The notes under the pieces: model-generated
The model's database searches: none
What the model was told of the DNA's origin: nothing
What the model saw: only the letters and a program-made list of their open reading frames with translations
Made by a program: the position numbers and the translations under genes
Source: Blasia pusilla
Taxonomy: Eukaryota
Reading direction: 5' to 3'
Length of the DNA stretch: 64,000 bases
NCBI GenBank assembly: GCA_050084515.1
Contig: CM114271.1
Coordinates: 46,996,001-47,060,000 of the forward strand
Shown here: positions 1 through 64,000 of the stretch, piece after piece
Numbering within the stretch: position 1 is the stretch's first letter
How the letters are laid out: each line of letters starts with the position of its first letter

Positions 1-149
1 TAGAAGATAAATAATCATCCCATTTTCTCATCAATATTTGACAATTGATATGTCCTCTTCATGCCATATTATTTTCTAAACCACAAACATATCCCCAAAT
101 GCATATGTATCCAATAATGGCATAGTCAAATGATTTATGATCAAGGCTA

Positions 150-1100
150 AACTTCCCAACCTTATGTGCTTTTGCCAAAAGTTTTTCCATTTCATTGCAT
201 CTTGATGACCACAAGTTATAAAACAAAATTCCAAATCTATTTATTTAAAAAAAAAAACCAACACGTTGCTATCATAGGTATTTATCTAGGAATCCATATG
301 AACAAGAAAAATCTTATAATTGGTGTAGAGTGTTCTCATTGAAATTAGGGCTTAAATCCATATAAGCCATTCATTTTAATAATTTCTTGTATTTTTTCAA
401 TGAGCATAGACGCTTATTGGTTGTTGTAATTTTAGCCAAATCTTACATGACATTACCATTTCTCAAAAAACCAATTGTTGTCCATATTACAAGTCCATGT
501 TAAACCACTTGATTCCCATGAAAAGATCAATGTAAAGATTTGTTCTTTTGTAAGCACAAAGTACTAAGATCTAGGTATCAACTTAGCACATAGCTTTTTC
601 AACCCTATATGGTCTCCTACTTATTCTTGGATTTCACTCAAACTAATAGTTGAATCTTATTGCTATTATTCTCTTCAAATCTGAACGCTTTCAAAAATTG
701 AAAGTACTACTCTCAATTGTAACTATCCATGCACTAGATACTATCAAGTATGATCCATGATTGTTTCAGCCAACATGTATGCCCCGAGGTATGGCCACAT
801 CCTTCTTGGTTTGTTACGAAAATCAAATTGTAAAGATGTAGGTTAATAGCAAAGAGCAAAATCTCTAATGGAATATGGTTAGATAAGATTGGAGTGTTTC
901 TCGTTCATTTTCCTCCGGAGTTTAGATTGCTCAAGTTTTATGGATAAATTACTTATTGCAGATGTTATGGCTTGGTTTCATACCTTGGTGCATCATCCCC
1001 TATGTCTTGAATACAAATTGATACACATCCCTTGTATAGCAATGTCTATAATTTCAACTTTAAGGTAAACATGTTATATAAGGATTACATAACCTCAATA
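150..1100 (-). pseudogene. Highly decayed hAT-like transposase remnant
   Basis: Minus-strand fragments read C-I-N-L/(frameshift)I-Q-D-I-G near 995-1025, like the hAT CxxHxxNLxxxDIG motif. Weaker matches follow, with many stops. Boundaries approximate. Confidence 0.3.
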
Positions 1101-1364
1101 GAACTCCTAAGTCCAAATTATGGATTGGTTATTTACCAATCTACTGATGTTAGAAATATCCATAAAGCATCACAAGAAAACTAAAGTTAATGCATATTTT
1201 GCATTTCGATTAGTACAATAAAAATTAAGATGACTATTCTTCAAGACGTGTAATCTTCCCCATATATTCAACGACATCATTTCTTATATGTTCTATAATA
1301 GAATCATTTTACTCGTGGAACACAACCACGTGCATTGCCCATTCCTTAGTAATATAATGGCTTG

Positions 1365-2050
1365 TGTCACTTCTTTTAAGATAGATCACTGAGATCTAGT
1401 AGAGCGCCTTCGTGAGTAGTGGAGGACAGACTCAATAGGTGAAGGATGACTTGTTGAGGCCTCGGGAAACTTGAGAGAGCAGGTTTCCCCTTCATTTCGG
1501 CTCATTTGGAGCTATATTGTGAAACTTATTATTTTAGGTAAGTACCATTTTGAGCATATGTTTGATTTTCTATTTTTGGTAAGTGACCCTTGACCTCCTA
1601 CATCATGTCAAGAGCCAAGGAGGTGGCTTGGGAGCATATCTTACCATGGAGAGAGCTTGGGAGAGGGGAGGGGTATGCCTCAAGGAAAGAGAGTTTGAGA
1701 GCTCATTCTCTCTATGTCGAACCTCTTCGCATGAGGCTGCGGAGCTATGATCTTGCTTGCCTTGTGTGTGTAACCCAAGCCTCTCATTAGAAGAGTAGGT
1801 TTGGTTTGACATTGAGAGAGACATGTGCGAGTGCATACATGTGAGAACTATGGTGTTGTGAGATAAATTGGATCTTATTTTACAAAGAGATAATGAGCTC
1901 TCAAACTCTCTCTCCTTGAGGTATTGGAGATATTTTGGTACTTCTTGTCTCGTTGTTTGGATGCCATGAGTTAGCATGGGATCGTGCGGGTTTGTGTGTG
2001 TGTTCGTTGGCAGCCATGTATGTTGTGTAGCGATACGTATGCACATGACA
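1365..2050 (+). mobile_element. Non-coding A-B unit of the split-repeat Gypsy-like family (A 1365-1882, fold-back 1882-1922, B 1923-2050)
   Basis: TGTCAC...GCACATGACA ends with flanks CTTG/TTTG (4-bp TSD, 1 mismatch). Colinear with 29542-30394. Last ~128 bp match the B end of the element at 50923-51050. Confidence 0.85.
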
Positions 2051-2192
2051 TTTGTCATAAGATGCATGATTAACAAGTGAGACTGAAATCTTTCCTTCTT
2101 TGTTTCTTCATATATATGGATTTTACACTAGATTTAGATCCTTTATAGAGTATACACAATGTTATCTATTTTTAGATATTCATCCTAAAGAA

Positions 2193-3188
2193 TATCACAT
2201 CTTAGTTAACCATTGTGTAGAGTTCTATCGTATCAACGACGTAACAAGTTAGAAGGTCGTTCGAGCATATATTTATTTCGAGAAGTCTGTTATGCCCATA
2301 TACATTGTTGTCACCAAATATAATTCCATAAATAAAATATGTCATAATCACTCATGACATTTGAATAACAAAATAATTAAGTATAAAAATACCTCCAATA
2401 AATCAAAGATTACTCAAATCTCTCAAAAAATCTTCATCTCTCTCTCATGTCAAATCAAACTCATTCTCCTACTGAGAGGCTTGGATTACTTACAAGGCAA
2501 GGAGAACCATATCTCCGCCACCTCATGCCAAGAGGTTCAACAAACAGAGAATGAAATCAAAAGCTCTCTTTTATGGTATATACCTTCTCTTTCCCCCAAG
2601 CTCTCTCCACAATAACATGGGCTCGCAAGTTATCTCATTGGTTCTAGAACCACAATAGGGGGTCAAGGGTCACTTGTATAAGTAGTCAATTATGCTTATG
2701 TTAAAAACTTACCTCAAATGGTAGGTTCCTCAACATGAATCCAAATGAGCCAAAATAAATGAGAAACATATATCTCTCAAGGTATCATAGGCCTCAACAA
2801 GTCATCCTTGATCTCTTGAGCTTGTCCTTCAATCTCCTCGAAGGAAATCTACATATAGTTGTACATCCGTCTTAAAAGACATGACATCTCAGATGAAATT
2901 AGCGACTACTCGGTTGGATTAGGATTATCTTATAGTAAAATCCCTCTCTAGTGCTATTTGGGTTAGGTTATTAACATGTTGATCGATTCAAAAATCATCT
3001 GGTAAGTTGTGTGCGCACATTGCCAATATTGGGTTGTTTTAAGGGGAAGAGCCTTTTGGCTCTTCTTAGGGGTATATATGTGAGAGAGAGAAGGCTTCCA
3101 CAAGCCATTGTTATTATATTGAGCCTTTGTGAACATTCAGGCGTTTAGAATTTGTGTTTAGGGCGTAGCGATATGTATGTGTACAACA
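2193..3188 (+). mobile_element. Internally deleted unit of the same family (subfamily of 9521-11249), interrupted by a nested copy
   Basis: Starts TATCACATCTTAGTT (cf. TGTCACATCTTAGTT at 9521). Shares the TATA/GAGAGAGA/TTGAGCC block. Ends GTAGCGATATGTATGTGTACAACA. Flanks AGAA/ACAA. Confidence 0.7.
2288..2886 (-). mobile_element. Older A-B unit, inverted, nested in 2193-3188
   Basis: Reverse complement aligns with 1365-2050 (TGTCATGTCTTTTAAG...GGGCATAACA), with a direct A|B junction GATTTA|TTGGAG near 2400. Flanks AGTC/TCTC are each one change from the host sequence TGTC seen at the equivalent site near 9612. Confidence 0.75.
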
Positions 3189-4809
3189 ACAAAATCTACT
3201 GATCGATAATAAATCAAATGATAAGAATATATTATAGTAACAATCACAATAAGAATAGGAAATTTTAGCTAAGACATAAATATCCTCATTACAAAAGAAT
3301 CCATGCCTAAGATGAAGAGAAACAGTCATATTAAAAGAGATGGTAACTCATTGTTCTATTAAGGGCGTTACTACACTTTGAGGACTAATGAAAGAGTATC
3401 ATTTGTGAATTTTGGCCTTGAAATCAGTTGATGATGCTCTTTTTTAAAACTCTTACCCTACATGAAGTTGAAATGTAGAATGAGGGGAAGGCTTTAATAT
3501 TTAGTTATTTTTAAAATTTTCATAAGAGTAATTCATTAAATTTTTTTAAAAATCCCAAATAAACATTTAAAGTCTTCCTCATGTTTTCGTCTTTCTCATT
3601 TAAAAATAAAATTCAATTTTTAGAAAGTTTTATGCCATATTTTATATTATAAAAATTAGTTCTCACATTTAGTTTGGAGGGAAATTTTATTCATATATTG
3701 GGAAAAAATGAAAAAGGATAATATAATCATGTTGGAACAAAAATTATTCTTCAAAATAATAAAATAAAGTTTATTTATACAATAATTGTAATCTTTGAGC
3801 TCGGTTGGGAGAAAATGTTGATCTCTATTTTGGGTTTTTTTCCAAAATTAATGATTTTATTTTATTACTTGAAAGATGAAGATTGGAAAAGGAATATTTT
3901 TTTTCTTTAATTACTGCATTTATTCGCGACATGCTAAATGTTAACCCACTTTACGTACAGTTCATGTCTCTGATTGATTCCACGTTAGGTATCGAGATCA
4001 AGTACAATGGTTTTCACAGTGGGATTTTCTAGGTTGATTCCCTTATGAATTGCCCGTTTATTGGGTGGAACTTTGGGTATCCACAACCGACAGATCCCGA
4101 CTTTTTATATCAAAAAGTGAACCTAAGAGTCAACGAGCTCTACTCACAATATATTTTGTTGATTGAACTACCTAACCCAACGTGTGGTCTTGTAATCTTT
4201 CCTGCATGCTCTATTGAATCAAATTTTAGGGCATCGTGAGAGAGAGGGCAAGTAACCCATAGTATGAATGTCGATCCTTACAATACATAACTTAATGTTT
4301 TGCACGTTGTCAAGTATTTACTATCCGTAAAAAAAAAAGGCAATCATTCGACATCTTTCATAACTAGAGTGTATTCCTAAGAGAGTCCGCGCATGCCAAG
4401 GAAATTTTTCTTTGTGATAAAAATGGTATATCGGTAGACACGATTCTCACTAATGAAACAGGGATATTCCCATTTTTGTTCCAGTATCCTAAGGGTTACT
4501 TCACTGGCCATTGCTCATTTGTTGGTTTTCTTCACATCTAAGCGAAACAAATTTTTAGGGTATTCACACTATATAAGTCGTATTTACTTATCAAGCACTA
4601 GCCACAATAATCCATTTCCTTGGCATCTAGTAGCCCCTCATATATATTATACAAGGAACTAGATCAACTAAAGTGAAAATACCCAAGCCTTCTTAACCAA
4701 GAACTTTATTTGCACTTATCAAAATACAACGTTAGTGCAAAAATTCCAAGGAGCCCAGGCTGGCATGGTCGACACTTGAAAGACCTAAAAAAATGGTTTA
4801 AAAGTGGGG

Positions 4810-7300
4810 TATGCCCTTTTTTTTAACACTTACGTCTAAGGAGGTGTCTGATACAAAATTGACTGCGATCATAGATATTGAAGATATTGTGAGAAGGATT
4901 AACCCAATGTTTCATGGTGCGATGCACTTGAAGAGTGTGTTTTTATTTATTTCACACTAGGCTAATAAAAATTAGTCATAGTTATATTCTAGGTGGGCCC
5001 TGCATTCTCAAGAGTGTGCAAAACTACTTAATCAGGTATGAGTTACATGGTAGGGGAAGCCTACATTCACACATTATATTGTGCGTTGACAAAAAAGATA
5101 TTAAGCGGGTCACCTCCAAGATATGTTGCTACATACCTCATGTGAACTCCTATGGGACCAGTCAGCCTAATCAATGTATCATAGCCAATAAGTTGCACCA
5201 GTATGTGGCGAATAAGTAGTTACATACATGTAGGCAAGGTGCCTACGTCATTAATGCGACAAAGGATCATGGGCCATATTGTCGTATGGGCTTCCTTGTT
5301 GCTAAAAATGTTCAACTAGAGCTCTAATTGACCCAAAAACTTTGAAAAGGACCTACTACAAACCTAGAAAGGAACATCGTAATGTTATACCATATATGCC
5401 ATCCAGCCATTTTGTTGTTGTGGGGAGCCCACATGAATTTGCAACGCGTAACGAATGTACTGTGGTCATTTCATCTCCTCAAATACGCTCTGAAGTGTGA
5501 GGCTTAGGTGCCCATAACATTACTACCAAATGTGAGAAATGTTTGGGCCTTCAAGGTTTAGATGAAACGAGATTATGACTAGTATCTTGTCTTGTGTTGA
5601 ATAGACCAGTTTCATCTACCAAGGCAACGCTTACAGCCCTAAAGATTCTTGTTATACATAGATCATAAGGCGTTGAGTATATAGATTCCAGCCCACCCCA
5701 TAGGCAAACTACATTGTATAGGAATCCAATAACAATATGCATACACCCAACGACATTGTACTGCCATCGCCTTGAATGTTTATCTGATATGACATTCATT
5801 CACTTAGTTTACATGACAGATAGACTTTTCCGCTTCACGGAGTACCTCCGTTACATCACTGGAGTGAAATTTTTTATACCCCGCTTTTGGCCAACATATC
5901 GTTCACGTCTGACTGAATTTGAGGTGTTGAGTATGTCATCGCCCATGTGGACTTCTCTACACGAATGTATATTCAAAGGGATATTCAAGGGTATCTCTTG
6001 TATCATAGATGAGATACATAAACATGATGTAGCTAACTTTTGGAGTGAGGTCCACGCTAGTGAAATCATATCTAAAATTGAGTCTAAAACACTTGTTATA
6101 TGTTATCAATTCATACCTTGAATTCCACTTGTCTCCGTAATCATTTTCTGATCATGGTAATTATACTTATCTCCCAGACATTTCCGCTAATTCAATCACT
6201 TAGCCAAACTTTCTAGTTCACACACAAAATCCAGAACATGCGCAACCGTATGAGAAGGTTAAGGTGTTGTGGTTTGGATTAGTATTCATTATTGGCCCAC
6301 CAAGATGTAGTAAAACATACTTTATTCATTTCAGGCAAGCATCGTCAAGCAAAGGTATTCCTACACTTTTATCCTCCACCATTGGGATTGCTTCCATTCG
6401 ACTACATAACACTACTATGACTGTCCACTCATCACTTAGAATACCGCTAAGGGGCAAATTTTCTTCCATGCATACATTGTCCGATCAAAAAATACGATGG
6501 AGGAATGCTAGGATTATTGATATTGATGAGTGCTCCATGCTCACGCCCCGTTTGCTGCAAATAATCATTATGAGACTACATCAAGTGAGTCCATCGGAAA
6601 GCTTGAGTGCCTTCTCCACTAAGCTTGTAATTTTTTTTGGGTGATCTATGTTAACTACCTTCTGTGTATAGACACAACATAGTGTCATTTGGCACATTAT
6701 GTCACATCTCTTCATCACCATTCCATGCCAATGCTAATATGTACGACCTATGCATCCCAATGAGATATAATGGTAATCACGATTTCTGAGTTTTTTTTTT
6801 AATGAGATCAGGGTTAGGTGCCCTACGCAAGATCAACTTCACAAGTGTCTTTACTGTTGTTTTATTGACCCTCTTGATTACATAAATGAAGAAACCCAAA
6901 TCATATGTATGCATTGTGTTGATGTCCAAGTATTCAATCTTGTCGTATTACAGAGGGTATTTGGTGCGGTTGAGATCTTTCGGGTATGTACGCATATCCA
7001 CATATGCTCATGCTTACCCCGTAGTTTAATGAGTCAGTTTGTGATGAGCAATTACATCAACTGCAGTCCATTTTGAGAATCAGTAGAACAAAATTTTCCA
7101 ACCTCTAGCATGAGCCTGATAAAAAATTATCACAAGCATACATTCTCTCTTGTGTTGGGTATGCAATGAAAGCCCACAAAAGTCAAGTCCTCACTGTTGA
7201 GGATAAGTGTTTATTGAACATAAGGTCAGTCTTTGCTCGGCCTTGTGTATGTGATATTTTCTCGGGTAAGAGATAGGTCAAAGCTACGAATTCATGGAAA
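4810..7300 (+). mobile_element. Decayed Helitron/Helentron-type Rep-helicase
   Basis: Motifs in the expected order: PFFLTLT (~4815); RYELHGRGSLHSHIIL (HUH motif, ORF 4935); LLWGAHMNLQ...LLKYALK (~5410-5495); GPPRCSKT, TVHS, IDECSM (PIF1 helicase, ORF 6264); GYAMKAHKSQ (~7160). Frameshifts and stops throughout. Confidence 0.85.
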
Positions 7301-9520
7301 TTAATCTGGTCCTTGTAGATTTCTACGTGTTTGGACATGAGACGTAACAGTGCTCAAATAAGTGAGTTTCATAGAAATGGCAAGTAGTGATGGCTCATTC
7401 AAAGGGCGTGGAAGGAGGTCAACAATACTAGGCACATCATTCCAGATACAGCTGCATTGCCATTCATCTTGCCCTAGTCAAATCCAATTTTGGTGAGGTT
7501 TTGGTGTAAAATTTGCATAGACGTGTAATAGTACCAAAGGCTCTATGCCAGTATGACAACCAAGGCTAGCATACTACTCAAGTTTGTAAGTAGTCTTTTA
7601 TAACAAGTGCTGCTTATCTAAAAGGTTCATGATAGTGAACTAACATGCAGTCTTTAGGTATCGGAGTCCTATATAGACTTTGCAAAGATGATTCTGGATG
7701 ATATGCCTAGCCTTCCGGACAAGCCAAGTATGTATCCGTATCGTTTTTCCTACCAACACAAAATTTAGGTATGAAAATAGCCTATGGTTGGATCCGTCCC
7801 ATTGGTACAACAATATTACAAGTTGACAAGTGAGCCGGATGATTGACGAATGCAAATCTCGGGCAACTTCTTTCAAGGAGTTGAGAACAAAGCCACTTGC
7901 AACAGATATTCACTTGTTGATCCCCGTTAGTTGTTCACCTATTCAACATTTTACAAATTGTTATTGTCATATGTTGTTTTACTACTTCTAGGCATAAGGT
8001 AATTGGTATATATTTCTTCGTAGGAATTCACTAGGAGATTATGAGTTACAAGATTGTTGAGTGTAATGAAGCTAAGCTCATACGTCAACAAGTTGCCATA
8101 CGCTACTCAAGATTAACAAGCAGCATAAAAACTGATCATTTTCAAGAGCTACTCGTGATCATGAAACTTCCTATTAACATGTTGATGAACTTATCATCTC
8201 CAAAAGCAACTCGCCAGCTTGAACAAATGAAGAGTGTATGAGAAGTTGCTGCAATTTCTAACGCACATATAAACGTTATTCATATTTATGATGAACAATT
8301 AGGCCCTTCTAAGCAGTATATCGAGAGTGTTACACTTGCCTAGGGTTCCCCGATTCTCACTCGTACAATGATGTCACTATCTACCAGGGACCAAGGCTAC
8401 CTTAGTCACCTAACAAAATAAATTGTACTTAGCACTAACAAGCGGCTATGTAAGTCCGATGTTCAATATAACATATATTTAAGCTTTTTGATTTCTTGTG
8501 TTTTTTGACATGATGTTCTATTGTGCCCCTGTTTTGAATCTAGTACTTGTTTCCATGACCAAGTTATACACGACATTAATCCTTATTACGTTTTGGGAAA
8601 AGCCACTTCCATATTCCACCTACATGCATCGGTTATACTAGCCAATGCGGTCCTATTGAGAAGGCATTTTGTTTCTGCTAAGGATGCTCTAGAGTTCTCA
8701 AGCATACTGACTCGCTGCATCCAGCCCACTTCTTGTACCATGTGCACGAACTTGTATGTTTTGTTCAAGTACACAAATATTGAGTTACAGTGCTATTGAA
8801 CTATATTCGGCTCCAATATATACATGTTATTTACTATAAATTGTCTTTATATATATTTTACACAGTTATACCCTTGCTATATGTGTGTGTCCATATGGAT
8901 CGTTGAGTTCTTTAGAATCATCTTACTTGGTTTATTTACTAGGGATTATGATATCAAGTTGTGCACTTTTTGGTTGCATTGCTCTCCGTGATCTACACTC
9001 TGATTTTCTACTATTAAAGTTTACATATGATCACAAGGTATCATTTTTTGTCCAATCTCTTTTCCAATTTCGCCCGACCCCCAACTATCTAGAGTTCCAC
9101 ATATTGCACATTTCACTAGCTTAAACCAGTCCCAGTGCTTTTAAATAGTGTTGTATGTCTATGTGTTGATGTCCCTTCCTGCAAGACATGGCTTCATTTG
9201 GCGCATCAATCGATGATAGCTACTATACTCCTATTTCATATAGCCTTACCAGTGGTACCAAGTGACAAAGGAGGCGCTCTTTGCCTATCACAAGGTGAAA
9301 CTACAAAGTGTGGGAGATCCAATATACTCTAGTGACACTGTCCCAACCACGCTATTTGATGAAGTGCTTAAAAATATGGGAATCGTTCAAGATCGTCTGG
9401 ATGATAGTGAGCGTGGCAATTATATTTTACGTAGGGTGGTGCGATCGATTACTAAAAAATAGGATTAGAACTTTGACATAATTCTTACTCTCAAGAAAAA
9501 GTCCAAAATACTCTTGATAA

Positions 9521-11249
9521 TGTCACATCTTAGTTTGATGTAGGTAGAGTTCTATCGCATTTGACAGCATAGAGAGTCGGCGGGATATTCGGGTGTAACT
9601 TCATCCCGAGATGTCGGATGAGGTTGGCGACATGTCCTTTGTGTCGGGAACGTCGTTTATGGTGATTTTCTTATTTTGGTTTTAGTTCATCAGGTAACCC
9701 GTTGACCAGGTCAACAATCACCCAATAACCTGTGCACGCAGGTTACTGTTGGGAGGGCTATTTTTGGGGGAAGAGCTTTTTGGCTCTTCCCAAGGATATA
9801 AGAGTGAGAGAGATGGCTTTCTCAAGCTATCTTTCTCATGTTGAGCCTTAGGAGCGCCTCTCTTATATAGACGTATGTGGATGTGTAGGAGTTAGGGTGC
9901 TTGTGTCCGGATTCCCTCATAGCAGAGGGTGAATGTGGTTCGATATGTCGATGTAGATTCATGAGTGGAGTTTTATGCGGGGTGAGCCGTTTTTACTACT
10001 CTTGATTTTACATGGGAAAGATAAATCATAGCAAGTGTGGTGTCTGAGGATTCCCTCATAGAAGAGGATGGATGAGGCTCGATATTCAGAGGTAGTTGAG
10101 GAGGTGGTGGACTTGCCCTCAGAGCAGGTGCTCGGGATGTTCCCCACTGAGGCATGGCATGGTGCGGCAGCGAAGTTGGTAGATATGCCAGCTAGGCCAG
10201 CAAAAGAGGGAGCTATGATCACACCAGGTGTGATGTTGTTGGATAACCAAGCGAGAGTGTTTTGCTTGGTTAGTCCCACAGGTACGGTATACCACCGTAG
10301 CACGTCCTACTTGATTCGGGAGCCCAGCCCTTGATGTTAGGGAAGGCGGGATGTTTGGCGTTGGGTTTATGGAAAGGCGACAGCGAGCGTTGTCCCTTTT
10401 AGATACAGACCTGTATTGGGGGCGTATCACCCACGTAGTACATGACTCCACAGGAGTTGGTGGTTAGACTCCAGCCTGAGCATGAGTCGGATAGTGCGAT
10501 GGTGCGCACTCGAGCGATTATGACACCGACAGAGTCGTATGATATGTTAGTAGGGAGTACGGTGTTGTACCCTCTAGGTTTCATTCTAGATTTTTGGGAG
10601 GAGACAGTTTCATATCGACCAAGGTGGCAATCAAGTGATGGATGGGTGAGCCATCTACCGGTGCAGTTTGCAGGAATTAGTGGTGGTCAACCGCGTGAGG
10701 ATACGGTGACCACGTAGGCAACATTCACATGTGGCGTTCGTTGATCAAGAGGGTTTGGGGAGAGGAGTACACATGCGGAGGACATTTCTGTAGCGGACAG
10801 TCCCATTGAGAGACATGTCAGAGTGGGTGTCTCTTCCCATGGTGCAGAGCTTCTTTATTATTGTTGGGGACGAGCGTTGAGATGCATGGGGTGCAGACGA
10901 GCTCATGAGGCAGGCATGGAGCCGTGTCTATGTTTGGAGCAGGGTACGAGAGTGTTAGATCTCTTCGGAGGGATCAACACTACGGATTGCTGCAGTGTGG
11001 CAATGTTGCTGGGATGACGGCACCGATGGTGCTAGATGTGTGTAGGATAGGAGATCTTGTTGGGTATATATGTGTGTGATATCTGGAGTTATGGGACCCA
11101 ACTACAAGCTAGGGGGGCGGTTTTGGGGTCCTAGTGTATGTGCGTGAGTATGTTTCATTTATGTGTGGATATACCCGTATGTTGGGGAAGATCGGTGTTG
11201 TGTGGTGACCAGTGATGTGGATTGTGTAGCGATGTGTATGCGCACAAAA
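9521..11249 (+). mobile_element. Deleted A-internal-B copy of the DNMT-bearing Gypsy-like family
   Basis: TGTCAC start and CGCACAAAA end (consensus CGCACGACA), perfect ATAA TSD. A 9521-10010, self-complementary PBS 10010-10023, protease fragment, DNMT motif I, TAGGGGGGCG tract 11110-11119, then B. Confidence 0.85.
10068..10990 (+). pseudogene. Fragment of pol: aspartic protease region plus start of DNMT domain
   Basis: ORFs 10068-10334 and 10442-10717 align with ORF 55475-56641 (TPGVMLLDNQ; ESYDMLVGSTVLYPLGF.LDFWE). RVLDLFGGI near 10950-10975. Confidence 0.8.
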
Positions 11250-11714
11250 ATAAGTTACATGCATTTGAGAAGCATTGTGTACACAACTACTCGCCTGATT
11301 TGGAGTTACATGACCAGATTCATGCACTCAAACTTTTGTGCGCTATAAAGTAGATCCTTCTAACCAACAACATATATTGTTTAGGTCATAGGATTTGCGA
11401 TACACCTTAGTCCGGTCCATCGTTTCCAATTCAGATAATATTGCACATATTTGTACCATGTCTTATTATAGGTGTTTATTGTGTATTCTACCTTTGTGCT
11501 TAAGTATAGTCTTTGCTGGTCGATGTAAAAAAATTTCGGCCATTTTTACCATTGGCAAGCACCAACATGTACATTTTGAAGTAACTAGATTTTTTGGCAA
11601 CTTATGCTTCACGTTGTAGGTTAACAATGATTGAATAAAAGAGCAAGACGAAAAATGTGATTGAGATGCTCTGTTCAAATTTCTTCCAACTCAAAACTAC
11701 ATATTGCACGTTTA

Positions 11715-12150
11715 AATTTTGCATCATATTATACTTTAATAATATGAAGTTGATGCTAATATTGTACATTACAGCCAACACCTTCATATAATCATATTGT
11801 CTGCATTTCTCTGATGAGTTATTATTCTTATACATCTTCATTTCTCGCTATCTATTCAACACCCATGCCGATAAATTGCATCCTTTCCACATTATACAGC
11901 CTTTACACAGTAGGAAATGCCACCCATGCATCTCACCACTAAATATTGTTTTAATTTGCATCACATTATGCTTTGTTAATATGGAGTTGATGTTAATATG
12001 GTATGTTACTTCATTTTGTTTGCATTTCTCTGATGTGTTCTTATTTTGATAAATCTCATTTCTCGCTATCCACTCAACACCCCTGGCGATAAATTGCATC
12101 CTTTCCACATTACACAACCTTTCTATGGTGGGAAGCGCCACACATGCATT
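11715..12150. repeat. Two diverged tandem copies of a ~220-240 bp unit
   Basis: TGCATTTCTCTGATG...GATAAATTGCATCCTTTCCACATTA occurs at ~11802-11895 and again at ~12021-12112. Confidence 0.75.
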
Positions 12151-13129
12151 TCACCACGGACTATTGCCCAATAACGTCATTTCAGCTGGTCTTTTATCGT
12201 TCCTCTTTCAACATCTTGCTAATAGTTCTGGGTACGACGATAGATGTAATCCTACATATTGCTGTTGTTTGGAGGCAACTCATCACAACAATCCCGCTTG
12301 CTACATTTTTTACCAGTTCAAACGCTCATCCTTCCAATCCTTGTAGTAAATGACATTGCAGAAAATATAAGTCTATCAACACCATTCAATTCATGCCCTA
12401 ACACCCTCAATTACCTCAACTTTAGGGACTTTTGTTAGCACCTTTGCGCAAATTTCCGTCCCTATTAAGCAACAATAAACTGATTTTTTTTCCGTACTTC
12501 TTACCGCATGGAAAAAAGTGCAAATTTTCCCAAAATTTACCTCACTTATCTTATATTCCCCATGGCGAGGTTCATTGCAACGTTATACGCCACTTGTGCT
12601 AGGGGCCGCATACTTGTTAACTTATCTTGGTTGAGATAATTGTGCTTCACTAACTACCCTAGACTTACTTTGTATGCATGTTTGCATAAAAATGCACAAG
12701 TCCGTCCCTAAGATGGACATGGATAGACAAGTCTAGACATGTCCACCGACATGGATTGTAAGAAGTGCACTTTTGAGTGTTGGATTCAAAATATACTTGC
12801 ACCAACTAGGCAGCCGTGTTCCAATCACGATGGATCACCTTCTTGTGCGCCCCATCGGCCTCTGCCCACGTCACACCTTCGTATCATATTCTATTATTTT
12901 GTTTCTCTTGCAGTCATTACGACTTTTGCCCATTTCTTTGGTTTTATTTGTTCATTTTGAAGTTTTAATTACATTGTTAACTTAAAGAAGTGCAAATGAA
13001 CCTAAATATTCATTCAAAGAAGCCAAGTTCCACCTCAACCCTCCTCGTCCTACCTCATCCCTCCTTTGGCTTCCTCTCACACCTCAATGCAAGGAGAAGG
13101 GTTTCTCTAACCATATCCTCTAATCCATA

Positions 13130-14300
13130 AATCCACAACATGAACCCCAACTTTATTCTTCTTCATTTTTTGACCCTCCTCTTCATCAAACATTCCATGA
13201 ATCATGAAAATTTATCACAACATGCATTTGAGTGTCATGATCCCACGAGAAAAGGAAAATCTCCAAATGCCCACCATGGAAGGAATGAAAAATACAAAAC
13301 CGTAAATGTGCTTAACCACTTTTAGATTGAACATGAAGTATGATATGGAAGATCCAAACCCTCCAAGTACCAAACATCCTTATCATGCCCATGTCCCTCC
13401 TATTCTAGTTCAATCCAACAGTGGTGACTCATGATGCTTCAGTACAAAGATCAAAATTCAAGAAGATTATGAACATTACTCGTAAATCACTCATATTCTT
13501 CTTTCTTCTTCATTTTTTGGCCCTAATCTTTACCAAAGAGTCCATGAACCATGAAAGTTTTTTAGAACATGCACTTTAGCCTCTGGATCCCAAGGGAAAA
13601 AAAGAACTCTCCAAATGACCACCCATAGAGGGAATACAAAATCCAAAACCGTAAATTTGGTCTCTCGTTTTAAAATGGAACATGAAATATGATATGGAAG
13701 ATCCACACCGTCCAAGAGCAAGAAGGCCTTTGCAACCCCATATCCATATGGTTTCAGCTCAATCCAACAGTAGGATCTTATGATGTTTCACTACAAATAT
13801 CAAAATCCAAATAAGACTTGGAACATTACTCGTGAATCCCTAATCTTCCGCTTTCTTCTTCATTTTTTGGCCTCCCTTTAATACAAAGTCCATAAATCAT
13901 GAAATTTTGTCACAACATGCATTTAAGTGTGAGGATCCTAGGGGAAAAAGAAGAAATCTCCAAATGACCACCCGTAGGGGGAATTAAAAATCCGAAGCCC
14001 TAAATGTGGTCTCCCATTTTTAAATTGAACATGTTATGGAAGATCCACACAATCCAAGAGCAATAGGGCCTTTGCAACTCCACGTCCCTATGGTTTCAGC
14101 TCAATCCAATGATGGGAACCATAAATATTTTCTCCTATTTTTAAATTGAAGATGAAGTATGCTATGGAAGATCCGCATCATCCAAGAGGAATAGGGCCTT
14201 TGTAACCCCACATTCCTTTGGTTTCAGCTCAATCTAACAGTGGGAACTCATGATGCTTCAGTACAAAGATCAAAATCCAAAAAAAACTTGCAACGTTACT
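13130..14300. repeat. Diverged tandem array, ~345-bp period (about 3 units plus a partial)
   Basis: Anchor TATGGAAGATCC at ~13344, 13693, 14035 and 14163. TTCTTCTTCATTTTT, TCTCCAAATG and TCAATCCAA blocks recur. Confidence 0.8.
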
Positions 14301-14479
14301 TCAAAATGTAAATTTGGCCATATATACATATGGATAGTTCGAGTTTTATTATCTTTGTGAAACAACGGTTCACAAGTGAAGCACTCTATTGTATGAATGC
14401 TCAAAACAAATGATATTCCAAAATCGATGAAAAACATTGCATAATTGGAGCATGAAATCATTAACACACATACGTTGTT

Positions 14480-14675
14480 GTTTATGACTTACAATTACTA
14501 GGCAAGTGCAACAAGTATGACTTATTATGACTAAAGGGTATTGCGAACTACTTGTGTTATAAGCAAATGACTAGGTAAGTAGCACAACCCTAAATTCAAT
14601 GACTAAACCATTTAAGTTATTATTTGGATGAGTCATTTAAAATTTAGTCATAAAAACAATACATTTCTTCTAGTG
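14480..14675. mobile_element. Probable CACTA transposon terminus with sub-terminal repeats
   Basis: Ends ACATTTCTTCTAGTG (reverse complement CACTAGAAGAAATGT), preceded by repeated ATGACTA/TAGTCAT motifs. Partner terminus not found. Confidence 0.45.
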
Positions 14676-14689
14676 AATCTCAACAAGTA

Positions 14690-16290
14690 ATCAATGACGC
14701 GACATTGCCTCACATATAACATTGGGTGCTGCCTTATACTCAACCTCTATTGAAGATAAAAAAAACTATAAGTTGCTTCTTAGAAGCTCAGCTTATATGT
14801 GTGCTTCCCGAAGTGAAGGAATAACTATAAGTAGAATATCTATTAATTAGACATGATTCCTATCCAATCAGCATATGTATATCTCTCCACTTATAAACTT
14901 AGAGAACCTTTAAATTTATGCCCAAACCGAACATAGAGTATCACATATTGCATAATCCTCCACACAACACCAATGTGAGGTTTGTGAAATGCTTGCATGA
15001 ATTGACTTATTAATCAAACTGCAAAGCTTAAGTCAAACCTAATTAAAGTTATACAAATCAAACTTCTAACCATGTGCTTGAACATATTGGAATTTGCAAG
15101 CAACTTTCCTTCATCCAATATTGTCTAACAACATAGATATTGGCTTACAAGTTGTTATACTATATTTTGAAAGCATATGAAGAGAATATTGTCATTATAA
15201 TAACCATATGTTGTGTCCAACCTTGATAAACTCAACACCAAGGAAGTAATTAAGTTCTCAAAATTCTTTCATATCAAATCTCTACCTATAACTTTAGCTC
15301 AATTTGTTGTACCATATCCTTAGAACTCACACTAATCAAGACGTTACCAACATATAATACAATGATAATTGTATGACCTTTTCTTCTGAAAATGTGTAGT
15401 GAGGAATCAAAACTATCGACCTTTATGTCAAACAAACTCTCGTAAGACATACATAATTTTGCCTTACTAAAATCTTGGAGCCTCGCTTGAATACATATCG
15501 AGCTTTCTTTAACATGCATATGCTTAATCCAAGTGGTTAAGCCGCGTATACTTCCTCGTGAAAATCTCCATTCAAGAAGATATATTTTAATATCCATGTG
15601 ATGTAGTCTTCATTTCTTATTCATTCTAATTGCAACTACTATTCTTGTAGTTGCCATCTTTGCAATGGGGCTAAATATCTTCTCATAGCCAATACCATAT
15701 TTTTTTTATAGCCTTAGATACCAAACTGGCTTTGTATTTGTTTATTGTACAATCTTGATTATATTTGACCTTGTAAACCCATCTAGATATATGATTAACA
15801 GTTTTCTTACCTTGAGGTATATTAACCAGCTCCTAACTCTATTCTTGTCTTAATGCAACAAGTTCTTCCTCCATATCTTCAATCTATCCGACCTTACATG
15901 CAACTTCATAAAAACAACTTGGTTTATGTTCTTCAAGGGCAATCATCACATATTCATAATGTATTGCAAGAAATCCTTCATTTATAAATTTATAAACAAG
16001 ATGTATAACTCCCATTGATCTACAAAGTTGTTGTTTAGAGGTATTATCCTCTAACATCTAACTTGAGCTCTGACTAGTATCAACAAATTGAACATGTATT
16101 CTTTCCGACCATGAATTGAAAAGTCCATGATCTTTTGTGACCTTGCACTAGTACTTGGAAATTTTGTAGGTACTGTCTATAGATTTATAGTCATTTTCTC
16201 AATCTCAATAGACATGATCATAAGTGGAATGAATTCAAATGGAGCATACAATGACTTCAACTTATAAAAAACAACATTGCAACAAATAAT
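14690..16290 (-). mobile_element. Decayed Ty1/Copia pol (end of integrase, RT, start of RNase H)
   Basis: Minus-strand fragments KYKASLVSK, YEKIFSPIAKMATTR, HHMDIK, VLYVGNVLI (YVDD equivalent) and LNYFLGVEF. Similar to 49621-50922. Confidence 0.85.
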
Positions 16291-19004
16291 ACACTAGAAA
16301 GATGTTTGTGCGATGCACGAAAAATAAAGAAGGATTTGAAGAGCTTTTGTTAGTGTATAGCCCGTGAAGGGAAGGGATTAATGATAATTAATGTATACAA
16401 ATTCAAACTTTTTTTCTTGCTGCCTAGTTGCCACATGTCAAACATAGAGGTGTTTGCAAATCAAGAAGGCAAGATGATATACTGCAAAACTATTAATTAT
16501 ACTTGATAATAAAACTGAAATAAAAAGATAAGTAATAACAAAAAATCTATTTACTTTCCAAAACTTAAATGGAGAGAGGGAAAGAATAGGAGACTAGAGG
16601 AGGAATAGGAAGGAAAAAAATCAAGCCTAAATGGAGAAGAGGAATTAGTATTAGAAGGGGATTTCTTCTATTTTTCTTAAGGTGAAAAGAATTTAGAAAG
16701 AAGGGAATTAGTTTAAAATATAATAAATAAAAAACTTAGGTTCGGTACCCCAAACATGCCTAGGTTCTATACCCTGAACATGCCTAGGTTTGGTAGCAAG
16801 GCAGGTTCGGGCTATCAAACCTATTCACCCAACCCCTCCCGCCGCCTTCAAAAATCAAACGGCTCTCCTCGCTCAACCTAGATCTACTAGTCCATATTTG
16901 CTTCAAACGTGGATGTTACATATGGCATCCGACGGCTCCCATCAACTGCCACTCTCCCACATTTCCCCCTTCCCCTTTCTCCCCTACCCCCTCCCCTCAC
17001 TCCAAAGGAGTCCATTTTTTACCCTTCACACTTTGCGTCCCGTCCCTATCGGCTCTTCACAGATCGACCCTTCACACTTTGTGTCCCACCCCAGTTCGCA
17101 GCCTTGTTGAGATTGTCCCGCCCCTGATCGGCTCTTGGTCATTCTTTCTTGGCTCTTCTCAAGTTCTCGTGGTGCTCGACTCTTCTCAGATGCTTGATCA
17201 TGTTGTGCGGCTCTTGCTTGGCTGCTCGTGATGCTCAACCCTTGGCTCAGATGTTTGTGTTGCAGTCATATCGTTGTCCTTGTGTGTATGGAGCTCCTCA
17301 CTTGAGAGGAGCTCTGCGCACTCAAGAGTTTCTTTTCCCTCTTGTTTCAGTCACTCTTTTCCCGAACGTGATGTCATGCTGATTTTCGCCGCACCCGTCT
17401 TCCTTTACTCTATGCAAATGGCACTTTTGATGTCGTTGTGCGCACCAAGAGCCTCTCTCCTATCCCCTCTCCTCTGTGGGCTTCCTGATGCACTCCCGAT
17501 ATGGAGGTGGTTTAGACTCCTAGATCTCAAAGTTTGAGACGGTGTTGGCAGGCTGGAAGATTTGCTTCCACGTGTGGTTTTTGGGAGTTACTATTTTGCG
17601 CTCGTGTTTGGAGGTTGGTTGCAAGTCCAATCCGGCTCATGTTTGCACGAAGGGCTTCCTTCTCACCTGAACATGCTCACCCGCAAATTTTCCCGCACCC
17701 TCTACGTTGCTACCTCTCCTTCGTGGGCTTCATGCGCGGATCTTTCTTGCAAGAAAAAATCAACCATAGTGGGTTACTGCCATTGCACGAACCAAGAGAG
17801 TACCTTCGACGTGGGCTTTGAGCCTCGGCGCATCGGCTTCTTGCGGGTAGGGAGGGGAGGGAAGAATATTGGCATGTCTTTTTAGTATCAAAAGTTGTAG
17901 TGGGCCTTAGAGTGGCAAGCGGGATTGGGCTTGAGGGTTGTTACATCTGCGTGCGCAAGTAGGGTAAAAGTCTAGAGAACTCAAGTTGAGTACTCTGAGA
18001 CAGAGAAGGCTGAGTGTAACACATTTCATCTTACACCATGTATCCACAAGTAGCTTTCATTCTCAAGTAAGTTTTACATGTCTGTAGATTGCTATGCTAC
18101 TCCGGATCTGCAGAGTTGGGTCTTCCTAGCTACCAAGTCAGAGCACAATTTGGATATTCACTACAACACCTTTCCCCTTTTCCCCTTTCTGAGGCAACTT
18201 CTTTGTCGCCTTGTGATATGATTTGGGTGTAGTAGGCACATGAAGATCGACCGAGCATCTCTCGTGAAATGGTGAGCTACGCTCTTGTGGGTTGGGGTGT
18301 GGTAGTTTATGTCATTTCTTCGCAGATTGTCCCTCGATGGCGCATCCCTTTTTGTTGCTAGGCCTCCTAAGATTATAAGGGGGAGTCCCTTGGACTTCGA
18401 ACAGGACCTCATTTCTAGAGCCTCCCATAGGATTTGGAAAATACCCTTTGTCTGAAAACATAGGCTGTTCTCTCGTTGGTAGGGAGTCTTTTATTGCATC
18501 TTCGAAGCCGGGAGCGTGCTTGGGTATAAGTCTCTCACCCCAAGGAGGAGTATTGCGGAGGTGGGATTTCTTCCACTTACTCAAATGCTTACAATCCTCT
18601 TGGGAAATTGGAGACCATTTGGAGATCTCCAACGCTTGGAGATCAGCCGACTTTACATTGTAGTGCCTTTTTTATTATGTGATATTGGATACACTTTTTC
18701 CCTTCCCTTGTGTCGATTTCTCTGTTGTGATCCTCGTTGCCATTATATCTCGTTATATTATGTTGGCGAGTATGCTTGCAAGGTTGAGTAGGTATTTTTT
18801 GGCGCAAAAGGAAGGGACGGGAGTAGTTCGCGGCCTATCGAGCACAAGGTGAAGTCGAACCTAAAGGAGCACTTAAAGCTAGTTGGCGTTGTTGCAAATT
18901 GGAGTTAATAGGATTTTTGTGGACTAGAGTTTTTGAACCCGAGCGTTATTCAAAGATTTGTCGAGTACCTGCATTACAACAGGCAGATCGACCCGTTGAG
19001 TAGA

Positions 19005-19372
19005 TGTCATGACCATACGGATTATGTCGTAGAGTATGGTGTGCTGGTAGAGGCCATTCCTTATGTAGGACCGTAGTGGCTTGGTAGAGATGTGGTTCCA
19101 TACATAGGGTTGGGGGTTACTCACTTGGGGGTGACTTTCCTAGTAGGGCCCGCTCTTAGGTTGGAGGATATAAGGTGGCTTGCCCTCAAAGAACAATCAG
19201 TTCTTTGAGTTGAGCCTGTTGCGTTGGGAGTTAGCCTTGGTAGTGAGTAGAGCTCTTGGCTATGGTGTTTCCCGCAAGCTTCGACCTGGATTCTCCCATC
19301 GTGGAGTGGGTTTGGCTCGATTGTATGTGATTGTAAACGTGTTTTATGACAGTAGGTCTTTCACGGATTTCA
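19005..19372 (+). repeat. Repeat A1 (368 bp)
   Basis: Direct repeat of 28162-28529 with 3 substitutions by manual comparison. Confidence 0.95.
19169..19210 (+). promoter_or_regulatory. TATA box and predicted transcript 5' end within A
   Basis: TATAA at 19169-19173. CAGTTCTTTGAGT starts 29 nt later and is followed by TTGAGCC. The same spacing is seen at 9797/9828 and 29849/29878. Confidence 0.6.
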
Positions 19373-19384
19373 CTCAAAGAACTG
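19372..19384 (+). other. Putative self-priming primer-binding site
   Basis: ACTCAAAGAACTG directly after A1 is the exact reverse complement of 19198-19210. There is no TGG-starting tRNA PBS at this position. Confidence 0.75.
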
Positions 19385-20616
19385 GAGTAGATCGATGGTA
19401 GCTTCGATTGTAGATCAGTAGGATCTGGTCAGGGCTGATTGTGTACTCAGCCGTGGATGTTCGTGGCTTGTGGCCTATGTTGGAGGTGTGAATCTGGTGC
19501 GTAGTTGATTGAGAAAGAAGCGCCTTGCTGAGAGCTTTCCAACGCGCTGTAGATCGCCGGATTTCGTCAAGGGAGTTGGAAGTTATCAAGCATTGAAGAT
19601 TCTGGTTGTGTTCGACAGTTTTCTGATGTGGAGAGCTTGGAGTGCGGAAGCTCTGTTGAAGTTCATCCAGATCGGGTGAGAGGTTCCTATTGCTACTTGT
19701 ATTGTGATCTCATGTGAAGCTATCTGCTCGAGTGTGTGGAGCGTTGCGGATTTTTGCGTGCATGAAACTTGGCGGAAGCGCTGTCGGATTTGCGGTTCTA
19801 GAGGTGTATGGACAACAAGTTTGTCTGATTTTTAGCTCGGAGTACGGAGCTCAAAACCCTAAAGCGTTTTGAGGCTTCGAGGCAACTCGTGGTAGCTCGG
19901 GGCGAGTGGGCGTGAGAGGCGGAGTAAGGAGCAAGGAGCAAGCAAGCAAGCAAGCTTGCTTGCTTGGGCGTGAGGCAATTTTTGCAGGATTTGGGATTTG
20001 AGTTTTGCATAACTGGTCACCCATCTTTGGGCTATTCTGCCTGGAGGACGCTTAATTGCCGAGTTCTTAACTATGCCTTGCATGCATTGTTGTAGCTCAT
20101 TTGGTGTTGTTCGGAGATGTGTTAGGCGCTTTATGCATCTCAGGTTTTGGTTGATGTACCTCTAGCGCATAGTACGGTGTAGCCTCTCCATGCGGTGATA
20201 TTTTCAGGGTCTTTGCTGGCGTTCGACTAGCACGTCATCGACTGCGGCGGAGTAGCTAGCTATTTGCGTTAGAATTGTGTGGTGGGTTTTGTGGATTCAG
20301 AGGGCACCACGTTTGGTGGATTGTGTTACCTTGATTTCCATTTGCGATTGGAGGGTTGTCGTTGGATTTCTGTGTTTGGATCCCCTCCATCGTGCTTTTG
20401 CTTGCTTGGCGCCCATTGTTAGGGTTGACGCTGATTTCCAGAGTAGTGTTACTCCTGTGTGCTACCGGTAGTGAGGCTGGAGGGATGACGAGTAGATTGT
20501 GGGAGACTTCTTGTGGTGATGACAAGTTAGGTTGCCTACACCCATAGCTAGTAGAGCTAGAATAGTATAGCGACATCGACGTCACTTGGTAATTTGGTGG
20601 TGGTGCGGCATCGGCG

Positions 20617-22100
20617 TTGGTCATCACGGAGTCTGCCGGGTGGTCGGTTGGGGACCGTGGTGCGGACAGTGGTGGTTTCACACGGAGTGGATTTAGGTAT
20701 CGGCTACATTTTCCACTTCCGACGATTGATGAAGAGGAGGACGAGGGTGTTCCAAACACCGAGTCTTCTACGTTGTTATCGAGTGTTGCAGCTCCATTGA
20801 TTTGGGACATGGACGGTGGATATGGGGCCATGAAGGGCCCACGACGATACTCGGGTGCAGTGGGTACCATTGAGTTGGAGGACTTCATGCAGGAGTTTGA
20901 TACGTGGTGTGATATGCAGATGTTGCGGAACGCCACGTTGTTTACACCCTTCTTGGCTTGGAAGGGGTTGTTTCAGCACTTGGAAGGACCACCCATGGAT
21001 GATTACCATGAGTTTAGGAAGGACCATGTTGCTGAGATTGAGGCATGGAGACAATATTGGTCTCCAGGCTATGTGTCTATCACCCATGGTGGTATTGGTA
21101 GTAGTGCTCCTACTATGCCAGCCAGCCCGACGCTAAGTGGTACGAGTACGAGCCGAAGTGGGGGTACCAGTGGAGGTACTAGTGGGGGTACTAGTGGAGG
21201 TACTAGTGCCCCACCATCGTTTAGCCTGGTTTCAGAGTTCTTCAAGAGGTTGAAGAAGAACTATCAAGGAGTGAAGACGGAGAAGTTGAGGAATCTTCAG
21301 GACTTTGAGCGAAAGACTGGTGAGAGTCTTCGTGAGGCATACACGCGTATCGACGCTTGATTTCAGATTACCAGGGTGTGCGAGGATCGAGCGATCCGAT
21401 TTTGGTATGGGATCTTGGACAGAGATTTGCGCCGTAGGGTACGTGATGCTACTCTTATGAGTGATGATTCACCCACATTGACCCATGTGTTTGCTCTATC
21501 TGAGAAGATTGAGCTTAACATGGTGAAGGAGAGAGTGGTGACATCCGCATTCAGTAGGGATACAACTACTACTTCTCGTGTTCAGCCGCCCACCTCATAG
21601 TCTCGTAGTAGTGGTGGTGGTAGTAGTAGTGGGAGTCGTGGGGGGTACACGCGACCTCAGTCAAGTCCTAGAGGGACATTTGTGCAGAGACCATTGCCTT
21701 CATTTGCTGCCCCGCAGCAAGGACAGTCATGTTGGACATGTGGAGGTGATCATGTTAGGAAGTTTTGTCCCCAAGAGGATGGGAGACGGACTTTGGAGGA
21801 TGGGCCTCAGTCGGCCCTAACTCAGTGTGATCATTGCGGGAGACTAGATCATCCTCGAGAGCGTTGCTTTGATCTTCATCCAGAGTTGAGATCAGGCCGT
21901 GGCCGTGGTGGAGTAGCTCCGAGAGGCCGAGGTGGTAGAGGTGGTAGGGGTGGTAGAGGTGGACCGGTGGTTGGAGAGCCCACGGTGGCTACCCTACCTA
22001 CCTACGACGCAGTCGCCTATGGTCGCCAGATTGAGCAGATTGGAGCGAGTGGTTGGCTACTATGGTGGTATCCAAAGATAGATCAGGTTCGGGAGCAGGG
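20617..22100 (+). pseudogene. gag-like region, frameshifted
   Basis: ORFs 20617-21360, 21376-21600 and 21682+ carry a Gag-like FERKTGESLREAY motif, two zinc knuckles (CWTCGGDHVRKFC, CDHCGRLDHPRERC) and an RGG tract. Homologous to ORF 56705-58342. Start codon uncertain. Confidence 0.85.
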
Positions 22101-22649
22101 GCTTCCACCTCTTATGGAGGGGATGATCTCTCTTATATGGCGAGAAAAGACAAACGAGTTGAGGCATCACCGCAGCGATTCTGAGAGGAGCCACTCGAGC
22201 GTCGAGCCACGTGGTGCTCTTGTGGAGTTGGACCCGAGGGATGAGGCGGGGGAGGCGAGGCTAGGCTTCCCAGTCATTCTTGTTGTCCGAGGTGCTTACG
22301 ACTCCATCCATGGTTCCTACGTTGACCTATTGAGCGGCGGTGGGGATCGAGGTATCTACATCGCGTGTAGTAGACACGGATGCAACATCCAATGCAAGAT
22401 TGCGGATGGAAACTTCGGTGTTGGGATCCCCATTGTTTTGCCACGGAGTCGATGGCTTTAGGAGTTGACTTAGCTCTTGTATTTGATTAGCGACCACGTT
22501 ATGTGAACGTGGGGGTATTATGCTACACGTGTTGAGGTGGATGAGGGTGTTGCGGTGAGCGACCCTCTATGTCGGAGTAGCATTGAGTACCGGTGCTACT
22601 TGGCGGCAAAGGCGTCAAAGATGGATGCATTACCCCCCGCCAGCCATTG

Positions 22650-23110
22650 ATCGTGAGAGGCTTACACTGGTGTATGTATGTTGGACAACCGGAGTGGGAT
22701 CTTCCGATTGGTGAGTCCTACAAGACAAGTGTATGGACAGATAGAGTCTTGTTAGACTCGGTGCCCAACCTTGATGTTGGGAAAGGCGGCATGTATTGGT
22801 TTGGGTATTCGGAGGTCGAGCTTGAGCCTTGCCCATTCCGATTCAAACATCACTTGGAGGAGCCAATGATAGGTCTCAATTCATGACACGGGAAAAGTTT
22901 TTATGAGTTGAGACCGGATCATGCGATCGATAGCTCCCGGTTGGGAGTATCTGCGGTAGTCACATCACCGAGTCGTATGATGTACTAGTTGGAGGAGCGA
23001 TTGTACCCGATGGGTTTTCAGATGGATTCTTGGATGAGACAACGTCTTCTGAGACCTGGTTGGCAGTCCGGGATGGACGTATGAGCCAAGTTCTGTGAGA
23101 TTTATTTATG
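22650..23110 (+). pseudogene. Retropepsin-like aspartic protease, frameshifted
   Basis: RVLLDS(GA) at ~22743-22765, ELEPCPFR and ESYDVLVGG, matching the protease region of ORF 55475-56641. Confidence 0.75.
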
Positions 23111-23459
23111 GGGCTCGACCAGGAGGGTCTTCCCCAATGAGTGTTAGCATCTCGTGGGTGGTTTTAGTGGAGTAGTCACTTGGCTAGGAGACTTTTGGAG
23201 GGTAATGTTTCGCTATGGATTCTCCTGCGCATGAGGAGGTAGAGGAGGTCCCTATTTTTGCAGCAAAGTGGCATCCTCATCGTTGGATGTGCCACTTTGG
23301 AGTTCAGCGGTGCACTACGGCAAGAGGTTGATCGCCTAGTGCAGGAGGCTTGGTGTGAGGTGTTATACCTCACGAGGAAGAGGAGGCCCACGGCGGACTC
23401 CTACTTCGGTCCATTAGGTTATCCCTTTGGATACTACACCCATTGTATGGGCAAGTATC

Positions 23460-24410
23460 CGGAGGGTATTTGTGTGTTAGATCTCTTTGGTGGGATTAGC
23501 ACTGGTTTGGCTGCGATGTTGCAGGCCGGTATTCTGTCTTGGAGATACGTGTATGTGGAGCGAGATGAGACGGCCCATAGAGTCTCATCTCGACATATTG
23601 GTCGATTGATGTGAAGATACCATGAGTTGTTTCCGCCATCACTATTCGTGGGTACCGGCGTGCTTTACCATCACACATTGCATTGTTGAGGCGCGCAGGA
23701 CCTTGAGAGGGTTGGTCCTGTGGATTTGGTGATTCTTTGGATGGCCATGTCGAGGGTCATACACGTCTTTGGTCGTGGTGAGGGATTACATGACCCTAGG
23801 TCTCGATTGTTTTGGGAGATGTTACGGGTGTTACGACATCTTCAGTTCATCGCACGTGCTCTAGCTTACATTCGGAGAATGTTCCATTGTTGGATGACAC
23901 TCGGACCCGGATGATGGCGAGTGTTCATGAGGTGCGGTCTTGGATTGGACCAAGCGGTGTTGTTGGATGTTGAGTTGGCTCGCGTGCACATCGCCCACGC
24001 TTGTGGTGGACAAACTTGTTGCCTAGGGAGGTTCTACGTCGAGCATATGATGCGGTCTGGCGGGATCCTCGCCTTACAATGGATAGTATCTTGAATCTTG
24101 GCGACTTTCTCAAGTGGTGAGGGTTATTGATCGGTCACCCATGGTAGTGGTGAACCGTGTGGGCGACCTAGGATGGCACTACCCACATTTGTGAGTTTTC
24201 GCGTCACATGCCCACGGGGAAGGTGGTCCCGGGCTTGTATGGGATTCTCATGTGCGGCGGTTGGTGGAGCCTAACGCTGATGAGAGAGAGCGTGCGATGG
24301 GATTTACTCTTGGCGTGGCGGCGGTTGCTTCTATTTTTGAGGCTTCACGACGTCATGTGTTGGGTCAGGCCATGGACTGAATTGTTTGACTTGGATTTTG
24401 AGTCTTGGTA
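23460..24410 (+). pseudogene. C5 cytosine DNA methyltransferase domain (DNMT3-like) inside pol, frameshifted
   Basis: Motifs in canonical order: VLDLFGGISTG (23474-), YVYVERD, WPC (23742-23750), ENV (23875-23883), SRAHRPRLWWTN (23980-24015), ERERAMGF (~24285). Confidence 0.9.
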
Positions 24411-24779
24411 TGACCGAAGCGTCGACTTCGGGACTATGTCGTGGGTCTTCCATCCCTTGTAATGAGCTCGATGGCTCCGGACGGTAGAGGCATCGGTAGA
24501 GGCAGGAGAGTAGTATTTTGCATCCTTGGAGTAAATGGGATGTAATGGTGGGCATGTGGAGTTGGTTGCTCATCTTTGGTGGAGGAGTTATTTGCTCGGA
24601 TGATGGTGTAGCTAAGGGTGTACCATCTTGTGAGGGGGTTGCGTAGCGACCAATGGCATAAATCCTCTCCCTCTAGTATGCCGGTGGAGGAGACTTGGGA
24701 GCCATTACTTGGGCCCAAGCTTACGGGAGGTGAGAAACGACGCTGACCACGGTTCCTACGTGCTTATAGGAGTTGTTTT

Positions 24780-26130
24780 GCCTTTAGCATGAAGGAGTTG
24801 GGTTCTCTGGTTGGACCGGTATACATGGATTGATTTGGCTAGTGATACGCCAATCTTCCGTCGTCCCTATCGATATAGTGATATGGAGAGGACTTGATTG
24901 AGTAGGACGTTGGACCTTTTGGAGGTGGATTAGTGGAGTTGTCGCATGGAGAGTATGCATAAGCCTTTGTCATGCTCGCTAAAAAGGATATGCATGGCAA
25001 CTACGGATAGGCGGATGTGTGGAGATTACCGTCCTATCAATCGGCAAACCAAGGCCGATAGGTATGCCATGCCTACACTGAGGAGATCTTTGATGTGGTG
25101 GGACATGCAAAGATTTTCAGTATTTTGATCTTCGAGCAAGATACCATCAATTGCCGATTCGGGAGAGTGACAAGGCCAAGAGAGCATTTTGGGGTGTCAA
25201 CTCTCATGGCAAGGATTGTTTGTACCGGTGGAAATTCTTACCCTTTGGGTTGAAGAATGCACTGCCGAGTTTCAAAGAGTGATGGATAGGATCCTAGCAG
25301 GGTTGGATTTTGTTCGGTGTTACATTGATGATATCTTGGTGTTCAGTAACACGGTGGAGGAGCATCAGATACATTTGCAGATGGTGTTTGAGCGGTTGAA
25401 AGCTCATGGTCTACGTTTGGATCCAGGAAAGTGTAAGTTCTTCCATGAGGATGTTGAGTACTTGGGTCATGTGATCTATCCAGGTGGTTTGGGAGTTCAG
25501 CAAGCAAAGGTGGAGGCTATTGCACTTGTTCCGCGTCCGGTAGATGTGAGTAGAGTTCGAGCATTCATGGGATTGGCGAACTATTATCGGAGGTATGTGA
25601 AGGGATTTAGTGCTATGGCAAAGCCTTTGAACCAATTGCTGAAATCAGATCAAGAGTGGCACCGGGAGATGATCAGAGAGAGCTTTTGTGGAGCTTAAGG
25701 CCCAATTGGTGGTGGCGCCTATCTTGAGGAGACCTATCGAGGGCGCCCATTCGATTACACACCGATTGGAGTAGGTGGGACTTGGAGCGGTGTTGACACA
25801 ACATGATGATGAGCACATGGAGTTTGTGGTGGCCTATGCAAGTCGTTCGAATAATGCAATGGAGGCGCGCTATAGTTCATATGAGGGAGAGTGCTTGGCA
25901 AGAGTGTGGGGTGGGCACACTTTAGGTGTTACTTGTTTGGCACCCGGTTTACCCTTATTCGATCACCAACCGCTCAAGTGGTTGATGGAGTCGGACAAGC
26001 TTACTAAGAAGGTTTGCACGGTGGGCTCTTATCTTACAGGAGTATGACTTCCAGGTGGTACATAGACCTGGAGTTGCCAACCTTGATGCTGATGGGTTGA
26101 GTAGGAACCCATGTACTAGCCAAGAGGATA
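24780..26130 (+). pseudogene. Gypsy-type reverse transcriptase and RNase H, frameshifted
   Basis: RMCGDYRPIN, LPFGLKN, CYIDDILVFS, YLGHVI, FMGLANYYRRYV, GLGAVLTQ, VVAYASR, DHQPLKWL, DADGLSR. Confidence 0.93.
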
Positions 26131-26499
26131 CAACAGGGGCTAGATGGCATGGCGAGGTTGATGAGGAGATGGTGCCAGGTTGGCATGCATCCGCCTTTTT
26201 ATGTTGGTTAGGTGGACTCTAGTATGGAGGACCACATGATATCTTACTCTAGTCGAGGGTAGATGGCCACCTTGAGATCCTAAGGTTGGAGATGGTGGTA
26301 CGGATCAGCGTGATATTCATGATGATGCGTTGGTGTTGGAGTTCCTACGGACCGGTAGGGTGCCAGGCATAGTGAGTGCCAAGGAGCGAGACCGTGTTCT
26401 TCAACGTGCTAAGAGGTATCGATTGGAGGGAACACATATTCTCGCGTGTGGGAGGATGGTAGAGTATGAGTAGTGCCACATTTGGCTCGAGAGAGCGCG

Positions 26500-27330
26500 A
26501 TTGTGCGACATGCCCATGAGGAGTTGGGACATTTTGGGGTAAAGCGACGTATAGCTTACTCCTTGGCCAATATTGGTGGCGTGGCATGCATACTCAGTGC
26601 GGCTAGATTGGTGTCACGTTGTATGGTTTGTGACCGGTGAGGGCATCATTTAATGCCCCTACACCACAATTACACCCCTTGCCTATTATGGGGTTGGGTT
26701 ACCGTTGGAGTGTGGACTATGCGGGACCGTTATCGTTGGATCACGACATCATCGATATGTGTTGGTGATGGTGGAGCACTTCTCCAAGTGGATTGAGTTG
26801 GTGGCATTACCGGACAAGGCGAGTGAGGAACGGCGTATGCGTTTTGGATAGAGTGCTTAGTCATTTTGGTGCACCACGGTGAAGTGTTGACCGACCAGGT
26901 ACAAAGTTTGTGGTGAGTTTCAGGTCTTGTGTGACAAGGCGTTGATTGATCATCGGACCACGCGTCTTGAGATCATCCCAGGCGGATGGTTTGGCTGGCG
27001 TGTGGTTCAAACGGTGAAGAGGGCATTGCGCAAGTATGGCCTCTGAAGGGCATCTTGGAGACTGGGATATTCGTTGCCATGGTTAGCCATGGGGTATAGG
27101 TTCGATCGCCAAGCATCCTTGGCTTCCTTCTCACCTTATTTTTCGTTTATACGGCCGAGATCGGACTTGCCAAGATCAATTGCGTCGGGAGTCTAGTGAG
27201 GTGGTGAACCTTGATGACCAGAGATGTGGATGAGGGTGTGTTCTCGCGAGTGGAGCTCTTCGGAGAGTTATGCCAGCGACCTTTGAGAATCTTGCCATTG
27301 CTCAACACGGGGATACGTTGCGGTATGCAG
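26500..27330 (+). pseudogene. DDE integrase, frameshifted
   Basis: HEELGHFG...CMVC zinc finger, WSVDYAGP, VEHFSKWIE, VLTD, HP.ADGL, SFSPYF..YGR. Confidence 0.88.
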
Positions 27331-27739
27331 GTTATCGACCATCGATTCGTAGGTTCCATGTGGGGACCATTTGGGTGGAGGTTATCGACCATCGTGTTAG
27401 CTTCGAGGTTCCATGTTGGGGGACTATGTCTGTTTGGAAGGACCATGTGCGTAATTGTGCGCCATGTCATCTTCCAAATGGATGGATGTATTGACCCAAG
27501 CTTAGCCATTTTAGCTTGAGGTGCATGGTGTTAACGCAGGAGTTCTCTATGTCTATTTGGAGACAACGTTTGACGGAGGCACTATTTTGTTCGTGAGGTG
27601 TTAGTTTGGAGTTCTCATGTTGGAGGGTCGTGATGGAGTTGTTTGGAAGGACCATGTGCGTAATTGTGCGCCATGTCATCTTCCAAATGTGGATGGTATC
27701 TTGTTGACCCAAGCTTAGCCATGATACGTGCTAGCTTGA

Positions 27740-27882
27740 GGTGCATGTTTGTGGGTCTCTGTGTAACGCACCCGTATGTTGTGTGTGATCGGTGTTCTAG
27801 GGGTTGGCACATGATGTGTTTGACTCCACGTTTGGATGTTGTTCCATCTACTTGGAAGGTGGGTTTGTCCTCGATGTACTTA
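27740..27882 (+). pseudogene. PHD finger at the C-terminus of pol
   Basis: RCM...VCDRCSRGWHMMCLTPRLDVVP...CPRC, matching the intact C4HC3 finger at 51240-51374. Confidence 0.8.
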
Positions 27883-28044
27883 GGAGAGGTAGATGACTTG
27901 ATCTTTGCATGATATGGATTACGGATGTGCGACTAACGATGGGGCAACCTAGCACCCGGCCTTCGATTCGGGCATCCAAGAAGGTGTATAGCATGTAGTA
28001 GATGTATAGGGCTACCCGGGAGTTAGAGGGACCTAACCGCCGAT

Positions 28045-28053
28045 TAGGGGGCG
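28045..28053 (+). other. PPT-like G tract immediately before B1
   Basis: TAGGGGGCG. The same TAGGGGGGCG motif precedes B at 11110-11119 and at 51051-51060 (minus strand). Confidence 0.65.
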
Positions 28054-28158
28054 AGTTGTGGTACACTTGCATTTGTGGATACTCGTCTATGTTATGTATG
28101 TATGTGCGTATGGTATGTCGGCGATGTATGTTGTATGGCGATGTGGATTCATACGACA
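28054..28158 (+). repeat. Repeat B1 (105 bp)
   Basis: Direct repeat of 28529-28635 (about 6 transitions and one 2-bp indel). Ends GACA and is followed by ATT and then A2. Confidence 0.92.
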
Positions 28159-28161
28159 ATT

Positions 28162-28529
28162 TATCATGACCATACGGATTATGTCGTAGAGTATGGTGTG
28201 CTGGTAGAGGCCATTCCTTATGTAGGACCGTAGTGGCTTGGTAGAGATGTGGTTCCATACATAGGGTTGGGGGTTACTCACTTGGGGGTGACTTTCCTAG
28301 TAGGGCCCGCTCTTAGGTTGGAGGATATAAGGTGGCTTGCCCTCAAAGAATAGTCAGTTCTTTGAGTTGAGCCTGTTGCGTTGGGAGTTAGCCTTGGTAG
28401 TGAGTAGAGCTCTTGGCTATGGTGTTTCCCGCAAGCTTCGACCTGGATTCTCCCATCGTGGAGTGGGTTTGGCTCGATTGTATGTGATTGTAAACGTGTT
28501 TTATGACAGTAGGTCTTTCACGGATTTCA
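28162..28529 (+). repeat. Repeat A2 (368 bp)
   Basis: Copy of 19005-19372. Begins TATCAT instead of TGTCAT. Confidence 0.95.
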
Positions 28530-28635
28530 GTTGTGGTACACTTGCGTTTGTGGATACTCTCGTCTATGTTATGTATGTATGTGCGTATGGTATGTCAGCG
28601 ATGTATGTTGTATGACAATGTGGATTCGCACGACA
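28529..28635 (+). repeat. Repeat B2 (107 bp)
   Basis: Joined directly to A2 (GGATTTCA|GTTGTGG). Ends CGCACGACA, followed by the TSD. Confidence 0.92.
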
Positions 28636-29541
28636 TAGAGCTACTTGAAAGCTTACCCTTCTCGACTACAATAGTAGAGCCTTGAATAATACATAAGTGC
28701 ACAATAGAGCTCTAAGATCCCTAACACAACCTACTATATAGTTGTTATCGACTAAAGAAATAAATCTCAACAGCTTAAGCCTTTATGGCTTCTGTAAAAC
28801 AAAATGCATGTGTGTAAAAGCAAACCTCTTTTAAGTAACGGCTTGGAGTGCGCGCAATGAATGGAGTCTTTCAATTGGATGGAAGCAATAAATATTTTGT
28901 TATGTAAGCTTGAAACCCTAAGTGTGGCATATGATAACTCTTCGAGAAATGGGAGGATGTCTACATCGACGGATGTCCCTTGTCAAATCGTAATTTTCAG
29001 CAATACAAAATTGAAACCAAAAAAAAAAATCCATTAAAACATTTTGCGGCAGATCTACAGAGCATCCATGAAAACCGAAAACCATAAGATGATCACGTGG
29101 GAAACATGCGCCCCACGCGGCTCAAAAGGGAGTCATATGTGAGGAATGCTCGAAAAGAAATAGAGCATACTTTCATTTGTGCAAAATGCCACGTGTCAAT
29201 AACGCGAGAGTTTGCACTGCAAGAGAGCATTTGTGCGTAATATCATTTCTTTTTTAGATAATGGAATGTAGCACTTATATCCCTGTAGTTTCATCAACAT
29301 GGCCAATGAAGATACATCTCTCAGATTTAAGATATAATTAATTTCTCTCATCTCTCAAAAGAAACAGGTGCATAACAAATACAACCAAAAGATTTTAGGA
29401 ATAAAATATCTTCCATACTGCATATGAAGAGGTCAAATTAATTCTTATCATGAACTTGTGAAGTTAGAGTTTGATTTATTAAGACTATTACACACACTAC
29501 AACGTCTTTCCAATAAACATTAGGTATGTTCTTCTCATTTA

Positions 29542-30394
<853 letters not shown>

Positions 30395-30559
30395 TTTAAC
30401 ATAACACGTTCCGCCTTAACAATATATCGATATTTCTACTTAACCACTCCATTTTATTGTGGATTGTAATGGCAAGTGAATTTTCATTCGATGAAATTAT
30501 GCCTTAAGTATTCATTAAAGTATGTTGATAGATACTTTCCTCCTCCATCGTAATATTCT

Positions 30560-32290
30560 ACATCCCTAGTCTGCTTAATTCTCCACCAAAATTCTAAATG
30601 TTTGAAACACTAGTAATACTTATGACTTGGTTTTTAGAAAGTATACCCAAATATATCCATAGAAGTCATCACTAAAATAAACAAATTATTGGAAACCAAG
30701 GCTATGTTATGATATTATCCATGCATTATTATGAATTAAGTCTAATATTTTAGATGCTCTTATACCTTGCTTTGGAAATGGAAATCTAACTTTTTTTCCA
30801 AATTGACAAGTAATGGATATCTCTAACATAGTAGGATAGGATGAGTTAGGGAGTTTTATTACTAGATAAGGTGATTAAAGGTTTTGAGGTCTTTGAAGAA
30901 TCAAATGCCTACTTTTCTTATGCAACATATTGATATTTTTTACTTGGTGGCCAATTTGACCGTACAGTGTTGTTTGAATACCTAGAAACATCTAATTTGC
31001 ACACTTTTAAAATCTTGTTCCTTTGGTCATTATAGGGTGGTCATTTATTATCTGAATACAACAACCATGTGTATCAAACTTCACATGATAATCCTGTCCT
31101 AGTATCTTTCATGGAGAAATTATATTTCTTGAAATCGTAGGCAGTACTAGGGATGTACACAATATTTCCAAAAGCACAAAGACCATGTCATGGTAATGGA
31201 ACTTAATCGACATATACGATATGATATTGCGTATCATTTGTCATGAGCACTATTACTGGATCTTTCACATGCTACATTCTATTGAACCATATAGCTTGTG
31301 AGATCATGTGGTTTGATGCACCATAGTTTATGTATTAAATCACGCATAAGATTTCTTAACCATTGCTCTCATATAATCTGCCATAGCTAAGAGATGCTTA
31401 ATGCTTGAGTATTGTTATTCTTCATACTACATTTTATGTGGGTGCTTCACATAGTTTTATTGTTGTAAAACTCTCGTTCTTTTATTAATATTCTTTTTCT
31501 CGAAGAAAAACTTTGTATAATGATCCTTCATCGCACATTAATTATAAAACCCAAGGATCCTCTATTTTGTACCTCAATCCCAACGGTTGCCACAATCACT
31601 ATCTTTTGATTGTGTTTGTACTAGTTCAAAGTTGATTGAGTGAGGCTATGATAAGTGTCTCTTTCTCCATATGATTGATATCCACCACGACCATGGAAAC
31701 TTCTACCATGACCTTCCCTTTTGTTTGATGTGCTCCTTGCAAATAAAGCCGTTTCTTGCATTCTTAGCGAGCTATTGTTGGGGACTAGATGTATCTAATC
31801 TCCAAAATTAGATGAACAAAGTTAGATCGCTATCTTCTACCATTATTCCAATGTTATTCAATTGATCAACAATATATCTCATATTCAAAATATAATCATT
31901 TATGTTTTGCAATATTTTCATGACTTTTGTTTAATTATGGTTTCAATTAAAGCTTTATGGCCTTTGTAGATATCTCGAATAGCTTCTCCAATACATCCCA
32001 AGTTTCTTTATGGGTACCCAAGTCTCTTTATGGGTATCGATATCTTTCTTAATATGACCAATCATTGGTGAATTGATCATTATTAAGATGTAGTCGATTA
32101 CTTACCTTATGCATTTGATCTAAGTATGCAAATTCAAGTTTATTGAGTTACCTTTTGGCTTAACCTTGTCACTTAGAATAAGCTCCCATAGTTCTTGATT
32201 GAAAATAAAATTATTTCATGCAAAACTTCCAAAGATTGTAATTTTTCGTACTATTCTTCTTGCCTATGATTATTGTCTAGGAATATTTTA
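30560..32290 (-). mobile_element. Very decayed, internally deleted Copia gag-pol
   Basis: Minus strand KNYNLWKFCMK...QELWELI (Copia Gag N-terminus, ~32180-32250) and TWDVLEKLF. Downstream fragments are only weakly recognisable. Confidence 0.45.
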
Positions 32291-35200
32291 TCAAGGACGA
32301 TTTTTTTTGTACAAATTATAATTTCAAGCCCTACACTCCTCCAGTTGAAATATGGATCACTCATGTATAAAAATTGACCTTAAATTTGCTATAATTGACA
32401 AATTATATAAAAGAATTGATTGAAATCGACATATAGAGAGCAAATTGCATAACTTTTTCATTGAGTTCACTTTCATACACTAAAGTTTTTCGAATCCGTG
32501 ATTTCAAAATCAAAAATTTTTGGATGCGATGGAAAGGTCTCAACAAGCTCTACAAAACATATAGAATAAGACTAAGGAATAATTCTATCCCCTAACCACC
32601 CAAATTGTTAAATTAATTAAGAAAGCCTAAATAACACTTCTACCAATGAGCTTTGATTGAAATATCCTTGCTGTAAATTGAAATTGTGTCTTCTCTTGCC
32701 ACTATCATCTTCTCCTACGAACACAAAGGATTTTAATCCATATTCTTCTAATGCTGATATCATGGAAAAAATGAATAAACAAGCATGAAAAATGGATACA
32801 ACTTTCATATATACATACATATATGAAAAAAAAGTTTGCAAAGAGAATAAGTGGGGTTGGTCCTTTTCTCAATTATGTAGAGTATTTTGAAGTAATCTAC
32901 TAAACCAGCGTGATGGATGGAATAAAACTTTCACATACATATACTACCATTAAAAACAATATTTTACAACGAGAGAATGAAAGGGATTGATCTCCTTCTC
33001 AATTATAAAGAGTATGTGTAAGCAATCTTAACCCTAATCCTAAACATAGTCTATAATTACACTAACCATAATTAACTAACTAACCCAGATTAAGTTTTTA
33101 TACTTCATATGAGTATGAAATGCAATAATTTATGTGTTTGATGAGCTTGACTATAACTAAATTTTCAAAAAAAAATTTATCTAAATTTAGATTTAATCAA
33201 ATCTCCATCATAGAGCATTGATAAAATTTGAATGTGGAAAAATGAGCACAAAGACAAAACTTTTTTGTCTTATATGTTATTATCATAAATATAATTGATC
33301 ATAATAATAACTCTGGTGGTAAGGCACTGTGGTATGTCAAGCTTTCCCTTCATATTCAAGTTTCATATAAAATCTCTTAAATACCTAGAGAAATCATAAT
33401 TAAAGAAAATAGAAAAGTCTTATGGAAATTCATGTCAAAGCTTAACAAAATACTATAAAAAATGCAAGAAAAATATGCATGGTTGTAAAACTTAGATGAA
33501 CTTTAAAAGTTTTCAAATTTACTGTAGACCATCAAGAAACCATCGACTTTTGAAAGGAAAAAGGCTCTTACTCATTGTTGGAAGAAAATTAGAGAATCAT
33601 TCAAAAAATATTTTCCCTCAAATAATTCCTCTGAGATAAGTAAGTTGTTTCCTAAAGAGATCATGATACTCCAAATCAAAATATAAAGCGTTTCAGAATA
33701 ATATTCTATCACAACACTAAGGATTAATGGGTGTTATTTAAGGTTCTTCAATTGCTGAAGCTTCAGATTGAATTGCAACGAACTCTTTCTTCACAATAAA
33801 AAGTGTATAGACTCATTAGAAACACCAAACTAGCTCTATTTCACATCAATGCCATGCATGCAACACATACATTTGTATTGATATTTTGAATCTCAGTTTC
33901 TACTAAATATCCATCCCAAGGTATACCCACATAAGGGATAACAAAAAATGATCGATCCTCTATTTGTCTCTACTTTAAGTACTTGCACTACCAAAAATTC
34001 TACAATCATGCTTCTTCATTAATCCTAACTTCTTACCTTAGACAAAGTTTCCAAAAGTTTTTGTGCTAACCATTATAGAGAAGGATTAATGAGCTATTCC
34101 TTCAACTTCCTATTCTCTTCCATTATCTTATCCATGTCATGAGATATGATCTTCTTTCCTAATTCACTAATTCTATTGACAAAATGTGCCAATTGAAAAC
34201 AAAATTCTCTACTCTCTTAAGTACTAGTCTCAAGGTTTCAATTCTTTGCAACATATATCGGTTCCTCTCTAACACAAACCTATGCTCTATTACAACTCTA
34301 TTATCCAAATATATCAGCACTCCTCCCCATTTATCCTCTAACTCTAGAATAATCTCCTTCAACCTCTTCGAGATGGGTTCTTCCACAATATCCCTTCATA
34401 AAGAGTTTAAGATTGCCACAAAGACTTCATCTCCTTCATCCAATTTGACCATCTTGAGTTCTTTAGTAGCTTGCATGATCTTTTTCCTTTATGCTTTTTG
34501 GTATATCTTTTCATCCAAGGAGTTAATTCTTGCTCATTCTCAACATGTACTACTGCATCCTCAGTGAGTCCAGAAACTTTATCGACATGAATGACCTTAA
34601 TATCTTCTTCCAATTATCCTTGAATTTCTTCTATCTTCCCTAAGTATTTTTTGTCCATAAATGTACTTGATGTAGATCCACATGCATTAGAGTAATTATT
34701 TTTTCCAACAAATGGATTATTTGTTGTTACATTGCTTCATTCTGCCCCCAATTGAGCAAATACTCCTCCCATGCTTGATAATGAAAGTGTCCTCGTGATT
34801 CCATTTTGAACTTGGTTGTTAAATCTTATTTTAACACATTCAGAAGTTATCATAGCCTAATGTTCTCTATATTAATAAAATCCTCTTCCTTGAATCATGA
34901 GATTGGAATTTGCATTATGATTTTTCCCGTCACTTCCTTGTAATTGGAGCTAATGAATTTTCTTCTTATGATTATGATCTTATCCACTTCTTCATAACCT
35001 CATGGTTCTTCGCAAAAATCTGAAAAGTTCTTCTTTAAAGTGGTAAAAAAAACTACATTGACTTCATTACTTCTTCCTTAAACTTAAATAAGAATATTAC
35101 ACGAATCAAGAGTAACATCAAGGAAAGAGAGATATTGAAGGTAGAGAGCGCATATGTATGAGCGATAGAAAGCACATGGTTTGAGAGTCAAGCACATCCT

Positions 35201-36279
35201 TTGAGAGTTGGGTGGAGAGCACATTCTATAGGGATGGACAGCAAAATCAAGGAGAGCACATTTTGTGTGGATCAAGAGCTCATGCCTTGGGATTAGGATG
35301 TAGAATTCATGTTGTAGAGACTTAGAGCAACATCAAGGAAAGAGCGAGATTGAAGGTGGAGAGCTAGGGCACATGTGGTTGGAAGAGAGAATCCAAGTGA
35401 AAGAAAAGAGTGTAAAGAGAGCATGTGCGGACAAGAAAAGAATGCATATCCGCCATCTCCATCTACATTGTGTAGGATGTAAGCTTGAAGCAATTCTCGA
35501 ATTTGAGAATAAGGTAGGAAGATTTGAGGAAGGCGGCAAGAAAATTTGGCATGAATTCAAGTGCGATTTCTTCAAATCGTAGGAAAATTTCAATTTTAGG
35601 CGTATGGTTCATATTTTTGTTAAAAAATCTGAAGAAATGAAGCACAATGAACTTGAGATTGGTTCTTTATTTGGAGGAGTCTCTAAAAATGGGCCCATCT
35701 TCATTAACTTTCTTACTCAAAGTGTGGTGAGGTCTACCTTTGTCATAAATTTGAATAGTCCATTTAGAGAGTCTAGTCCAGATCTTTCTTTTATAAGGGT
35801 ACTATAGATATATTTAGGGATTTTAGTCCCTCTATTTTGGTACTTCTATAGCCAAAATATTCTTGAAGGGTTTAATTGGTGAAGTGACATTTGAGCTTGG
35901 GTAAAAAAAAATCCATGAAAAGGGATAGCATATTTACAATAGAAAAAGAGAAAAAAAGTTGCTCGATGATATAGACCATAAGATCTTTAAGGGAAGAAGA
36001 AGCTACTTCGTTCAAGGGAAAAAGTAACAACTTCTACAGATGTGCATGGTTAACAAAGTATAAAATTGCAAAAAATCCCATGAAATGTTGGTAAGCTTTC
36101 TATCTAGACTTATGTGATGTTTGTCATAAAAATCATAGTCAAATTTGTAATAAGGTTATGATTTATTTATTACTACAAAAATATAGGATCCCTCTTTCTT
36201 TCTTTATCTCTCTAACCACTACTTATAGAGTGAAGTCACTCTTCATATATATCTAAACTCACTTTCACTCACCTACTCA

Positions 36280-36282
<3 letters not shown>

Positions 36283-36376
<94 letters not shown>
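36283..36376. repeat. (AG)47 microsatellite
   Basis: Read directly from the sequence. Confidence 0.97.
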
Positions 36377-36378
<2 letters not shown>

Positions 36379-39208
36379 CAAAAAACTCTTATCTTCTTTT
36401 TTTTGGTAGGTTTTTTAGCCTACGATCAAAGTTGAAGTGAAGAATTTTTGTATAAGTTGGCCAATCGGAAATTTTGATAAAATTATTGCATTGTCCAAAT
36501 TTGCAAGGATATATCCAAATTTTCCATCTTCTTGCAAAGTTTTAGTATCCATGGAGTGCCGCAAGGAGTGCGCAAAAAAACGGAAGTTCCATGAAGAATA
36601 CTCCCATTTTTATGTACGATTTGGTGATATGGTTGTCATACTTGAGGAGTTGTATTCCACACTAGCGTTGTTGATGGTTGGGGGAATCTGACAATTGACG
36701 CTTCATGCTTCTCACAATGCACATGGGGAAATTAATGGTAAGGAGGAAGGTTAAAAATCCATGAGAGTTTTAGATCTGATAAAATATGCCTTTGCTATTG
36801 GTGGCCAAGCAGGGCATGTTTGTATAGAATACGAGATATTTTTGGAAGGTGTTCGTCTTGGCAGTTTGATTTTCCTTCATTCTAGTGATAGATGTGTTTC
36901 ATGTAGAGTTTGCATTTGTTGCTTAGGGATGTGTGATAGTGGTAGATGGAGTCAAGATCCAACACCATATCAATATTGGTGGTGAATATGGTGTATAGTT
37001 GTATTGCAAGGGATATCATGAATTTAATATGCGCATGCCTAAAATTTTGTTTTTTGGGATATTTTTAATATAAGGCTACAAGTGATAGAAGGCTTATCAT
37101 AAGAAATTGAATTATGCTCGTTTAGGCTTTTATTTTGCATTCGACCAATAAACTCATAAATACATGGTAAAAAAATGAAAGGTTTGAAGGAAAAACTAAA
37201 TTAGAAATAATTATCTATAAAGTTATACTATATAAGATGGAGATATCACTACGTCTACTTGCTCATACCATTATCTACAAGTATATGGTTGAGTTTGAAA
37301 TGACTTTAGGTCTTCCCTTATGTGGTGTGTGATAAAGAGAGCTTGCAATTTCTTGAGTGGGTGAGTTTCTTAAACGATCCTCTAGGACTGAAACCTCGTG
37401 ATCCATGCATGTGGTGTTAATCCTAGAGGTGGTTGTATTGGAATTGTATGGAGTCTACCTCATCCATACTCTTTTTGTCCGACTTAGGTAAGCATTTTAC
37501 CTTTTTCCTATTCCTACCTTCTATTTCTGCCATGTTCATCAACTAGTTAGTATATCAATACATACAAGGGGACTTTTTTACGCGTGATCCTATATCTCCA
37601 CACTCACAATATGTTGGATTGGAAATAAAACTCTCCTTAGTAATATATCGTGCGTAGAACCATTGAAAAGGACCATTGAAAATATTTGAAGCCTTTTTTG
37701 AGAGATAATGAACTTGATTCTAAAGTCCATGGCATCTCCCTTGCCTTCATCATCGCTACCATCTCTAGCAAAGGAGTTTCAAGGTAGTGTGAGCATGCGT
37801 TCTTTTTGTGTGAGATTGCGAGTCACATAAAAGGAGATGCGATCTCATGTTTTAACAATGAGATGATCAAGAGAGCAACGAGCCATTTTATTTTTGTTGA
37901 AGGTGGAGCAGTGCATCTATGTTGATCATCCATCTTTAGAGGGATGAAAGTTTCCAATGACGAATGTTCCTTGTAGTTGAAAGGCCTCACAAGAGGTAGA
38001 CACTGTGCGATCTAATTTACACCTAGGGACAGAAGAGTGATAACCAACACATATTACATAACATTTGTATTCGTTTAAAAAAGAAGTTATTATCTACTCT
38101 TATTTTATCTTACATTCCTGTTTTTCTCTTTCACTCTCAATCTCATGAACCTTTCTTGAATCTGTTTTACATCCTGAGCATGAACTGATCCAGTTCGTAT
38201 AAAAATATGTTACATAGGAGTGGAACTTGAGAAAAAGATTCCATTTGTTAGCTTTCTTTGATATGGAATCTAAGTGCATGTGCAATTCTTCTAGACTATC
38301 AAAGTTGAGTTCTTGGGAGTACTCGTTGAATGTGGATTGCTCTTATGTATCTGTTATATATTCGCTTGGTTTCAATTCCCCCACTCTTGGCATGCTCTCT
38401 ATTGACAATAAGTTCCTTGTCGATATTGTCCAAAAAGTTACTTGTCACATATTCATCCTTGCAAATTTGGTGCATGTAGATCCATCGCTTCTTTGCATAT
38501 CATTAATTGCATATGACAAACCTGCAATCAATTTGGCCAATGAAAGTAGCAAGAAAAAAGAGAGCCTTGGACTTCTTTCAAACACCACACAAGATCATTC
38601 TGATGGGGAAGTAGATCCTATGGATTTCGCACAACCTTTGATGCATCATCTATATTGAAAAGAATGAGAGTTGGAATGAGAAGCAATGTGCACAAACACT
38701 AGCATTTAAAGTGCTTGAAAAGGGCTGAAATTTTAGAGTCTCTCTTAATATGCACAAGAACTTTAAATTTGGAGTCTCCGTAGTTGCAAAATGAACTTAT
38801 AATCAATTTGCAAAGTCATATTTTTTGTGAGTACTCCCGCCAAGGGCACTAGCGAAATCATAGTTGTGAAACAATTGCAAAGTTGTAGTTTTTTCCGATT
38901 TGGGACTCACAAAGTTTGTTTCCTCTGCCTTTATCCTCACTAGTGGAACCAAAACACAATCCAAACTGCACTATATATACAAAATCATGCATCCAAACAT
39001 AGTGTGACCTTACGTTTGTTTATTAAGATGTGGTAGACTCAAAAAAAGATTGATTGCTCTATGATGTTGTCTTGGCTAGGATTGAATTTTTCCTCCTTCC
39101 AAAAGAGATTTAGAATTCATAGTGCAAAATATGAAATTCACTTTGCTACCAAGCTTCGTGATAACTCTAGGCTCCTAAGGTTGATTGTTGTGGAAATAGA
39201 AGACTAAA

Positions 39209-39800
39209 TGTGGTGTCGACTTACGAGCAACAAGGAGGCTCGAAGTTTGTTTGGCACTAAAATATGAGGTTGTAAAAAAATTCAATGTGTAATTTAAGTA
39301 CATATACAATTATTTTTTCTAAGAAGAACACTTCATTTTTCTTAAAGGATTATAGTCCCATACGTATATTATTATCGAAGAGCGCCTTCTTGATTTGCAA
39401 ACACCTCATTGCTTGACATGTGGCAACCGGACATTGAGAAAATGTTAAATTAAAGGTTAATATAAAGGCATGTCGTACGATGTACACTAAACAGAATAGT
39501 AAGTGTGGTGTCGACTTACTAGCAACGAGGAGGCTCGAAGTTTGTTTGGCACTACAATATGAGATTGTAAAAAAATAATGTGTAATTTAAATACATATAA
39601 AATTATTTTTTCTAAGAAGAACACTTCATTTTTCTTAAAGAATTTTAGTCCCATATGTATATTATTATTGGATAGCGCTTTGTTGATTTGCAAACACCTC
39701 ATTACTTGATATGTGACAACCAGACGTTAAGAAAATATTTTCCTTTCTATGGGCAGTAAGAAAATTTTATTTACATCGTAATTAATCCCTTCACTTTCAT
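39209..39800. repeat. Tandem duplication (~295-bp period) of a dispersed repeat also found inverted at ~16365-16470
   Basis: TGTGGTGTCGACTTAC...TGATTTGCAAACACCTCATT starts at ~39209 and again at ~39505. GTTGCCACATGTCAA...GAGGTGTTTGCAAATCAAGAAGGC at ~16427-16470 is the reverse complement. Confidence 0.85.
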
Positions 39801-42249
39801 ACATGGCACCGAGTACCCATTAGTTACTTAATAAATTTCTAAGATAAGAAAATGAATAAAATAATAAAAGAAGGTTTTCCGTATTAACCTACAAGTTATT
39901 TCATGAAAATATCCCATTTCGTTTCATAAATAATAACGATTATTAAATAAAAAATTCCAGTCTAATCGATTGAAACAATAATAGTCGTATTTATTCCGAA
40001 ATGAAAAAGACCGTTCAGTCCACCGCATCTTAAGTAGCGCCCAACTAACAGGCACTGTAGAGAGCACGTCCTTCTCCCGCTATTCGTCGGTCTTCCGCGA
40101 AGGAGATTCTCCTACCTCTCCACCGCCGCTCTGACGGGACGTCGCACTTCTCCCACGCGGGCCTCATAAGAAACAAAGAATGTCCCTCGCTGGAGGGTAG
40201 GCGGCAGCGGGTGGGCCCATGTGGATGCGCCTGTAGTCTCCCGCGACAACAATACACGTCCACGTACGCGTCTTTTGTTTGCCAGAGCTGAAACATCGAT
40301 AAATTCAAATATCCGATTTACAAAATGGCGGAAAATGCAACGAAAATACGAAATTTGCTGTTCTCCGAATTATTATTATTATTAAGAATACTCTTACTTT
40401 GTTTATCTTATGGGTAATGTATCCTTTTCCCGCGCTTGTCGCGTTGCTGTGTCCCAGGGGGTGGACACCCAACGGCCCCAAAAGCCATGTCAGATCTCCT
40501 ATCCCTCCATCTCCACCGTGCGCCCATGGCCGACGTTCATCGTCATCTAAGTGGCAGAGTGACCATCGTCGGATGTGCCATGTAGATGAACTAGTCAGCA
40601 CCTCATCTGCCGTGTAGATGGACTAGTCAGCAAGACGGACGTTTTCCGAATATATATACATTCTTATTCTCCCACGGATTCTTCTTCCGACACGCTCCAC
40701 AACGGGTATATGACCGTAGCGAGATAATATTAATTTCCACCAGAATTTCAGAATATAGGCCGGAGGAAAATCCCAAGGAAATATTCCAGCCTTCGGATGT
40801 CCATCTGACCGTAAGGTCCGGGTTTTATTCTATTTAAAAAGTCTATTATGAGTGAAAGAACTTCCGGTAGAAAAACGGCACGTGGAATCCGGATTCTCGT
40901 GGAAAACGTCATATTCAAGATTTGTTTTTTCCCGTTTCGCCATTTCGAGATATAGGTCCCACCGCAGGGCCCGCATCCTCGCCTGAAATAGCCAAGTTGT
41001 AAGTTGGGGGGCGGGGTCGGAGTGGACGACCAGAAGACCTCCAAAATGGAGAGCCCGCTAAAATAAGCGGGAAGCACCAAACTGCCACTGTTGGACTGCA
41101 GTTCATTTGATGGGCGATTCTTGAATGTCTGTCTGCTTCTTCTGCTGCTGCAGAAGAGAGAATGTTTGTGGAAAGGGGAGGGACAGAGATTTAGTGCGAG
41201 AATTTGGGAATGGGTGCGGCGGGTTGCCGTTGCCTTGACGCGCACTGTTGAGACTGCATTCCTGCTGCCTTCCTATGGGAGTCTCCTGATTCTGTGAAGA
41301 TTTTCTGTTGCTGAAATTGCCTTGATTCATCTCTCTCTCTCTCTCTCTCTGTGATAAATTCGTTCCTGCACAGAGGGGGATTGTTTGAGAGGCGAAGGGG
41401 AGAAATTTGAGTGGTGGAGAAACAGATCGACTTGTGTCTGTGAGGGGTGTGCTGAATTGGAGAGGTTAGTGTTGGAAGACTGATGATTACTGGGAGGGTG
41501 TGGGAGAGCATTCTTGGGGCCCCGTGGTGGTGAAGTGCTTGCAATCGATCGTGGGAGTGGTCAGCACATTTGTACTGAAGTCCAAGGTTTTTGCAGTGAA
41601 GGCAATGAGATAGTGTTTTATGCAGGTCCTGTGCAGTGCCAACGATCCGAGCACCTGACTGAGATGTGCCTCCTTTCGCTGTGGAAGGCTTCCTTAGTCT
41701 ACATTCTGCATAATCTGCTTCTTCAAATTAGATAGCATGCTCTGGCAATTACTCTGTACAGACGGCATTGTTGCTGTCAAGTTGGACTTCCGAGTAGTTG
41801 TTGAGGTTGCGTTCGAGGCGTAATCAGGGAAGCCATTCCCAGAATTGGAATCTTGGACGACTCTCGTGTTTGGGTTCTTTCAGTTCCACCCATCTCCTGA
41901 AATTACGCGGAGACTCTCTGGATCGCGAGTGGTGCAACCGCATCATCTCTACCATAGATTGTCGATCTTCTGAGCGGGAGACAAAATCTGCACTGCATTT
42001 TTGCAACCAGAGTAGTGCAGAGGACACGGCATTCATTCCTGAGGGAGAGTGCTCCGGAATCACTCTTCTGGCGAAAGGCATTGTGTTGACGTTTCGTGGT
42101 GGATTTGAGCATCGGGAAGTGTGTGAAGGAACTAGGTTTGGGGGAGGGATCAGAGGTCGGAAGCTCGAGAAGGAACTGGACTCACTTGAAGGTGAACTGA
42201 ACTTCCGAAGGGCTGTGATACCTCGTGGGAGTTGACAAGCAAGATCACC

Positions 42250-43384
42250 ATGGGAGACTGTTTCTCCAGACAGATTGATATCGATGAGGACTGGAAAGTG
42301 AATACCAGAAGTATGGATCTTCCCAAAGCTTCCGCTGTCGTACCAGCCTCTCCTGGCTTCGTATCTGCTCTACCATCTCCTGTGAAATCGCATATGGAAT
42401 CCCCCAAGTGTCCTCCAGTCGAGTCCCCTATGAAAAACCCTGTGACAGCTCCTCCTAAAGAGATACAGCCGATGAAGTCGTTGCGGCTTTATGGGGATCC
42501 CATGTGTCCACTCACAATGCAAATACTGATAGCACTGCGGTACAAGGAGATCCCATACGAGTGCTCATGGCTGAAGAGCAAAGGTTTTTCAGCAGACAAG
42601 GAGGAGTGGTCTGCTAGAAATGGATCCGAGGTGACGAAAGCAGTTCTGCAGCACGGAGCCCGTAGAATTTCGGGTTCACCAGACACCATATTGAAGTATG
42701 TCGACTCGACTTTTCCAGAGCGCCCTCTGGTGCCCGAAGAAGCTGAGAAGAAAGTCGGAGAGTGGACAGTCTTTCTACGTGACACATTGTCCCCGCTGGT
42801 GTCTCAGCTTCTTTATGATGGCGAGCCTTCCATTCAGCAAGAACTGACACCTGAGCTGGATGTAGCCCTGTCAAGACTGAATGCAGGACTCTCGAGGTTC
42901 TATGGCGATGGCCCGTATTTCTTTGGCGAGCAATTTACTCTTGTGGATGTGTTGCTGCTTCCGATTCTTGCTTTCATGGGCCCTCTCAAGGAGTTTCGCA
43001 GCATCGAAATATGTCCTGCCTACGAATCTCTGAATACTTACAAGCACAACATGTGCAACCTCCCTGTGTATGCGTCAGCCAAAGTGACTCTCCAGTCATT
43101 AAACGATTATGTTGCAAACAAATTGGAGCAGAGGGCACCCCCACCTCTTTTGGTCCTGATGTTGATGCAGCACCGGAGCATTCTGTGGCACTTTAACAAG
43201 CTCGTGAGTCTGATGGAAGAGCTAGTATGTGCTCTCCGGAGTAGAGCAGCGCATACTCCTTCGAAGAGCAATGCTCAACTCAAGAAGCTCTGGAAGGGCT
43301 ATGGAAGACTTGTGGAAATTTTGCAAGAGCACGCGCAGATGGAAGAGCGTGTCATATTTCCTGCTATTGAGCAATACAACACAG
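42250..43384 (+). CDS. GSTH: Hemerythrin-class glutathione S-transferase, exon 1 (GST N and C domains, start of hemerythrin domain)
   Basis: ATG 42250 in a long ORF. LRLYGDPMCPLT..ILIALRYK (Cys-type GST active-site region), ILKYVDSTFPERPL, GPYFFGEQFTLVD, QHRSILWH, EHAQMEERVIFP. Donor AG|GTACGT at 43385, phase 1. Confidence 0.9.
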
Positions 43385-45651
43385 GTACGTACAGGTTCTG
43401 TACTCCGTGCTTACTCCGAAAATAGTTGCAGTAGTATGTCAATGAGTTGCTTCAGGGAACTCAGTGATTTGTCCTACTGGCTTCCCGTGTGGTTGTTGCA
43501 TTTCTTTTCCCTCATGCCGGCTTCATAACTTATCTCTGGAATGTTTGCCTGCTTTGTTCGCTCGGTAGCTCGTGATGCTGTATTGATCTCTCCATTGCCT
43601 TCCCTCCCTAAGCCCTTTGTTCTGCTAGCCCACACGAAGCCGTGAGTTTTTCTGATGCTTGTGAAACAGTCACATGAATTCAGTCGGGAGTAGGGAGTGC
43701 TCTTAGCTCTTTCCTCATCTGAAGCTTGTTGTTGTTGTGGTCGGCCATTCATGATAATTGTTCCGTACCAGCTTCGTTTGTTGAGGTGGTTCTCTCTGAC
43801 CAAACTACTACACCTGTAGTTAAGTCAGGTCAACGGAACGAATGTCTTGATCACTCCGCTCTTAATTTTCTGGAACTCCAACTTGGTGTCTGCCGTCACA
43901 ACATGCCTGGGTTTAGAGCAACGATGAGCTTTTGTCTCTTATTATCATTTGTACCACGATTCCTGTTAGGCCTCTTCTGTCTAACTAAATGATCTGGCCA
44001 CTTTGAGTCATCCACGATGGGACTTGCAGCATGAAAATACTTCAAAGAAGGCTTCACCTAGAAACTGTGAAATATCAGGTAGGTCAAAATGTTACGGAGA
44101 AGGAGTCTATTGCCTGGTGAATTTCTATGCACTAACTTGAAAAGCATACAGATTTGAATCAGAATTACAATATATTTAGTTCAGTTTGTAACAGTTTAAA
44201 GTCATTGAGGGCTGAAAATTTTCAGAACTGACTAATTGTCGAGGTGAGGAAGTCCTTAAATTTAAAGCTCAGGGCTTCAAGGAGAATTTTTTTCTTTTCT
44301 TGAAGTAATAGCTGTGAGTAAGTTATTTGAGCTAGAAGATGCAAGGTTCAACGTGTAGTCTTTGCAAAGTACAATAGTATCCGATGAAGGCATCCATCCA
44401 ATGTGTGTTTTCTCTCTGCTAGCCCACAGATATCTTTTGAAAAATTCCGTTAGTTACCCAGATTCTCTCATTCTCAGTTCCAGTTTTCTCTACCTTTCCT
44501 ATTGCTACCATCTGAAATAAAGCTGACGGTGACCTCTTCCAGGGTGTCACTGCCTTGAATGCCCGCAAGAACCAGGTTGAGATTGTTAAATTGCTACCGT
44601 GGTGTGTCATTATCATCTATAACAGTTAGATTAGCAGGACCAAATTGGACTGCGGGGCTGTCACGTCACCTATGTGTCTTGGCTCCCTCTCTTGCGGCCA
44701 AGTTTTTTTTCCAATTGGATTTCTATGGCCCTCTGGGGTCCCATGGATAATCATTCATTCATTTTCACTGTTCCCTCCCGGCTCTCCTTTCCATATTTTA
44801 TGAAAGGACAAATGTGCTTGGCACTCTTCTTTGGGCTTGTCATTTTGCAGGTCTTCAATGACATGTGTTTTTTGGAAGCTTACACATCACTTTCATAAAA
44901 GTCATAACATTTAGGTTCAAAACCATCACGAGGTATTCCAACATAGGATAATAAGGTCTTCTACATGTAAATGGAAAACTAGCTTCCACCCTGAACGTGG
45001 GATGTGAACATTATGGGTTCTGCTGTAACTAAATACTCGAAGAGCTTGCCAGGACTGAGTTATTTGACGGGGTTAGCTCTCATCTGCACTGTGGTCAAGT
45101 GACATCGGGGCTGTTTACTGGACTTGTGGGACGGGAGCCAATGCTGCATCCCGGGAAGACATTTCAGCCTGTTGGCTTTGGTTATTTTCTCCATTCTTTG
45201 TTTCCTGATTGTTGTCTCTATGGTTTTCACTTTCTTCAGTCTGTTCCAAAGTGTGGTACGCTAATCTGTAGTCTTTAGGACCTTTCAGTTGAGCACTGCC
45301 CACTGTCACCTTACGCAGATTTCCTTTGGAGGGGAACCATATACAACTCAGACACTGAAAGTTCGGCATTTTCATTGTGCTGAACGTATGTGCAGCTCTA
45401 AGAAATATGAACAGGATGGTGGTGTCCTGGATTTGTGTCTCCTCCATATTCCGATCTTGTCGGGCAGTTGTGGAGTTGTAGTCCGACTGTCTCAATTACC
45501 AGCAGGATCTGTAATAGCCTTGGTGGGGAAGGGTGGGTGAATGCCATGACTTTTTTTTTTTTTTTTCCCCCGGTTATTGCTTCTCCTGGCATACCCTGGA
45601 TAGACTGATTTATGCTTTGTCGTCTGAAACCTTGTCTACATCTTCCAACAG

Positions 45652-45806
45652 GTGTAACGGATGTGGCAAACTCAGATCATGCCAGGGATCTTCCAGTTAC
45701 AAACGGCATCAGAGAAGACCTCAAGTCCTTGGTATCTATGGAGCAAGGCACTGCTGACTACACTGAAGCTCTTCTGGTGCTTGCCACTCGTCTGCGAGCA
45801 TTAAAG
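45652..45806 (+). CDS. GSTH: Hemerythrin-class GST, exon 2
   Basis: Acceptor CTTCCAACAG|, donor AAG|GTCAGT. 155 bp restores the phase. Encodes ANSDHARDLPVTNGIREDLKS. Confidence 0.88.
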
Positions 45807-46799
45807 GTCAGTTTTCTTGTCTTCAGGTGTTTTGAGAACAAAGAAGCTTGGAGTTTCCCTCAATGGTAGCTCTTCCTAAGTTTTCCAGAAGTCAGGTTAA
45901 ACAGTTAACACGTTGTCAGGAAGGGATAGAGGTTGGATGTGAAAGGATGAATGGAAACTAAGAGTGAAAACTTCATGTGCTTATGGCAACACTGGAGCTT
46001 CTAGATTTCACTACAACAGCTGGTACCTGATAGAAGGTCAGTCTGGGTTATAGGGCTGCCAAACTACTCATTAGCCTGGTGTGGGCTTGTGACCATAGAA
46101 TCCCACCCTCGTCGGATGGTGCTTTAGAGCTGTGAGGGGGGAGTTCAAAAGAACTTGACTGCCTCACTATGTGTTGTGGTTAGCCAAGGTTCTGCTATTA
46201 TGTTGTTGAAATTGTGGCATGCCTGGTGTCACTGAAATTGGGAGCTGCTAGAAATGAGCTTCACAGGCGAAAAGTTCATGGAATTTCTGCTGCTTTGTTT
46301 TCTGCATGCTTCATTGTCCTTTTTGGAACGGGGTGAGTCTTGAACCACGATCAATCAGTCATCTCCAAAGACTATATGTACTAAATGCATTTGGGCTTTT
46401 TATGGAAATGGAATTGCAGAATTTTTCTTTAATTCGGATGAAGCCCGTCTCGTAGAAAATCTTGTAGACTAAGCACGTAACCGCCAGAGGGCATAACCTT
46501 AGATACACTCTGTGAAGGGGTCAGAGATTTCTGTTTATAGAAGATTACTTTCTTTCATAACAAGCACCTCGCCCCTGAGATGGAAAATGGAGTTAGGTGT
46601 AAGGTTAATGTTTGACTGACAGAAAATTGGCCAAGAAAGGGTTTGGGGCTTAGGGCTCAGGGCAGAGTAGGTGTGTGCAATGCATCTGGAACCTGATGTA
46701 GTAAAAAAGTGTCGTCACAGGGTGGGCAAGTCAAGCTTAACATGTTAACCACCATGTCATGTTTCCATGCTTGTTAACCATTCATTCTGTCTTTCACAG

Positions 46800-47150
46800 G
46801 TGCACACAGAAGAACACTTTGAAGAAGAGGAAAAAGAGTTCTTGCCCTTGCTTGACTCTTCTGCCTTTGGGAAAGAACAGGTGGAACCAATGGTCATGCA
46901 CTGTTTGGGAGTGATGGAATCATCACATGGACACTTGTTTCCTTTCTTTCTTTCTGGACTCAATCCTCAGGACCTCTACCAGTACATGATGGTGCTCAAC
47001 AAGGGCTTGTCGAGTAGTAGGCCAGCTCTTTTCACGAGAATGCTTCATGTTGTCCGGAATGCAGATGATGAGTTTCAAGAAGTACGGAGAATAGTTCAAG
47101 ACAGATTCTCAGAATTTGCACCTTTCAATAATGCAGCTGCCTGTGCCTGA
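46800..47150 (+). CDS. GSTH: Hemerythrin-class GST, exon 3 (spliced CDS 1641 bp, 546 aa)
   Basis: Acceptor CTTTCACAG|. Encodes EHFEEEEKEFLPLL (HxxxE motif) and MESSHGHLFPFFLSGLNPQD. Ends TGA. Confidence 0.88.
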   Translation: MHTEEHFEEEEKEFLPLLDSSAFGKEQVEPMVMHCLGVMESSHGHLFPFFLSGLNPQDLYQYMMVLNKGLSSSRPALFTRMLHVVRNADDEFQEVRRIVQDRFSEFAPFNNAAACA

Positions 47151-48639
47151 GCGACATGAAAATCACCTTGGCCATCTCAACCCCTTCAGGTGACAATGTC
47201 ACAAAATTGTCTAAATACCTCTAGACAATTTGGAGCTTTAGATTAGTAAATGAAGTTCATTTAAAGGTCCACTCCACAGGGGACCAAGTTCACATCTTGA
47301 GCTAAGATGGTCAATTAACTTTCTTACTGCAAGACACAGCATTGTGTCAATGGGATGACTTGACAGATGAAAGACAGAATAGTGCAAAAAGATATGGCTA
47401 CAATTCTGTTCAATTGGTTTGTCTGGACAAGCCCAGCCCCCTAGTCCATTCGACTTTGTCTTGAATCACTGATGTAGTTTTATCCATCGATCCTTCTTAA
47501 TCTTGTGCTTACTCTAAACTGGGGTTTCACTGGGGACCTCAATGGGATAAACTGGAGAAGAAGTGGAATCGATGGACACGTCTGATCTGATGTTTCTCCA
47601 GAGAAACATTATTTGGGGACAAACCCTTTACATGAGGAAAGAAAGAGAGAACAGCGGGAGTGGGAGAGGAGACTTTTGCCCTGAACTTCACTTGCAGAAG
47701 TTTCAACAGAGGGTGAAAAACTTCTGAATGGATGAACCTTGTAAACTAAAGAAGGTTCATCCCGTGGAGGAGCTGAAGGTAGCTGAATGGTTCTGCTTTC
47801 TGGAAGCCAAAATATGAGTACAACATGGAAGCAAGAAGTTCCCCAAATGGGGTCTGATGCTACTTTTCTTTTGTACGGACAGGATTCTTGTACATTTGAC
47901 TTGTTTCAGCTGTAGATATATTGTGAGCAGAGTAGGGTCTGTTGACTTATCTTTTTGTAGGAAGGTGCACAAATCTGCCACTTCGACAGATTCAGAGTAC
48001 GATGCAATGATGTTGGATACTGTGCAACAATCAATATGACGTTTAATTATACATTTGGTTGAATATCTGATATCACACTGTTCCCTATGAGTCGTCTACC
48101 TTGGGAAGGAAATGTAAGAGTCTCACTATGTCCATGTGGTTTCTGGGTCAATATTATACCCTAATCGACATTAAACTTTTCAGATACTCTCCAGACACTG
48201 AACTGCAATTTTCATGTTGTGCTTGTTTGTCCCAGGGAGTGTTGACAAGTAACATGTAAAGCTAAAGTGTCCTCTCCAAAGACTATTCTTGAACCTTGGC
48301 ATTCAGTCTTCTACCCTTTCATGGCTCCTCCCGTCTTTATAGTAGCTGGGGTGTTTAAAGACATGTAGCAGAAGCCCAGAGGTGCCTATTAAAACCACTT
48401 CATCTAGTTAATGGATCCATCTCTCTACATCGCTAATAAGAACAAGTCAGGTCTGAAGAGCAGCTATACTTAGTCTACATTACTCCGACCAATTGCCAAA
48501 GGGGGGTTTTGGGCACCAAACCGGAGATCATTCACACTACGGTTCCTCCTTCCTCATTGAAGGATATTCTGTTGTATTTTATCCACCTCAAACTCTTGAT
48601 AATATTCTGAATTAAATCCCATAGAAAACTTTAACCACA

Positions 48640-49600
48640 ATTCAACTTTAATCATAAAATAATACCTCCACTTAAAACAACCATCACAACTTGAGAGTGT
48701 AGTTGCATCCTTCATGGATCTACATAACATACACCTCAAACTTGTAGGTATGATTTCCTAGCTTAGAACTAGTCTCCCATCCACATTCAAAAGATGGCGT
48801 AACATGCAGTTGGGAATATTATTCTTCCAAACCATGTTGTCTTGTCATAGGGTCCAATAGGGTAACAACTTGTACAGACGCAGAATTGTGTGCTTTGTAG
48901 TAACTTCTCTTGTCATTGATGCTATCTATTATAAGTTTAGGGTGAAATCACCTAACCCATGGATGAGAACCTCTTCCACGAATGGTCACATACCTTAATG
49001 TATCAATATGCTGAATAATAGGCAAGTTCTCAAATCACATTAGTATAACTCTACAAAAATCTCTATCTTTTGAGAATATGCTCGTATCCACACATTGGCG
49101 TCATCAGGGTTCAACACCTTTCTCATATCACGTCAAAAACTTGTAGGTAAATTGCACTTTCTTCCATAGAGCAAAAAGTACAATGAAAATGACGCTAAGA
49201 ATGCATGATGATTCAAGTGATACATATAGCCAACTATGGTATCACTTCATATAGGTCATACTCCTTTAAATACCCTTGCTGTAAGTTGTATTGTGTAATT
49301 CTCTCTTCACCATTTTTACTTTGTTTGCCAATCTATCCGCCTCAAGATGAGCCCTGGGTATAGTGTTGTGATCCATCCATCTATGATTATAAGAGGTTTG
49401 AAACTCTCCTGTAAACTTGGTACCATGTTTAATTAAGACCTCCGTTGGTGCATTATAATGACTCAAGATGTGATCTAGAAATGTATAAGTTGCTCCTTCA
49501 CTCACATTGTATGGTAATGTCACACTAACCCAATCCACTTGAACAAATGCTCCACCATAACCAACACATACATGACAACTTATCATTGACAAAGATCCTA
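48640..49600 (-). mobile_element. Old integrase+PHD fragment of the same Gypsy-like family
   Basis: ORF 49266-49592 (SEGATYTFLDHILSHYNAPTEVL) aligns with ORF 52044-52400. WKNNIPNC..HLLNVDG near 48780-48830. RCMLC...CDGC in ORF 48554-48739. Confidence 0.8.
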
Positions 49601-49620
49601 TAAAGTCTAGGCTCCATTTA

Positions 49621-50922
49621 ATGATTTTGCGAAGATGGCAACTAGGGAAAACAGTGGTTGTAGTTGTAGTAAGTAAGAAGTGGAGACTAGATCATATGGA
49701 CATCAAGAATGCCTTCTTGAATGGATATCTATATGAGGAGATATACATGTCTCAGCCACATGTATATGAGCATCTAGAGTTTCCATTGCGGGTATGCACG
49801 TTAATGAAATCTGTATACGGGCTCCAAGAGCTTGGTATGGCAAGATTACATACTTCTTGCAAGAGTTGGGCTTTAGGGTTTGTGATTCAATTCCTCGCTC
49901 TGTATCTTGAGAGGATAAGGCCATACAATTATCATCGTATTGTATGTTGACAACCTTTTGATTAATGGAAGTACTAGGGATACGGTACAACAAGTCAAAC
50001 TAAAGTTACGGGTAGAATTTGATATGAAGGACTGAAGAGAACTCAAATACTTCCTTGGTGTTGAGTTTATCAGGATTGGAGAGAGCATGTGGTTATTACA
50101 ACAACAATATGCTTTTCACATACTTTCAAAATATAATATGACGGCTTCTAATCCAATCTCTACATCATTAGACCAGACTGTCAAGTTGAGAGTGGATAAA
50201 GGAGAGTTGCTTGCAGTTTCTAATATATATATGCGTATGGTTGCAAGTTTGATGATCTCTTTGAATATCACTAAGAAAAAATTGAGCTACGCAATTGGCC
50301 TAGTGATCCAATTTACTCAAGCACCTCGAAAACCTCATCTTCATGTTGTGAAGAGGATTATGCCGTATGTGAAATTTTCTATTCAATTTGAGCTTCAATT
50401 TGAACCTTCTTCTAGTTTATAATTACATGGATTCAAAGATGTTAATTAGGCAGGAAGTATGTATGATAAACATTCCATATCTGGTTATTTATTTATTTTG
50501 GGAAGCGTTTGGTTATAAGTTGGGCTTCAAAGAAACAACCTATAGTTGATTATCTTCAATAGAGGATGAGTACACAGGAGCAACCAATGAAGCATGTAAG
50601 GCGGAGTAGATTACTTGGTGAGATTGGTGTGAACTCGAGTGTTAGTAACTTAGGATCTAGTGTAATGTATATAGATAATATTTGAAGCATCAAGCTTGCT
50701 AATAACCTTGCGTTTCATGCTAAAAAAAAAGCATGTTGATATGCACTACCACTTTATCAAAGAGAAAGAGCTTGCAGGAGAAATTGATCTTGTGTACATT
50801 GGTAAAGATCAATAAAATATTGATATCTTTACAAAGGCATTGTCTAGAGATAAGTTTCACATATTTAAATGCAATTTAGGTGTTAGAGATATCAATTTGA
50901 GTTTGAAGGGGAGTATTGAAGA
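49621..50922 (+). mobile_element. Decayed Ty1/Copia RT-RNase H, PPT and first 9 bp of the 3' LTR
   Basis: HMDIKNAFLNG.LYEEIYMSQP, YVDNLLI, LKYFLGVEF, WASKKQP, KHVDMHYHFIKE, DIFTKAL. PPT GAAGGGGAG at 50905-50913. Confidence 0.9.
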
Positions 50923-51233
50923 TGTCGTGCGCATACACATCGCTACACAACATACATCGCTGTCATCGAACACACACAAAAATACACACGATCCCATGCT
51001 AACTCATGGCATTCATACACAGAGGCGAGAAGTACCAAAATATCTCCAATCGCCCCCCTAGCCGGTGGTTAGCCTCTAACTCCAGATAGCCATCTATCCC
51101 TACCTACCACGACATACATCTCTAGGACGCTAAGAGCAAAAAAGCGGGGTGCTCATGTGGCCCCATCGTTAGTCGCCTTCCTATCAACCATATCACATAA
51201 AAAGTTGGAATCGAAACCTATCTAGTATCTCCT

Positions 51234-52500
51234 CTATGTACATCTGGGACACATCCATCGTCCCCGAGGAACCTTGGTGAGAGGTGGCGTTAGACATGCC
51301 ATATGCCAACCTCTCGAACATCCATCACAGACTAGCATCGTGGCCGCACAATGAGCAGAACCACACAATATACAACGCAAGCCTGTAGGAACTACTGTTG
51401 AGCTCGGATCTATTGTACCATCAATGTTAGGAAGGTGACATGGCGCACAATTACGCACATGGTCCTTCCATACCATACCATCGTGTCCCTCCAGCAAGAG
51501 AACACTGGATGGCAAAACGTCACGCACTCTCAAGATAGTGCATCCTGCAGTCACTTCCAACGTTGTCGATGCCGTTTGCTACAAGTAGACATAATCTCCT
51601 TGATGAAACCTCCGGATAGTCGGTCAATAACCACCACCTCGAATAGTTGCATACCTCAATGTATCTCGATGCTGAGCAATCGCCAAGTTCTCGAACGCCA
51701 TGGGCATCACTCTCCGAAACAACTCAGTCCTCTGAGAACATGCTCGCATCCATACATCTGGGTCATCAAGGTCCAGCAACTCACCAACATCTCGACGAAT
51801 GGCCGCAAGTAAATCTGGCTCTTGGCCATAAAGTAGCAAGTACGGTGAAAAAGACGCTAAGGATGCATGCCTGCTGAATCTCTATCCCATCGCCAACCAT
51901 AGCAATTGGAGGTCCCAATCTCCTAGGTGACCTCTCTGCAAGCCATACTTGCGTAAACTCCTCTTCACCGTCTGCACGACTCTCTCTGCCAATCCATTTG
52001 CCTCGAGTTGATCTCGCGAAGTCGTGCGGTGGTCGATCAGCGCCTAATCACACAAGGCGTGGAACTCACCGCGAAACTCGATACCCTGGCCTATCAATAC
52101 CTTAGTCGGTACGCCATAATGACTCAACACTCTCTCAAGGAAGGCATAAGCTACTCCCTCACTCGCTTTGTCAGGCAATGCAACCAACTCGATCCAGTTC
52201 GAGAAGTGCTCGACCATCATCAACATATAACGACTGTGACGCTCCGTCAAAGGCAAAAGTCCTGCAAAATCCAAACTCCATCTATACCCTAAGCCCATGA
52301 TAGGTAATGGATGCAACTGTGGAGTCGAAGCATTGAATGATGCTCGGACCGGATCACACACCATGCACCTTGCAAAAAATTGCTGAACGTCAGTCTGCAT
52401 GCCTTGCCACCAATACTAAATCTGGAGCAAGCTGTACGTCCGCTTCACCCCAAAGTGACCCAACTCCTCGTGGGCATGCTGCACTAGTCATGCTCTCTCC
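51234..52500 (-). pseudogene. DDE integrase with C-terminal PHD finger
   Basis: ORFs 52044-52400 (WSLDFAG, VEHFSNWIE), 51624-51839 and 51234-51560 (CILC...CDGCSRGWHMACLTPPLTKVPRGRWMCPRC). Confidence 0.92.
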
Positions 52501-52839
52501 GAAGGATGCGGCACTACGCGTACTCTGCCATCCTCCCAAACCCTCAAAACATGTGTCCCCTCCCAACGAAACCGTCTTGCCCGTTATAGGATCCGATCCC
52601 GCTCTCTAGCACCCACGGTGCTCATAACGCTGCCAGTACAAAGGTACTCCAAGACTACTCCATCATCATGAATATCTTGGCCACCTGTCGTCTCCTCACT
52701 GGCCTCGGGATCCAAGGACTCTCCACTAGACCTCGCCATCGAAGTCTCCATACTCTGGCTCTCCATAGTCAACGTGCCTAAATAGGCTGACGCATGCCAT
52801 CCTAGCACTGACTCCTCATCACTCTCTCCATGCCATCGA

Positions 52840-54150
52840 GCTCCAGTCGCATCTAGCTGACTTGGGCATGGGTTACGACTTAATCCATCTGCATCCTTGT
52901 TGAGCGTCCCAGGTATATGTACCACATGAAAATCATACTCCTGCAACAACAGAGCCCATCTCGCAAGCTTTCTTGTAAGCTTTTCGGACTCCATCATCCA
53001 CTTCAGTGGTTGATGATCAATGATGATGGTAAAGGGGTTGCCAAATAAGTAACATCTGAAATGCACGACAGCCCACACTACAGCCAAGCACTCACCCTCA
53101 TACAAGCTGTACTTCGCCTCTGCAGCGTTGTTCGAGCGGCTAGCTTAAGCCACCACGAACTCTCTACCCTCATTATCATGCTGGGTGAGCAACGCTCCAA
53201 GCCCCAACATGCTCCAATTTGTGTGCAACTGGAAAGGACGCCCGTTTATCGGTCTCCTAAAGATGGGAGCAGACGTCAACCTGTCCTTGAGCAATTGAAA
53301 TACTCGCTCCTGCTCATCTCCCCATTGCCACTTGTGATCCACCTTGGTCAACAAGGTCAGCGGCTTTGCAATCGAACAGAATCCCTTGACGTACCCCCGA
53401 TAGAAGTTTGCCAATCCCATGAATGCGCGAACACGGCTCACATCTGTGGGGCGTGGAATGCGTGAGATAGCCTCTACCTTCGTCTGCTGAACACCAAGGC
53501 CCCCTAGGTATATCGTATGACCCAAGTACTCAATCTGGTCGTAGAAGAGCTTGCACTTGCCTAGATGTAGCTTCAGCCCAAGTAATTGCAATCGTCAAAA
53601 CACCTCCTCTAGATGTCGCTCAAGCTTCTCAACCGTGGCGCTAAAGACTGCGATGTCATCAATATAACACCTAGCAAAATCCAGACTAGCCACTGGTATA
53701 AACAATCCTTCCCGTGAGGATCGATGCCCCAAAATGCCGTCTTCTGCCTGTCCTCCAATCTGATAGGCAGCTGATGGTATTCGGCTCAAATCCAATGAAC
53801 TGAAAACCTTTGCGTGACCAATCACATCAAAGATCTCCTTAGAGGTGGGCATGGCATACTTATCAGACTTTGTTTGCCAATTGATAGGTCGGTAATCCCC
53901 ACACATCCGCCTATTCGTCTAGTTGCCATGCACATCCTTCTTGGCGAGCATGATCGTGGCAGATGCATACTCCCCATGCGACATCTCCACTAGTCCTGCT
54001 TCGACCAAAACCTGGCTCCTACTTTGAATCAGAGCCCTCTCCATATCACTGTACTTGTAGGGTCGTCGAAATATTGGCGTATCACTCAACAACTCAATGC
54101 GGATCCGCGGTCCCTTCAGCGTACCCAAATCCTCCATGCTAAATGCAAAG
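52840..54150 (-). pseudogene. Gypsy-type RT and RNase H with stops, frameshifts and a deletion
   Basis: MCGDYRPIN, CYIDDI, YLGHTI, FMGLANFYR, LGALLTQ, ECLAVVWAVVHFRCYL, DHQPLKW, DADGLSR. Confidence 0.93.
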
Positions 54151-54569
54151 CAACTCCTATAACTCTTGAGGAATTGATGTATTCGGTGCCGCTCTCCTCC
54201 TATCAACTTAGGGCCCATATCTGGCTCCCAAGTCTCCATCGTGACTACGGTAGGACTCTCCGGCGCGGATATCGGTGGTTGCTATGGTGCAACCCCATCT
54301 CAAACAATAACACTCGACCACTCTCCTGCAGCCAAGTGCAAACTCTGATCTCCTCCACATGCAGTGCCCTGAACTACGCTCGATGCTATAGCTATCATCT
54401 CCTAGCGTACCTGCAAAACATCCCCAAGAAGTCCAAGGATGTCTCTCCCGATCTCCCTTGGTGTGTCGATCTCCTCGGGTATCGCCCCCAGCCACTGCCT
54501 CCATCGTCTCGGTAGGCATGGGGCTCACCAACGCAACCGTTGTGATCTGTCGCGATCTCATCCGACTTT

Positions 54570-55550
54570 GCTCAGCCACTCCCAAGCTGAAGATCCATGT
54601 CAAGAAGTTCAGGTCCATCGCCTGAACCAAGACATGGCGTTGTGATGCCTCTAATACTGACGGTACTGCCATCACTCCTGTGGGAAATCCCATCGCCCGC
54701 TCTCTCTCGTCGGCGTTGGGCTCCACCAACCTCTGAACACGATCATCCCAAACCAAGCCAGGATCGGCCTCCTTGTATGCATAGGAAGCGGAAAAAGTCA
54801 CAAACGTGGGAAAGGTTGCTTGCGGCTTGCCTACCTTGTTGACCACACTCAACGGTGGTCGATCATCGTGCCTCACTATCTCTGAGCGACGACCTGGATC
54901 CAGAATGGAATCCATTAACAAATGAGAGGGGCGCTCCACTCTTGCATACGCCCTCCGTAACATCGCATGGGGCACCAAGTTGGTCCACCATAGACGCGGG
55001 CAATGGGCTCTAGAACCTACACTCGCCGCATCCAAGAACACTAAAGGGCTGATCTAGGCACGCACCTGATGAGCACTCATCACCACCTGTGACCTAGAGT
55101 CTCTTAAGATCCGCACATTCTCCAGAATTTAGGTTGGAGAACGAGACTGGTGCTCCTGCAACTGCCCTAAGACCCTCAACATCTCCCAAAACAACCTGGA
55201 CCGAGTGTCAGCCAACACTCGATTGGCCTTGACTGCCTCGTCCAACACTCGATTGGCCCTGACATGGCCAATCGGAAATGACCAAATTAGTGGTCCCTAC
55301 CCGCTCTAAGTCCTGCGCCCCAAGCAACAAAATATCCCTTGATAGGGAACTCTAGTACCCCTGTACCGCGGACGCAGATAATAAGTCACGAAAATGTAAG
55401 CGTAACTGCGCCACATGTCGTAGTGAGACGCACCTTGCAACATCATCCCTCTCCACATACAGGTACTGCTGTATTCACACTCTTGCCTGCAAAACAACAG
55501 CTAACCCGGTGCTAATCCCTCCAAAGAGATCTAACACTTGAATACCCTCC
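54570..55550 (-). pseudogene. DNMT3-like cytosine methyltransferase domain inside pol
   Basis: VLDLFGGISTG (~55505-55537), YLYVERD, WPCQG (catalytic Cys codon 55262-55264), ENV (55114-55122), SRAHCPRLWWTN, ERERAMGFP...QRHVLVQAM. Confidence 0.92.
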
Positions 55551-56641
55551 TCCGAGGTACACCACACAATGGGTGTGGTATCAAAGGGTGTCATCGTAGC
55601 ATTCCCTGCTACCTCCGATTCCTCAGACCCGTCACGCTTCGGTGCAAACGCCTCGCTCCACGCGGTCTGCACGTGCTCATCTGCCAATCGTCGAAGCTCC
55701 TCAATCGAGCCCCATAGCGGCACCTCTCCTCCACAGAATGATGCGATTACCATAACACTCCTCTCCATAGAAATATCAGGAACGGGAGTATCCTGTACAT
55801 GGACATGTCCCTCAATCAAATCACTAGGCCAAGTGATGGCACTGCTAAATGGTGCTAAGGTCGCCATCTCTCCTGGTCGTTGCTCGATCACTACACCTGT
55901 GAATCGAATGGGTAATGAGCTAAGGTGCCCATCACCTGACTGCCATCCTGGTGTGTAGGACGTTGACTGCTCCCAGTAATCCAGGGCAAACCCCATCGGA
56001 TATAACACTGCTCCACCAACCAAGATGTCGTAGGACTCTGCATCAGTCACTATCGCCTTGGCTCGCACCAGTGACTCATCTGTAGGACGTCCCAGGCCAA
56101 TCTTCACCATGACCTCCTGTCGGGTAATATACTGTGTGATACTCACTCCACCCAAGGATGTCTGTATTCGGAATGGACACAACTCTACATCGGCTCTTGT
56201 CAAGCCCAATCCTCTGAATGACGCTTTCCCCAACATCAGGGGTTGCGCTCCTAAATCCAACAAGACGCGCTGCGGACTGAAAGCTCTACCTTTGGGACTC
56301 ACGAACTGGAAGACCTCTCCTTGGTTATCCAAAAACATAACACCAGGAGAAGCCATGGTATGCTCTATCGCGGGTCTAGCGGACATCTGCGCCATCCTTG
56401 CAGCCGTAGCCTGCCATGAATCTGACGTGGACGGCCCGAGCATCCGCTCCAAGGGCAGGTCCATCACCTCCTCTGCAATAACCTTTGAACGTGATGCAAG
56501 AACTCCAACTCCACACTCACATAGCGTAGGGGCCAGCCAAAAAGCCTCGGCGGGCGTATCCCCAAACGTCATAACATCGAAAGCAGAAAATAAAGGAGCG
56601 CGGTACATAATGGTGGCCGCCCCCAACAACGTGCTTGACAC
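55551..56641 (-). pseudogene. pol N-terminus with retropepsin-like protease, in frame with DNMT motif I
   Basis: ORF 55475-56641 contains RVLLDLGAQPLMLG and YDILVGG, and runs without a break into IQVLDLFGGISTG. Confidence 0.85.
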
Positions 56642-56704
56642 ATGCCCCTCCTAAGCATCAACAATAGGAGTCGTCGTACTTGCTTCTCCCATCCCCCTCC
56701 GTTC

Positions 56705-58342
56705 CTACACACCAAGAACATCACCAACTCTCCAGGAACTCTGATCAGGACCCATCAATAGGGTCCTCATCGCCTCAGACAACGTGAAAGAATGAGGAAG
56801 CCTAGTCTGTTTCTTGGCATCCCCTTGATGTGGATCCAACTCTGCGGCTGCTCCACGCGTCACAACTATGGCTGCCTCCATCTGGGCAACCCCGCACATC
56901 CAACCAGGATCCTCCAGATCTCTGGCTGCTCCATATGATGTCGATGCCACGGATCCGGCATCGGGTAACCTCAATGCCATAACGGCAATCTGCTCGTGTA
57001 GCTGCTGTATATGAGTAGCCATCCCAGCCTCACATCCAGCGTCTCCCTCGGCGCATCTAGATGGTGGTACTCTACCTCCTCCACGAGCAGGTCCACCATC
57101 GTGTTGGGAAACTCCAGCTCCTCGTCCCCCAACAGGACCACATGGTGCACGATCTCTAGGCCCACTCGGATCGTCTTCTCGCTCTGGTGCCCTCTTTGGC
57201 CCTCGGTCCGGACGTAACTCAAGATGTAAACTGAAATACTTGGCGCGTGTATGACCATACCTCTGACAATAATCACACTGATAACCTCCTGGTGCAGCAC
57301 CATCTCCTCCTCCATGCTGAGGCACACGTCCATGACCCTGACGAGTGCAATCGCGCTGATGATGGGCTCCACCACATGACCAACAAGTAATAGTAGGCGG
57401 CTGCTGTTGAGCCGCATATGAAGGCATGGCCCCCCAATATCCTCCCTGAGCTCGTGGTGCCACAGTCGACCTATCTCGGAGTCCACGTTGCTGCACATGT
57501 AGTGCAGGCAATCGTGATTGCTCTCGCCCAGAACCCATGGTGGCTACGCTCTCCTCCGCCATGTTGCGCTCAATGTTCTCGGTGGTCCTAAAAAAATCTC
57601 TCAATGTAGGGGAGGTGTTCATAAGAAGCACCCCTTCCCGCACTTGTGTCCGCAGGGTCCGGTCCAACATCGCGTACCATGACTGGATAGCCTGAGCCTC
57701 TATCACCCCCTGAGTGACGTTGATCAACCGGCGCAAGCGAGTGTAAGCCTCACGCAAACTCTCACCCGGGCGCCTCTGGAAGTCGTGGATGCTCCACAAC
57801 TTCTCCGTCCGTACCCCCTGGTTGCTCGCCCTCAACTCAGCAAATAACTCAACTACAGGGTTGAACCTGGGACGAACCCAACTAGACGGTGCAATTGCTC
57901 CCGTGCGAGTGACCCCTCCTAAAATGTCACTAGTGGAAGAGGAAGTAGCCTCTCCTGACTCCTCCTCCTCATCTGGGAACGGCTCCATCCATGACACATA
58001 ATGTGGGTCATAGTAGAGCCTCCACGCCTCGATTTCAGGTGCATATCTTTGAGAGAACTCATGGTAATCGTCCATGGGCTCCCTCTCTAAATGTTGGAAC
58101 ATACCGTTCCATGCTGTAAACAGGTTGAACTCTCTAGAGTTCCTGGCCCGCTGGGAGTCACACCAACTCCTAAACTCTGCCATGAAATCGTGCAACTCAA
58201 TCGTGCCTGCTACACCTGAAAACCTATGCGGTCCTCTACCCCGATCGTCCATCTCGTACGCCCAACTGGTAGGACCACTCACAATGTGTGGCGATGTGCT
58301 CACAAACTCCTCTACACGCTCCCCCTCGTCTGAAGACGACAC
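56705..58342 (-). CDS. Gag-like protein of the retroelement (545-aa open frame, start uncertain)
   Basis: FQRRPGESLREAY, zinc knuckles CWSCGGAHHQRDC and CDYCQRYGH. Homologous to 20617-22100. Confidence 0.8.
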   Translation of the reverse strand: MSSSDEGERVEEFVSTSPHIVSGPTSWAYEMDDRGRGPHRFSGVAGTIELHDFMAEFRSWCDSQRARNSREFNLFTAWNGMFQHLEREPMDDYHEFSQRYAPEIEAWRLYYDPHYVSWMEPFPDEEEESGEATSSSTSDILGGVTRTGAIAPSSWVRPRFNPVVELFAELRASNQGVRTEKLWSIHDFQRRPGESLREAYTRLRRLINVTQGVIEAQAIQSWYAMLDRTLRTQVREGVLLMNTSPTLRDFFRTTENIERNMAEESVATMGSGREQSRLPALHVQQRGLRDRSTVAPRAQGGYWGAMPSYAAQQQPPTITCWSCGGAHHQRDCTRQGHGRVPQHGGGDGAAPGGYQCDYCQRYGHTRAKYFSLHLELRPDRGPKRAPEREDDPSGPRDRAPCGPVGGRGAGVSQHDGGPARGGGRVPPSRCAEGDAGCEAGMATHIQQLHEQIAVMALRLPDAGSVASTSYGAARDLEDPGWMCGVAQMEAAIVVTRGAAAELDPHQGDAKKQTRLPHSFTLSEAMRTLLMGPDQSSWRVGDVLGV

Positions 58343-61300
58343 AGAAGGAGATCGAGGTGGTCTCTCACGTGGAGACCCTTGAAACCTCGCACCACTCCCG
58401 GTAAACCCTCAAGAGCTACTCTCAGGTCCAATACCTCGCCTCTCAAAATCCTGAAAGGACGCCGTGATGGCTTTCGTGCCCCTCTCACACGATCACTCTC
58501 AACCTCACGAGTAATCCCTCAATCACTCATCCCAAACATGCGGCACTCGATCTACACTCTCCCTCCTTGAGACGTGTAACGTGCGGCAACAAGCGGCGTG
58601 ATGTGGCAAATCAACCAGGCTATAATCTCATCGACAACCTACCCTCAACTCCGGACATCCCACACAGGTCTATGTCCCCTAAACCCCATACATAAATGAT
58701 GCTCTCAGCATCCACACAACCCAATATCCCCAAATAAACTACCCAAATCCCAGAATCCCTCACGCGTGGAGGGTAAAGGACTAGAATGGGTAACCTGAAC
58801 ACATGTCAATGTCGCTCCTCAGCAACTGCAAATCTCAGTCCCAACTCGGTTGTGGAGACAACTCCTCCAATCACCAAGTAATACTCCTCCCATACTGACG
58901 CTGCTCAAAACTCCTCGATAGACAGTGCGATTCCAGCGGAACGGTGCGGCGTTGCAGGTGGCATGGAATGGCTATGAAGGGCAGGGCCCTCGATGGTGGG
59001 ATGCGGCACTCGGCGGCATACCCTCCTAACTCAACAATAAACCCACACTCTACTCCACAATGATGGTGCGGCTCTGCGATCGAGACGATACGGTGTGGCC
59101 ACGAGCGGCACGGCGCGGTACTCGATCGTCGTCGAGCGGCTACCAATCACAACATAGCAGCATGAAATCAAAACTCAAACACCATAACCGGAGGTCATCT
59201 ACCATCACTGGTTGATGATGAAACTGCGATGACGATGGCGGCCAAACCAAAGTATGTGGTGGCGGAGCAAGTCAAAGAATCAATGGTGGTCGTGGAAGAC
59301 CCTCCACTTCGTAATGGCGGCAATGGCAACAAAAGGGTGGACAAAGGCCGAATACGGCTCTGAGCAACGCTCGGCAACGGCAACGGCCGACAGTGGCCAG
59401 TGGACGGTGGACCATTGACGGTGACGGTTGACCATCTATAGTGATGGATGACCATTGACCGGTGACGGTGACTATGACGGCGACGGCGCCGCCGGCGTGG
59501 CGGCTGGTTTAGGGTTTGAACAATTTAACCCTAAAAATCGCCTAGCAATGGCAATTTTGCAAAATTCACCATAACTTTTTACTCGCAAATCCAAATTGCG
59601 CATTGTTTGTTGCACAACTTCACGATCTATGACGGTGTCAAAAAATATTTGGAACTAGACATTCCAGTTAAAACAACTGATAGGGACTGTCGTAAAGCCC
59701 AATGTTTCCTTCTCCTACACAAAATTTGGCAGCGCTTCCGCGCTGATTTCTCCCAACCAAAATGTAAAACCTATAAAAATACAAATCAGCAAGCTTCATG
59801 GTGCTCCCAAGAGCACCAGCATGGGGCAATCCGCCCCTATAATCAATCCCTATCAGAAATTGGGTAGCGCTTCCGCGCGCCATTCTTCCACACGAAAAAT
59901 CGGCAAATGCAAAGAACAATCAAAGCAGCCCTTGCTCCGGTGAGCACTCCATAGCACTTCAACCAATTTCTTATTCCTATGGTATTGCTTGTATTTGGTA
60001 AATTTTTAGTCATATGTGTCATCTCTATCCAAGGGCACTCGTGCCAGGAAACGATGTCAAATCGTGCCATAATTTTAGCGTGTATTACGATTTAAAATTT
60101 TTTCTTTGTGTGAATTGCCTTTTTCTTGATTTTCACCACAAGAAAAATTCAAGCATCTAATTTCAAATTTGAGCGCCCAATTCAATATCAATTGCCTCTC
60201 CTTCAAACCGCAAATGCTATGTCCTTACAAGACCTCTCTAGATTTGAGTGTCCATGTCTTCTATGATTCGATGTCAGAAAGTACTGAGAGTTTGAGGTGT
60301 AATTTTGAGAGTCCATCATTGGTAGATGAGTTCTTGGATCAGTTATAGTATTGCTCATGTTAAGGATTGTCAAAACTCTGCCTACTTTGACAAAAATCTC
60401 ATATTGTCAACAACCTACATGCACGTAATGGAACGTCAAAATTGTGCCACCTAAGAATTTGGAGAAGTAACAATGATTTGAGGATTGGCTCTCCTCTTGC
60501 ATCATATCACCAAATCCCAAATTTTTTTCACATCTTTGCTCTCTCCATATTGGTAGCACCTCAGAACCGTCTACCACAATACGTCCTTCAATCTTTCCAC
60601 AACCATACACAGTTCCAAAGACCTCATAATATCTTCAGATCCACATAAGATCCAATCCAACCTCGTCTGATTTTATTAAATAAAAATAGCCTCCCAGTGT
60701 CACACTAGTACTTACTTCCCTTAGGCAATGGTTGCGCACATCTTCACCTCACCTCTTGGTCGAGCCGCAATCCCTTATGCCAAAAATAAATAGGTCTTGT
60801 TTACTGTCTTGTTACACCTTTGTTTACTGTTTGATCATATGTCTTGAGTACTACTATTGCATAGCAATTGGTGAAGTTGGATATGGAAAAATGTGTTGAA
60901 GCGTACCCAATTTCGAGCCAATCCACTCGGGTGTTCCTTAATGGGTGCAATGCCATAAATGCATCTCTACCACTAAAAGGAAGGAGCGCTCGGGGTGTGC
61001 CCTTAGGGGTTGAAGAAGCTCCAAGAAAGTCAGGTTAGAGAGCCGTGTGATGGGCAAGTGAGAGCTATACGGAAATTAGATGCTCATATAGTGTTGGAAT
61101 GGTCCATATGCGATCGCGGTATGAAGAGATTCTTGAATGACACCTTGATGAGTTTTTAGTTGTGCTTACTTCTCCTCCTCCCTCCTATCATACCATAGAA
61201 GTCGTGCGCAATCAAGAGAAAAAAAATTGACATGAAATTGTGCAAAGATTGAATCTAATTTGCAGGCGCTTTAGGAAAAAAATCATTCTCATTTGGAATT

Positions 61301-62229
61301 GGGGGTTAAGAGGATTTTTTCCTAGAAAATGTACAACCGAATTAGCCTCGATGTGTTCAAAAGGGGGATGGGGTCATATTACTTCTAGAGTTTAGAGTAT
61401 CTCCTCATGGATTGTTGTTATAGAGGCACAAATTAGTCAACTCTGGTTGCTTGTACGGCTTGCGTGCTCCTAAGGTTTGCATTGATGGAGTCATAGGGTC
61501 AACTATCTTCCTTGCTTTTGCAAATGACAATGAGAGTCTCTTTATGGAAGGATTCCAAAAATTTGTTCCAAGAGGAAATGCAAGACTATTCCTCCAAGAA
61601 AAAGGCTACATATCACCATGAATAATTGACTTTCGACTTTTGTTGTGTGCCATGTTTTATAATTTGAAGAATGATCCCTTCGCTCCATTTTTATTATCCA
61701 CTTTGCTGCTGTATGGCGTAGGACCGCACGAACATCACTCTCCTATGAAATTCAACAAATTTTCATTGCTCTATTAGCTCTACACTTTCTAAGGGATATT
61801 TGTATTTTAGCTTAGCGCCACATACTTTGTCGAATTCATCTCAACACAAAAATTGACCTTAAGCCAGAGTATGACCTTATGACAATGGGCTACCCATGTC
61901 CTTCGTCTCACATGTACACAATATAAAAAAAATCCTTCTGATCAGTGTTTTCTTCAATACATGATGCCTCTCTGATTTGACTTGATGACTTCTTCTTTTC
62001 ATTAGGAAGTGGTGGTCCTAATTGACAATTGCATTAGGCAAGGCAGTGAGGCAATAGCAATGGCAATGCTTCCATTAGTGCACCAAACTCTGCTAAAGAT
62101 ATTTCATTCCCACATATCCACTCGTGAAGGATGTGTTACTCAAGATTGAAATTTCCAAAGATAAGTTTCCTTTGTGGTCCTCAATCCACATCAAAATTTT
62201 ATGAGATGAAAATTATGGAATTGCATGGG

Positions 62230-62600
62230 AATAAATAGTTTCATATGTCTTGTAGAAAGTTAAATTGGTCTAAAGTGGCTACTTTTTGCTTAAATAATGG
62301 GGTTGATACCATTCGAGATGGAAACCAATGTAAGAAAAGTTGTCAGCTTTTCTTTAGGAGTTCAAAAAGGTATACGATTGGGAGAGGAGGAAAAAAATGG
62401 TGAGATGGGTTACTACCACATGGATCATTCTAGTCATAAAAAGAATGATTAACCTGTTTACTTCAATGAGGAGTTCTATAAAGACTTCTTGGCGTCCTAG
62501 ACGTGAAGATGTGAATCCAGAGGCTAGTGGTTTATGTCTATTCAATATCGGACTCCTCCCACTTTCAGATGAGATCATCAATTTATTTAACTTGCCAGAT
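62230..62600 (+). pseudogene. Myb/SANT (trihelix-like) DNA-binding protein remnant, probable PIF/Harbinger ORF1
   Basis: WSKVATFCLNNGVDTIRDGNQCKK...FKKVYDWE pattern, convergent with the adjacent Harbinger transposase. Confidence 0.6.
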
Positions 62601-63446
62601 ACGTGAGTAAATAATGATATTCTGCACTTTTGATTACAATAATATATTTAATTATCTTCTATCCTTTAATATTTCCTTTTATTCAATGGTAGAGAAATAT
62701 GGACATCATGAAGAAGGAAATCCAACTTGTGAAACCAAAGAAGATTGACCACATCACGTGAGTAAGCATCATTCCATGTATGTCGTAGCCTATCCTTACT
62801 CTCTTACTACTATTGTATGTTATCACATGCATCAAATTTTGGAGTTGAAGGAGAAGGTTTTAAAGAGCCACATCAAAAAAGGTTACCCACAAACCACACT
62901 TTTGGTGAGTGATACATCAAAATTTACAATGGATAAATGTGTACTGTGTGAAGATACTTTTTTATGACGTCTTTCCTAACATTTCTCTTTTCTTTATAGA
63001 TGCATCCGAAGAGCAACATGAAAGAACAAAAAATGGCTTCATGGATGACATGACCAACATGGAAGGCTCTTCATCATATACATGCATATTTGGCTTAGAT
63101 ATATTCAAGCCTTTCACATGTATGTTGCTAATAACTTACTACATTATGACTTTAGGGACCACATCATATATGCTTGAAAGAGTTTGGTTAGATTGCCTCT
63201 TGAGCCAACTAGAAAAAGGGAGACCAACCTTTGTTGTGGGATTAAGGGGGGGAAAATGAAAGTTCTTGACAAATTAAGCTGAAGATGTCATCACCAAGGA
63301 CTTGAACCAAGTCATAAAGGTGGGACAAAACAAACAACCAGAGAGTATGAAGCACTTGTAGAAGTATTTGGAATATATCTTCAAAGCAAGAAACGAGTAT
63401 TGATCTCAGAAAATGTTGAACATCATCATCTATTAAATTTGCGGCA

Positions 63447-64000
63447 CTATATGGTTAAGAAGAGCATCTCGGTTAGCTCTTCCATTAGATATGGTTGCGT
63501 TCTTCGTACATAACTTTGAAATCCATGTGGATGAGGTCTTGCGGCCCTAAAAAGTGTATCTAGAGTATGATCTTGTCTATCAATCAAGATATTGTGAAAG
63601 ATACAACAAGCAACGATAATCTTTGGTAATCGCTCCAAGTTTTGATGATAAATGTGTCGATTTAGTATGCGCCATGTTCCTTTTAATCGTCCAAAATCTC
63701 TCTCCACACACATACGCATTGAAGAATGGAGATAATTCCATGCCTCTTTTTGACCACTTGCTCCAACATAAGGGACAATGAGCCAAGGTAATAACGGATG
63801 TCCTACGTCACCGATGATATACTCTCGAATGCTCTTGTCATATCTCAATGGAATTAGAGGACCAATCATATATCTTTCTCCTTGAATTTCTTTCTTATAT
63901 GATCCAGAGTTTTAGAGGAGTCGTGCATCATGAACACAAGGTGGATAACCTACAAATACATCTAAGAGGCGTAACTTTGAATCCACGACAACTTGCATTG
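63447..64000 (-). pseudogene. PIF/Harbinger DDE transposase, C-terminal part, continues beyond the window
   Basis: QVVVDS...GYPPCVHDARLL (~63915-63997). IIGDVGHPLLPWLIVPY, HSSMRMCVERDFGRLKGTWRIL, IIVACCIFHN in ORF 63447-63869. Confidence 0.9.

Follow-up and report, generated by a model that had tools for sequence, protein, structure and literature searches.

We interpret a 43-bp insert between the two repeats of a solo retrotransposon unit in Blasia pusilla as a snap-back scar, formed on a cDNA end that was unintegrated or just integrating, and put the probability of this reading at about 0.66. The unit lies near the start of the window (the whole stretch of 64,000 nucleotides that was analysed), and its parts are as follows.

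1361..1364, plus strand: left target-site duplication (TSD), one mismatch against the right copy
1365..1881, plus strand: repeat A, with the TG integrase end first, the promoter and the predicted R and U5, and a 3' end without CA
1674..1679, plus strand: predicted TATA-like box, about 28-31 nt upstream of the predicted start site
1675..1701, plus strand: presumed template for the 27-nt extension; lies upstream of the predicted start
1702..1717, plus strand: predicted self-primer, a 16-nt complement of the PBS
1882..1897, plus strand: PBS copy, equal to the retained primer complement
1898..1924, plus strand: inverted extension, reverse complement of 1675-1701, its final 2 nt common with B
1923..2050, plus strand: repeat B, opening with the base found directly after the PPT in full copies and closing with the CA integrase end
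2051..2054, plus strand: right TSD

The inverted match between 1675-1717 and 1882-1924 holds at 39 of 43 positions and stops sharply at either end. Chance can be ruled out as its origin: when the solo unit was shuffled 100 times, no inverted 43-mer exceeded 30 matches (mean of the best, 25.4), and in three solos without an insert the best reached only 26-28. The first-pass annotation had described this reverse complement, had placed it between A and B, and had it begin as the normal PBS and run about 28 nt further towards the TATA position; all of this was borne out, with A at 1365-1881, B at 1923-2050 and a 2-nt overlap of the insert with B. Nucleotides 1-16 of the insert are identical to the family PBS (window 30129-30144, and the leaders of loci L008-L030), and its last 27 nt are the inverted sequence from 1701 back to 1675, ending within the TATA-like box at 1674. 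The AT at 1923-1924, common to the end of the insert and the start of B, constitutes a 2-nt microhomology. That the 43 bp might simply be the normal leader of the subfamily, which the same annotation had raised against itself, is excluded: the PBS of full-length relatives continues into a different leader. Compared with six relatives, the insert has 1-2 differences and its forward template 3-4; the insert is thus nearer to the family state, so that most of the four mismatches postdate it and lie in the forward copy.

The family to which this unit belongs was surveyed across the searched genome (390 Mb, 26 contigs), where the first 20 bases of B have at least 3200 exact matches, a pattern that misses about a quarter of the copies. 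Its Pol follows the order reverse transcriptase, RNase H and DDE integrase (PF00078, PF17917/PF17919, PF17921 and PF00665), with a PHD finger (PF00628) after the integrase, where Pfam found no chromodomain. A C5 methyltransferase domain (PF00145), whose best solved relatives are DNMT3A structures (E=1.5e-8), was found in four of five internal-region pieces. Copies are laid out as A1-PBS-internal-PPT-B1-NN-A2-B2, such that TG starts A, CA closes B, and the B1/A2 boundary forms a CA-NN-TG palindrome with a 2-nt spacer. The PPT is therefore followed by B, palindrome, A2 and B2, and the left end of the element is A alone; the order of the Pol domains and the TG...CA ends with a short TSD are those of Ty3/gypsy elements, but there are not two complete LTRs with a PPT immediately before the last. 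Among 20 elements traced upstream, an A start could be located in 15, and their 4-bp TSD is perfect in 10, carries one mismatch in three and is missing in two. The palindromes of one spacer type number 226, and all 30 that were followed are preceded by a PPT; downstream, 27 of these run through A into B, three are rearranged and none enters a PBS. Divergence between B1 and B2 is about equal to that between A1 and A2, and subtype variants are common to B1 and B2, which indicates that B2 is normally copied from B1; separate inheritance of B2 could mostly be rejected, with L118, L122 and a second-family element in the window as exceptions.

Several further features of the family were observed. 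The palindrome spacer (L104-L133, L204-L233) is mainly AC, GT, GC or AT, variants that would be expected, judging from the sequences, if a single palindromic 6-mer were decaying through C-to-T changes in one strand or the other. Some copies (L069 and L090, two of the PPT-preceded B starts inspected, and the one at window position 50923) stop at B1 without A2-B2, as would result from a molecule with one LTR or from cleavage of both palindromes. Loci L134, L136, L139 and L141 form one subfamily with short tandem duplications of the 3' part of the PBS at the start of the leader, and at G000:C1:7357753-7359915 three A|B joints stand in tandem with a period of 1036 bp.

Under standard reverse transcription, the cDNA of such an element should be B-A-internal-B-A, with the first base of B and the last base of A as its ends. 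Joining the two ends of this molecule and opening it at the left palindrome gives the integrated form, and A|B is accordingly the joint of the cDNA ends, as had been proposed at the outset and as the PBS and PPT remnants found at A|B, of the type known from two-LTR circles, also indicate. Flush A|B joints number 1538 genome-wide (by a separate pattern), so that inserts at A|B are rare; 30 flush joints that were followed comprise 18 A2|B2 joints, eight solos, with a 4-bp TSD that is perfect in six and has one mismatch in two, and four that could not be placed. The first 100 B starts listed, counted by eye, follow the PPT in 48 cases, follow A flush or nearly flush in 46 and have another context in six, one of these with 4 nt of PBS and one with the PBS plus inverted upstream sequence. 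A strict pattern for short PBS-initiated A|B joints returned 13 genome-wide, which comprise trimmed or duplicated PBS, PBS with leader, PBS with a PPT remnant (two), self-hairpins and upstream-inverted sequence; at L109 a PPT remnant without PBS is found at A|B. The expectation that junction inserts would consistently be PBS-initiated reverse complements of variable length was therefore correct in part: the structure recurs and its length varies, but 46 of the 52 B starts that do not follow a PPT are flush or nearly so, and PBS sequence appears in only two of the other six.

The recurrence of the scar was examined with a pattern made of the A end, the PBS and the first inverted bases, which is blind to extensions shorter than 5 nt and gave 59 exact and 169 one-mismatch matches. 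All 59 exact matches, 11 of the 41 listed one-mismatch matches (those with an intact A end) and the window copy were inspected; three of the inspected matches proved to be ordinary A copies on the opposite strand and were dropped, leaving 68 loci. At least these 68 loci thus carry the PBS followed by an inverted copy of sequence upstream of the predicted start, over lengths from 21 to more than 350 nt, although at nine of the 68 the A end to the left of the PBS was not recognised by BLAST. In A coordinates, where the primer site lies at 338-353 and the TATA at 310, the inverted copies at the 68 examined loci end at 326 or above in 10 cases, at 314-325 in 18, at 303-313 in seven, at 11-302 in 15 and at 10 or below in 18. 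Thirty-five of the 68 extend past the TATA and 18 reach the A start, and the copies at L054, L160, L163 and L193 continue through the palindrome, B and the PPT into the internal region, something that a strong-stop hairpin cannot give and for which the template must have been the 3' end of an RNA or a plus strand of full length. Fifteen of the 68 examined are joined to B, 13 of them within its first 11 nt, a target for which we estimate a probability of about 0.2% if deletion ends fell at random over an element of 9.7 kb. One of these, L182 on another contig, is an independent twin of the window insert with the same stop base, joined to B through TAT. The remaining scars are joined to internal sequence on either strand or end at the inverted A start.

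The inserts at L041, L101 and L157 are pure self-hairpins and those at L091 and L236 are patchworks, and both kinds show snap-back synthesis at these ends. Loci L049 and L043 carry, between A and B, sequence resembling an unrolled hairpin, with the TSD intact or with one mismatch. An inverted A forms the right end of the element, stopping exactly at the first base of A, at L049 (where the TSD is perfect), L047, L058, L036 and L037. At L169 and L181 the scar stands at the 5' PBS with a flush A2|B2 and a perfect TSD, which points to the second strand-transfer step, and at L161 a scar in 5' context has likewise retained its TSD. Seventeen such 5'-context loci were followed, 14 of which are rearranged or of no clear structure, so that later chromosomal rearrangement contributes to the scar set.

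The template of the inverted copies was assessed with markers. A subfamily marker is the same in the inverted copy and the forward A at 18 of 19 loci (p=1.2e-4), which argues that the template was the same molecule or a close sibling. A second marker, which includes the T allele at 1690 of the window copy, shows no concordance across loci (p=0.57), and the common T allele was for this reason rejected as proof of same-molecule copying. Ranking own against other templates gave no significant result over 45 rows, about seven of them with a truncated own template (p=0.18), and eight of 24 long copies fall in the top tenth. The second marker, the rank test and the four copies that enter the internal region count against same-molecule copying, and for the window copy the T allele is uninformative on this point.

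The snap-back that we favour would have proceeded in several steps. Transcription would start at about 1702-1705, and the first 13-16 nt of the transcript would prime reverse transcription at the PBS, a step for which the complementarity is seen in the sequence and the priming is modelled on Tf1. Plus-strand synthesis would then, again by analogy with Tf1, run from B through A and copy the retained primer, giving a single-stranded 3' PBS tail; in Tf1 about 50% of the cDNA is reported to retain such a tail, which anneals to homologous DNA (PMC11042837). With self-priming, PBS and start site on one strand are necessarily complementary, and in folding a single plus strand does pair its PBS end with the start site. 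The tail would thus be able to anneal to its complement at the start site, 164 nt upstream on the same strand, or else to that sequence in a sibling sense strand, and would be extended upstream by 27 nt, by the reverse transcriptase or by a host end-joining polymerase; the product of this extension is present in the insert, and its template is presumably 1675-1701. The new 3' end would be released and joined to the first base of B through the AT microhomology seen in the sequence, before or after strand transfer, a course that resembles snap-back SD-MMEJ as described, in which annealing and short extension are followed by release and joining at a new microhomology (PMC5728401). Integrase would use the internal B-A CA-NN-TG instead of the cDNA ends, and the presumed cleavage there would yield the A...B ends and the 4-bp TSD, with the solo form arising by later A1-A2 recombination or by direct insertion. 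The template switch that the first-pass annotation named as an alternative is probably the route by which the joint arose, not a competitor of end-joining.

That the insert records self-priming, as first claimed, agrees with its start at the PBS and with the recurrence of the scar at variable length throughout the genome. As regards self-priming, the 16-nt PBS complement was found about 28 nt after the TATA-like box, with a predicted start site, and is paired in the folded RNA. Three raw RNA runs and one contig set with the same species label, possibly from another individual, contain mainly sense sequence that is mostly 90-95% alike; depth in the runs is lower over B2, and the same runs and contig set have no pile-ups of read starts or ends.

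Three other origins of the insert were weighed. Although unlikely, a long RNA primer from the 3' repeat deserves the most attention: the A2 primer copy of a genomic or read-through RNA would pair with the PBS and be cut as usual; its 5' portion would then include U3, B and internal sequence, into which the plus strand would copy a variable distance. The same junction would result, the common subfamily marker would be accounted for, as would the copies that traverse palindrome, B and PPT to reach internal sequence, and sense RNA does cover the region in the RNA runs searched; yet the long RNA must escape RNase H, the pure self-hairpin and patchwork inserts are left unexplained, and, as weaker evidence, the RNA reads have no listed strand-changing joints. 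Later chromosomal repair, in which a break in an integrated A1-PBS-internal segment would be resected to the PBS and followed by snap-back and a large deletion that by chance ended at B, we regard as quite improbable for this insert. The 16-nt inverted repeat is ideally suited to snap-back in any copy, many scar loci are rearranged, and L033, an apparent clean inversion of the segment between primer site and PBS, resembles inversion between two repeats, but the TSD is retained, and the 13 of 68 partners within the first 11 nt of B, together with the PBS and PPT remnants at the same joint, mark that joint as a cDNA end. Least probable is the form originally advanced, a 43-nt self-primer begun at an upstream start near the TATA and copied whole. 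In its favour, 35 of the 68 examined endpoints fall within a stretch of about 35 nt before the predicted start, the window copy and L182 independently have the same stop base, and Tf2 is reported to use alternative start sites (PMC5341516). On the other side, the endpoint of the window copy is located within the TATA-like box, where this promoter is unlikely to initiate, the remaining 33 of the 68 stop at more distant positions (18 of them reaching the A start), and AT/TAT microhomology with B also explains the common stop.

A longer primer from an upstream start cannot be the source of inverted copies whose ends lie beyond the TATA or outside A. The proposed longer-than-usual self-primer is hence at odds with the copies that extend past the TATA, with those that reach the A start and with the four that pass through B into the internal region, and it also misfits the scars at the 5' PBS of elements with a normal A2|B2; a long primer survives only in the form of the primer-sequence copy that an RNA carries in its 3' repeat.

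Beyond the snap-back reading of the single insert, the data bear on how the family integrates. End-joining of the cDNA ends at A|B is supported; the end-to-end circularisation suggested at the outset would go a step further, and a symmetric two-LTR circle cut at either palindrome is not supported, as the second permutation that it predicts is nearly absent. Such a circle should give both permutations about equally often. The arrangement PPT-B-palindrome-A is present in 539 of 943 PPT-B copies, a lower bound that misses mutated palindromes; for the second, A|B-palindrome-A-PBS, the palindrome pattern picked out 10 of 1538 A|B copies, only three of which are real and none of which reaches a PBS (one continues to B and two are truncated before the A end). 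One rearranged copy, in L020, has the order B end, A, PBS. From this permutation bias we argue that the left palindrome is engaged by integrase while the molecule is still asymmetric. Strand displacement, which would render the left LTR double-stranded much earlier than the right, could be the cause; the ends could be joined before or after strand transfer. The many such scars suggest a family that joins its cDNA ends and inserts through a cut site inside the terminal repeat. On balance we think it likely that in this Dnmt3-bearing gypsy lineage the att sites have come to lie within the LTR, that its integrase cuts the templated CA-NN-TG, almost always that of the left LTR, that the A|B joints of thousands of copies form a fossil library of reverse transcription end products, and that the 43-bp insert exposes a built-in hazard of self-priming. 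If the internal palindrome is indeed what is cut, each normal insertion depends on the joining of raw cDNA ends; the library of joints would then hold primer tails, PPT remnants and snap-back hairpins, and the hazard would be that of a PBS tail priming on its own start site.

The window contains other copies that bear on these points.

2250..2886, minus strand: older solo A|B of the same family as the unit at 1365-2050, with a flush joint 2400|2399; B end approximate
19005..28635, plus strand: decayed second-family element, A1-internal-PPT-B1-A2-B2, with a 4-bp TSD and a flush A2|B2 at 28529|28530
29542..30394, plus strand: same family as 1365-2050, A plus PBS and leader (insert 30129-30270) joined to the B start, with a perfect 4-bp TSD
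50923..59950, minus strand: same family, 5'-truncated internal region that stops at B1, without A2-B2

Both A|B joints cited for comparison in the first annotation, at 28529 and about 2400, are indeed flush, but 28529|28530 belongs to the second family, whose A (368 bp) is different from that of the 1365-2050 family, as is its PBS; the second-family element has its own self-complementary PBS at 19373-19384. Two of five pattern matches in the second family carry a PBS-initiated inverted scar, one at an A|B joint and one a full inverted A, and the other three are a normal leader variant. B1 (28055-28158) and B2 (28529-28635) of the window element are 92.5% alike and its A1 and A2 differ at 3 of 368 positions, and in L122 B1 and B2 differ at 22 of 128 and A1 and A2 at 6 of 488; to judge from these sequences, the B2 of L118, L122 and the second-family window element seems at times to have come from another molecule. 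Small inverted repeats lie upstream of or overlap the predicted start in both families (1678-1698 and 19185-19210), and many short inverted copies terminate in this start-proximal zone of inverted repeats. Four ORF pieces in the window of gag, protease or methylase origin had no match in Pfam or PDB. Elsewhere in the window, 14707-15665 and 49627-50602 are related fragments (69%), which by eye we take to be of copia-type reverse transcriptase/RNase H; an ORF piece at 63447-63911 (minus strand) presumably derives, by its look, from a Harbinger/PIF-type transposase; and an open frame of 409 aa at 42196-43425 (plus strand) is, on inspection by eye, probably a host gene exon with presumed GST-like and hemerythrin-like parts.

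Elements of the DIRS, PAT and Ngaro groups encode a tyrosine recombinase rather than a DDE integrase and as a rule lack TSDs. The present family has a DDE integrase (PF00665, PF17921) and 4-bp TSDs, which excludes it from these groups, and the stretch scanned had no match to a tyrosine recombinase; it is like PAT and Ngaro in the order A-coding-B-A-B, with an internal B-A junction that mirrors both ends (layout as in PMC5890265). Closest by published description is KnitGypsy-Dnmt3 of Klebsormidium nitens, reported to have Gypsy domains, a Dnmt3-like methyltransferase in Pol and repeats arranged as in DIRS, A-coding-B-A-B (PMC5890265); both the Dnmt3-like domain in Pol and this repeat order are found here. 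The available text of de Mendoza et al. (2018) on that element gives no mechanism, PBS, TSD, internal att palindrome, junction inserts or PHD (PMC5890265). Tf1 and Tf2 also have a PBS described as complementary to the 5' end of their RNA (PMC11042837, 10.1101/2022.12.06.519325, PMC5341516), the copying of a retained primer into a single-stranded 3' tail that anneals to homology is described as we propose it here (PMC11042837), and the plant Tcn1 clade has been grouped among the self-priming retrotransposons (PMC6317226). As these sources describe them, however, Tf1/Tf2 and Tcn1 have complete LTRs with CA directly before the PBS, unlike the present A, which lacks a terminal CA and leaves the att sequence inside the would-be LTR, and the portions available make no mention of an element folding back on its own start site.

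HIV-1 two-LTR junctions are similarly described as end-joined cDNA ends with PBS and PPT remnants (PMC9198661), and, as we propose for the one here, their CA-TG palindrome is cleavable internally by integrase, the tetrameric enzyme having been reported to do so in vitro (PMC1905944). In HIV the att ends and the end-joint coincide, with the circle as a by-product; here the palindrome is templated, has a 2-nt spacer and lies apart from the variable joint, and the joint is present in most integrated copies. SD-MMEJ by polymerase theta, as described, shares with the scar an inverted primer repeat, short synthesis, release and a new microhomology (PMC5728401), but here the primer repeat is 16 nt long, lies 164 nt from the end and is built in by self-priming, the extensions reach hundreds of bases, and the polymerase may be the reverse transcriptase. 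The literature searched, which covered few subscription journals, had no paper on the scar or on a mechanism for the layout; for the layout it yielded only the Klebsormidium legend (PMC5890265), and the accessible part of a preprint (10.64898/2026.05.21.726589) has no bearing on it. The ingredients of the scar have precedents, and the scar itself is rare but recurrent.

As the product of one rare error, the single 43-bp insert has mainly evidential value, and its interest is carried mostly by the mechanism of the family. Retroviral integration through an internal junction palindrome was, according to the text available, proposed in 1984 and dropped in favour of linear DNA, the accepted precursor (PMC11054761); the present family looks to use its junction palindrome routinely, and this would supply a mechanism for the repeat layout in Klebsormidium. 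LTR finders that require pairs of TG...CA LTRs would presumably miss such elements or set their bounds wrongly. The strong preference for one of two identical palindromes poses a testable question on the timing of intasome assembly, and the A|B joints make the end structures of cDNA, for which purified particles are normally needed, readable from a genome assembly.

Follow-up and report, generated by a model that had tools for sequence, protein, structure and literature searches.

In the 64-kb window (the whole stretch of Blasia pusilla DNA analysed here), positions 19005-28635 hold what its sequence identifies as an old, inactive and broken Ty3/Gypsy-type copy from the streptophyte lineage with a DNMT3-like methylase, and its terminal repeats are split, with a repeat A at the 5′ end and the internal region (int) followed by B, A and B again. 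Self-comparison of the window gave the order TAGA, A1, internal region, polypurine tract (PPT), B1, ATT, A2, B2, TAGA (Table 1), recovering the coordinates of the A1-coding-G tract-B1-ATT-A2-B2 arrangement claimed in a preliminary description. As also claimed there, a lone TAGA target-site duplication (TSD) surrounds the whole unit and none surrounds A2-B2 alone; other copies likewise have their TSD around the whole unit. A1 and A2 are 99.45% identical over 366 nt (mismatches at three of 368 sites: 19006 G/A, 19194 and 19196), and B1 and B2 show 92.5% identity across 107 columns and one 2-nt indel, a divergence far above that of the A pair in this copy. In four other copies, the A-pair divergence equals or exceeds the B-pair divergence. 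A chance origin is excluded by the length and identity of the repeats and by the recurrence of this layout in independent copies at other loci, and the A-int-B-A-B layout of the window element is thus confirmed.

Table 1. Features of the element at 19005-28635 and of other related units in the window (positions counted from the first nucleotide of the window).
Feature	Position	Strand	Remarks
5′ TSD, TAGA	19001..19004	+	identical 4 nt at 28636-28639
A1	19005..19372	+	starts TGTCATG, ends TTTCA; holds TATA-like box and putative transcript start
TATA-like box TATAA, within A1	19169-19173	+	
Putative self-primer segment CAGTTCTTTGAG	19198..19209	+	about 27 nt 3′ of the TATA-like box
Putative self-priming primer-binding site (PBS) CTCAAAGAACTG	19373..19384	+	immediately 3′ of A1
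Gag remnant	20809..22169	+	tblastn, Marchantia P0003 residues 1-449; 63% identity over the first 376 columns
Protease-region remnant	22271..23300	+	tblastn, P0003 residues 484-794
DNMT3-like cytosine methyltransferase remnant, broken	23614..24556	+	tblastn, P0003 residues 900-1217
Reverse transcriptase (RT) remnant	24829..25650	+	RVT_1 E 1.7e-16; tblastn
RNase H remnant	25775..26144	+	RT_RNaseH E 1.8e-13; tblastn
DDE integrase remnant (H2C2 zinc domain and rve core)	26306..27480	+	tblastn with P0019, P0020
C-terminal PHD finger remnant	27608..27880	+	PHD E 3.8e-4; tblastn
PPT AGGGGGCGA (G tract, 5′ of B1)	28046..28054	+	homologous G-rich tracts at the equivalent place in relatives
B1	28054..28158	+	ends ACGACA
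Spacer ATT, B1 end to A2 start	28159..28161	+	2 nt in relatives, canonically GC
A2	28162..28529	+	starts TATCATG in the window copy
B2	about 28529/28530..28635	+	ends ACGACA; A2/B2 joint TTTCA/GTTGTGG
3′ TSD, TAGA	28636..28639	+	
Short A...B′ unit, second copy's family	1365..2051	+	TGTCAC...ATGACA; flanks CTTG / TTTG
Short A-(remnant)-PPT-like-B′ unit, second copy's family	29542..30395	+	TGTCAC...CAACA; TSD TTTA
Second, related copy	50922..59960	-	65-75% nt identity; 5′-truncated

The same layout was found in related copies. Among 80 related metagenome loci, all from short-read assemblies, the 52 of at least 5 kb were self-compared, and complete A-int-B-A-B elements were found at four of them (L057, L068, L072 and L076), B-A-B 3′ ends at six (L008, L032, L040, L042, L075 and L023), and at L079 a copy cut off within A2. 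At least 12 independent copies, drawn from several diverged families and assemblies, have a layout of the A-int-B-A-B type and bear TSDs of their own; where both flanks were available (n = 8), the 4-bp TSD was perfect in six elements and matched at three of four nucleotides in two. Copies of the form A-int-B are about as numerous among the related loci, and the second copy in the window is of this type, its 3′ end being PPT-B′-flank without A2-B2. In contigs from other runs of the same organism, the end of B is followed by GC, then TG and the start of A, and one 506-nt contig reads B-GC-A-B. A conventional 5′ end, with B upstream of A1, was seen in none of the 12 independent 5′ ends. The preliminary description had named conventional copies or a tyrosine recombinase as evidence against its reading, and neither turned up, among the 12 5′ ends and the ORF pieces searched, respectively. 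A-int-B-A-B is the normal full-length form of the lineage. Every copy studied is degraded, so there is no sign of present-day activity.

The internal region is coding on the + strand and heavily broken (longest stop-to-stop frame, 286 aa), and its coding space is wholly assigned, in broken frames, to gag, protease (PR), DNMT3-like methylase, RT, RNase H (RH), DDE integrase (IN) and PHD finger. The CCHC knuckles of gag are present in relatives, including the second copy of the window, in which protease motifs were also spotted by eye; a Pfam search of the window element's protease region gave no match. Pfam was also negative on fragments of its broken methylase. Fifteen of 20 homologues contain PF00145, as does metagenome locus L079, and the 20 homologues listed carry liverwort and moss names; all 24 PDB matches to P0003 are DNMT3A, 3B or 3C. 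The position of the DNMT domain varies between the sublineages compared. Pfam matches to the integrase are weak in the window element (H2C2 E 0.0091, rve E 0.013) and clearer in the second copy. Against the PDB, P0019 matched the Ty3 Gag-Pol polyprotein best (1e-74), with PFV integrase at 4.6e-19, and in the PDB comparison RT and RNase H are nearest to Ty3. Just 5′ of the PHD remnant lies a local duplication (27394-27527 / 27598-27747).

We then considered which unit would serve as the reverse-transcription LTR. The preliminary description had placed the PPT before B and the PBS after A, and both placements held, the PBS appearing to be of the Tf1-like self-priming rather than the tRNA type. 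Segment CAGTTCTTTGAG, near a transcript start placed from the TATA-like box only, is exactly complementary over 12 nt to the sequence directly 3′ of A1 (CTCAAAGAACTG), which none of 500 shuffles reached. Complementary segments of 9-12 nt occur in seven of 11 copies and of 7 nt in two more, including the compensated pair of L076, and the L072 family has a different self-priming sequence pair. In an alignment of the 11 copies, 87% of cells were paired, compared to at most 49% in slid controls; the covariation is modest, with three pairs changed on both sides in closely related copies, a number reached by 14 of 500 shuffles. As the G-rich PPT precedes B, B would start U3, and as the self-priming PBS follows A1, A would end U5; hence, the reverse-transcription LTR would be B + 2 nt + A. 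The A2/B2 joint is then exactly the U5 end set against the U3 start, and it is without indel in all 10 independent copies.

Within this B + A unit, the integrase-type ends, TGTCATG at the start of A and CACGACA at the end of B, stand back to back and form the palindrome GACA-GC-TGTC. That they abut had been proposed from the window alone, and the junction palindrome proved to be kept in very diverged relatives. The exact sequence GACAGCTGTC was seen 17 times in 679,437 nt, compared to 0.44 expected, once per locus and always 3′ of the integrase match, GC-rich and very diverged families included. Between relatives, the length of B ranges from about 8 to about 200 nt, and the B/A junction is unchanged. 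The preliminary reading of the window junction as GACA-att-TGTC has to be corrected to GACA-ATT-TATC, and TA in place of TG at the internal junction is shared with two other copies. A TA junction would be uncuttable, which speaks against cutting by integrase at such a site; we read it as decay at methylatable CHG sites.

We consider it somewhat better than an even chance, and the best explanation of these sequences, that A-int-B-A-B arises when integrase opens, at its internal palindrome, a cDNA whose U5 is joined to its U3 much as in a 2-LTR circle. Reverse transcription would yield BA-int-BA, and the U5 end would be joined to the U3 start, either in the way a 2-LTR circle forms or through end joining around the time of integration. 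Integrase would nick both strands of the upstream palindrome just 3′ of CA. The two resulting CA-3′OH ends would carry 2-nt 5′ overhangs, as 3′-processed retroviral ends do, and their integration would produce A-int-B-GC-A-B. The A-int-B copies could come from a cut 1-LTR circle, from cutting of both palindromes of the linear cDNA or from a later B x B deletion. The preliminary description had proposed a two-LTR circle opened at an internal site; the structural part of this proposal stands, whereas the circle as an intermediate is still something we infer. Opening of the other palindrome of such a circle should give the mirror form A-B-A-int-B, which is absent from the 12 independent 5′ ends, although the mirror form could have been lost selectively through A x A deletion. 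Against end joining, the precision of the A2/B2 joint is more uniform than might be expected.

The same two observations, the precise joint in 10 of 10 copies and the missing mirror form, favour a directional, templated step over the symmetric opening of a circle. Such a step, in the same element with the same internal integrase sites, would be an extra template switch in which reverse transcriptase passes from the end of U5 to the start of U3, adding B2 without a circle and giving a linear BA-int-BA-B, whose natural right end would integrate together with the cut left palindrome. We regard this as unlikely, though not negligibly so: the A end and the B start share no homology, or even microhomology, that holds from one family to the next, those of the L072 family do not overlap, and we are aware of no LTR element with a third jump of this kind.

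The high divergence of B1 and B2 relative to A1 and A2 in the window copy could mean that B2 is older, as would follow if a 1-LTR circle or cDNA had recombined, by a homologous crossover in A, with an A-B unit already present in the chromosome. In terms of logic, a circle of B-GC-A-PBS-int-PPT crossed with an A-B unit gives exactly A-int-B-GC-A-B. However, this presupposes A-B units that themselves require the A/B joint, every full copy sits at a different site and is flanked there by a perfect 4-bp TSD of its own, the A pairs of the four other copies are as diverged as their B pairs or more, and A1 and A2 would be expected to be old-new hybrids rather than 99% identical. This origin is therefore improbable.

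Layout could also point to a DIRS/PAT/Ngaro-type element whose tyrosine recombinase was lost, undetected or supplied in trans, since, in the account of these groups in PMC4157794, A1-int-B1-A2-B2 is the layout that defines PAT, Toc, Kangaroo, Ngaro and Viper, with the internal repeats 3′ of the enzymes. What sets the window lineage apart from these elements is its DDE integrase, its TG...CA termini, its TSDs of 4 bp and an RT and RNase H closest to those of Ty3, and its coding space is filled. Phage_integrase matched none of 50 ORF pieces and is absent from the precomputed Pfam lists of the 20 homologues, in agreement with the earlier claim that a DDE integrase is present and a recombinase absent. 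This origin is very improbable and close to refuted, and the resemblance to PAT, Toc, Kangaroo, Ngaro and Viper is convergent rather than a sign of membership. Least probable of all is that a conventional two-LTR Gypsy element was rearranged once, received a nested insertion or was misassembled: the 3′ flank at 28643-28900 is uncovered by contigs of four runs, leaving the window locus without independent read support, but the layout recurs with its own TSDs in the independent copies, which led us to reject this reading at the family level, both the A/B and B-GC-A joints occur in contigs of other runs, and the second copy of the window also has the PPT directly followed by B.

The preliminary description knew of no Gypsy lineage with such a layout; a precedent is KnitGypsy-Dnmt3 of Klebsormidium nitens, described in a figure legend as having the repeat structure of DIRS elements and the domain composition of Gypsy (de Mendoza et al. 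2018, Fig. 4c legend, PMC5890265). The type has been named "Gypsy-DNMT3" of streptophytes (bioRxiv 10.64898/2026.05.21.726589). Both that element, as described there, and the window element combine a Gypsy polyprotein, a Dnmt3-type methylase within Pol and DIRS-type repeats; the likeness is one of description, and the relatives of the window element bear liverwort and moss names. With a Dnmt3-type C5 methylase in its polyprotein and A-coding-B-A-B repeats around Gypsy domains, the window element has the traits of Gypsy-DNMT3. The passages on that element make no mention of a PHD finger, 4-bp TSD, self-priming, conserved palindrome or A-int-B derivatives (PMC5890265), and our search of the published literature found no mechanism for a split-repeat Gypsy layout.

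With Ty3/Gypsy elements (Metaviridae), the window lineage shares the PR-RT-RNase H-integrase order with a DDE (rve) enzyme, a CCHC gag, the PPT, and TG...CA ends with a short TSD in the 4-5 bp range. In place of two equal LTRs between PBS and PPT, it has A only at the 5′ end and a B-A-B block at the 3′ end; unlike in canonical members, the LTR as defined by reverse transcription encloses the integrase ends, and the polyprotein also carries a PHD finger and a DNMT domain. The putative PBS, complementary to the presumed 5′ end of its own transcript and not to a tRNA, would resemble that of the Tf1/sushi group and of the Tcn1 clade of plants, and self-priming is predicted for moss Tcn1 elements by Neumann et al. 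(2019, PMC6317226). In contrast to the chromodomain elements of these groups, the C-terminal reader domain of the window lineage is a PHD finger, and split repeats are not reported for the Tf1/sushi group in the literature consulted.

In the circle junctions of the IS3 family (IS3/IS911), abutted ends are the substrate of a DDE enzyme. Likewise, PFV and HIV-1 integrases are reported to cut the palindromic LTR-LTR junction, where the ends abut a few nucleotides apart (PMC1180852, PMC1905944), and by analogy the palindrome of the window lineage may be cleaved by its own integrase. The retroviral junction arises only in the circle, whereas this lineage encodes the junction permanently in the LTR and copies it through RNA. 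In summary, a split-repeat Gypsy layout has been briefly in print since 2018, in the legend cited above (PMC5890265), and this layout and the conserved palindrome suggest that integrase cuts a palindrome built into the repeat; only from the A-int-B-A-B form could a terminally redundant RNA be made, spanning A1 to A2.

The A-internal-B-A-B order that the preliminary description had proposed for this element was recovered both by a repeat finder and by BLAST of the window against itself. Three of 368 sites separate A1 from A2, one of them being the change from TGTCATG to TATCATG at the start of A2, compared to 8 of 107 columns between B1 and B2 (Fisher p 1.6e-4). The near-identity of the A copies, beside diverged B copies and badly broken genes, suggests gene conversion between A1 and A2; in four other copies, the contrast in divergence between A and B was reversed or absent. 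Every copy examined is decayed. The element itself is covered by contigs from sequencing runs, though the flank at 28643-28900 is covered by no contig from four runs, which leaves the window locus without independent read support. Word depths summed over contigs (10^3 to 10^5; window 27700-28642; sequencing runs X1 and X7) show the family to be highly repeated in the source organism.

Repeat segments of the element under study and related units in the window (TSD, target-site duplication; B′, counterpart of B in the second copy's family)
Feature	Position	Strand	Remarks
A1	19005-19372	+	starts TGTCATG; 99.45% identity to A2 over 366 nt
Tract	immediately 5′ of B1		AGGGGGCGA
B1	28054-28158	+	92.5% identity to B2 over 107 columns
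Spacer	between B1 and A2		ATT
A2	28162-28529	+	starts TATCATG in the window copy
B2	28529-28635	+	ends ACGACA
TSD	on each outer side of the element		TAGA
Second copy	50922-59960 (approximate ends)	-	65-75% identity to the first copy
Short unit X1	1365-2051		starts TGTCAC or TGTCAT; ends in B′
Short unit X2	29542-30395		starts TGTCAC or TGTCAT; ends in B′
Third short unit	2340-2888	-	starts TGTCAC or TGTCAT; ends in B′

We examined the coding content by running Pfam on stop-to-stop pieces of the frames, the longest surviving frame of the element being 286 aa. On its plus strand, RVT_1 and RT_RNaseH were found and, farther along, weak matches to H2C2, rve and PHD. The element's own fragments of a cytosine methyltransferase (DNMT) domain gave no Pfam match, and this domain was recognised via homologues. 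With one frame of the second copy as query, 20 proteins were retrieved, named from Calypogeia, Marchantia and Sphagnum, with PF00145 in 15 of them; in one homologue of 1888 aa, RVT_1, RNase H, PF00145, H2C2, rve and PHD occur together. The Marchantia protein P0003, of the order gag-knuckles-PR-DNMT, aligns over window 20809-24556, and its 24 solved-structure matches are all DNMT3A, 3B or 3C. The homologues P0019 and P0020 align over 24829-27880, and the nearest solved structure to P0019 is Ty3 Gag-Pol (1e-74), its integrase part matching the PFV integrase. A tyrosine recombinase domain was present in none of 50 ORF pieces taken from the two copies in the window and from three related loci, both strands included, which agrees with the earlier remark that no recombinase was seen. 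Together, these results identify a Gypsy-type element with a DNMT3-like domain and a C-terminal PHD finger. In the window/Marchantia type (P0003), the DNMT domain is placed between protease and RT, and in another sublineage (proteins P0019 and P0017; related loci L012-L023) between RNase H and integrase. Since both sublineages of this integrase-PHD clade retain the GACAGCTGTC junction between B and A, the DNMT domain would have relocated after the split-repeat layout arose.

Several further features of these sequences were observed. Between its integrase and PHD finger, the first copy contains a local duplication of about 209 bp (27394-27527 and 27598-27747; 80% overall, 50 nt identical), where the second copy has a single unit. 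Both copies have a coding strand rich in G+T (18001-28000 and 52001-60000; GC skew about +0.2 to +0.28, AT skew about -0.12 to -0.18), which is unusual among retroelements. Another degraded piece, at 10077-10669, corresponds to P0003 residues 569-727, in the protease region of this element type. Tandem and microsatellite repeats occur at 11687-14300, 29983-30100, 36283-36376 and 39194-39739, among them arrays whose period is about 240-350 bp, (GA)n/(GT)n and a direct repeat of 295 bp.

In the second copy, RNase H, H2C2, rve and PHD are matched more clearly than in the first, and the open frames are longer (567, 391 and 281 aa); this copy has a gag frame bearing two CCHC knuckles and, by eye, a protease-like stretch and C5-methylase-looking motifs. 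Its 3′ end consists of the polypurine tract (PPT), B′ and flank, without A2-B2. No A-like sequence was found at its 5′ end, where the leader aligns weakly (score 48 vs 26-33 in 10 shuffles), and hence we treat it as truncated. It adjoins a different rve-bearing repeat, Copia-like or other (48945-50602), which also matches 14707-15665. The three short units of its family look like A-(short internal)-B derivatives rather than clean A|B units: X2 has a TTTA duplication, a PPT-like tract before B′ and an expanded (GA)n(GT)n at the position of the primer binding site (PBS), and X1 has a 43-nt inverted repeat (1675-1717 vs 1882-1924) just 5′ of B′.

We then looked at the layout in relatives. Integrase-PHD homologues were aligned and 80 related loci fetched from metagenome contigs, which are short-read assemblies prone to breaking at repeats; the 52 loci of at least 5 kb were self-compared, and BLAST was run with A and B as queries. 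The complete A-int-B-A-B order was found in L057 (the same insertion in L053 and L054), L068, L072 and L076 (= L077), and the B-B spacing in L071 equals that of L072. B-A-B 3′ ends were present in L008, L032 (= L049), L040, L042 and L075, a B-A end interrupted by the contig end in L079, and a B-A-B version with a B of only about 8 nt in L023 (= L036); a 5′ repeat was sought in this short-B family (L016, L018, L020 and L023) and none was found. The A-int-B form, in which B is followed by unrelated DNA, occurs at 11 loci with distinct flanks and in the second copy. Of eight elements with both flanks, six have perfect 4-bp TSDs (TAGA, CATA, AATC, TACA, ATGC, TACA) and two have TSDs agreeing at three of four nucleotides. 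B was upstream of A1 at none of 12 independent complete 5′ ends, so that the conventional layout, whose prevalence among full-length copies would have refuted the proposal of the preliminary description, is absent from these ends, and no conventional two-LTR copy was found among the relatives examined. The TSDs and 5′ ends thus support a shared mode of integration. The L057 copy is flanked by two direct repeats of about 0.9 kb with about 80% identity (L057 1045-1960 and 15479-16582), which are probably the LTRs of another element that received the insertion.

In the 80 loci (679,437 nt), 17 exact occurrences of the 10-mer GACAGCTGTC were counted, compared to 0.44 expected, one per locus and in each case 3′ of the integrase match. 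It is also found in GC-rich, very diverged families with a B of 8, 66 or about 200 nt. In the L057 family, 2 nt separate the end of B from the start of A, the canonical form being GACA-GC-TGTC; contigs from other sequencing runs of the same organism have the B end, GC+TG and the A start, and a single one of these contigs reads B-GC-A-B. A B|A joint remade in each cycle, as the variable 2-nt spacer and the TA start of A2 might imply, was rejected: the variants (AC and AT spacers, TG to TA at the start of A2, CA to TA in GATA ends) are without exception transitions at CAG/CTG sites of the palindrome, and distant families keep GC. What is conserved is thus the pair of integrase-type ends, TGTCATG and CACGACA, which form a 7-bp imperfect inverted repeat and are held back to back.

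The G-rich purine tract in every family stops 0 or 1 nt short of B. Directly 3′ of A1, 10-12 nt are complementary to a segment within A that lies about 27-30 nt 3′ of a TATA-like box. The complement is 12 nt long in the window element, a length reached by 0 of 500 shuffles, and in L029 and L061 it spans 11 nt; another sequence pair takes this position in the separate L072 family, and L076 has a doubly compensated variant of the primer/PBS pair. In an alignment of 11 copies, 87% of cells are paired, compared to at most 49% with the partner slid, and three pairs are changed on both sides (as many in 14 of 500 shuffles). This complementarity has the form of the self-priming signature known from Tf1/sushi elements. 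Self-priming has also been predicted for the plant Tcn1 clade, according to a passage in PMC6317226. With a PPT before B and a putative self-priming PBS after A, the LTR in reverse-transcription terms is B + spacer + A, in agreement with what had been deduced from the window alone. The alternative that AB is the true LTR and has suffered deletions is ruled out by the PPT-B and A-PBS junctions present in every copy. In summary, we consider this structural reading of the split-repeat element highly probable, and an integrase attachment site internal to the LTR likely.

How such an element might replicate can be outlined as follows. An RNA that begins in A1 and is polyadenylated in A2 would contain B1-GC-A2 and lack B2, and its standard reverse transcription would yield BA-int-BA. 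Every full copy ends in a B placed precisely after A, which requires a junction between the U5 end and the U3 start, like that of a two-LTR circle, and an opening of the molecule at the upstream one of its palindromes. If both strands of CA-GC-TG were nicked after CA, the products would be two recessed CA-3′OH ends with 2-nt 5′ overhangs, which have the form of 3′-processed retroviral ends. The PFV and HIV-1 integrases are reported to cleave the palindromic junction of two-LTR circles (PMC1180852 and PMC1905944). The A-int-B form could arise from a one-LTR circle, from linear cDNA cut at both palindromes or from a later B x B deletion; as it cannot give terminally redundant RNA, it should be a dead end. 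Two observations argue against the circle route: the mirror product A-B-A-int-B occurs at none of the 12 5′ ends, and the A2|B2 joint, at which the last U5 base adjoins the first U3 base, is strikingly uniform (no indel in 10 of 10 independent copies). B2 may instead be produced by a template switch, or a pre-existing A-B unit may capture the element by homology. We rate a circle route to integration at slightly under an even chance. Still more tentatively, we propose that a whole ancient clade of DDE-integrase elements carries a ready-made circle junction, CACGACA-GC-TGTCATG, in its LTR and integrates obligatorily by cutting this junction in circular or end-joined cDNA, the two-LTR circle being productive and the one-LTR circle giving the dead-end A-int-B.

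Split direct repeats of the order A1-B1-A2-B2 are described, in a passage of PMC4157794, as the defining trait of PAT, Toc, Kangaroo, Ngaro and Viper elements. The preliminary description knew of no Gypsy lineage with this layout; there is one precedent, KnitGypsy-Dnmt3 of Klebsormidium nitens, to which the legend of Fig. 4c in de Mendoza et al. 2018 (PMC5890265) ascribes a DIRS-type repeat structure with Gypsy domains, and a 'Gypsy-DNMT3' of streptophytes is mentioned in passing in a 2026 preprint. Hence, the window element is a new bryophyte-type member of a kind already on record. A search that reached few subscription journals and no supplements found no published account of the mechanism, palindrome, TSD or self-priming, and the comparative anatomy gathered here appears to go further than what is in print.

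In the textbook view, the integration substrate of LTR retrotransposons and retroviruses is a linear cDNA bounded by the outer ends of its LTRs, and circles are by-products. With its integrase ends inside the reverse-transcription LTR, this lineage would be unable to integrate in that way and must cut internally. Because Marchantia has relatives with long open frames, an old question, whether a palindromic junction can be the normal substrate of a retroviral-type integrase, becomes open to experiment in plants amenable to cultivation and transformation. In annotation, such elements will be overlooked or wrongly delimited by LTR finders built on the expectation of two equal repeats, and dating by repeat divergence can mislead, as A1/A2 (99% identity) vs B1/B2 (92.5%) in the window copy illustrate. 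The combination of a DNMT3-like methylase with a PHD reader makes the lineage of interest for epigenetic self-targeting. If the circle-junction reading is true, these elements would offer a natural case of circles, which have long been considered dead ends in retroviruses, serving as integration precursors, and LTR retrotransposons would converge both on the split-repeat logic seen in tyrosine-recombinase elements and on transposition through a circle junction of the IS3 type.

Follow-up and report, generated by a model that had tools for sequence, protein, structure and literature searches.

Gypsy-type elements with split repeats and a primer-binding site predicted to pair with the 5′ end of their own RNA

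The window analyzed here, a stretch of 64,000 nt from Blasia pusilla, carries copies of a Gypsy-type element family that, judging from its sequence, most likely starts minus-strand DNA with the 5′ end of its own RNA, as has been established for Tf1 (Neumann 2019, PMC6317226). Transcription would start in repeat A, ~29 nt past the TATA box, and the first 12–16 bases of the RNA would fold back on a complementary site whose first base is the last of A; a cut by RNase H behind this duplex would then release a 3′ end for extension through U5 and R. When the plus strand later copied the primer, the site would be rewritten from the arm in each cycle, so that young copies would be expected to pair perfectly and subfamilies to covary. 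A sequence-only reading of the window had proposed Tf1-type self-priming from three copies, and the proposal gains support from the covariation of the paired strands, the position of the site at the boundary of A, relatives that keep the pairing with other sequences, and joints between repeats A and B that fall at the edge of the duplex. These A–B joints are the strongest positional argument for the predicted mode of priming.

Split-repeat layout of the elements

Element E1 lies on the forward strand between two identical 4-bp target-site duplications, TAGA (19001–19004 and 28636–28639), in the order A1, primer-binding site, coding region, polypurine tract, B1, ATT, A2, B2. Repeat A1 (19005–19372) starts with TGTCATG, ends with TTTCA, and holds a TATA box (19170–19174) together with the predicted R and U5 segments. 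The internal region (19385–28045), which is collinear with that of element E2 and interrupted by many stops, reads leader, gag-like, protease, methyltransferase-like, reverse transcriptase (RT), RNase H, integrase and PHD. The polypurine tract AGGGGGCGAG (28046–28055), whose context is conserved with E2, leads into repeat B1 (28056–28158), which starts with TTGTGG and ends with ACGACA. The linker ATT (28159–28161) joins the end of B1 to A2 (28162–28529, 368 bp), and B2 (28530–28635) is fused directly to the end of A2. A1 and A2 are identical at 365 of 368 bases, and A1 could also be aligned with the A copies of the related loci L003 and L017. Such relatives were drawn from 63 metagenome loci fetched via the methyltransferase region of the element (L numbers below). 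The family is also highly repeated in run X1, where 231,387 contigs were placed.

Element E2 (50923–58408, reverse strand) is collinear with E1 from gag to PHD and is broken by stops; its polypurine tract (51059–51050) and repeat B (51049–50923) were located on the same strand, and a search of 58200–63000 did not reveal its 5′ end. The remaining copies lie on the forward strand. E3, the second copy of the earlier reading, has a repeat A (9521–10010) with an internal region downstream that matches the protease region of E1 and E2. Copy 3 (29542–30394) is a short unit of A, primer-binding site, 128 nt and B (30272–30394), flanked by the duplication TTTA. A decayed short unit of the copy-3 subfamily (1365–2050) retains an arm (1703–1717), a primer-binding site (1882–1896, 13 of 15 positions paired) and B (1923–2050). 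Repeat B, which is ~105–130 nt long, starts with TTG and ends with ACGACA, follows the polypurine tract in E1 and E2 and also closes both short copies. On the reverse strand, a solo A repeat of the copy-3 type (2435–2886) starts with TGTCATG and ends near the expected start of the primer-binding site, with neither a site nor a B downstream.

The layout A-coding-B-A-B was seen in E1, in L017 and in the distant family L046/L047. Among the E1-like loci, B never stands before A at the 5′ end (seven of seven); the 3′ end is B-A-B in L017, L020 and L041, B alone in L006, L013, L014, L015 and L038, and cut off after B-A in L003. The linker between B and A measures 2 nt in L003, L017, L020, L041 and L033 and is variable in the contigs of X1. 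The polypurine tract abuts B in E1, E2, L003, L014, L017, L033, L041 and L046, and in L003, L014, L017 and L041 it is the same tract as in E1. Two like LTRs at the ends of the element were not found. Because the primer-binding site follows A and the polypurine tract precedes B, the LTR of reverse transcription would be made up of B, linker and A. We rejected an LTR consisting of A alone, which leaves B2 unexplained and has no target duplication at the end of A2, and an LTR of A and B in that order, since the polypurine tract adjoins B and not A.

The two A repeats of E1 are 99.2% identical versus 94.2% for the two B repeats, the six substitutions in B all being transitions; in L017 and L046 the A pair and the B pair are equally diverged. 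Conversion between A1 and A2 is our guess at the origin of the gap in E1.

Pairing, covariation and folding of arm and site

Recomputed from the window sequence, the pairings of the earlier reading stand. The E1 arm (19198–19210), which is the predicted self-primer and would provide the first bases of the transcript, is complementary at 13 of 13 positions to the predicted primer-binding site at 19372–19384; the E3 arm (9828–9841) pairs with its predicted site (10010–10023) at 13 of 14, the lone exception being a G-U; and the arm of copy 3 (29878–29892) matches its predicted site (30129–30143) throughout (15/15). All of these features lie on the forward strand, and those of E3 and copy 3 are likewise supported by pairing, fold and covariation. 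The motif reported directly 3′ of the upstream arm was also recovered (TGAGCC in E1 and E3, TGAACC in copy 3), as was the placement of the arm some 30 nt past the TATA box, with the TATA motif starting 29, 31 and 29 nt before the arm in E1, E3 and copy 3, respectively. One detail needed correction: the bases right after A do pair as claimed, but the downstream arm begins with the last base of A itself. In E3 the site places TGG directly after the CA of repeat A, like a tRNA-type site. Copy 3 carries a long (GA)n(GT)n microsatellite (29982–30098) in its predicted R-U5, between arm and site, and the pairing is undisturbed.

Perfect inverted repeats of at least 13 nt with a spacing of 80–400 nt occur four times in the whole window, three of them at elements (E1, copy 3 and the decayed copy), and 100 first-order Markov simulations gave a mean of 0.27 and a maximum of 3 per window. 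The fourth, a perfect 13-nt repeat (4393–4405 with 4614–4626), has no TATA box, TGARCC or A-type context and is the sole such pair of the window outside these elements. A possible fifth copy (arm 3108–3118, partner 3233–3243, 10/11) was dropped, as it lies in an A+T-rich stretch and ~0.5 chance hits are expected, a figure estimated by hand from 56 sites, two offsets and 600 positions with one mismatch allowed.

Pairing kept despite sequence change had been the core of the earlier argument, and the covariation analysis that it called for confirms it. Four sequences were aligned from arm to site, namely E1, E3, copy 3 and the decayed copy with its arm at 1703; a seven-sequence alignment, in which the arms of L033 and L046 were misplaced, was left out of the pair counts. 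In the four-sequence alignment, 97.3% of the cells of both helices are paired, compared with 35–46% when the 3′ partner is slid by 1–3 columns, and 10 of the 19 pairs have changed on both sides; none of 500 shuffles matched the observed covariation score. When the RNAs of E1, E3 and copy 3 were folded singly, the duplex closed the minimum-energy structure as well as the centroid in each case. The second of these helices joins the TGARCC motif to a downstream GGYTYG; in E1 its strands are TGAGCC (19211–19216) and GGCTCG (19314–19319), both on the forward strand. Its six pairs are paired in 100% of the cells of the same alignment, with one double-sided and two one-sided changes.

Between the TATA box and the arm lies a further stretch that resembles the element's own primer-binding site and covaries with the arm. 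In E1 this anti-arm (19185–19194, forward strand) is complementary at 10 of 10 positions to 19200–19209 and could pair with it across the predicted start site, leaving a 5-nt loop. The corresponding pairs are 9803–9814 with 9828–9839 in E3 and 29862–29869 with 29882–29889 in copy 3, with sequences that differ between subfamilies. Shuffled sequences did as well in 2 of 2000 cases for E1, 4 of 2000 for E3 and 85 of 2000 for copy 3, and in the decayed copy the anti-arm pairing is not significant against shuffles. In the genomic RNA, the anti-arm may serve to mask the internal arm copy that lies in A2, the 3′ A repeat.

The same design of arm and site, each time with its own sequence, extends beyond the three copies first described to the decayed window copy and to three related metagenome families. 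Complementarity in further subfamilies, on which the sequence-only reading had staked its claim, is thus kept in other samples and with different sequences: over 17 bp with one G-U in the E1-like L003, over 16 of 16 positions in L033, and over 18 nt with one mismatch in L046/L047. In L033, whose reading frames are nearly intact, and in L046/L047 the sequence is an unrelated one. At the outer end of the 13-bp core, E1 has a C-G pair and L003 a T-A pair; the core conserved among E1-like copies measures 12 bp. In every copy and family the last base of A is also the first of the site, and a TATA-like motif lies 26–31 nt before the start of the arm in seven of the eight tabulated copies, a spacing from which the arm is predicted to be the 5′ end of the transcript.

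Pairing is perfect in E1, copy 3 and L033, and two mismatches are found in the decayed copy, L006 and L038; in these sequences the pairing decays with the apparent age of the copy. In L012, L013 and L017 the arm is deleted. Independent deletions of the anti-arm/arm hairpin in old copies (L012 5575–5830, L013 5600–5856, and L017 5350–5600 and 14135–14480) look as if the palindrome were unstable in DNA. In the decayed copy the inverted repeat reaches 43 nt (1675–1717 with 1882–1924, 91%), taking in the arm and the sequence back to the TATA position, and B follows directly. It may be a retained longer primer, from an RNA with a start farther upstream, or a palindrome that grew at the DNA level. 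Across the 63 loci, a TATA-anchored search for pairs of arm and site returned 27 rows on the coding strand against 17 on the opposite one, and only L033 stood out from the background, which shows that searches of this kind are unspecific at 11–13 bp. Background likewise dominates a scan of all 63 loci for perfect 12-nt inverted repeats.

Joints, integration ends and alternative explanations

The joints between A and B have the ends that would be expected if the minus strand were self-primed and the plus strand primed at the tract. The last base of A retained is the one preceding the duplex in the window (A2/B2), in L017, L020 and L041, and in contigs of runs X1, X14 and X17, and B starts at the base after the polypurine tract in the window, L017, L020 and L041. 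The joint 19371→28054 is present in three contigs of X1 and in one each of X14 and X17, and joints in both directions, A to B and B to A, recur in the contigs of these runs. One contig of run X13 spans 19187–19467 and ends 11 nt upstream of the E1 arm; contigs cannot show RNA starts, and with the RNA label of X13 a guess, this one is at best a hint.

A structural leader RNA that acts in packaging, dimerisation or translation control, or brings the ends together, while another primer starts the minus strand, would also account for a conserved duplex. The second covarying helix and the upstream anti-arm do resemble a larger folded domain, and the repeat layout is shared with DIRS-type elements, which replicate differently from LTR elements. 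A leader of this kind is nevertheless unlikely: the A boundary offers no second candidate primer site, all families have the last base of A as the first of the duplex, and the A–B joints sever A precisely at the edge of the duplex. Nor are a folded domain and self-priming exclusive, and Tf1 self-priming requires such a folded structure. Priming by a host tRNA or tRNA fragment, with the LTR match as a secondary feature, would fit the TGG that directly follows CA in E3, yet the five families (E1-like, E3, copy 3, L033 and L046) have five unrelated sites, each matching its own LTR over 13–18 nt, and only the site of E3 starts with TGG. Moreover, the reverse complement of the E3 site would demand an A+T-rich acceptor end, which is unusual in nuclear tRNAs, and we consider tRNA priming very improbable. 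A scan for tRNA genes in the window and in 37 of the 63 loci found none, nor did the window match any Rfam family.

That the pairs arose by chance, or are palindromes at the DNA level with no role in replication, seems hardly credible. An unrelated perfect 13-nt pair does occur in the window (4393/4614), inverted repeats can self-extend by template switching, and the arm region is prone to deletion; against this stand the excess of pairs over the simulated 0.27 (four, with three at elements), their constant position with respect to the TATA box and the A terminus, and the covariation across families and samples. Some observations do speak against self-priming itself, namely the inverted repeat of the decayed copy that runs back to the TATA position, the TGG of E3 and the deletions of the arm.

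If self-priming is accepted, the earlier claim that the site fixes the U5 end at the end of A is upheld in the sense of reverse transcription, but the integrated element does not stop where A does, since B follows the polypurine tract. Integrated copies run from the first base of A to the last base of B. The 4-bp flanks match at 4/4 positions in four of eight copies, taken from the window and the loci, and at 3/4 in the other four, where the chance of a match is 0.5% for 4/4 and 5.6% for 3/4.

The LTR of reverse transcription would accordingly be out of phase with the ends of integration, and we tentatively raise the possibility, without favoring it, that integration proceeds from circular or head-to-tail cDNA in which the DDE integrase cuts at an internal CA-NN-TG site within the LTR. 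If this were true, one cut in a two-LTR circle would yield A-coding-B-A-B, and cuts at both sites would yield A-coding-B units and small A-B units, both of which are also seen with target duplications. The A/B joint would be the circle junction, at which the decayed copy would keep a copy of the self-primer, and a repeat layout of the tyrosine-recombinase type would be explained in an element with a DDE integrase.

Coding domains and relation to known systems

The set and order of domains are those of Gypsy-type elements, with protease, RT, RNase H and DDE integrase. Pfam matches in the window elements cover RT, RNase H, the integrase core and the PHD finger (E 9e-11 in E2 and 2.6e-10 in L033). 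The parts of E2 comprise gag with zinc knuckles, protease, methyltransferase region, RT, RNase H, integrase and PHD finger, of which the gag, with two zinc knuckles, and the protease-like stretch were read from the frames by eye. L033 exceeds the curated cut-offs for DNA_methylase (E 1.8e-13), RVT_1, RT_RNaseH, Integrase_H2C2, rve and PHD, in that order, with an aspartic protease just below cut-off. No chromodomain match was found after the integrase of E2 and L033, where the PHD finger takes its place, and L033 gave no tyrosine recombinase match, its integrase being represented by the rve and H2C2 domains. A single in-frame stop (L033 5083–5085) separates gag-protease-methyltransferase (1369 aa) from RT-RNase H-integrase-PHD (1047 aa) and may be either a stop that is read through or one isolated mutation.

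The methyltransferase region lies between protease and RT (54211–55500 on the reverse and 23400–24400 on the forward strand of the window; 3790–4240 in L033). Pfam gave no match on the protease–RT stretch of the window's own decayed copies, so that the domain was recognized there only via relatives, and PDB sequence searches with the window's methyltransferase region returned nothing useful. The methyltransferase stretch of E2 is 60–29% identical to 20 proteins, 15 of which carry PF00145 and four a PHD finger. Among them are a protein of Calypogeia (60% identity), proteins of Marchantia (54%) and one of Sphagnum (44%), and the nearest named relatives of the elements are found in liverworts.

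The elements resemble Tf1 of S. pombe in the site beside U5 that is complementary to the predicted first bases of their own transcript, in the adjacent second helix and in the Gypsy-type domain order. The Tf1 self-primer is 11 nt long, compared with a duplex of 13–16 bp in the window copies and L033 (a 12-bp core in E1-like copies). In contrast to Tf1, a PHD finger replaces the chromodomain after the integrase, a cytosine methyltransferase is present in pol, the repeats are arranged as A-coding-B-A-B and not as two identical LTRs, the host is a plant, and priming is predicted from sequence. The elements lack two marks of the Tf1/sushi group, the chromodomain and the two like LTRs. In one survey, self-priming has been predicted for 12% of the plant elements, namely the moss and club-moss chromoviruses of the Tcn1 lineage and the TAR lineage of Ty1/copia (Neumann 2019, PMC6317226), with which the present elements share plant hosts including bryophytes, a probable lack of a tRNA-type site and a self-priming predicted from sequence. 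The term PHD has no occurrence in the text of that survey, whose supplements may list such families (PMC6317226).

The closest published relative is KnitGypsy-Dnmt3 of Klebsormidium nitens, compared here by its published description, which combines DIRS-type repeats in the order A-coding-B-A-B with a Gypsy domain composition (de Mendoza 2018, PMC5890265). The elements bear three structural and domain marks of this type, namely a methyltransferase in pol, Gypsy domains and the A-coding-B-A-B layout; as in KnitGypsy-Dnmt3, the methyltransferase within the pol of the Gypsy-type element is a cytosine methyltransferase (PMC5890265). The acquisition of the methyltransferase is treated in that paper (de Mendoza 2018, PMC5890265) as specific to the K. 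nitens lineage, whereas the nearest named relatives here belong to Calypogeia, Marchantia and Sphagnum. A primer-binding site, a polypurine tract, a target duplication and a PHD finger go unmentioned in the account of KnitGypsy-Dnmt3 given in its main description (PMC5890265). Beyond it, we found in the literature searched no other account of split direct repeats together with Gypsy domains and an integrase, and supplements may hold more. The layout A1-internal-B1-A2-B2 is otherwise that of Ngaro and PAT elements of the DIRS order (PMC8969392). The DIRS order is marked by a tyrosine recombinase and by the absence of target duplications, and the present elements depart from it on both counts, with a DDE integrase and 4-bp duplications.

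The priming mode is therefore known already, and what is new is its combination with split repeats, 4-bp duplications and a DDE integrase. Self-priming alone would merely add members to a known class; the interest lies in the type of element that would carry it, a family that unites a DDE integrase, a cytosine methyltransferase, a PHD finger and split repeats typical of tyrosine-recombinase elements, and that has relatives in liverworts and Sphagnum while being described, in the literature searched, for one alga only. A predicted primer-binding site after A and a polypurine tract before B would give a first concrete frame for the copying and insertion of such elements, and this frame makes the idea of a circular intermediate testable by ordinary sequencing of extrachromosomal DNA.

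CpG is depleted to 0.63 of expectation, which, together with the high repetition of the family in X1 and a GST-hemerythrin frame described below, suggests a land-plant host near the liverworts. Elsewhere in the window, downstream of the truncated E3, 13150–14300 holds three to four tandem copies of a ~349-bp unit that are 63–84% alike, and a further repeat pair (14707–15665 on the forward and 49627–50602 on the reverse strand, 69% alike) has its second copy abutting the end of the E2 repeat B. A fragment of a PIF/Harbinger-type DDE transposase (DDE_Tnp_4, E 4e-14) lies at 63447–63911 on the reverse strand. An intronless open frame on the forward strand (42196–43425) encodes N- and C-terminal GST domains with a weak hemerythrin match, and its nearest Atlas cluster is a GST-hemerythrin fusion that is commonest in Streptophyta.

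What the first reader, a model, noticed from the sequence alone, without database searches (positions are those of the whole stretch)
54570..56641. Retrotransposon pol carries a DNMT3-like cytosine methyltransferase between protease and RT
Seen: C5-MTase motifs I, II, IV (WPCQG), VI (ENV), VIII (RAHRPRLWWTN) and IX/X in non-permuted order in two diverged copies (23460-24410 and 54570-55550), plus motif I in a third (~10950). In ORF 55475-56641 the protease is in frame with motif I, so the domain is part of the polyprotein rather than a chance capture. Known: DNMT-carrying retrotransposons were reported in dinoflagellates and the charophyte Klebsormidium (de Mendoza et al. 2018). Inference: this is a land-plant lineage whose enzyme may methylate its own cDNA or insertion site.
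Basis: partly seen in the sequence, partly recalled or inferred. Interest (0 to 1): 0.87.

Follow-up and report, generated by a model that had tools for sequence, protein, structure and literature searches.

The report
DNA methyltransferase inside plant retrotransposon copies
Two dead copies and one fragment of a jumping gene in a bryophyte-like plant genome carry their own DNA-methylating enzyme, an arrangement so far described in print only from algae, which suggests that such elements can write their own epigenetic marks.

Summary
Copy B (- strand, about 50923-59950), copy A (+ strand, 19005-28635) and a fragment (10098-10981) belong to a Ty3/gypsy-like family that carries a non-permuted C5 cytosine methyltransferase after the protease.

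The window pieces alone do not reach Pfam significance (E 0.29). They match liverwort proteins that carry PF00145 (tblastn E 6e-118 and 5e-56). A profile of 14 relatives hits DNMT3A/B/C at 8e-15, against 7e-7 for bacterial enzymes and 4e-5 for DRM.

In intact relatives the domain evolves at dN/dS 0.16, and its catalytic motifs are invariant.

- The DNMT ends ORF1 (Gag-PR-DNMT). A conserved UAG in a leaky-stop context (UAG-CAR-YYA) separates it from RT-RH-integrase.
- The integrase ends in a PHD finger.
- Complete elements have split direct repeats (A..B-A-B) with TG..CA ends and 4-bp target duplications. This matches the repeat layout printed for KnitGypsy-Dnmt3 of Klebsormidium.

Named relatives with this domain order are Marchantia, Calypogeia and Closterium. 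Chlorophyte cousins place the DNMT between RNase H and integrase.

Both window copies are broken. RNA reads come from paralogous copies. Self-methylation of cDNA is inferred, not shown. I file this as a new member of a known kind.

The parts
50923..51050 (-). Copy B: split-repeat unit B1, ending ...GCGCACGACA. No A2-B2 follows.
   Evidence: 78% match to copy A's B2. Sequence read. RNA reads of paralogous copies run on from here into GT+TGTCACG... (21, 29 and 25 reads).
51051..51060 (-). Copy B: G-rich polypurine-like tract abutting B1.
   Evidence: Read. The same adjacency is seen in 4 of 4 complete elements.
51240..51374 (-). Copy B: PHD finger at the integrase C-terminus (C4HC3 pattern intact).
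   Evidence: PF00628, E 4.9e-10, 39.7 bits against a cut-off of 24.
52017..52505 (-). Copy B: integrase (H2C2 zinc domain plus DDE core). One frame, interrupted by stops.
   Evidence: Integrase_H2C2 2.4e-16 and rve 9.9e-8.
52935..54170 (-). Copy B: reverse transcriptase (YIDD) and RNase H.
   Evidence: RT_RNaseH 1.8e-23 and RT_RNaseH_2 2.4e-12. tblastn with P0019 residues 305-774.
54276..54284 (-). Copy B: ORF1/ORF2 boundary, TAG CAA CCA (UAG-CAR-YYA context).
   Evidence: Read. Homologous stops in L031, L035 and 26 of 28 loci of the nearest subfamily.
54382..55606 (-). Copy B: DNMT3-like C5 cytosine methyltransferase domain. It has 4 in-frame stops, at least 1 frameshift and a 30-nt duplication at 55212-55263.
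   Evidence: tblastn against P0004, E 6e-118. Duplication.
55900..56300 (-). Copy B: aspartic protease region (LLDLGAQ), in the same ORF as motif I. Bounds are approximate.
   Evidence: ORF 55475-56650. Aligns to P0011, whose residues 693-740 match Asp_protease_2.
56705..58408 (-). Copy B: Gag ORF (567 aa) with a CCHC knuckle, CWSCGGAHHQRDC.
   Evidence: tblastn with P0004 residues 9-984, E 0.
58409..59950 (-). Copy B: leader. Similarity to transcribed paralogues stops at 59950. No A1 repeat was found.
   Evidence: Loose ends at 59950. No repeat.
19005..19372 (+). Copy A: repeat A1 (TG...CA) with a TATA-like box and an internal site complementary to the sequence that follows it. The TAGA target duplication lies at 19001-19004.
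   Evidence: 99.45% identical to A2..
19373..19384 (+). Copy A: PBS-like CTCAAAGAACTG, complementary to CAGTTCTTTGAG inside A (self-priming type).
   Evidence: Seen in 4 of 4 complete elements (9-16 nt), with different sequence in L053.
20593..22461 (+). Copy A: Gag region (two ORFs).
   Evidence: P0004 residues 1-354 at 62% identity.
23459..24467 (+). Copy A: DNMT3-like domain, spread over three frames with stops.
   Evidence: tblastn E 5e-56 and 2e-39.
24644..24652 (+). Copy A: homologous boundary stop, TAG CGA CCA.
   Evidence: Read.
24690..27850 (+). Copy A: RT, RNase H, integrase and a PHD remnant, heavily broken.
   Evidence: tblastn with P0019. PHD only E 0.0056.
28054..28635 (+). Copy A: B1 (to 28158), a 3-nt spacer, A2 (28162-28529) and B2 (28530-28635). 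TAGA lies at 28636-28639.
10098..10981 (+). Fragment C: protease region up to motif I, then cut off.
   Evidence: tblastn with P0004 residues 585-892. Translation.

Best explanation
These are relics of a streptophyte Ty3/gypsy-like retroelement family with two reading frames. ORF1 encodes Gag, an aspartic protease and a DNMT3-like C5 cytosine methyltransferase. ORF2 encodes RT, RNase H and a DDE integrase that ends in a PHD finger.

Shown here:
- The domain order.
- DNMT3-likeness by profile search.
- Purifying selection on the DNMT in intact relatives.
- A conserved in-frame UAG after the DNMT in a leaky-stop context.
- Split direct repeats with TG..CA ends and 4-bp target duplications.
- A self-priming-type primer site.
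- The broken state of both window copies.

Inferred:
- Because the DNMT lies upstream of the leaky stop, it is made in the same amount as Gag and protease. It probably enters the particle as Gag-PR-DNMT and is released by the protease.
- It most likely methylates the newly made cDNA before or at integration.
- The PHD finger resembles readers of H3 unmethylated at K4. It would tether the intasome to chromatin that lacks the active-promoter mark.
- The element would then arrive already marked like host-methylated DNA.
For: Homology:
- tblastn of Marchantia P0004 to copy B gives E 6e-118, and to copy A 5e-56 and 2e-39.
- Pfam found PF00145 in 5 of 8 relatives scanned, at 2.9e-12 to 1.5e-8.
- In intact L031 and L035, PF00145 scores 1.8e-13 and 5.4e-12.

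DNMT3-likeness:
- Profile A3 against the PDB hits DNMT3A/B/C at 7.8e-15 to 1.4e-11 (29 distinct sequences).
- M.HaeIII scores 6.8e-7, DRM 4.4e-5 and M.HhaI 5.6e-5. No DNMT1 appears (single sequences).

Constraint:
- The FxG of motif I, PCQG, ENV, WTN and ERERAMGF are invariant in 14 ORF1 proteins that are 32-82% identical.
- dN/dS between L031 and L035 is 0.16 for DNMT and 0.17 for PR, against 0.03 for RT.
- Between window copies A and B, DNMT scores 0.28 against 0.25 for RT/RH.

Architecture:
- L031 ORF1 is Gag-PR-DNMT. ORF2 is RT-RH-INT-PHD, in the same frame after one stop.
- The stop contexts are TAG CAG TTA, TAG CAA TCA and TAG CAA CCA.
- 26 of 28 loci of the nearest subfamily have a stop at that codon.
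- PHD scores 4.9e-10 in copy B.

Ends: 4 of 4 complete elements have A..B-A-B, TG..CA ends and 4-bp duplications.

Family size: 280 clusters at E<=1e-30.

Expression: sense-strand RNA comes from copies 95-99% alike in the same species label.

Precedent: de Mendoza 2018 (PMC5890265, passages read).
Against: - No enzyme activity, substrate or methylation data were available here.
- Both window copies are dead, and the window pieces alone fail Pfam's cut-off.
- The DNMT3 assignment rests on PDB searches, not on a rooted tree with plant DNMT3 and DRM.
- Motif IV reads PCQ. From recall, animal DNMT3 has PCN.
- In the largest subfamily the stop context is CAA CCC, an imperfect CARYYA. 8 of its 26 stops are TAA.
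- A third subfamily has a sense codon at that position in 23 of 27 rows and a continuous ORF.
- CpG observed/expected is 0.55-0.78 in the elements, no lower than 0.43-0.52 in host DNA. There is thus no deamination footprint specific to self-methylation.
- RNA depth over the DNMT is low, 0.05-2.85.
- The PHD reading is by likeness only.
Confidence: 0.7

Rival explanations
1. The DNMT is kept for a job other than marking the element's own cDNA. It might methylate host DNA around the insertion site. It might act in trans on other loci or on competing elements.
For: It would be made at Gag level and is not tied to RT or integrase by a peptide bond unless the stop is read through. CpG depletion in the elements is no stronger than in host DNA. 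de Mendoza 2018 leaves the role open.
Against: No data either way. As part of Gag-PR it would be expected inside the particle with the cDNA (inference).
Confidence: 0.17
2. The domain is conserved but no longer a DNA methyltransferase. It might methylate the element's RNA, as DNMT2 methylates tRNA, or serve as a DNA- or chromatin-binding module.
For: de Mendoza 2018 raises RNA methylation for a LINE-borne DNMT that failed to methylate DNA in yeast. dN/dS of 0.16 is looser than the 0.03 for RT.
Against: The catalytic Cys (PCQ), ENV, the motif I glycines and motifs VIII-X are invariant in 14 relatives. The best structural relatives are DNA enzymes, and no DNMT2 is listed.
Confidence: 0.08
3. A one-off capture or chimera. 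Either a host DNMT3 gene was hit by retroelements, or a passenger fragment has no role in the element.
For: Both window copies are broken, and the window pieces alone fail Pfam.
Against: The same position recurs in copies A and B, which are only 65-75% identical in DNA, and in fragment C. It also recurs in Marchantia, Calypogeia and Closterium and in 313 of 600 scanned metagenome stretches. The domain is under purifying selection. Target duplications flank whole elements.
Confidence: 0.02

Closest known systems
KnitGypsy-Dnmt3 of Klebsormidium nitens (de Mendoza et al. 2018, PMC5890265; passages and one supplementary table seen)
   Same: A Gypsy-type pol with a non-permuted Dnmt3-type domain inside the coding region. 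The repeat layout is described as that of DIRS elements (A-coding-B-A-B) with Gypsy domains. Ka/Ks is below 0.2; the value here is 0.16. Both hosts are streptophytes.
   Different: The hosts here are land plants (liverwort and moss relatives) plus Closterium. That paper's survey held no liverwort, and its text calls the capture specific to the K. nitens lineage. I could not see its figure or any K. nitens sequence. It is therefore open whether the domain order, leaky stop, PHD finger, target duplications and self-priming site are shared. 'PHD' does not occur in its main text.
Green-algal relatives with RT-RH-DNMT-INT-PHD order (Haematococcus lacustris, Monoraphidium neglectum and Chromochloris proteins)
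   Same: DNMT domains 35-45% identical, with the same integrase-PHD tail and Gypsy RT/RNase H.
   Different: The DNMT sits between RNase H and integrase in 20 of 23 long representatives. On the DNMT tree the two orders separate with 2 changes. I found no paper on them.
SymbioDIRS-Dnmt3 and SymbioLINE-Dnmt of Symbiodinium (same paper)
   Same: Retroelement-borne DNMTs. The DIRS form was shown to methylate CG de novo in yeast (abstract and passages).
   Different: They use a tyrosine recombinase or a LINE backbone, have no DDE integrase and live in dinoflagellates.
Chromoviruses (Ty3/gypsy with a chromodomain on the integrase)
   Same: A chromatin-reader module fused to the integrase C-terminus.
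   Different: Chromoviruses carry no DNMT and have ordinary LTRs.
Tf1/sushi-type self-priming Gypsy elements (recalled, no call)
   Same: The sequence just after the 5' repeat is complementary to a site within that repeat.
   Different: Split repeats, DNMT and PHD are not features of Tf1, as far as I recall.

Membership tests
C5 cytosine DNA methyltransferase (PF00145) | Significant match to the family profile | tested here: met
   Not met by the window pieces alone (0 of 8 ORFs; E 0.29). Met by relatives that align to the window at E 6e-118: 5 of 8 scanned, and L031 and L035 at 1.8e-13 and 5.4e-12.
C5 cytosine DNA methyltransferase (PF00145) | Motifs I, IV (catalytic PC), VI (ENV), VIII, IX and X in non-permuted order | tested here: met
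   Alignment to DNMT3A. Invariant columns in 14 relatives. All are readable in copy B across two frames.
DNMT3 subfamily | Closer to DNMT3 than to DNMT1, DRM, DNMT2 or bacterial enzymes | tested here: inconclusive
   Against the PDB, DNMT3A/B/C score 7.8e-15 and the next hit, HaeIII, 6.8e-7. No tree with plant DNMT3 or DRM could be built because no such sequences were on hand.
DNMT3 subfamily | N-terminal PWWP and/or ADD reader domains next to the catalytic domain | tested here: not met
   Pfam finds none in ORF1. A PHD finger sits on the integrase instead.
DNMT3 subfamily | De novo methylation of DNA | not testable with these tools
   Needs an enzyme assay.
KnitGypsy-Dnmt3-type elements | Gypsy-type RT/RNase H and DDE integrase with a Dnmt3-type domain in the coding region | tested here: met
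KnitGypsy-Dnmt3-type elements | DIRS-like split direct repeats (A-coding-B-A-B) | tested here: met
   Window copy A, L036, L039 and L053. Copy B keeps only B1.
KnitGypsy-Dnmt3-type elements | Sequence kinship with the K. nitens copies | not testable with these tools
   No K. nitens protein appeared among the named hits. The searches score only the roughly 8000 candidates that share most words.
Canonical Ty3/gypsy LTR retrotransposon | Two identical LTRs at the ends, a tRNA primer site and a polypurine tract next to the 3' LTR | tested here: not met
   The repeats are split. The primer site is complementary to the element's own repeat. The G-run abuts B1, not A2.
Canonical Ty3/gypsy LTR retrotransposon | TG..CA termini and a short target-site duplication | tested here: met
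   4 of 4 complete elements: TAGA, AAGG, CATA, GGTC.
DIRS order | Tyrosine recombinase and no target duplication | tested here: not met
   rve integrase and 4-bp duplications.
Chromovirus | Chromodomain at the integrase C-terminus | tested here: not met
   PHD (PF00628) was found and no chromodomain.

The most novel reading that the evidence does not exclude
Land plants harbour a still-active retroelement lineage that brings a two-part chromatin kit. One part is a DNMT3-like enzyme made at Gag level, which methylates its cDNA. The other is an integrase-borne PHD finger of the H3K4me0-reader type, which picks the landing site.

The lineage may also integrate in an unusual way. The primer site and polypurine tract predict an LTR of the form B-j-A. 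The integrated copies are the circular permutation A-int-B-j-A-B, with TG..CA ends and 4-bp duplications. This looks as if a DDE integrase opened a circular, 2-LTR-junction-bearing cDNA at an internal palindrome-like site. That would link Gypsy and DIRS-like repeat layouts mechanistically.
Probability: 0.2. Interest if true: 0.8.

Novelty: new member of a known kind. Interest (0 to 1): 0.62.

Why it matters
DNA methylation is the host's main weapon against transposons, so an element that encodes the enzyme turns that logic round. In print the Gypsy-DNMT3 case rests on one alga. This result places the family in liverworts, including the genetic model Marchantia, where methylomes, mutants and long-read assemblies exist. 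That makes the question 'what does a transposon gain by methylating DNA?' testable in a land plant.

The added anatomy gives concrete hypotheses about dose, packaging and targeting. It comprises a DNMT upstream of a leaky stop, a PHD finger on the integrase and split repeats with target duplications.

The finding also warns annotators. Marchantia gene models carrying PF00145 (for example Mp_8g17980, named a DNA methyltransferase in UniRef) are transposon ORFs, not host DNMT genes.

Tried and rejected
- **Pfam on the window's own pieces.** It gave nothing significant for the DNMT. I switched to relatives.
- **ESM Atlas.** It returned only generic PF00145 clusters and no lead.
- **The look-up of sequencing runs.** No RNA holder was listed, and all shares were 0.30 or less.
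- **Strand-specific editing.** The G>C and T>A bias of the sense strand suggested it. I rejected it because the bias is shared by all family members. Private changes in L036 and L039 are G>A plus C>T on both strands (77% and 70%), the usual decay of methylated repeats.
- **A second conserved stop before the DNMT, as seen in L053.** Rejected: only 9 of 75 rows have a stop there and the rest read a sense codon.
- **Extra CpG depletion as a footprint of self-methylation.** Not seen.
- **LTRs for copy B.** None found.
- **Tandem Repeats Finder on the 30-nt duplication.** It found nothing. The repeat finder found it.
- **K. nitens relatives.** I looked among named hits and found none.
- **Literature.** No paper on DNMT-bearing retroelements in liverworts or mosses turned up, nor on Gypsy elements with split repeats beyond the 2018 figure legend, nor on a PHD-bearing Gypsy integrase. 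Supplementary PDFs of both key papers could not be read and may bear on these points.
Full report
**What is there**

The window holds GC-rich blocks (GC 0.47-0.55) at about 18-28 kb and 51-60 kb, set in AT-rich DNA with GC 0.29-0.39.

The block at 51-60 kb lies on the - strand. It reads, in order:
- Gag, ORF 58408-56705, with a CCHC knuckle;
- a 391-aa ORF (56650-55475) holding a protease-like LLDLGAQ and, in the same frame, VLDLFGGISTGL;
- the rest of a methyltransferase;
- RT with YIDD;
- RNase H;
- integrase.

The block at 19-28.6 kb is a second copy on the + strand. It is only 65-75% identical in DNA to the first. A third piece (10098-10981, +) runs from the protease to VLDLFGGINT and then stops.

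**Is the methyltransferase real?**

On the window alone the answer is not statistical. None of 8 ORF pieces matched PF00145. Of six frames read through with X at stops, one gave E 0.29, 10.9 bits against a cut-off of 22.

Relatives settle it. The 281-aa piece 55053-54208 finds 20 longer proteins:
- Calypogeia fissa (1.2e-69, 60% identity);
- seven Marchantia polymorpha models;
- one Sphagnum fallax protein.

Fifteen of the 20 have PF00145 precomputed. My own scan found PF00145 in 5 of 8, at 2.9e-12 to 1.5e-8.

Marchantia P0004 aligns to copy B at E 6e-118 over its residues 860-1255, in two frames. It aligns to copy A at 5e-56 and 2e-39, in three frames. All motifs (I, II, IV, VI, VIII, IX, X) appear in the usual, non-permuted order.

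**Which kind of methyltransferase?**

P0004 and the intact domain of locus L031 each hit only DNMT3A/3B/3C at the top of the PDB list (1.7e-8 and 1.4e-7). Bacterial enzymes and tobacco DRM score at 1e-3 to 7e-5, and no DNMT1 appears.

A profile of 14 relatives sharpens this:

| PDB target | E-value |
|---|---|
| DNMT3A/B/C | 7.8e-15 to 1.4e-11 |
| M.HaeIII | 6.8e-7 |
| DRM | 4.4e-5 |

I could not build a tree with plant DNMT3 and DRM because none were on hand. 'DNMT3-like' is therefore supported but not proven by phylogeny.

**Is it a family feature under selection?**

In 14 ORF1 proteins that are 32-82% identical to P0004, several motifs are invariant. They are the F and G of motif I, PCQG, ENV, WTN, ERERAMGF and Q-A-x-D-L. 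Invariant columns crowd into this domain.

I kept 80 loci. Most are broken like the window copies. L031 and L035 are intact in these parts.

dN/dS between L031 and L035, with dS about 1.2 and so near saturation:

| Region | dN/dS |
|---|---|
| DNMT | 0.16 |
| Protease | 0.17 |
| PHD | 0.07 |
| RNase H | 0.04 |
| RT | 0.03 |
| Integrase | 0.03 |

Between window copies A and B, on tblastx pieces, which favours conserved parts, DNMT gives 0.28, RT/RH 0.25 and INT/PHD 0.28.

A search of 1.84 billion representatives gave 2811 hits at E<=1e-3, 879 at <=1e-10 and 280 at <=1e-30.

In L031, ORF1 (1369 aa) is Gag-protease-DNMT. ORF2 (1047 aa) is RT-RNase H-integrase-PHD. The two are in the same frame, separated by one stop. 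L035 is built the same way.

The contexts are:
- L031: TAG CAG TTA;
- L035: TAG CAA TCA;
- window copy B: TAG CAA CCA, at 54284-54276;
- window copy A: TAG CGA CCA.

The first three fit UAG-CAR-YYA. I recall this as the leaky-stop signal of tobacco mosaic virus and other plant viruses; no call supports that recollection.

In the subfamily nearest Marchantia, 26 of 28 loci have a stop at this codon (TAG in 18, TAA in 8), followed by CAACCC or CAACCT. A third subfamily has a sense codon there in 23 of 27 rows and a continuous ORF. The Marchantia models of 1150-1330 aa end just after the DNMT, as this predicts.

So in the window's lineage the DNMT is the C-terminal domain of the abundant Gag-protease product, not part of Pol proper. 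A stop before the DNMT in L053 is not conserved. Only 9 of 75 rows have one there.

**A PHD finger on the integrase**

Copy B's integrase region reads in one frame, interrupted by stops. It gives Integrase_H2C2 2.4e-16, rve 9.9e-8 and PHD 4.9e-10, at 51374-51240. L031 and L035 have the same PHD at 2.6e-10 and 4.3e-10.

Its best solved relatives are the PHD fingers of CHD4, PHF12, PHF21A, KDM5A/B, ATXR5, KAT6A, DPF3, UHRF1 and AIRE. From recall, most of these read H3 tails with unmethylated K4 or R2, not H3K4me3. This is a lead on function, not a test.

**Split repeats and element ends**

Copy A has:
- A1 at 19005-19372 and A2 at 28162-28529, 99.45% identical;
- B1 at 28054-28158 and B2 at 28530-28635.

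B1 sits 3 nt before A2, and B2 directly follows A2. Loci L036, L039 and L053 show the same A1...B1-A2-B2 layout.

In all four elements:
- the element starts with TG and ends with CA;
- the termini are short inverted repeats, TGTCATG...CACGACA;
- a perfect 4-bp duplication flanks the whole unit (TAGA, AAGG, CATA, GGTC).

That is the mark of a DDE integrase, not of a tyrosine recombinase.

The bases right after A1 are complementary over 9-16 nt to a site inside A. A TATA-like box lies about 30 nt upstream of that site in copy A and L053. L053 uses a different sequence but keeps the pairing. This resembles Tf1-type self-priming, which I cite from recall.

A G-run abuts the first base of B1 in all four elements and in copy B.

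The legend of Fig. 4c in de Mendoza et al. 2018 says of KnitGypsy-Dnmt3 that the repeats are arranged as in DIRS elements while the domains are those of Gypsy. This is the strongest link I could make to the known family.

Two things remain unexplained:
- The primer-site and polypurine positions predict an LTR of B-j-A. The integrated copies are its circular permutation.
- A1 starts with TG in 4 of 4 elements, while A2 has TA in 3 of 4 (note).

**State of the window copies**

- Copy B's DNMT has 4 in-frame stops, at least one frameshift and a 30-nt duplication just after motif IV.
- Copy B ends right after B1 at 50923 with no A2-B2. Its likeness to transcribed paralogues stops at 59950.
- Copy A is more broken, yet its A1 and A2 are nearly identical. 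Either it moved in trans as an already defective copy, or its repeats were homogenised. I did not test this.
- Private changes in L036 and L039 are 77% and 70% G>A plus C>T, the usual decay of methylated repeats.

**Expression**

Three RNA-seq runs carrying the same species label as the best DNA holders were laid on 42000-61999. The neighbouring host gene on the + strand is expressed and spliced, with joints 43380>45648 and 45804>46798, both GT..AG. This serves as a positive control.

Over copy B the reads lie in the sense direction at depth 0.05-13.7, and 0.05-2.85 over the DNMT. Nearly all carry 4-5 consistent differences. They therefore come from paralogous copies, not from this one.

At 50923 the reads continue into GT+TGTCACG... 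(21, 29 and 25 reads). The B1-j-A2 junction is thus transcribed elsewhere in the genome.

**Wider family**

Of 23 long representatives, 20 have the order RT-RNase H-DNMT-integrase(-PHD) and 3 have the DNMT before RT.

Named proteins:
- RT-RH-DNMT-INT order: the chlorophytes Haematococcus, Monoraphidium and Chromochloris.
- PR-DNMT-RT order: Marchantia, Calypogeia and the zygnematophyte Closterium.

I built a tree of 124 DNMT domains. Of 255 proteins examined, 191 had a near-full domain. I left out 65 of unknown architecture and 2 short ones. On this tree the two orders need only 2 changes, and 0 of 500 shuffles were as low. A clade of 27 window-type rows has SH-aLRT 99. The root is at the midpoint only, so the direction of the move is open.

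**Literature**

- de Mendoza 2018: passages read, and one supplementary table. It reports the Klebsormidium elements as a capture in that lineage. Its survey held Physcomitrella, Selaginella and angiosperms but no liverwort. 'Marchantia' and 'PHD' do not occur in its text.
- Sarre et al. 2025 (PMC12344493): passages and part 1 of supplementary table 1. It cites TE-embedded DNMT3 'in streptophytes' and surveyed only Arabidopsis and Physcomitrella among land plants.
- A 2026 preprint (passages) lists 'streptophytes (Gypsy-DNMT3)' as known.
- Searches found no paper on such elements in bryophytes.
- The supplementary PDFs could not be read.

**Verdict**

The closest known thing is KnitGypsy-Dnmt3, whose printed hallmarks it shares. 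Direct kinship could not be tested.

I file it as a new member of a known kind that reaches into land plants. The anatomy not found in print comprises the DNMT upstream of a leaky stop, the PHD on the integrase, and the target duplications and self-priming site around split repeats.

The host is probably a bryophyte. The evidence is the liverwort best hits and a GST-hemerythrin fusion gene, a class I recall from bryophytes. I did not identify the host.

Noticed in passing
window 42000-48000 (+): An expressed, spliced host gene. Its first long exon (ORF 42196-43425) joins GST N- and C-terminal domains to a hemerythrin-like domain. Introns run 43380>45648 and 45804>46798, both GT..AG.
   Followed up: partly
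window 19005-28635: Copy A has terminal repeats 99.45% identical, yet its pol is riddled with stops and frameshifts while Gag is better kept (62% to Marchantia). It may have been moved in trans as a defective copy, or its repeats may have been homogenised.
   Followed up: no
window copy A; L036, L039, L053: The first two bases of the terminal repeat A1 are TG in 4 of 4 elements, but the internal copy A2 has TA in 3 of 4. This is too regular for decay and I cannot explain it.
   Followed up: partly
window 1362-2051, 2435-2886, 29539-30358: Further repeats: a unit of about 460 nt followed by a B-like unit similar to copy B's B1 (50922-51050), plus an inverted copy. They may be terminal-repeat remnants of other family members.
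   Followed up: no
window 48945-50602 and 14707-15665: Two pieces of another Gypsy-type integrase, 69% identical to each other and in opposite orientation.
   Followed up: no
window 6204-6644 (+); 63447-63911 (-): A PIF1-helicase fragment (2.8e-6), perhaps from a Helitron, and a Harbinger-type DDE_Tnp_4 transposase fragment (4.4e-14).
   Followed up: no
window 13156-14109: A tandem repeat with a 349-nt period, 2.8 copies, 78% matches.
   Followed up: no
P0149, P0246, P0304 (proteins): Some algal relatives carry extra modules. Two have a G-patch between DNMT and integrase. Monoraphidium P0304 has a Tudor-like domain (PTM_DIR17_Tudor, 3.8e-5) after the PHD.
   Followed up: no
P0064, P0288: Two relatives are filed in NCBI under bacterial MAG names (Spirochaetia, Minisyncoccia). 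They are most likely eukaryotic contigs binned into bacterial genomes.
   Followed up: no
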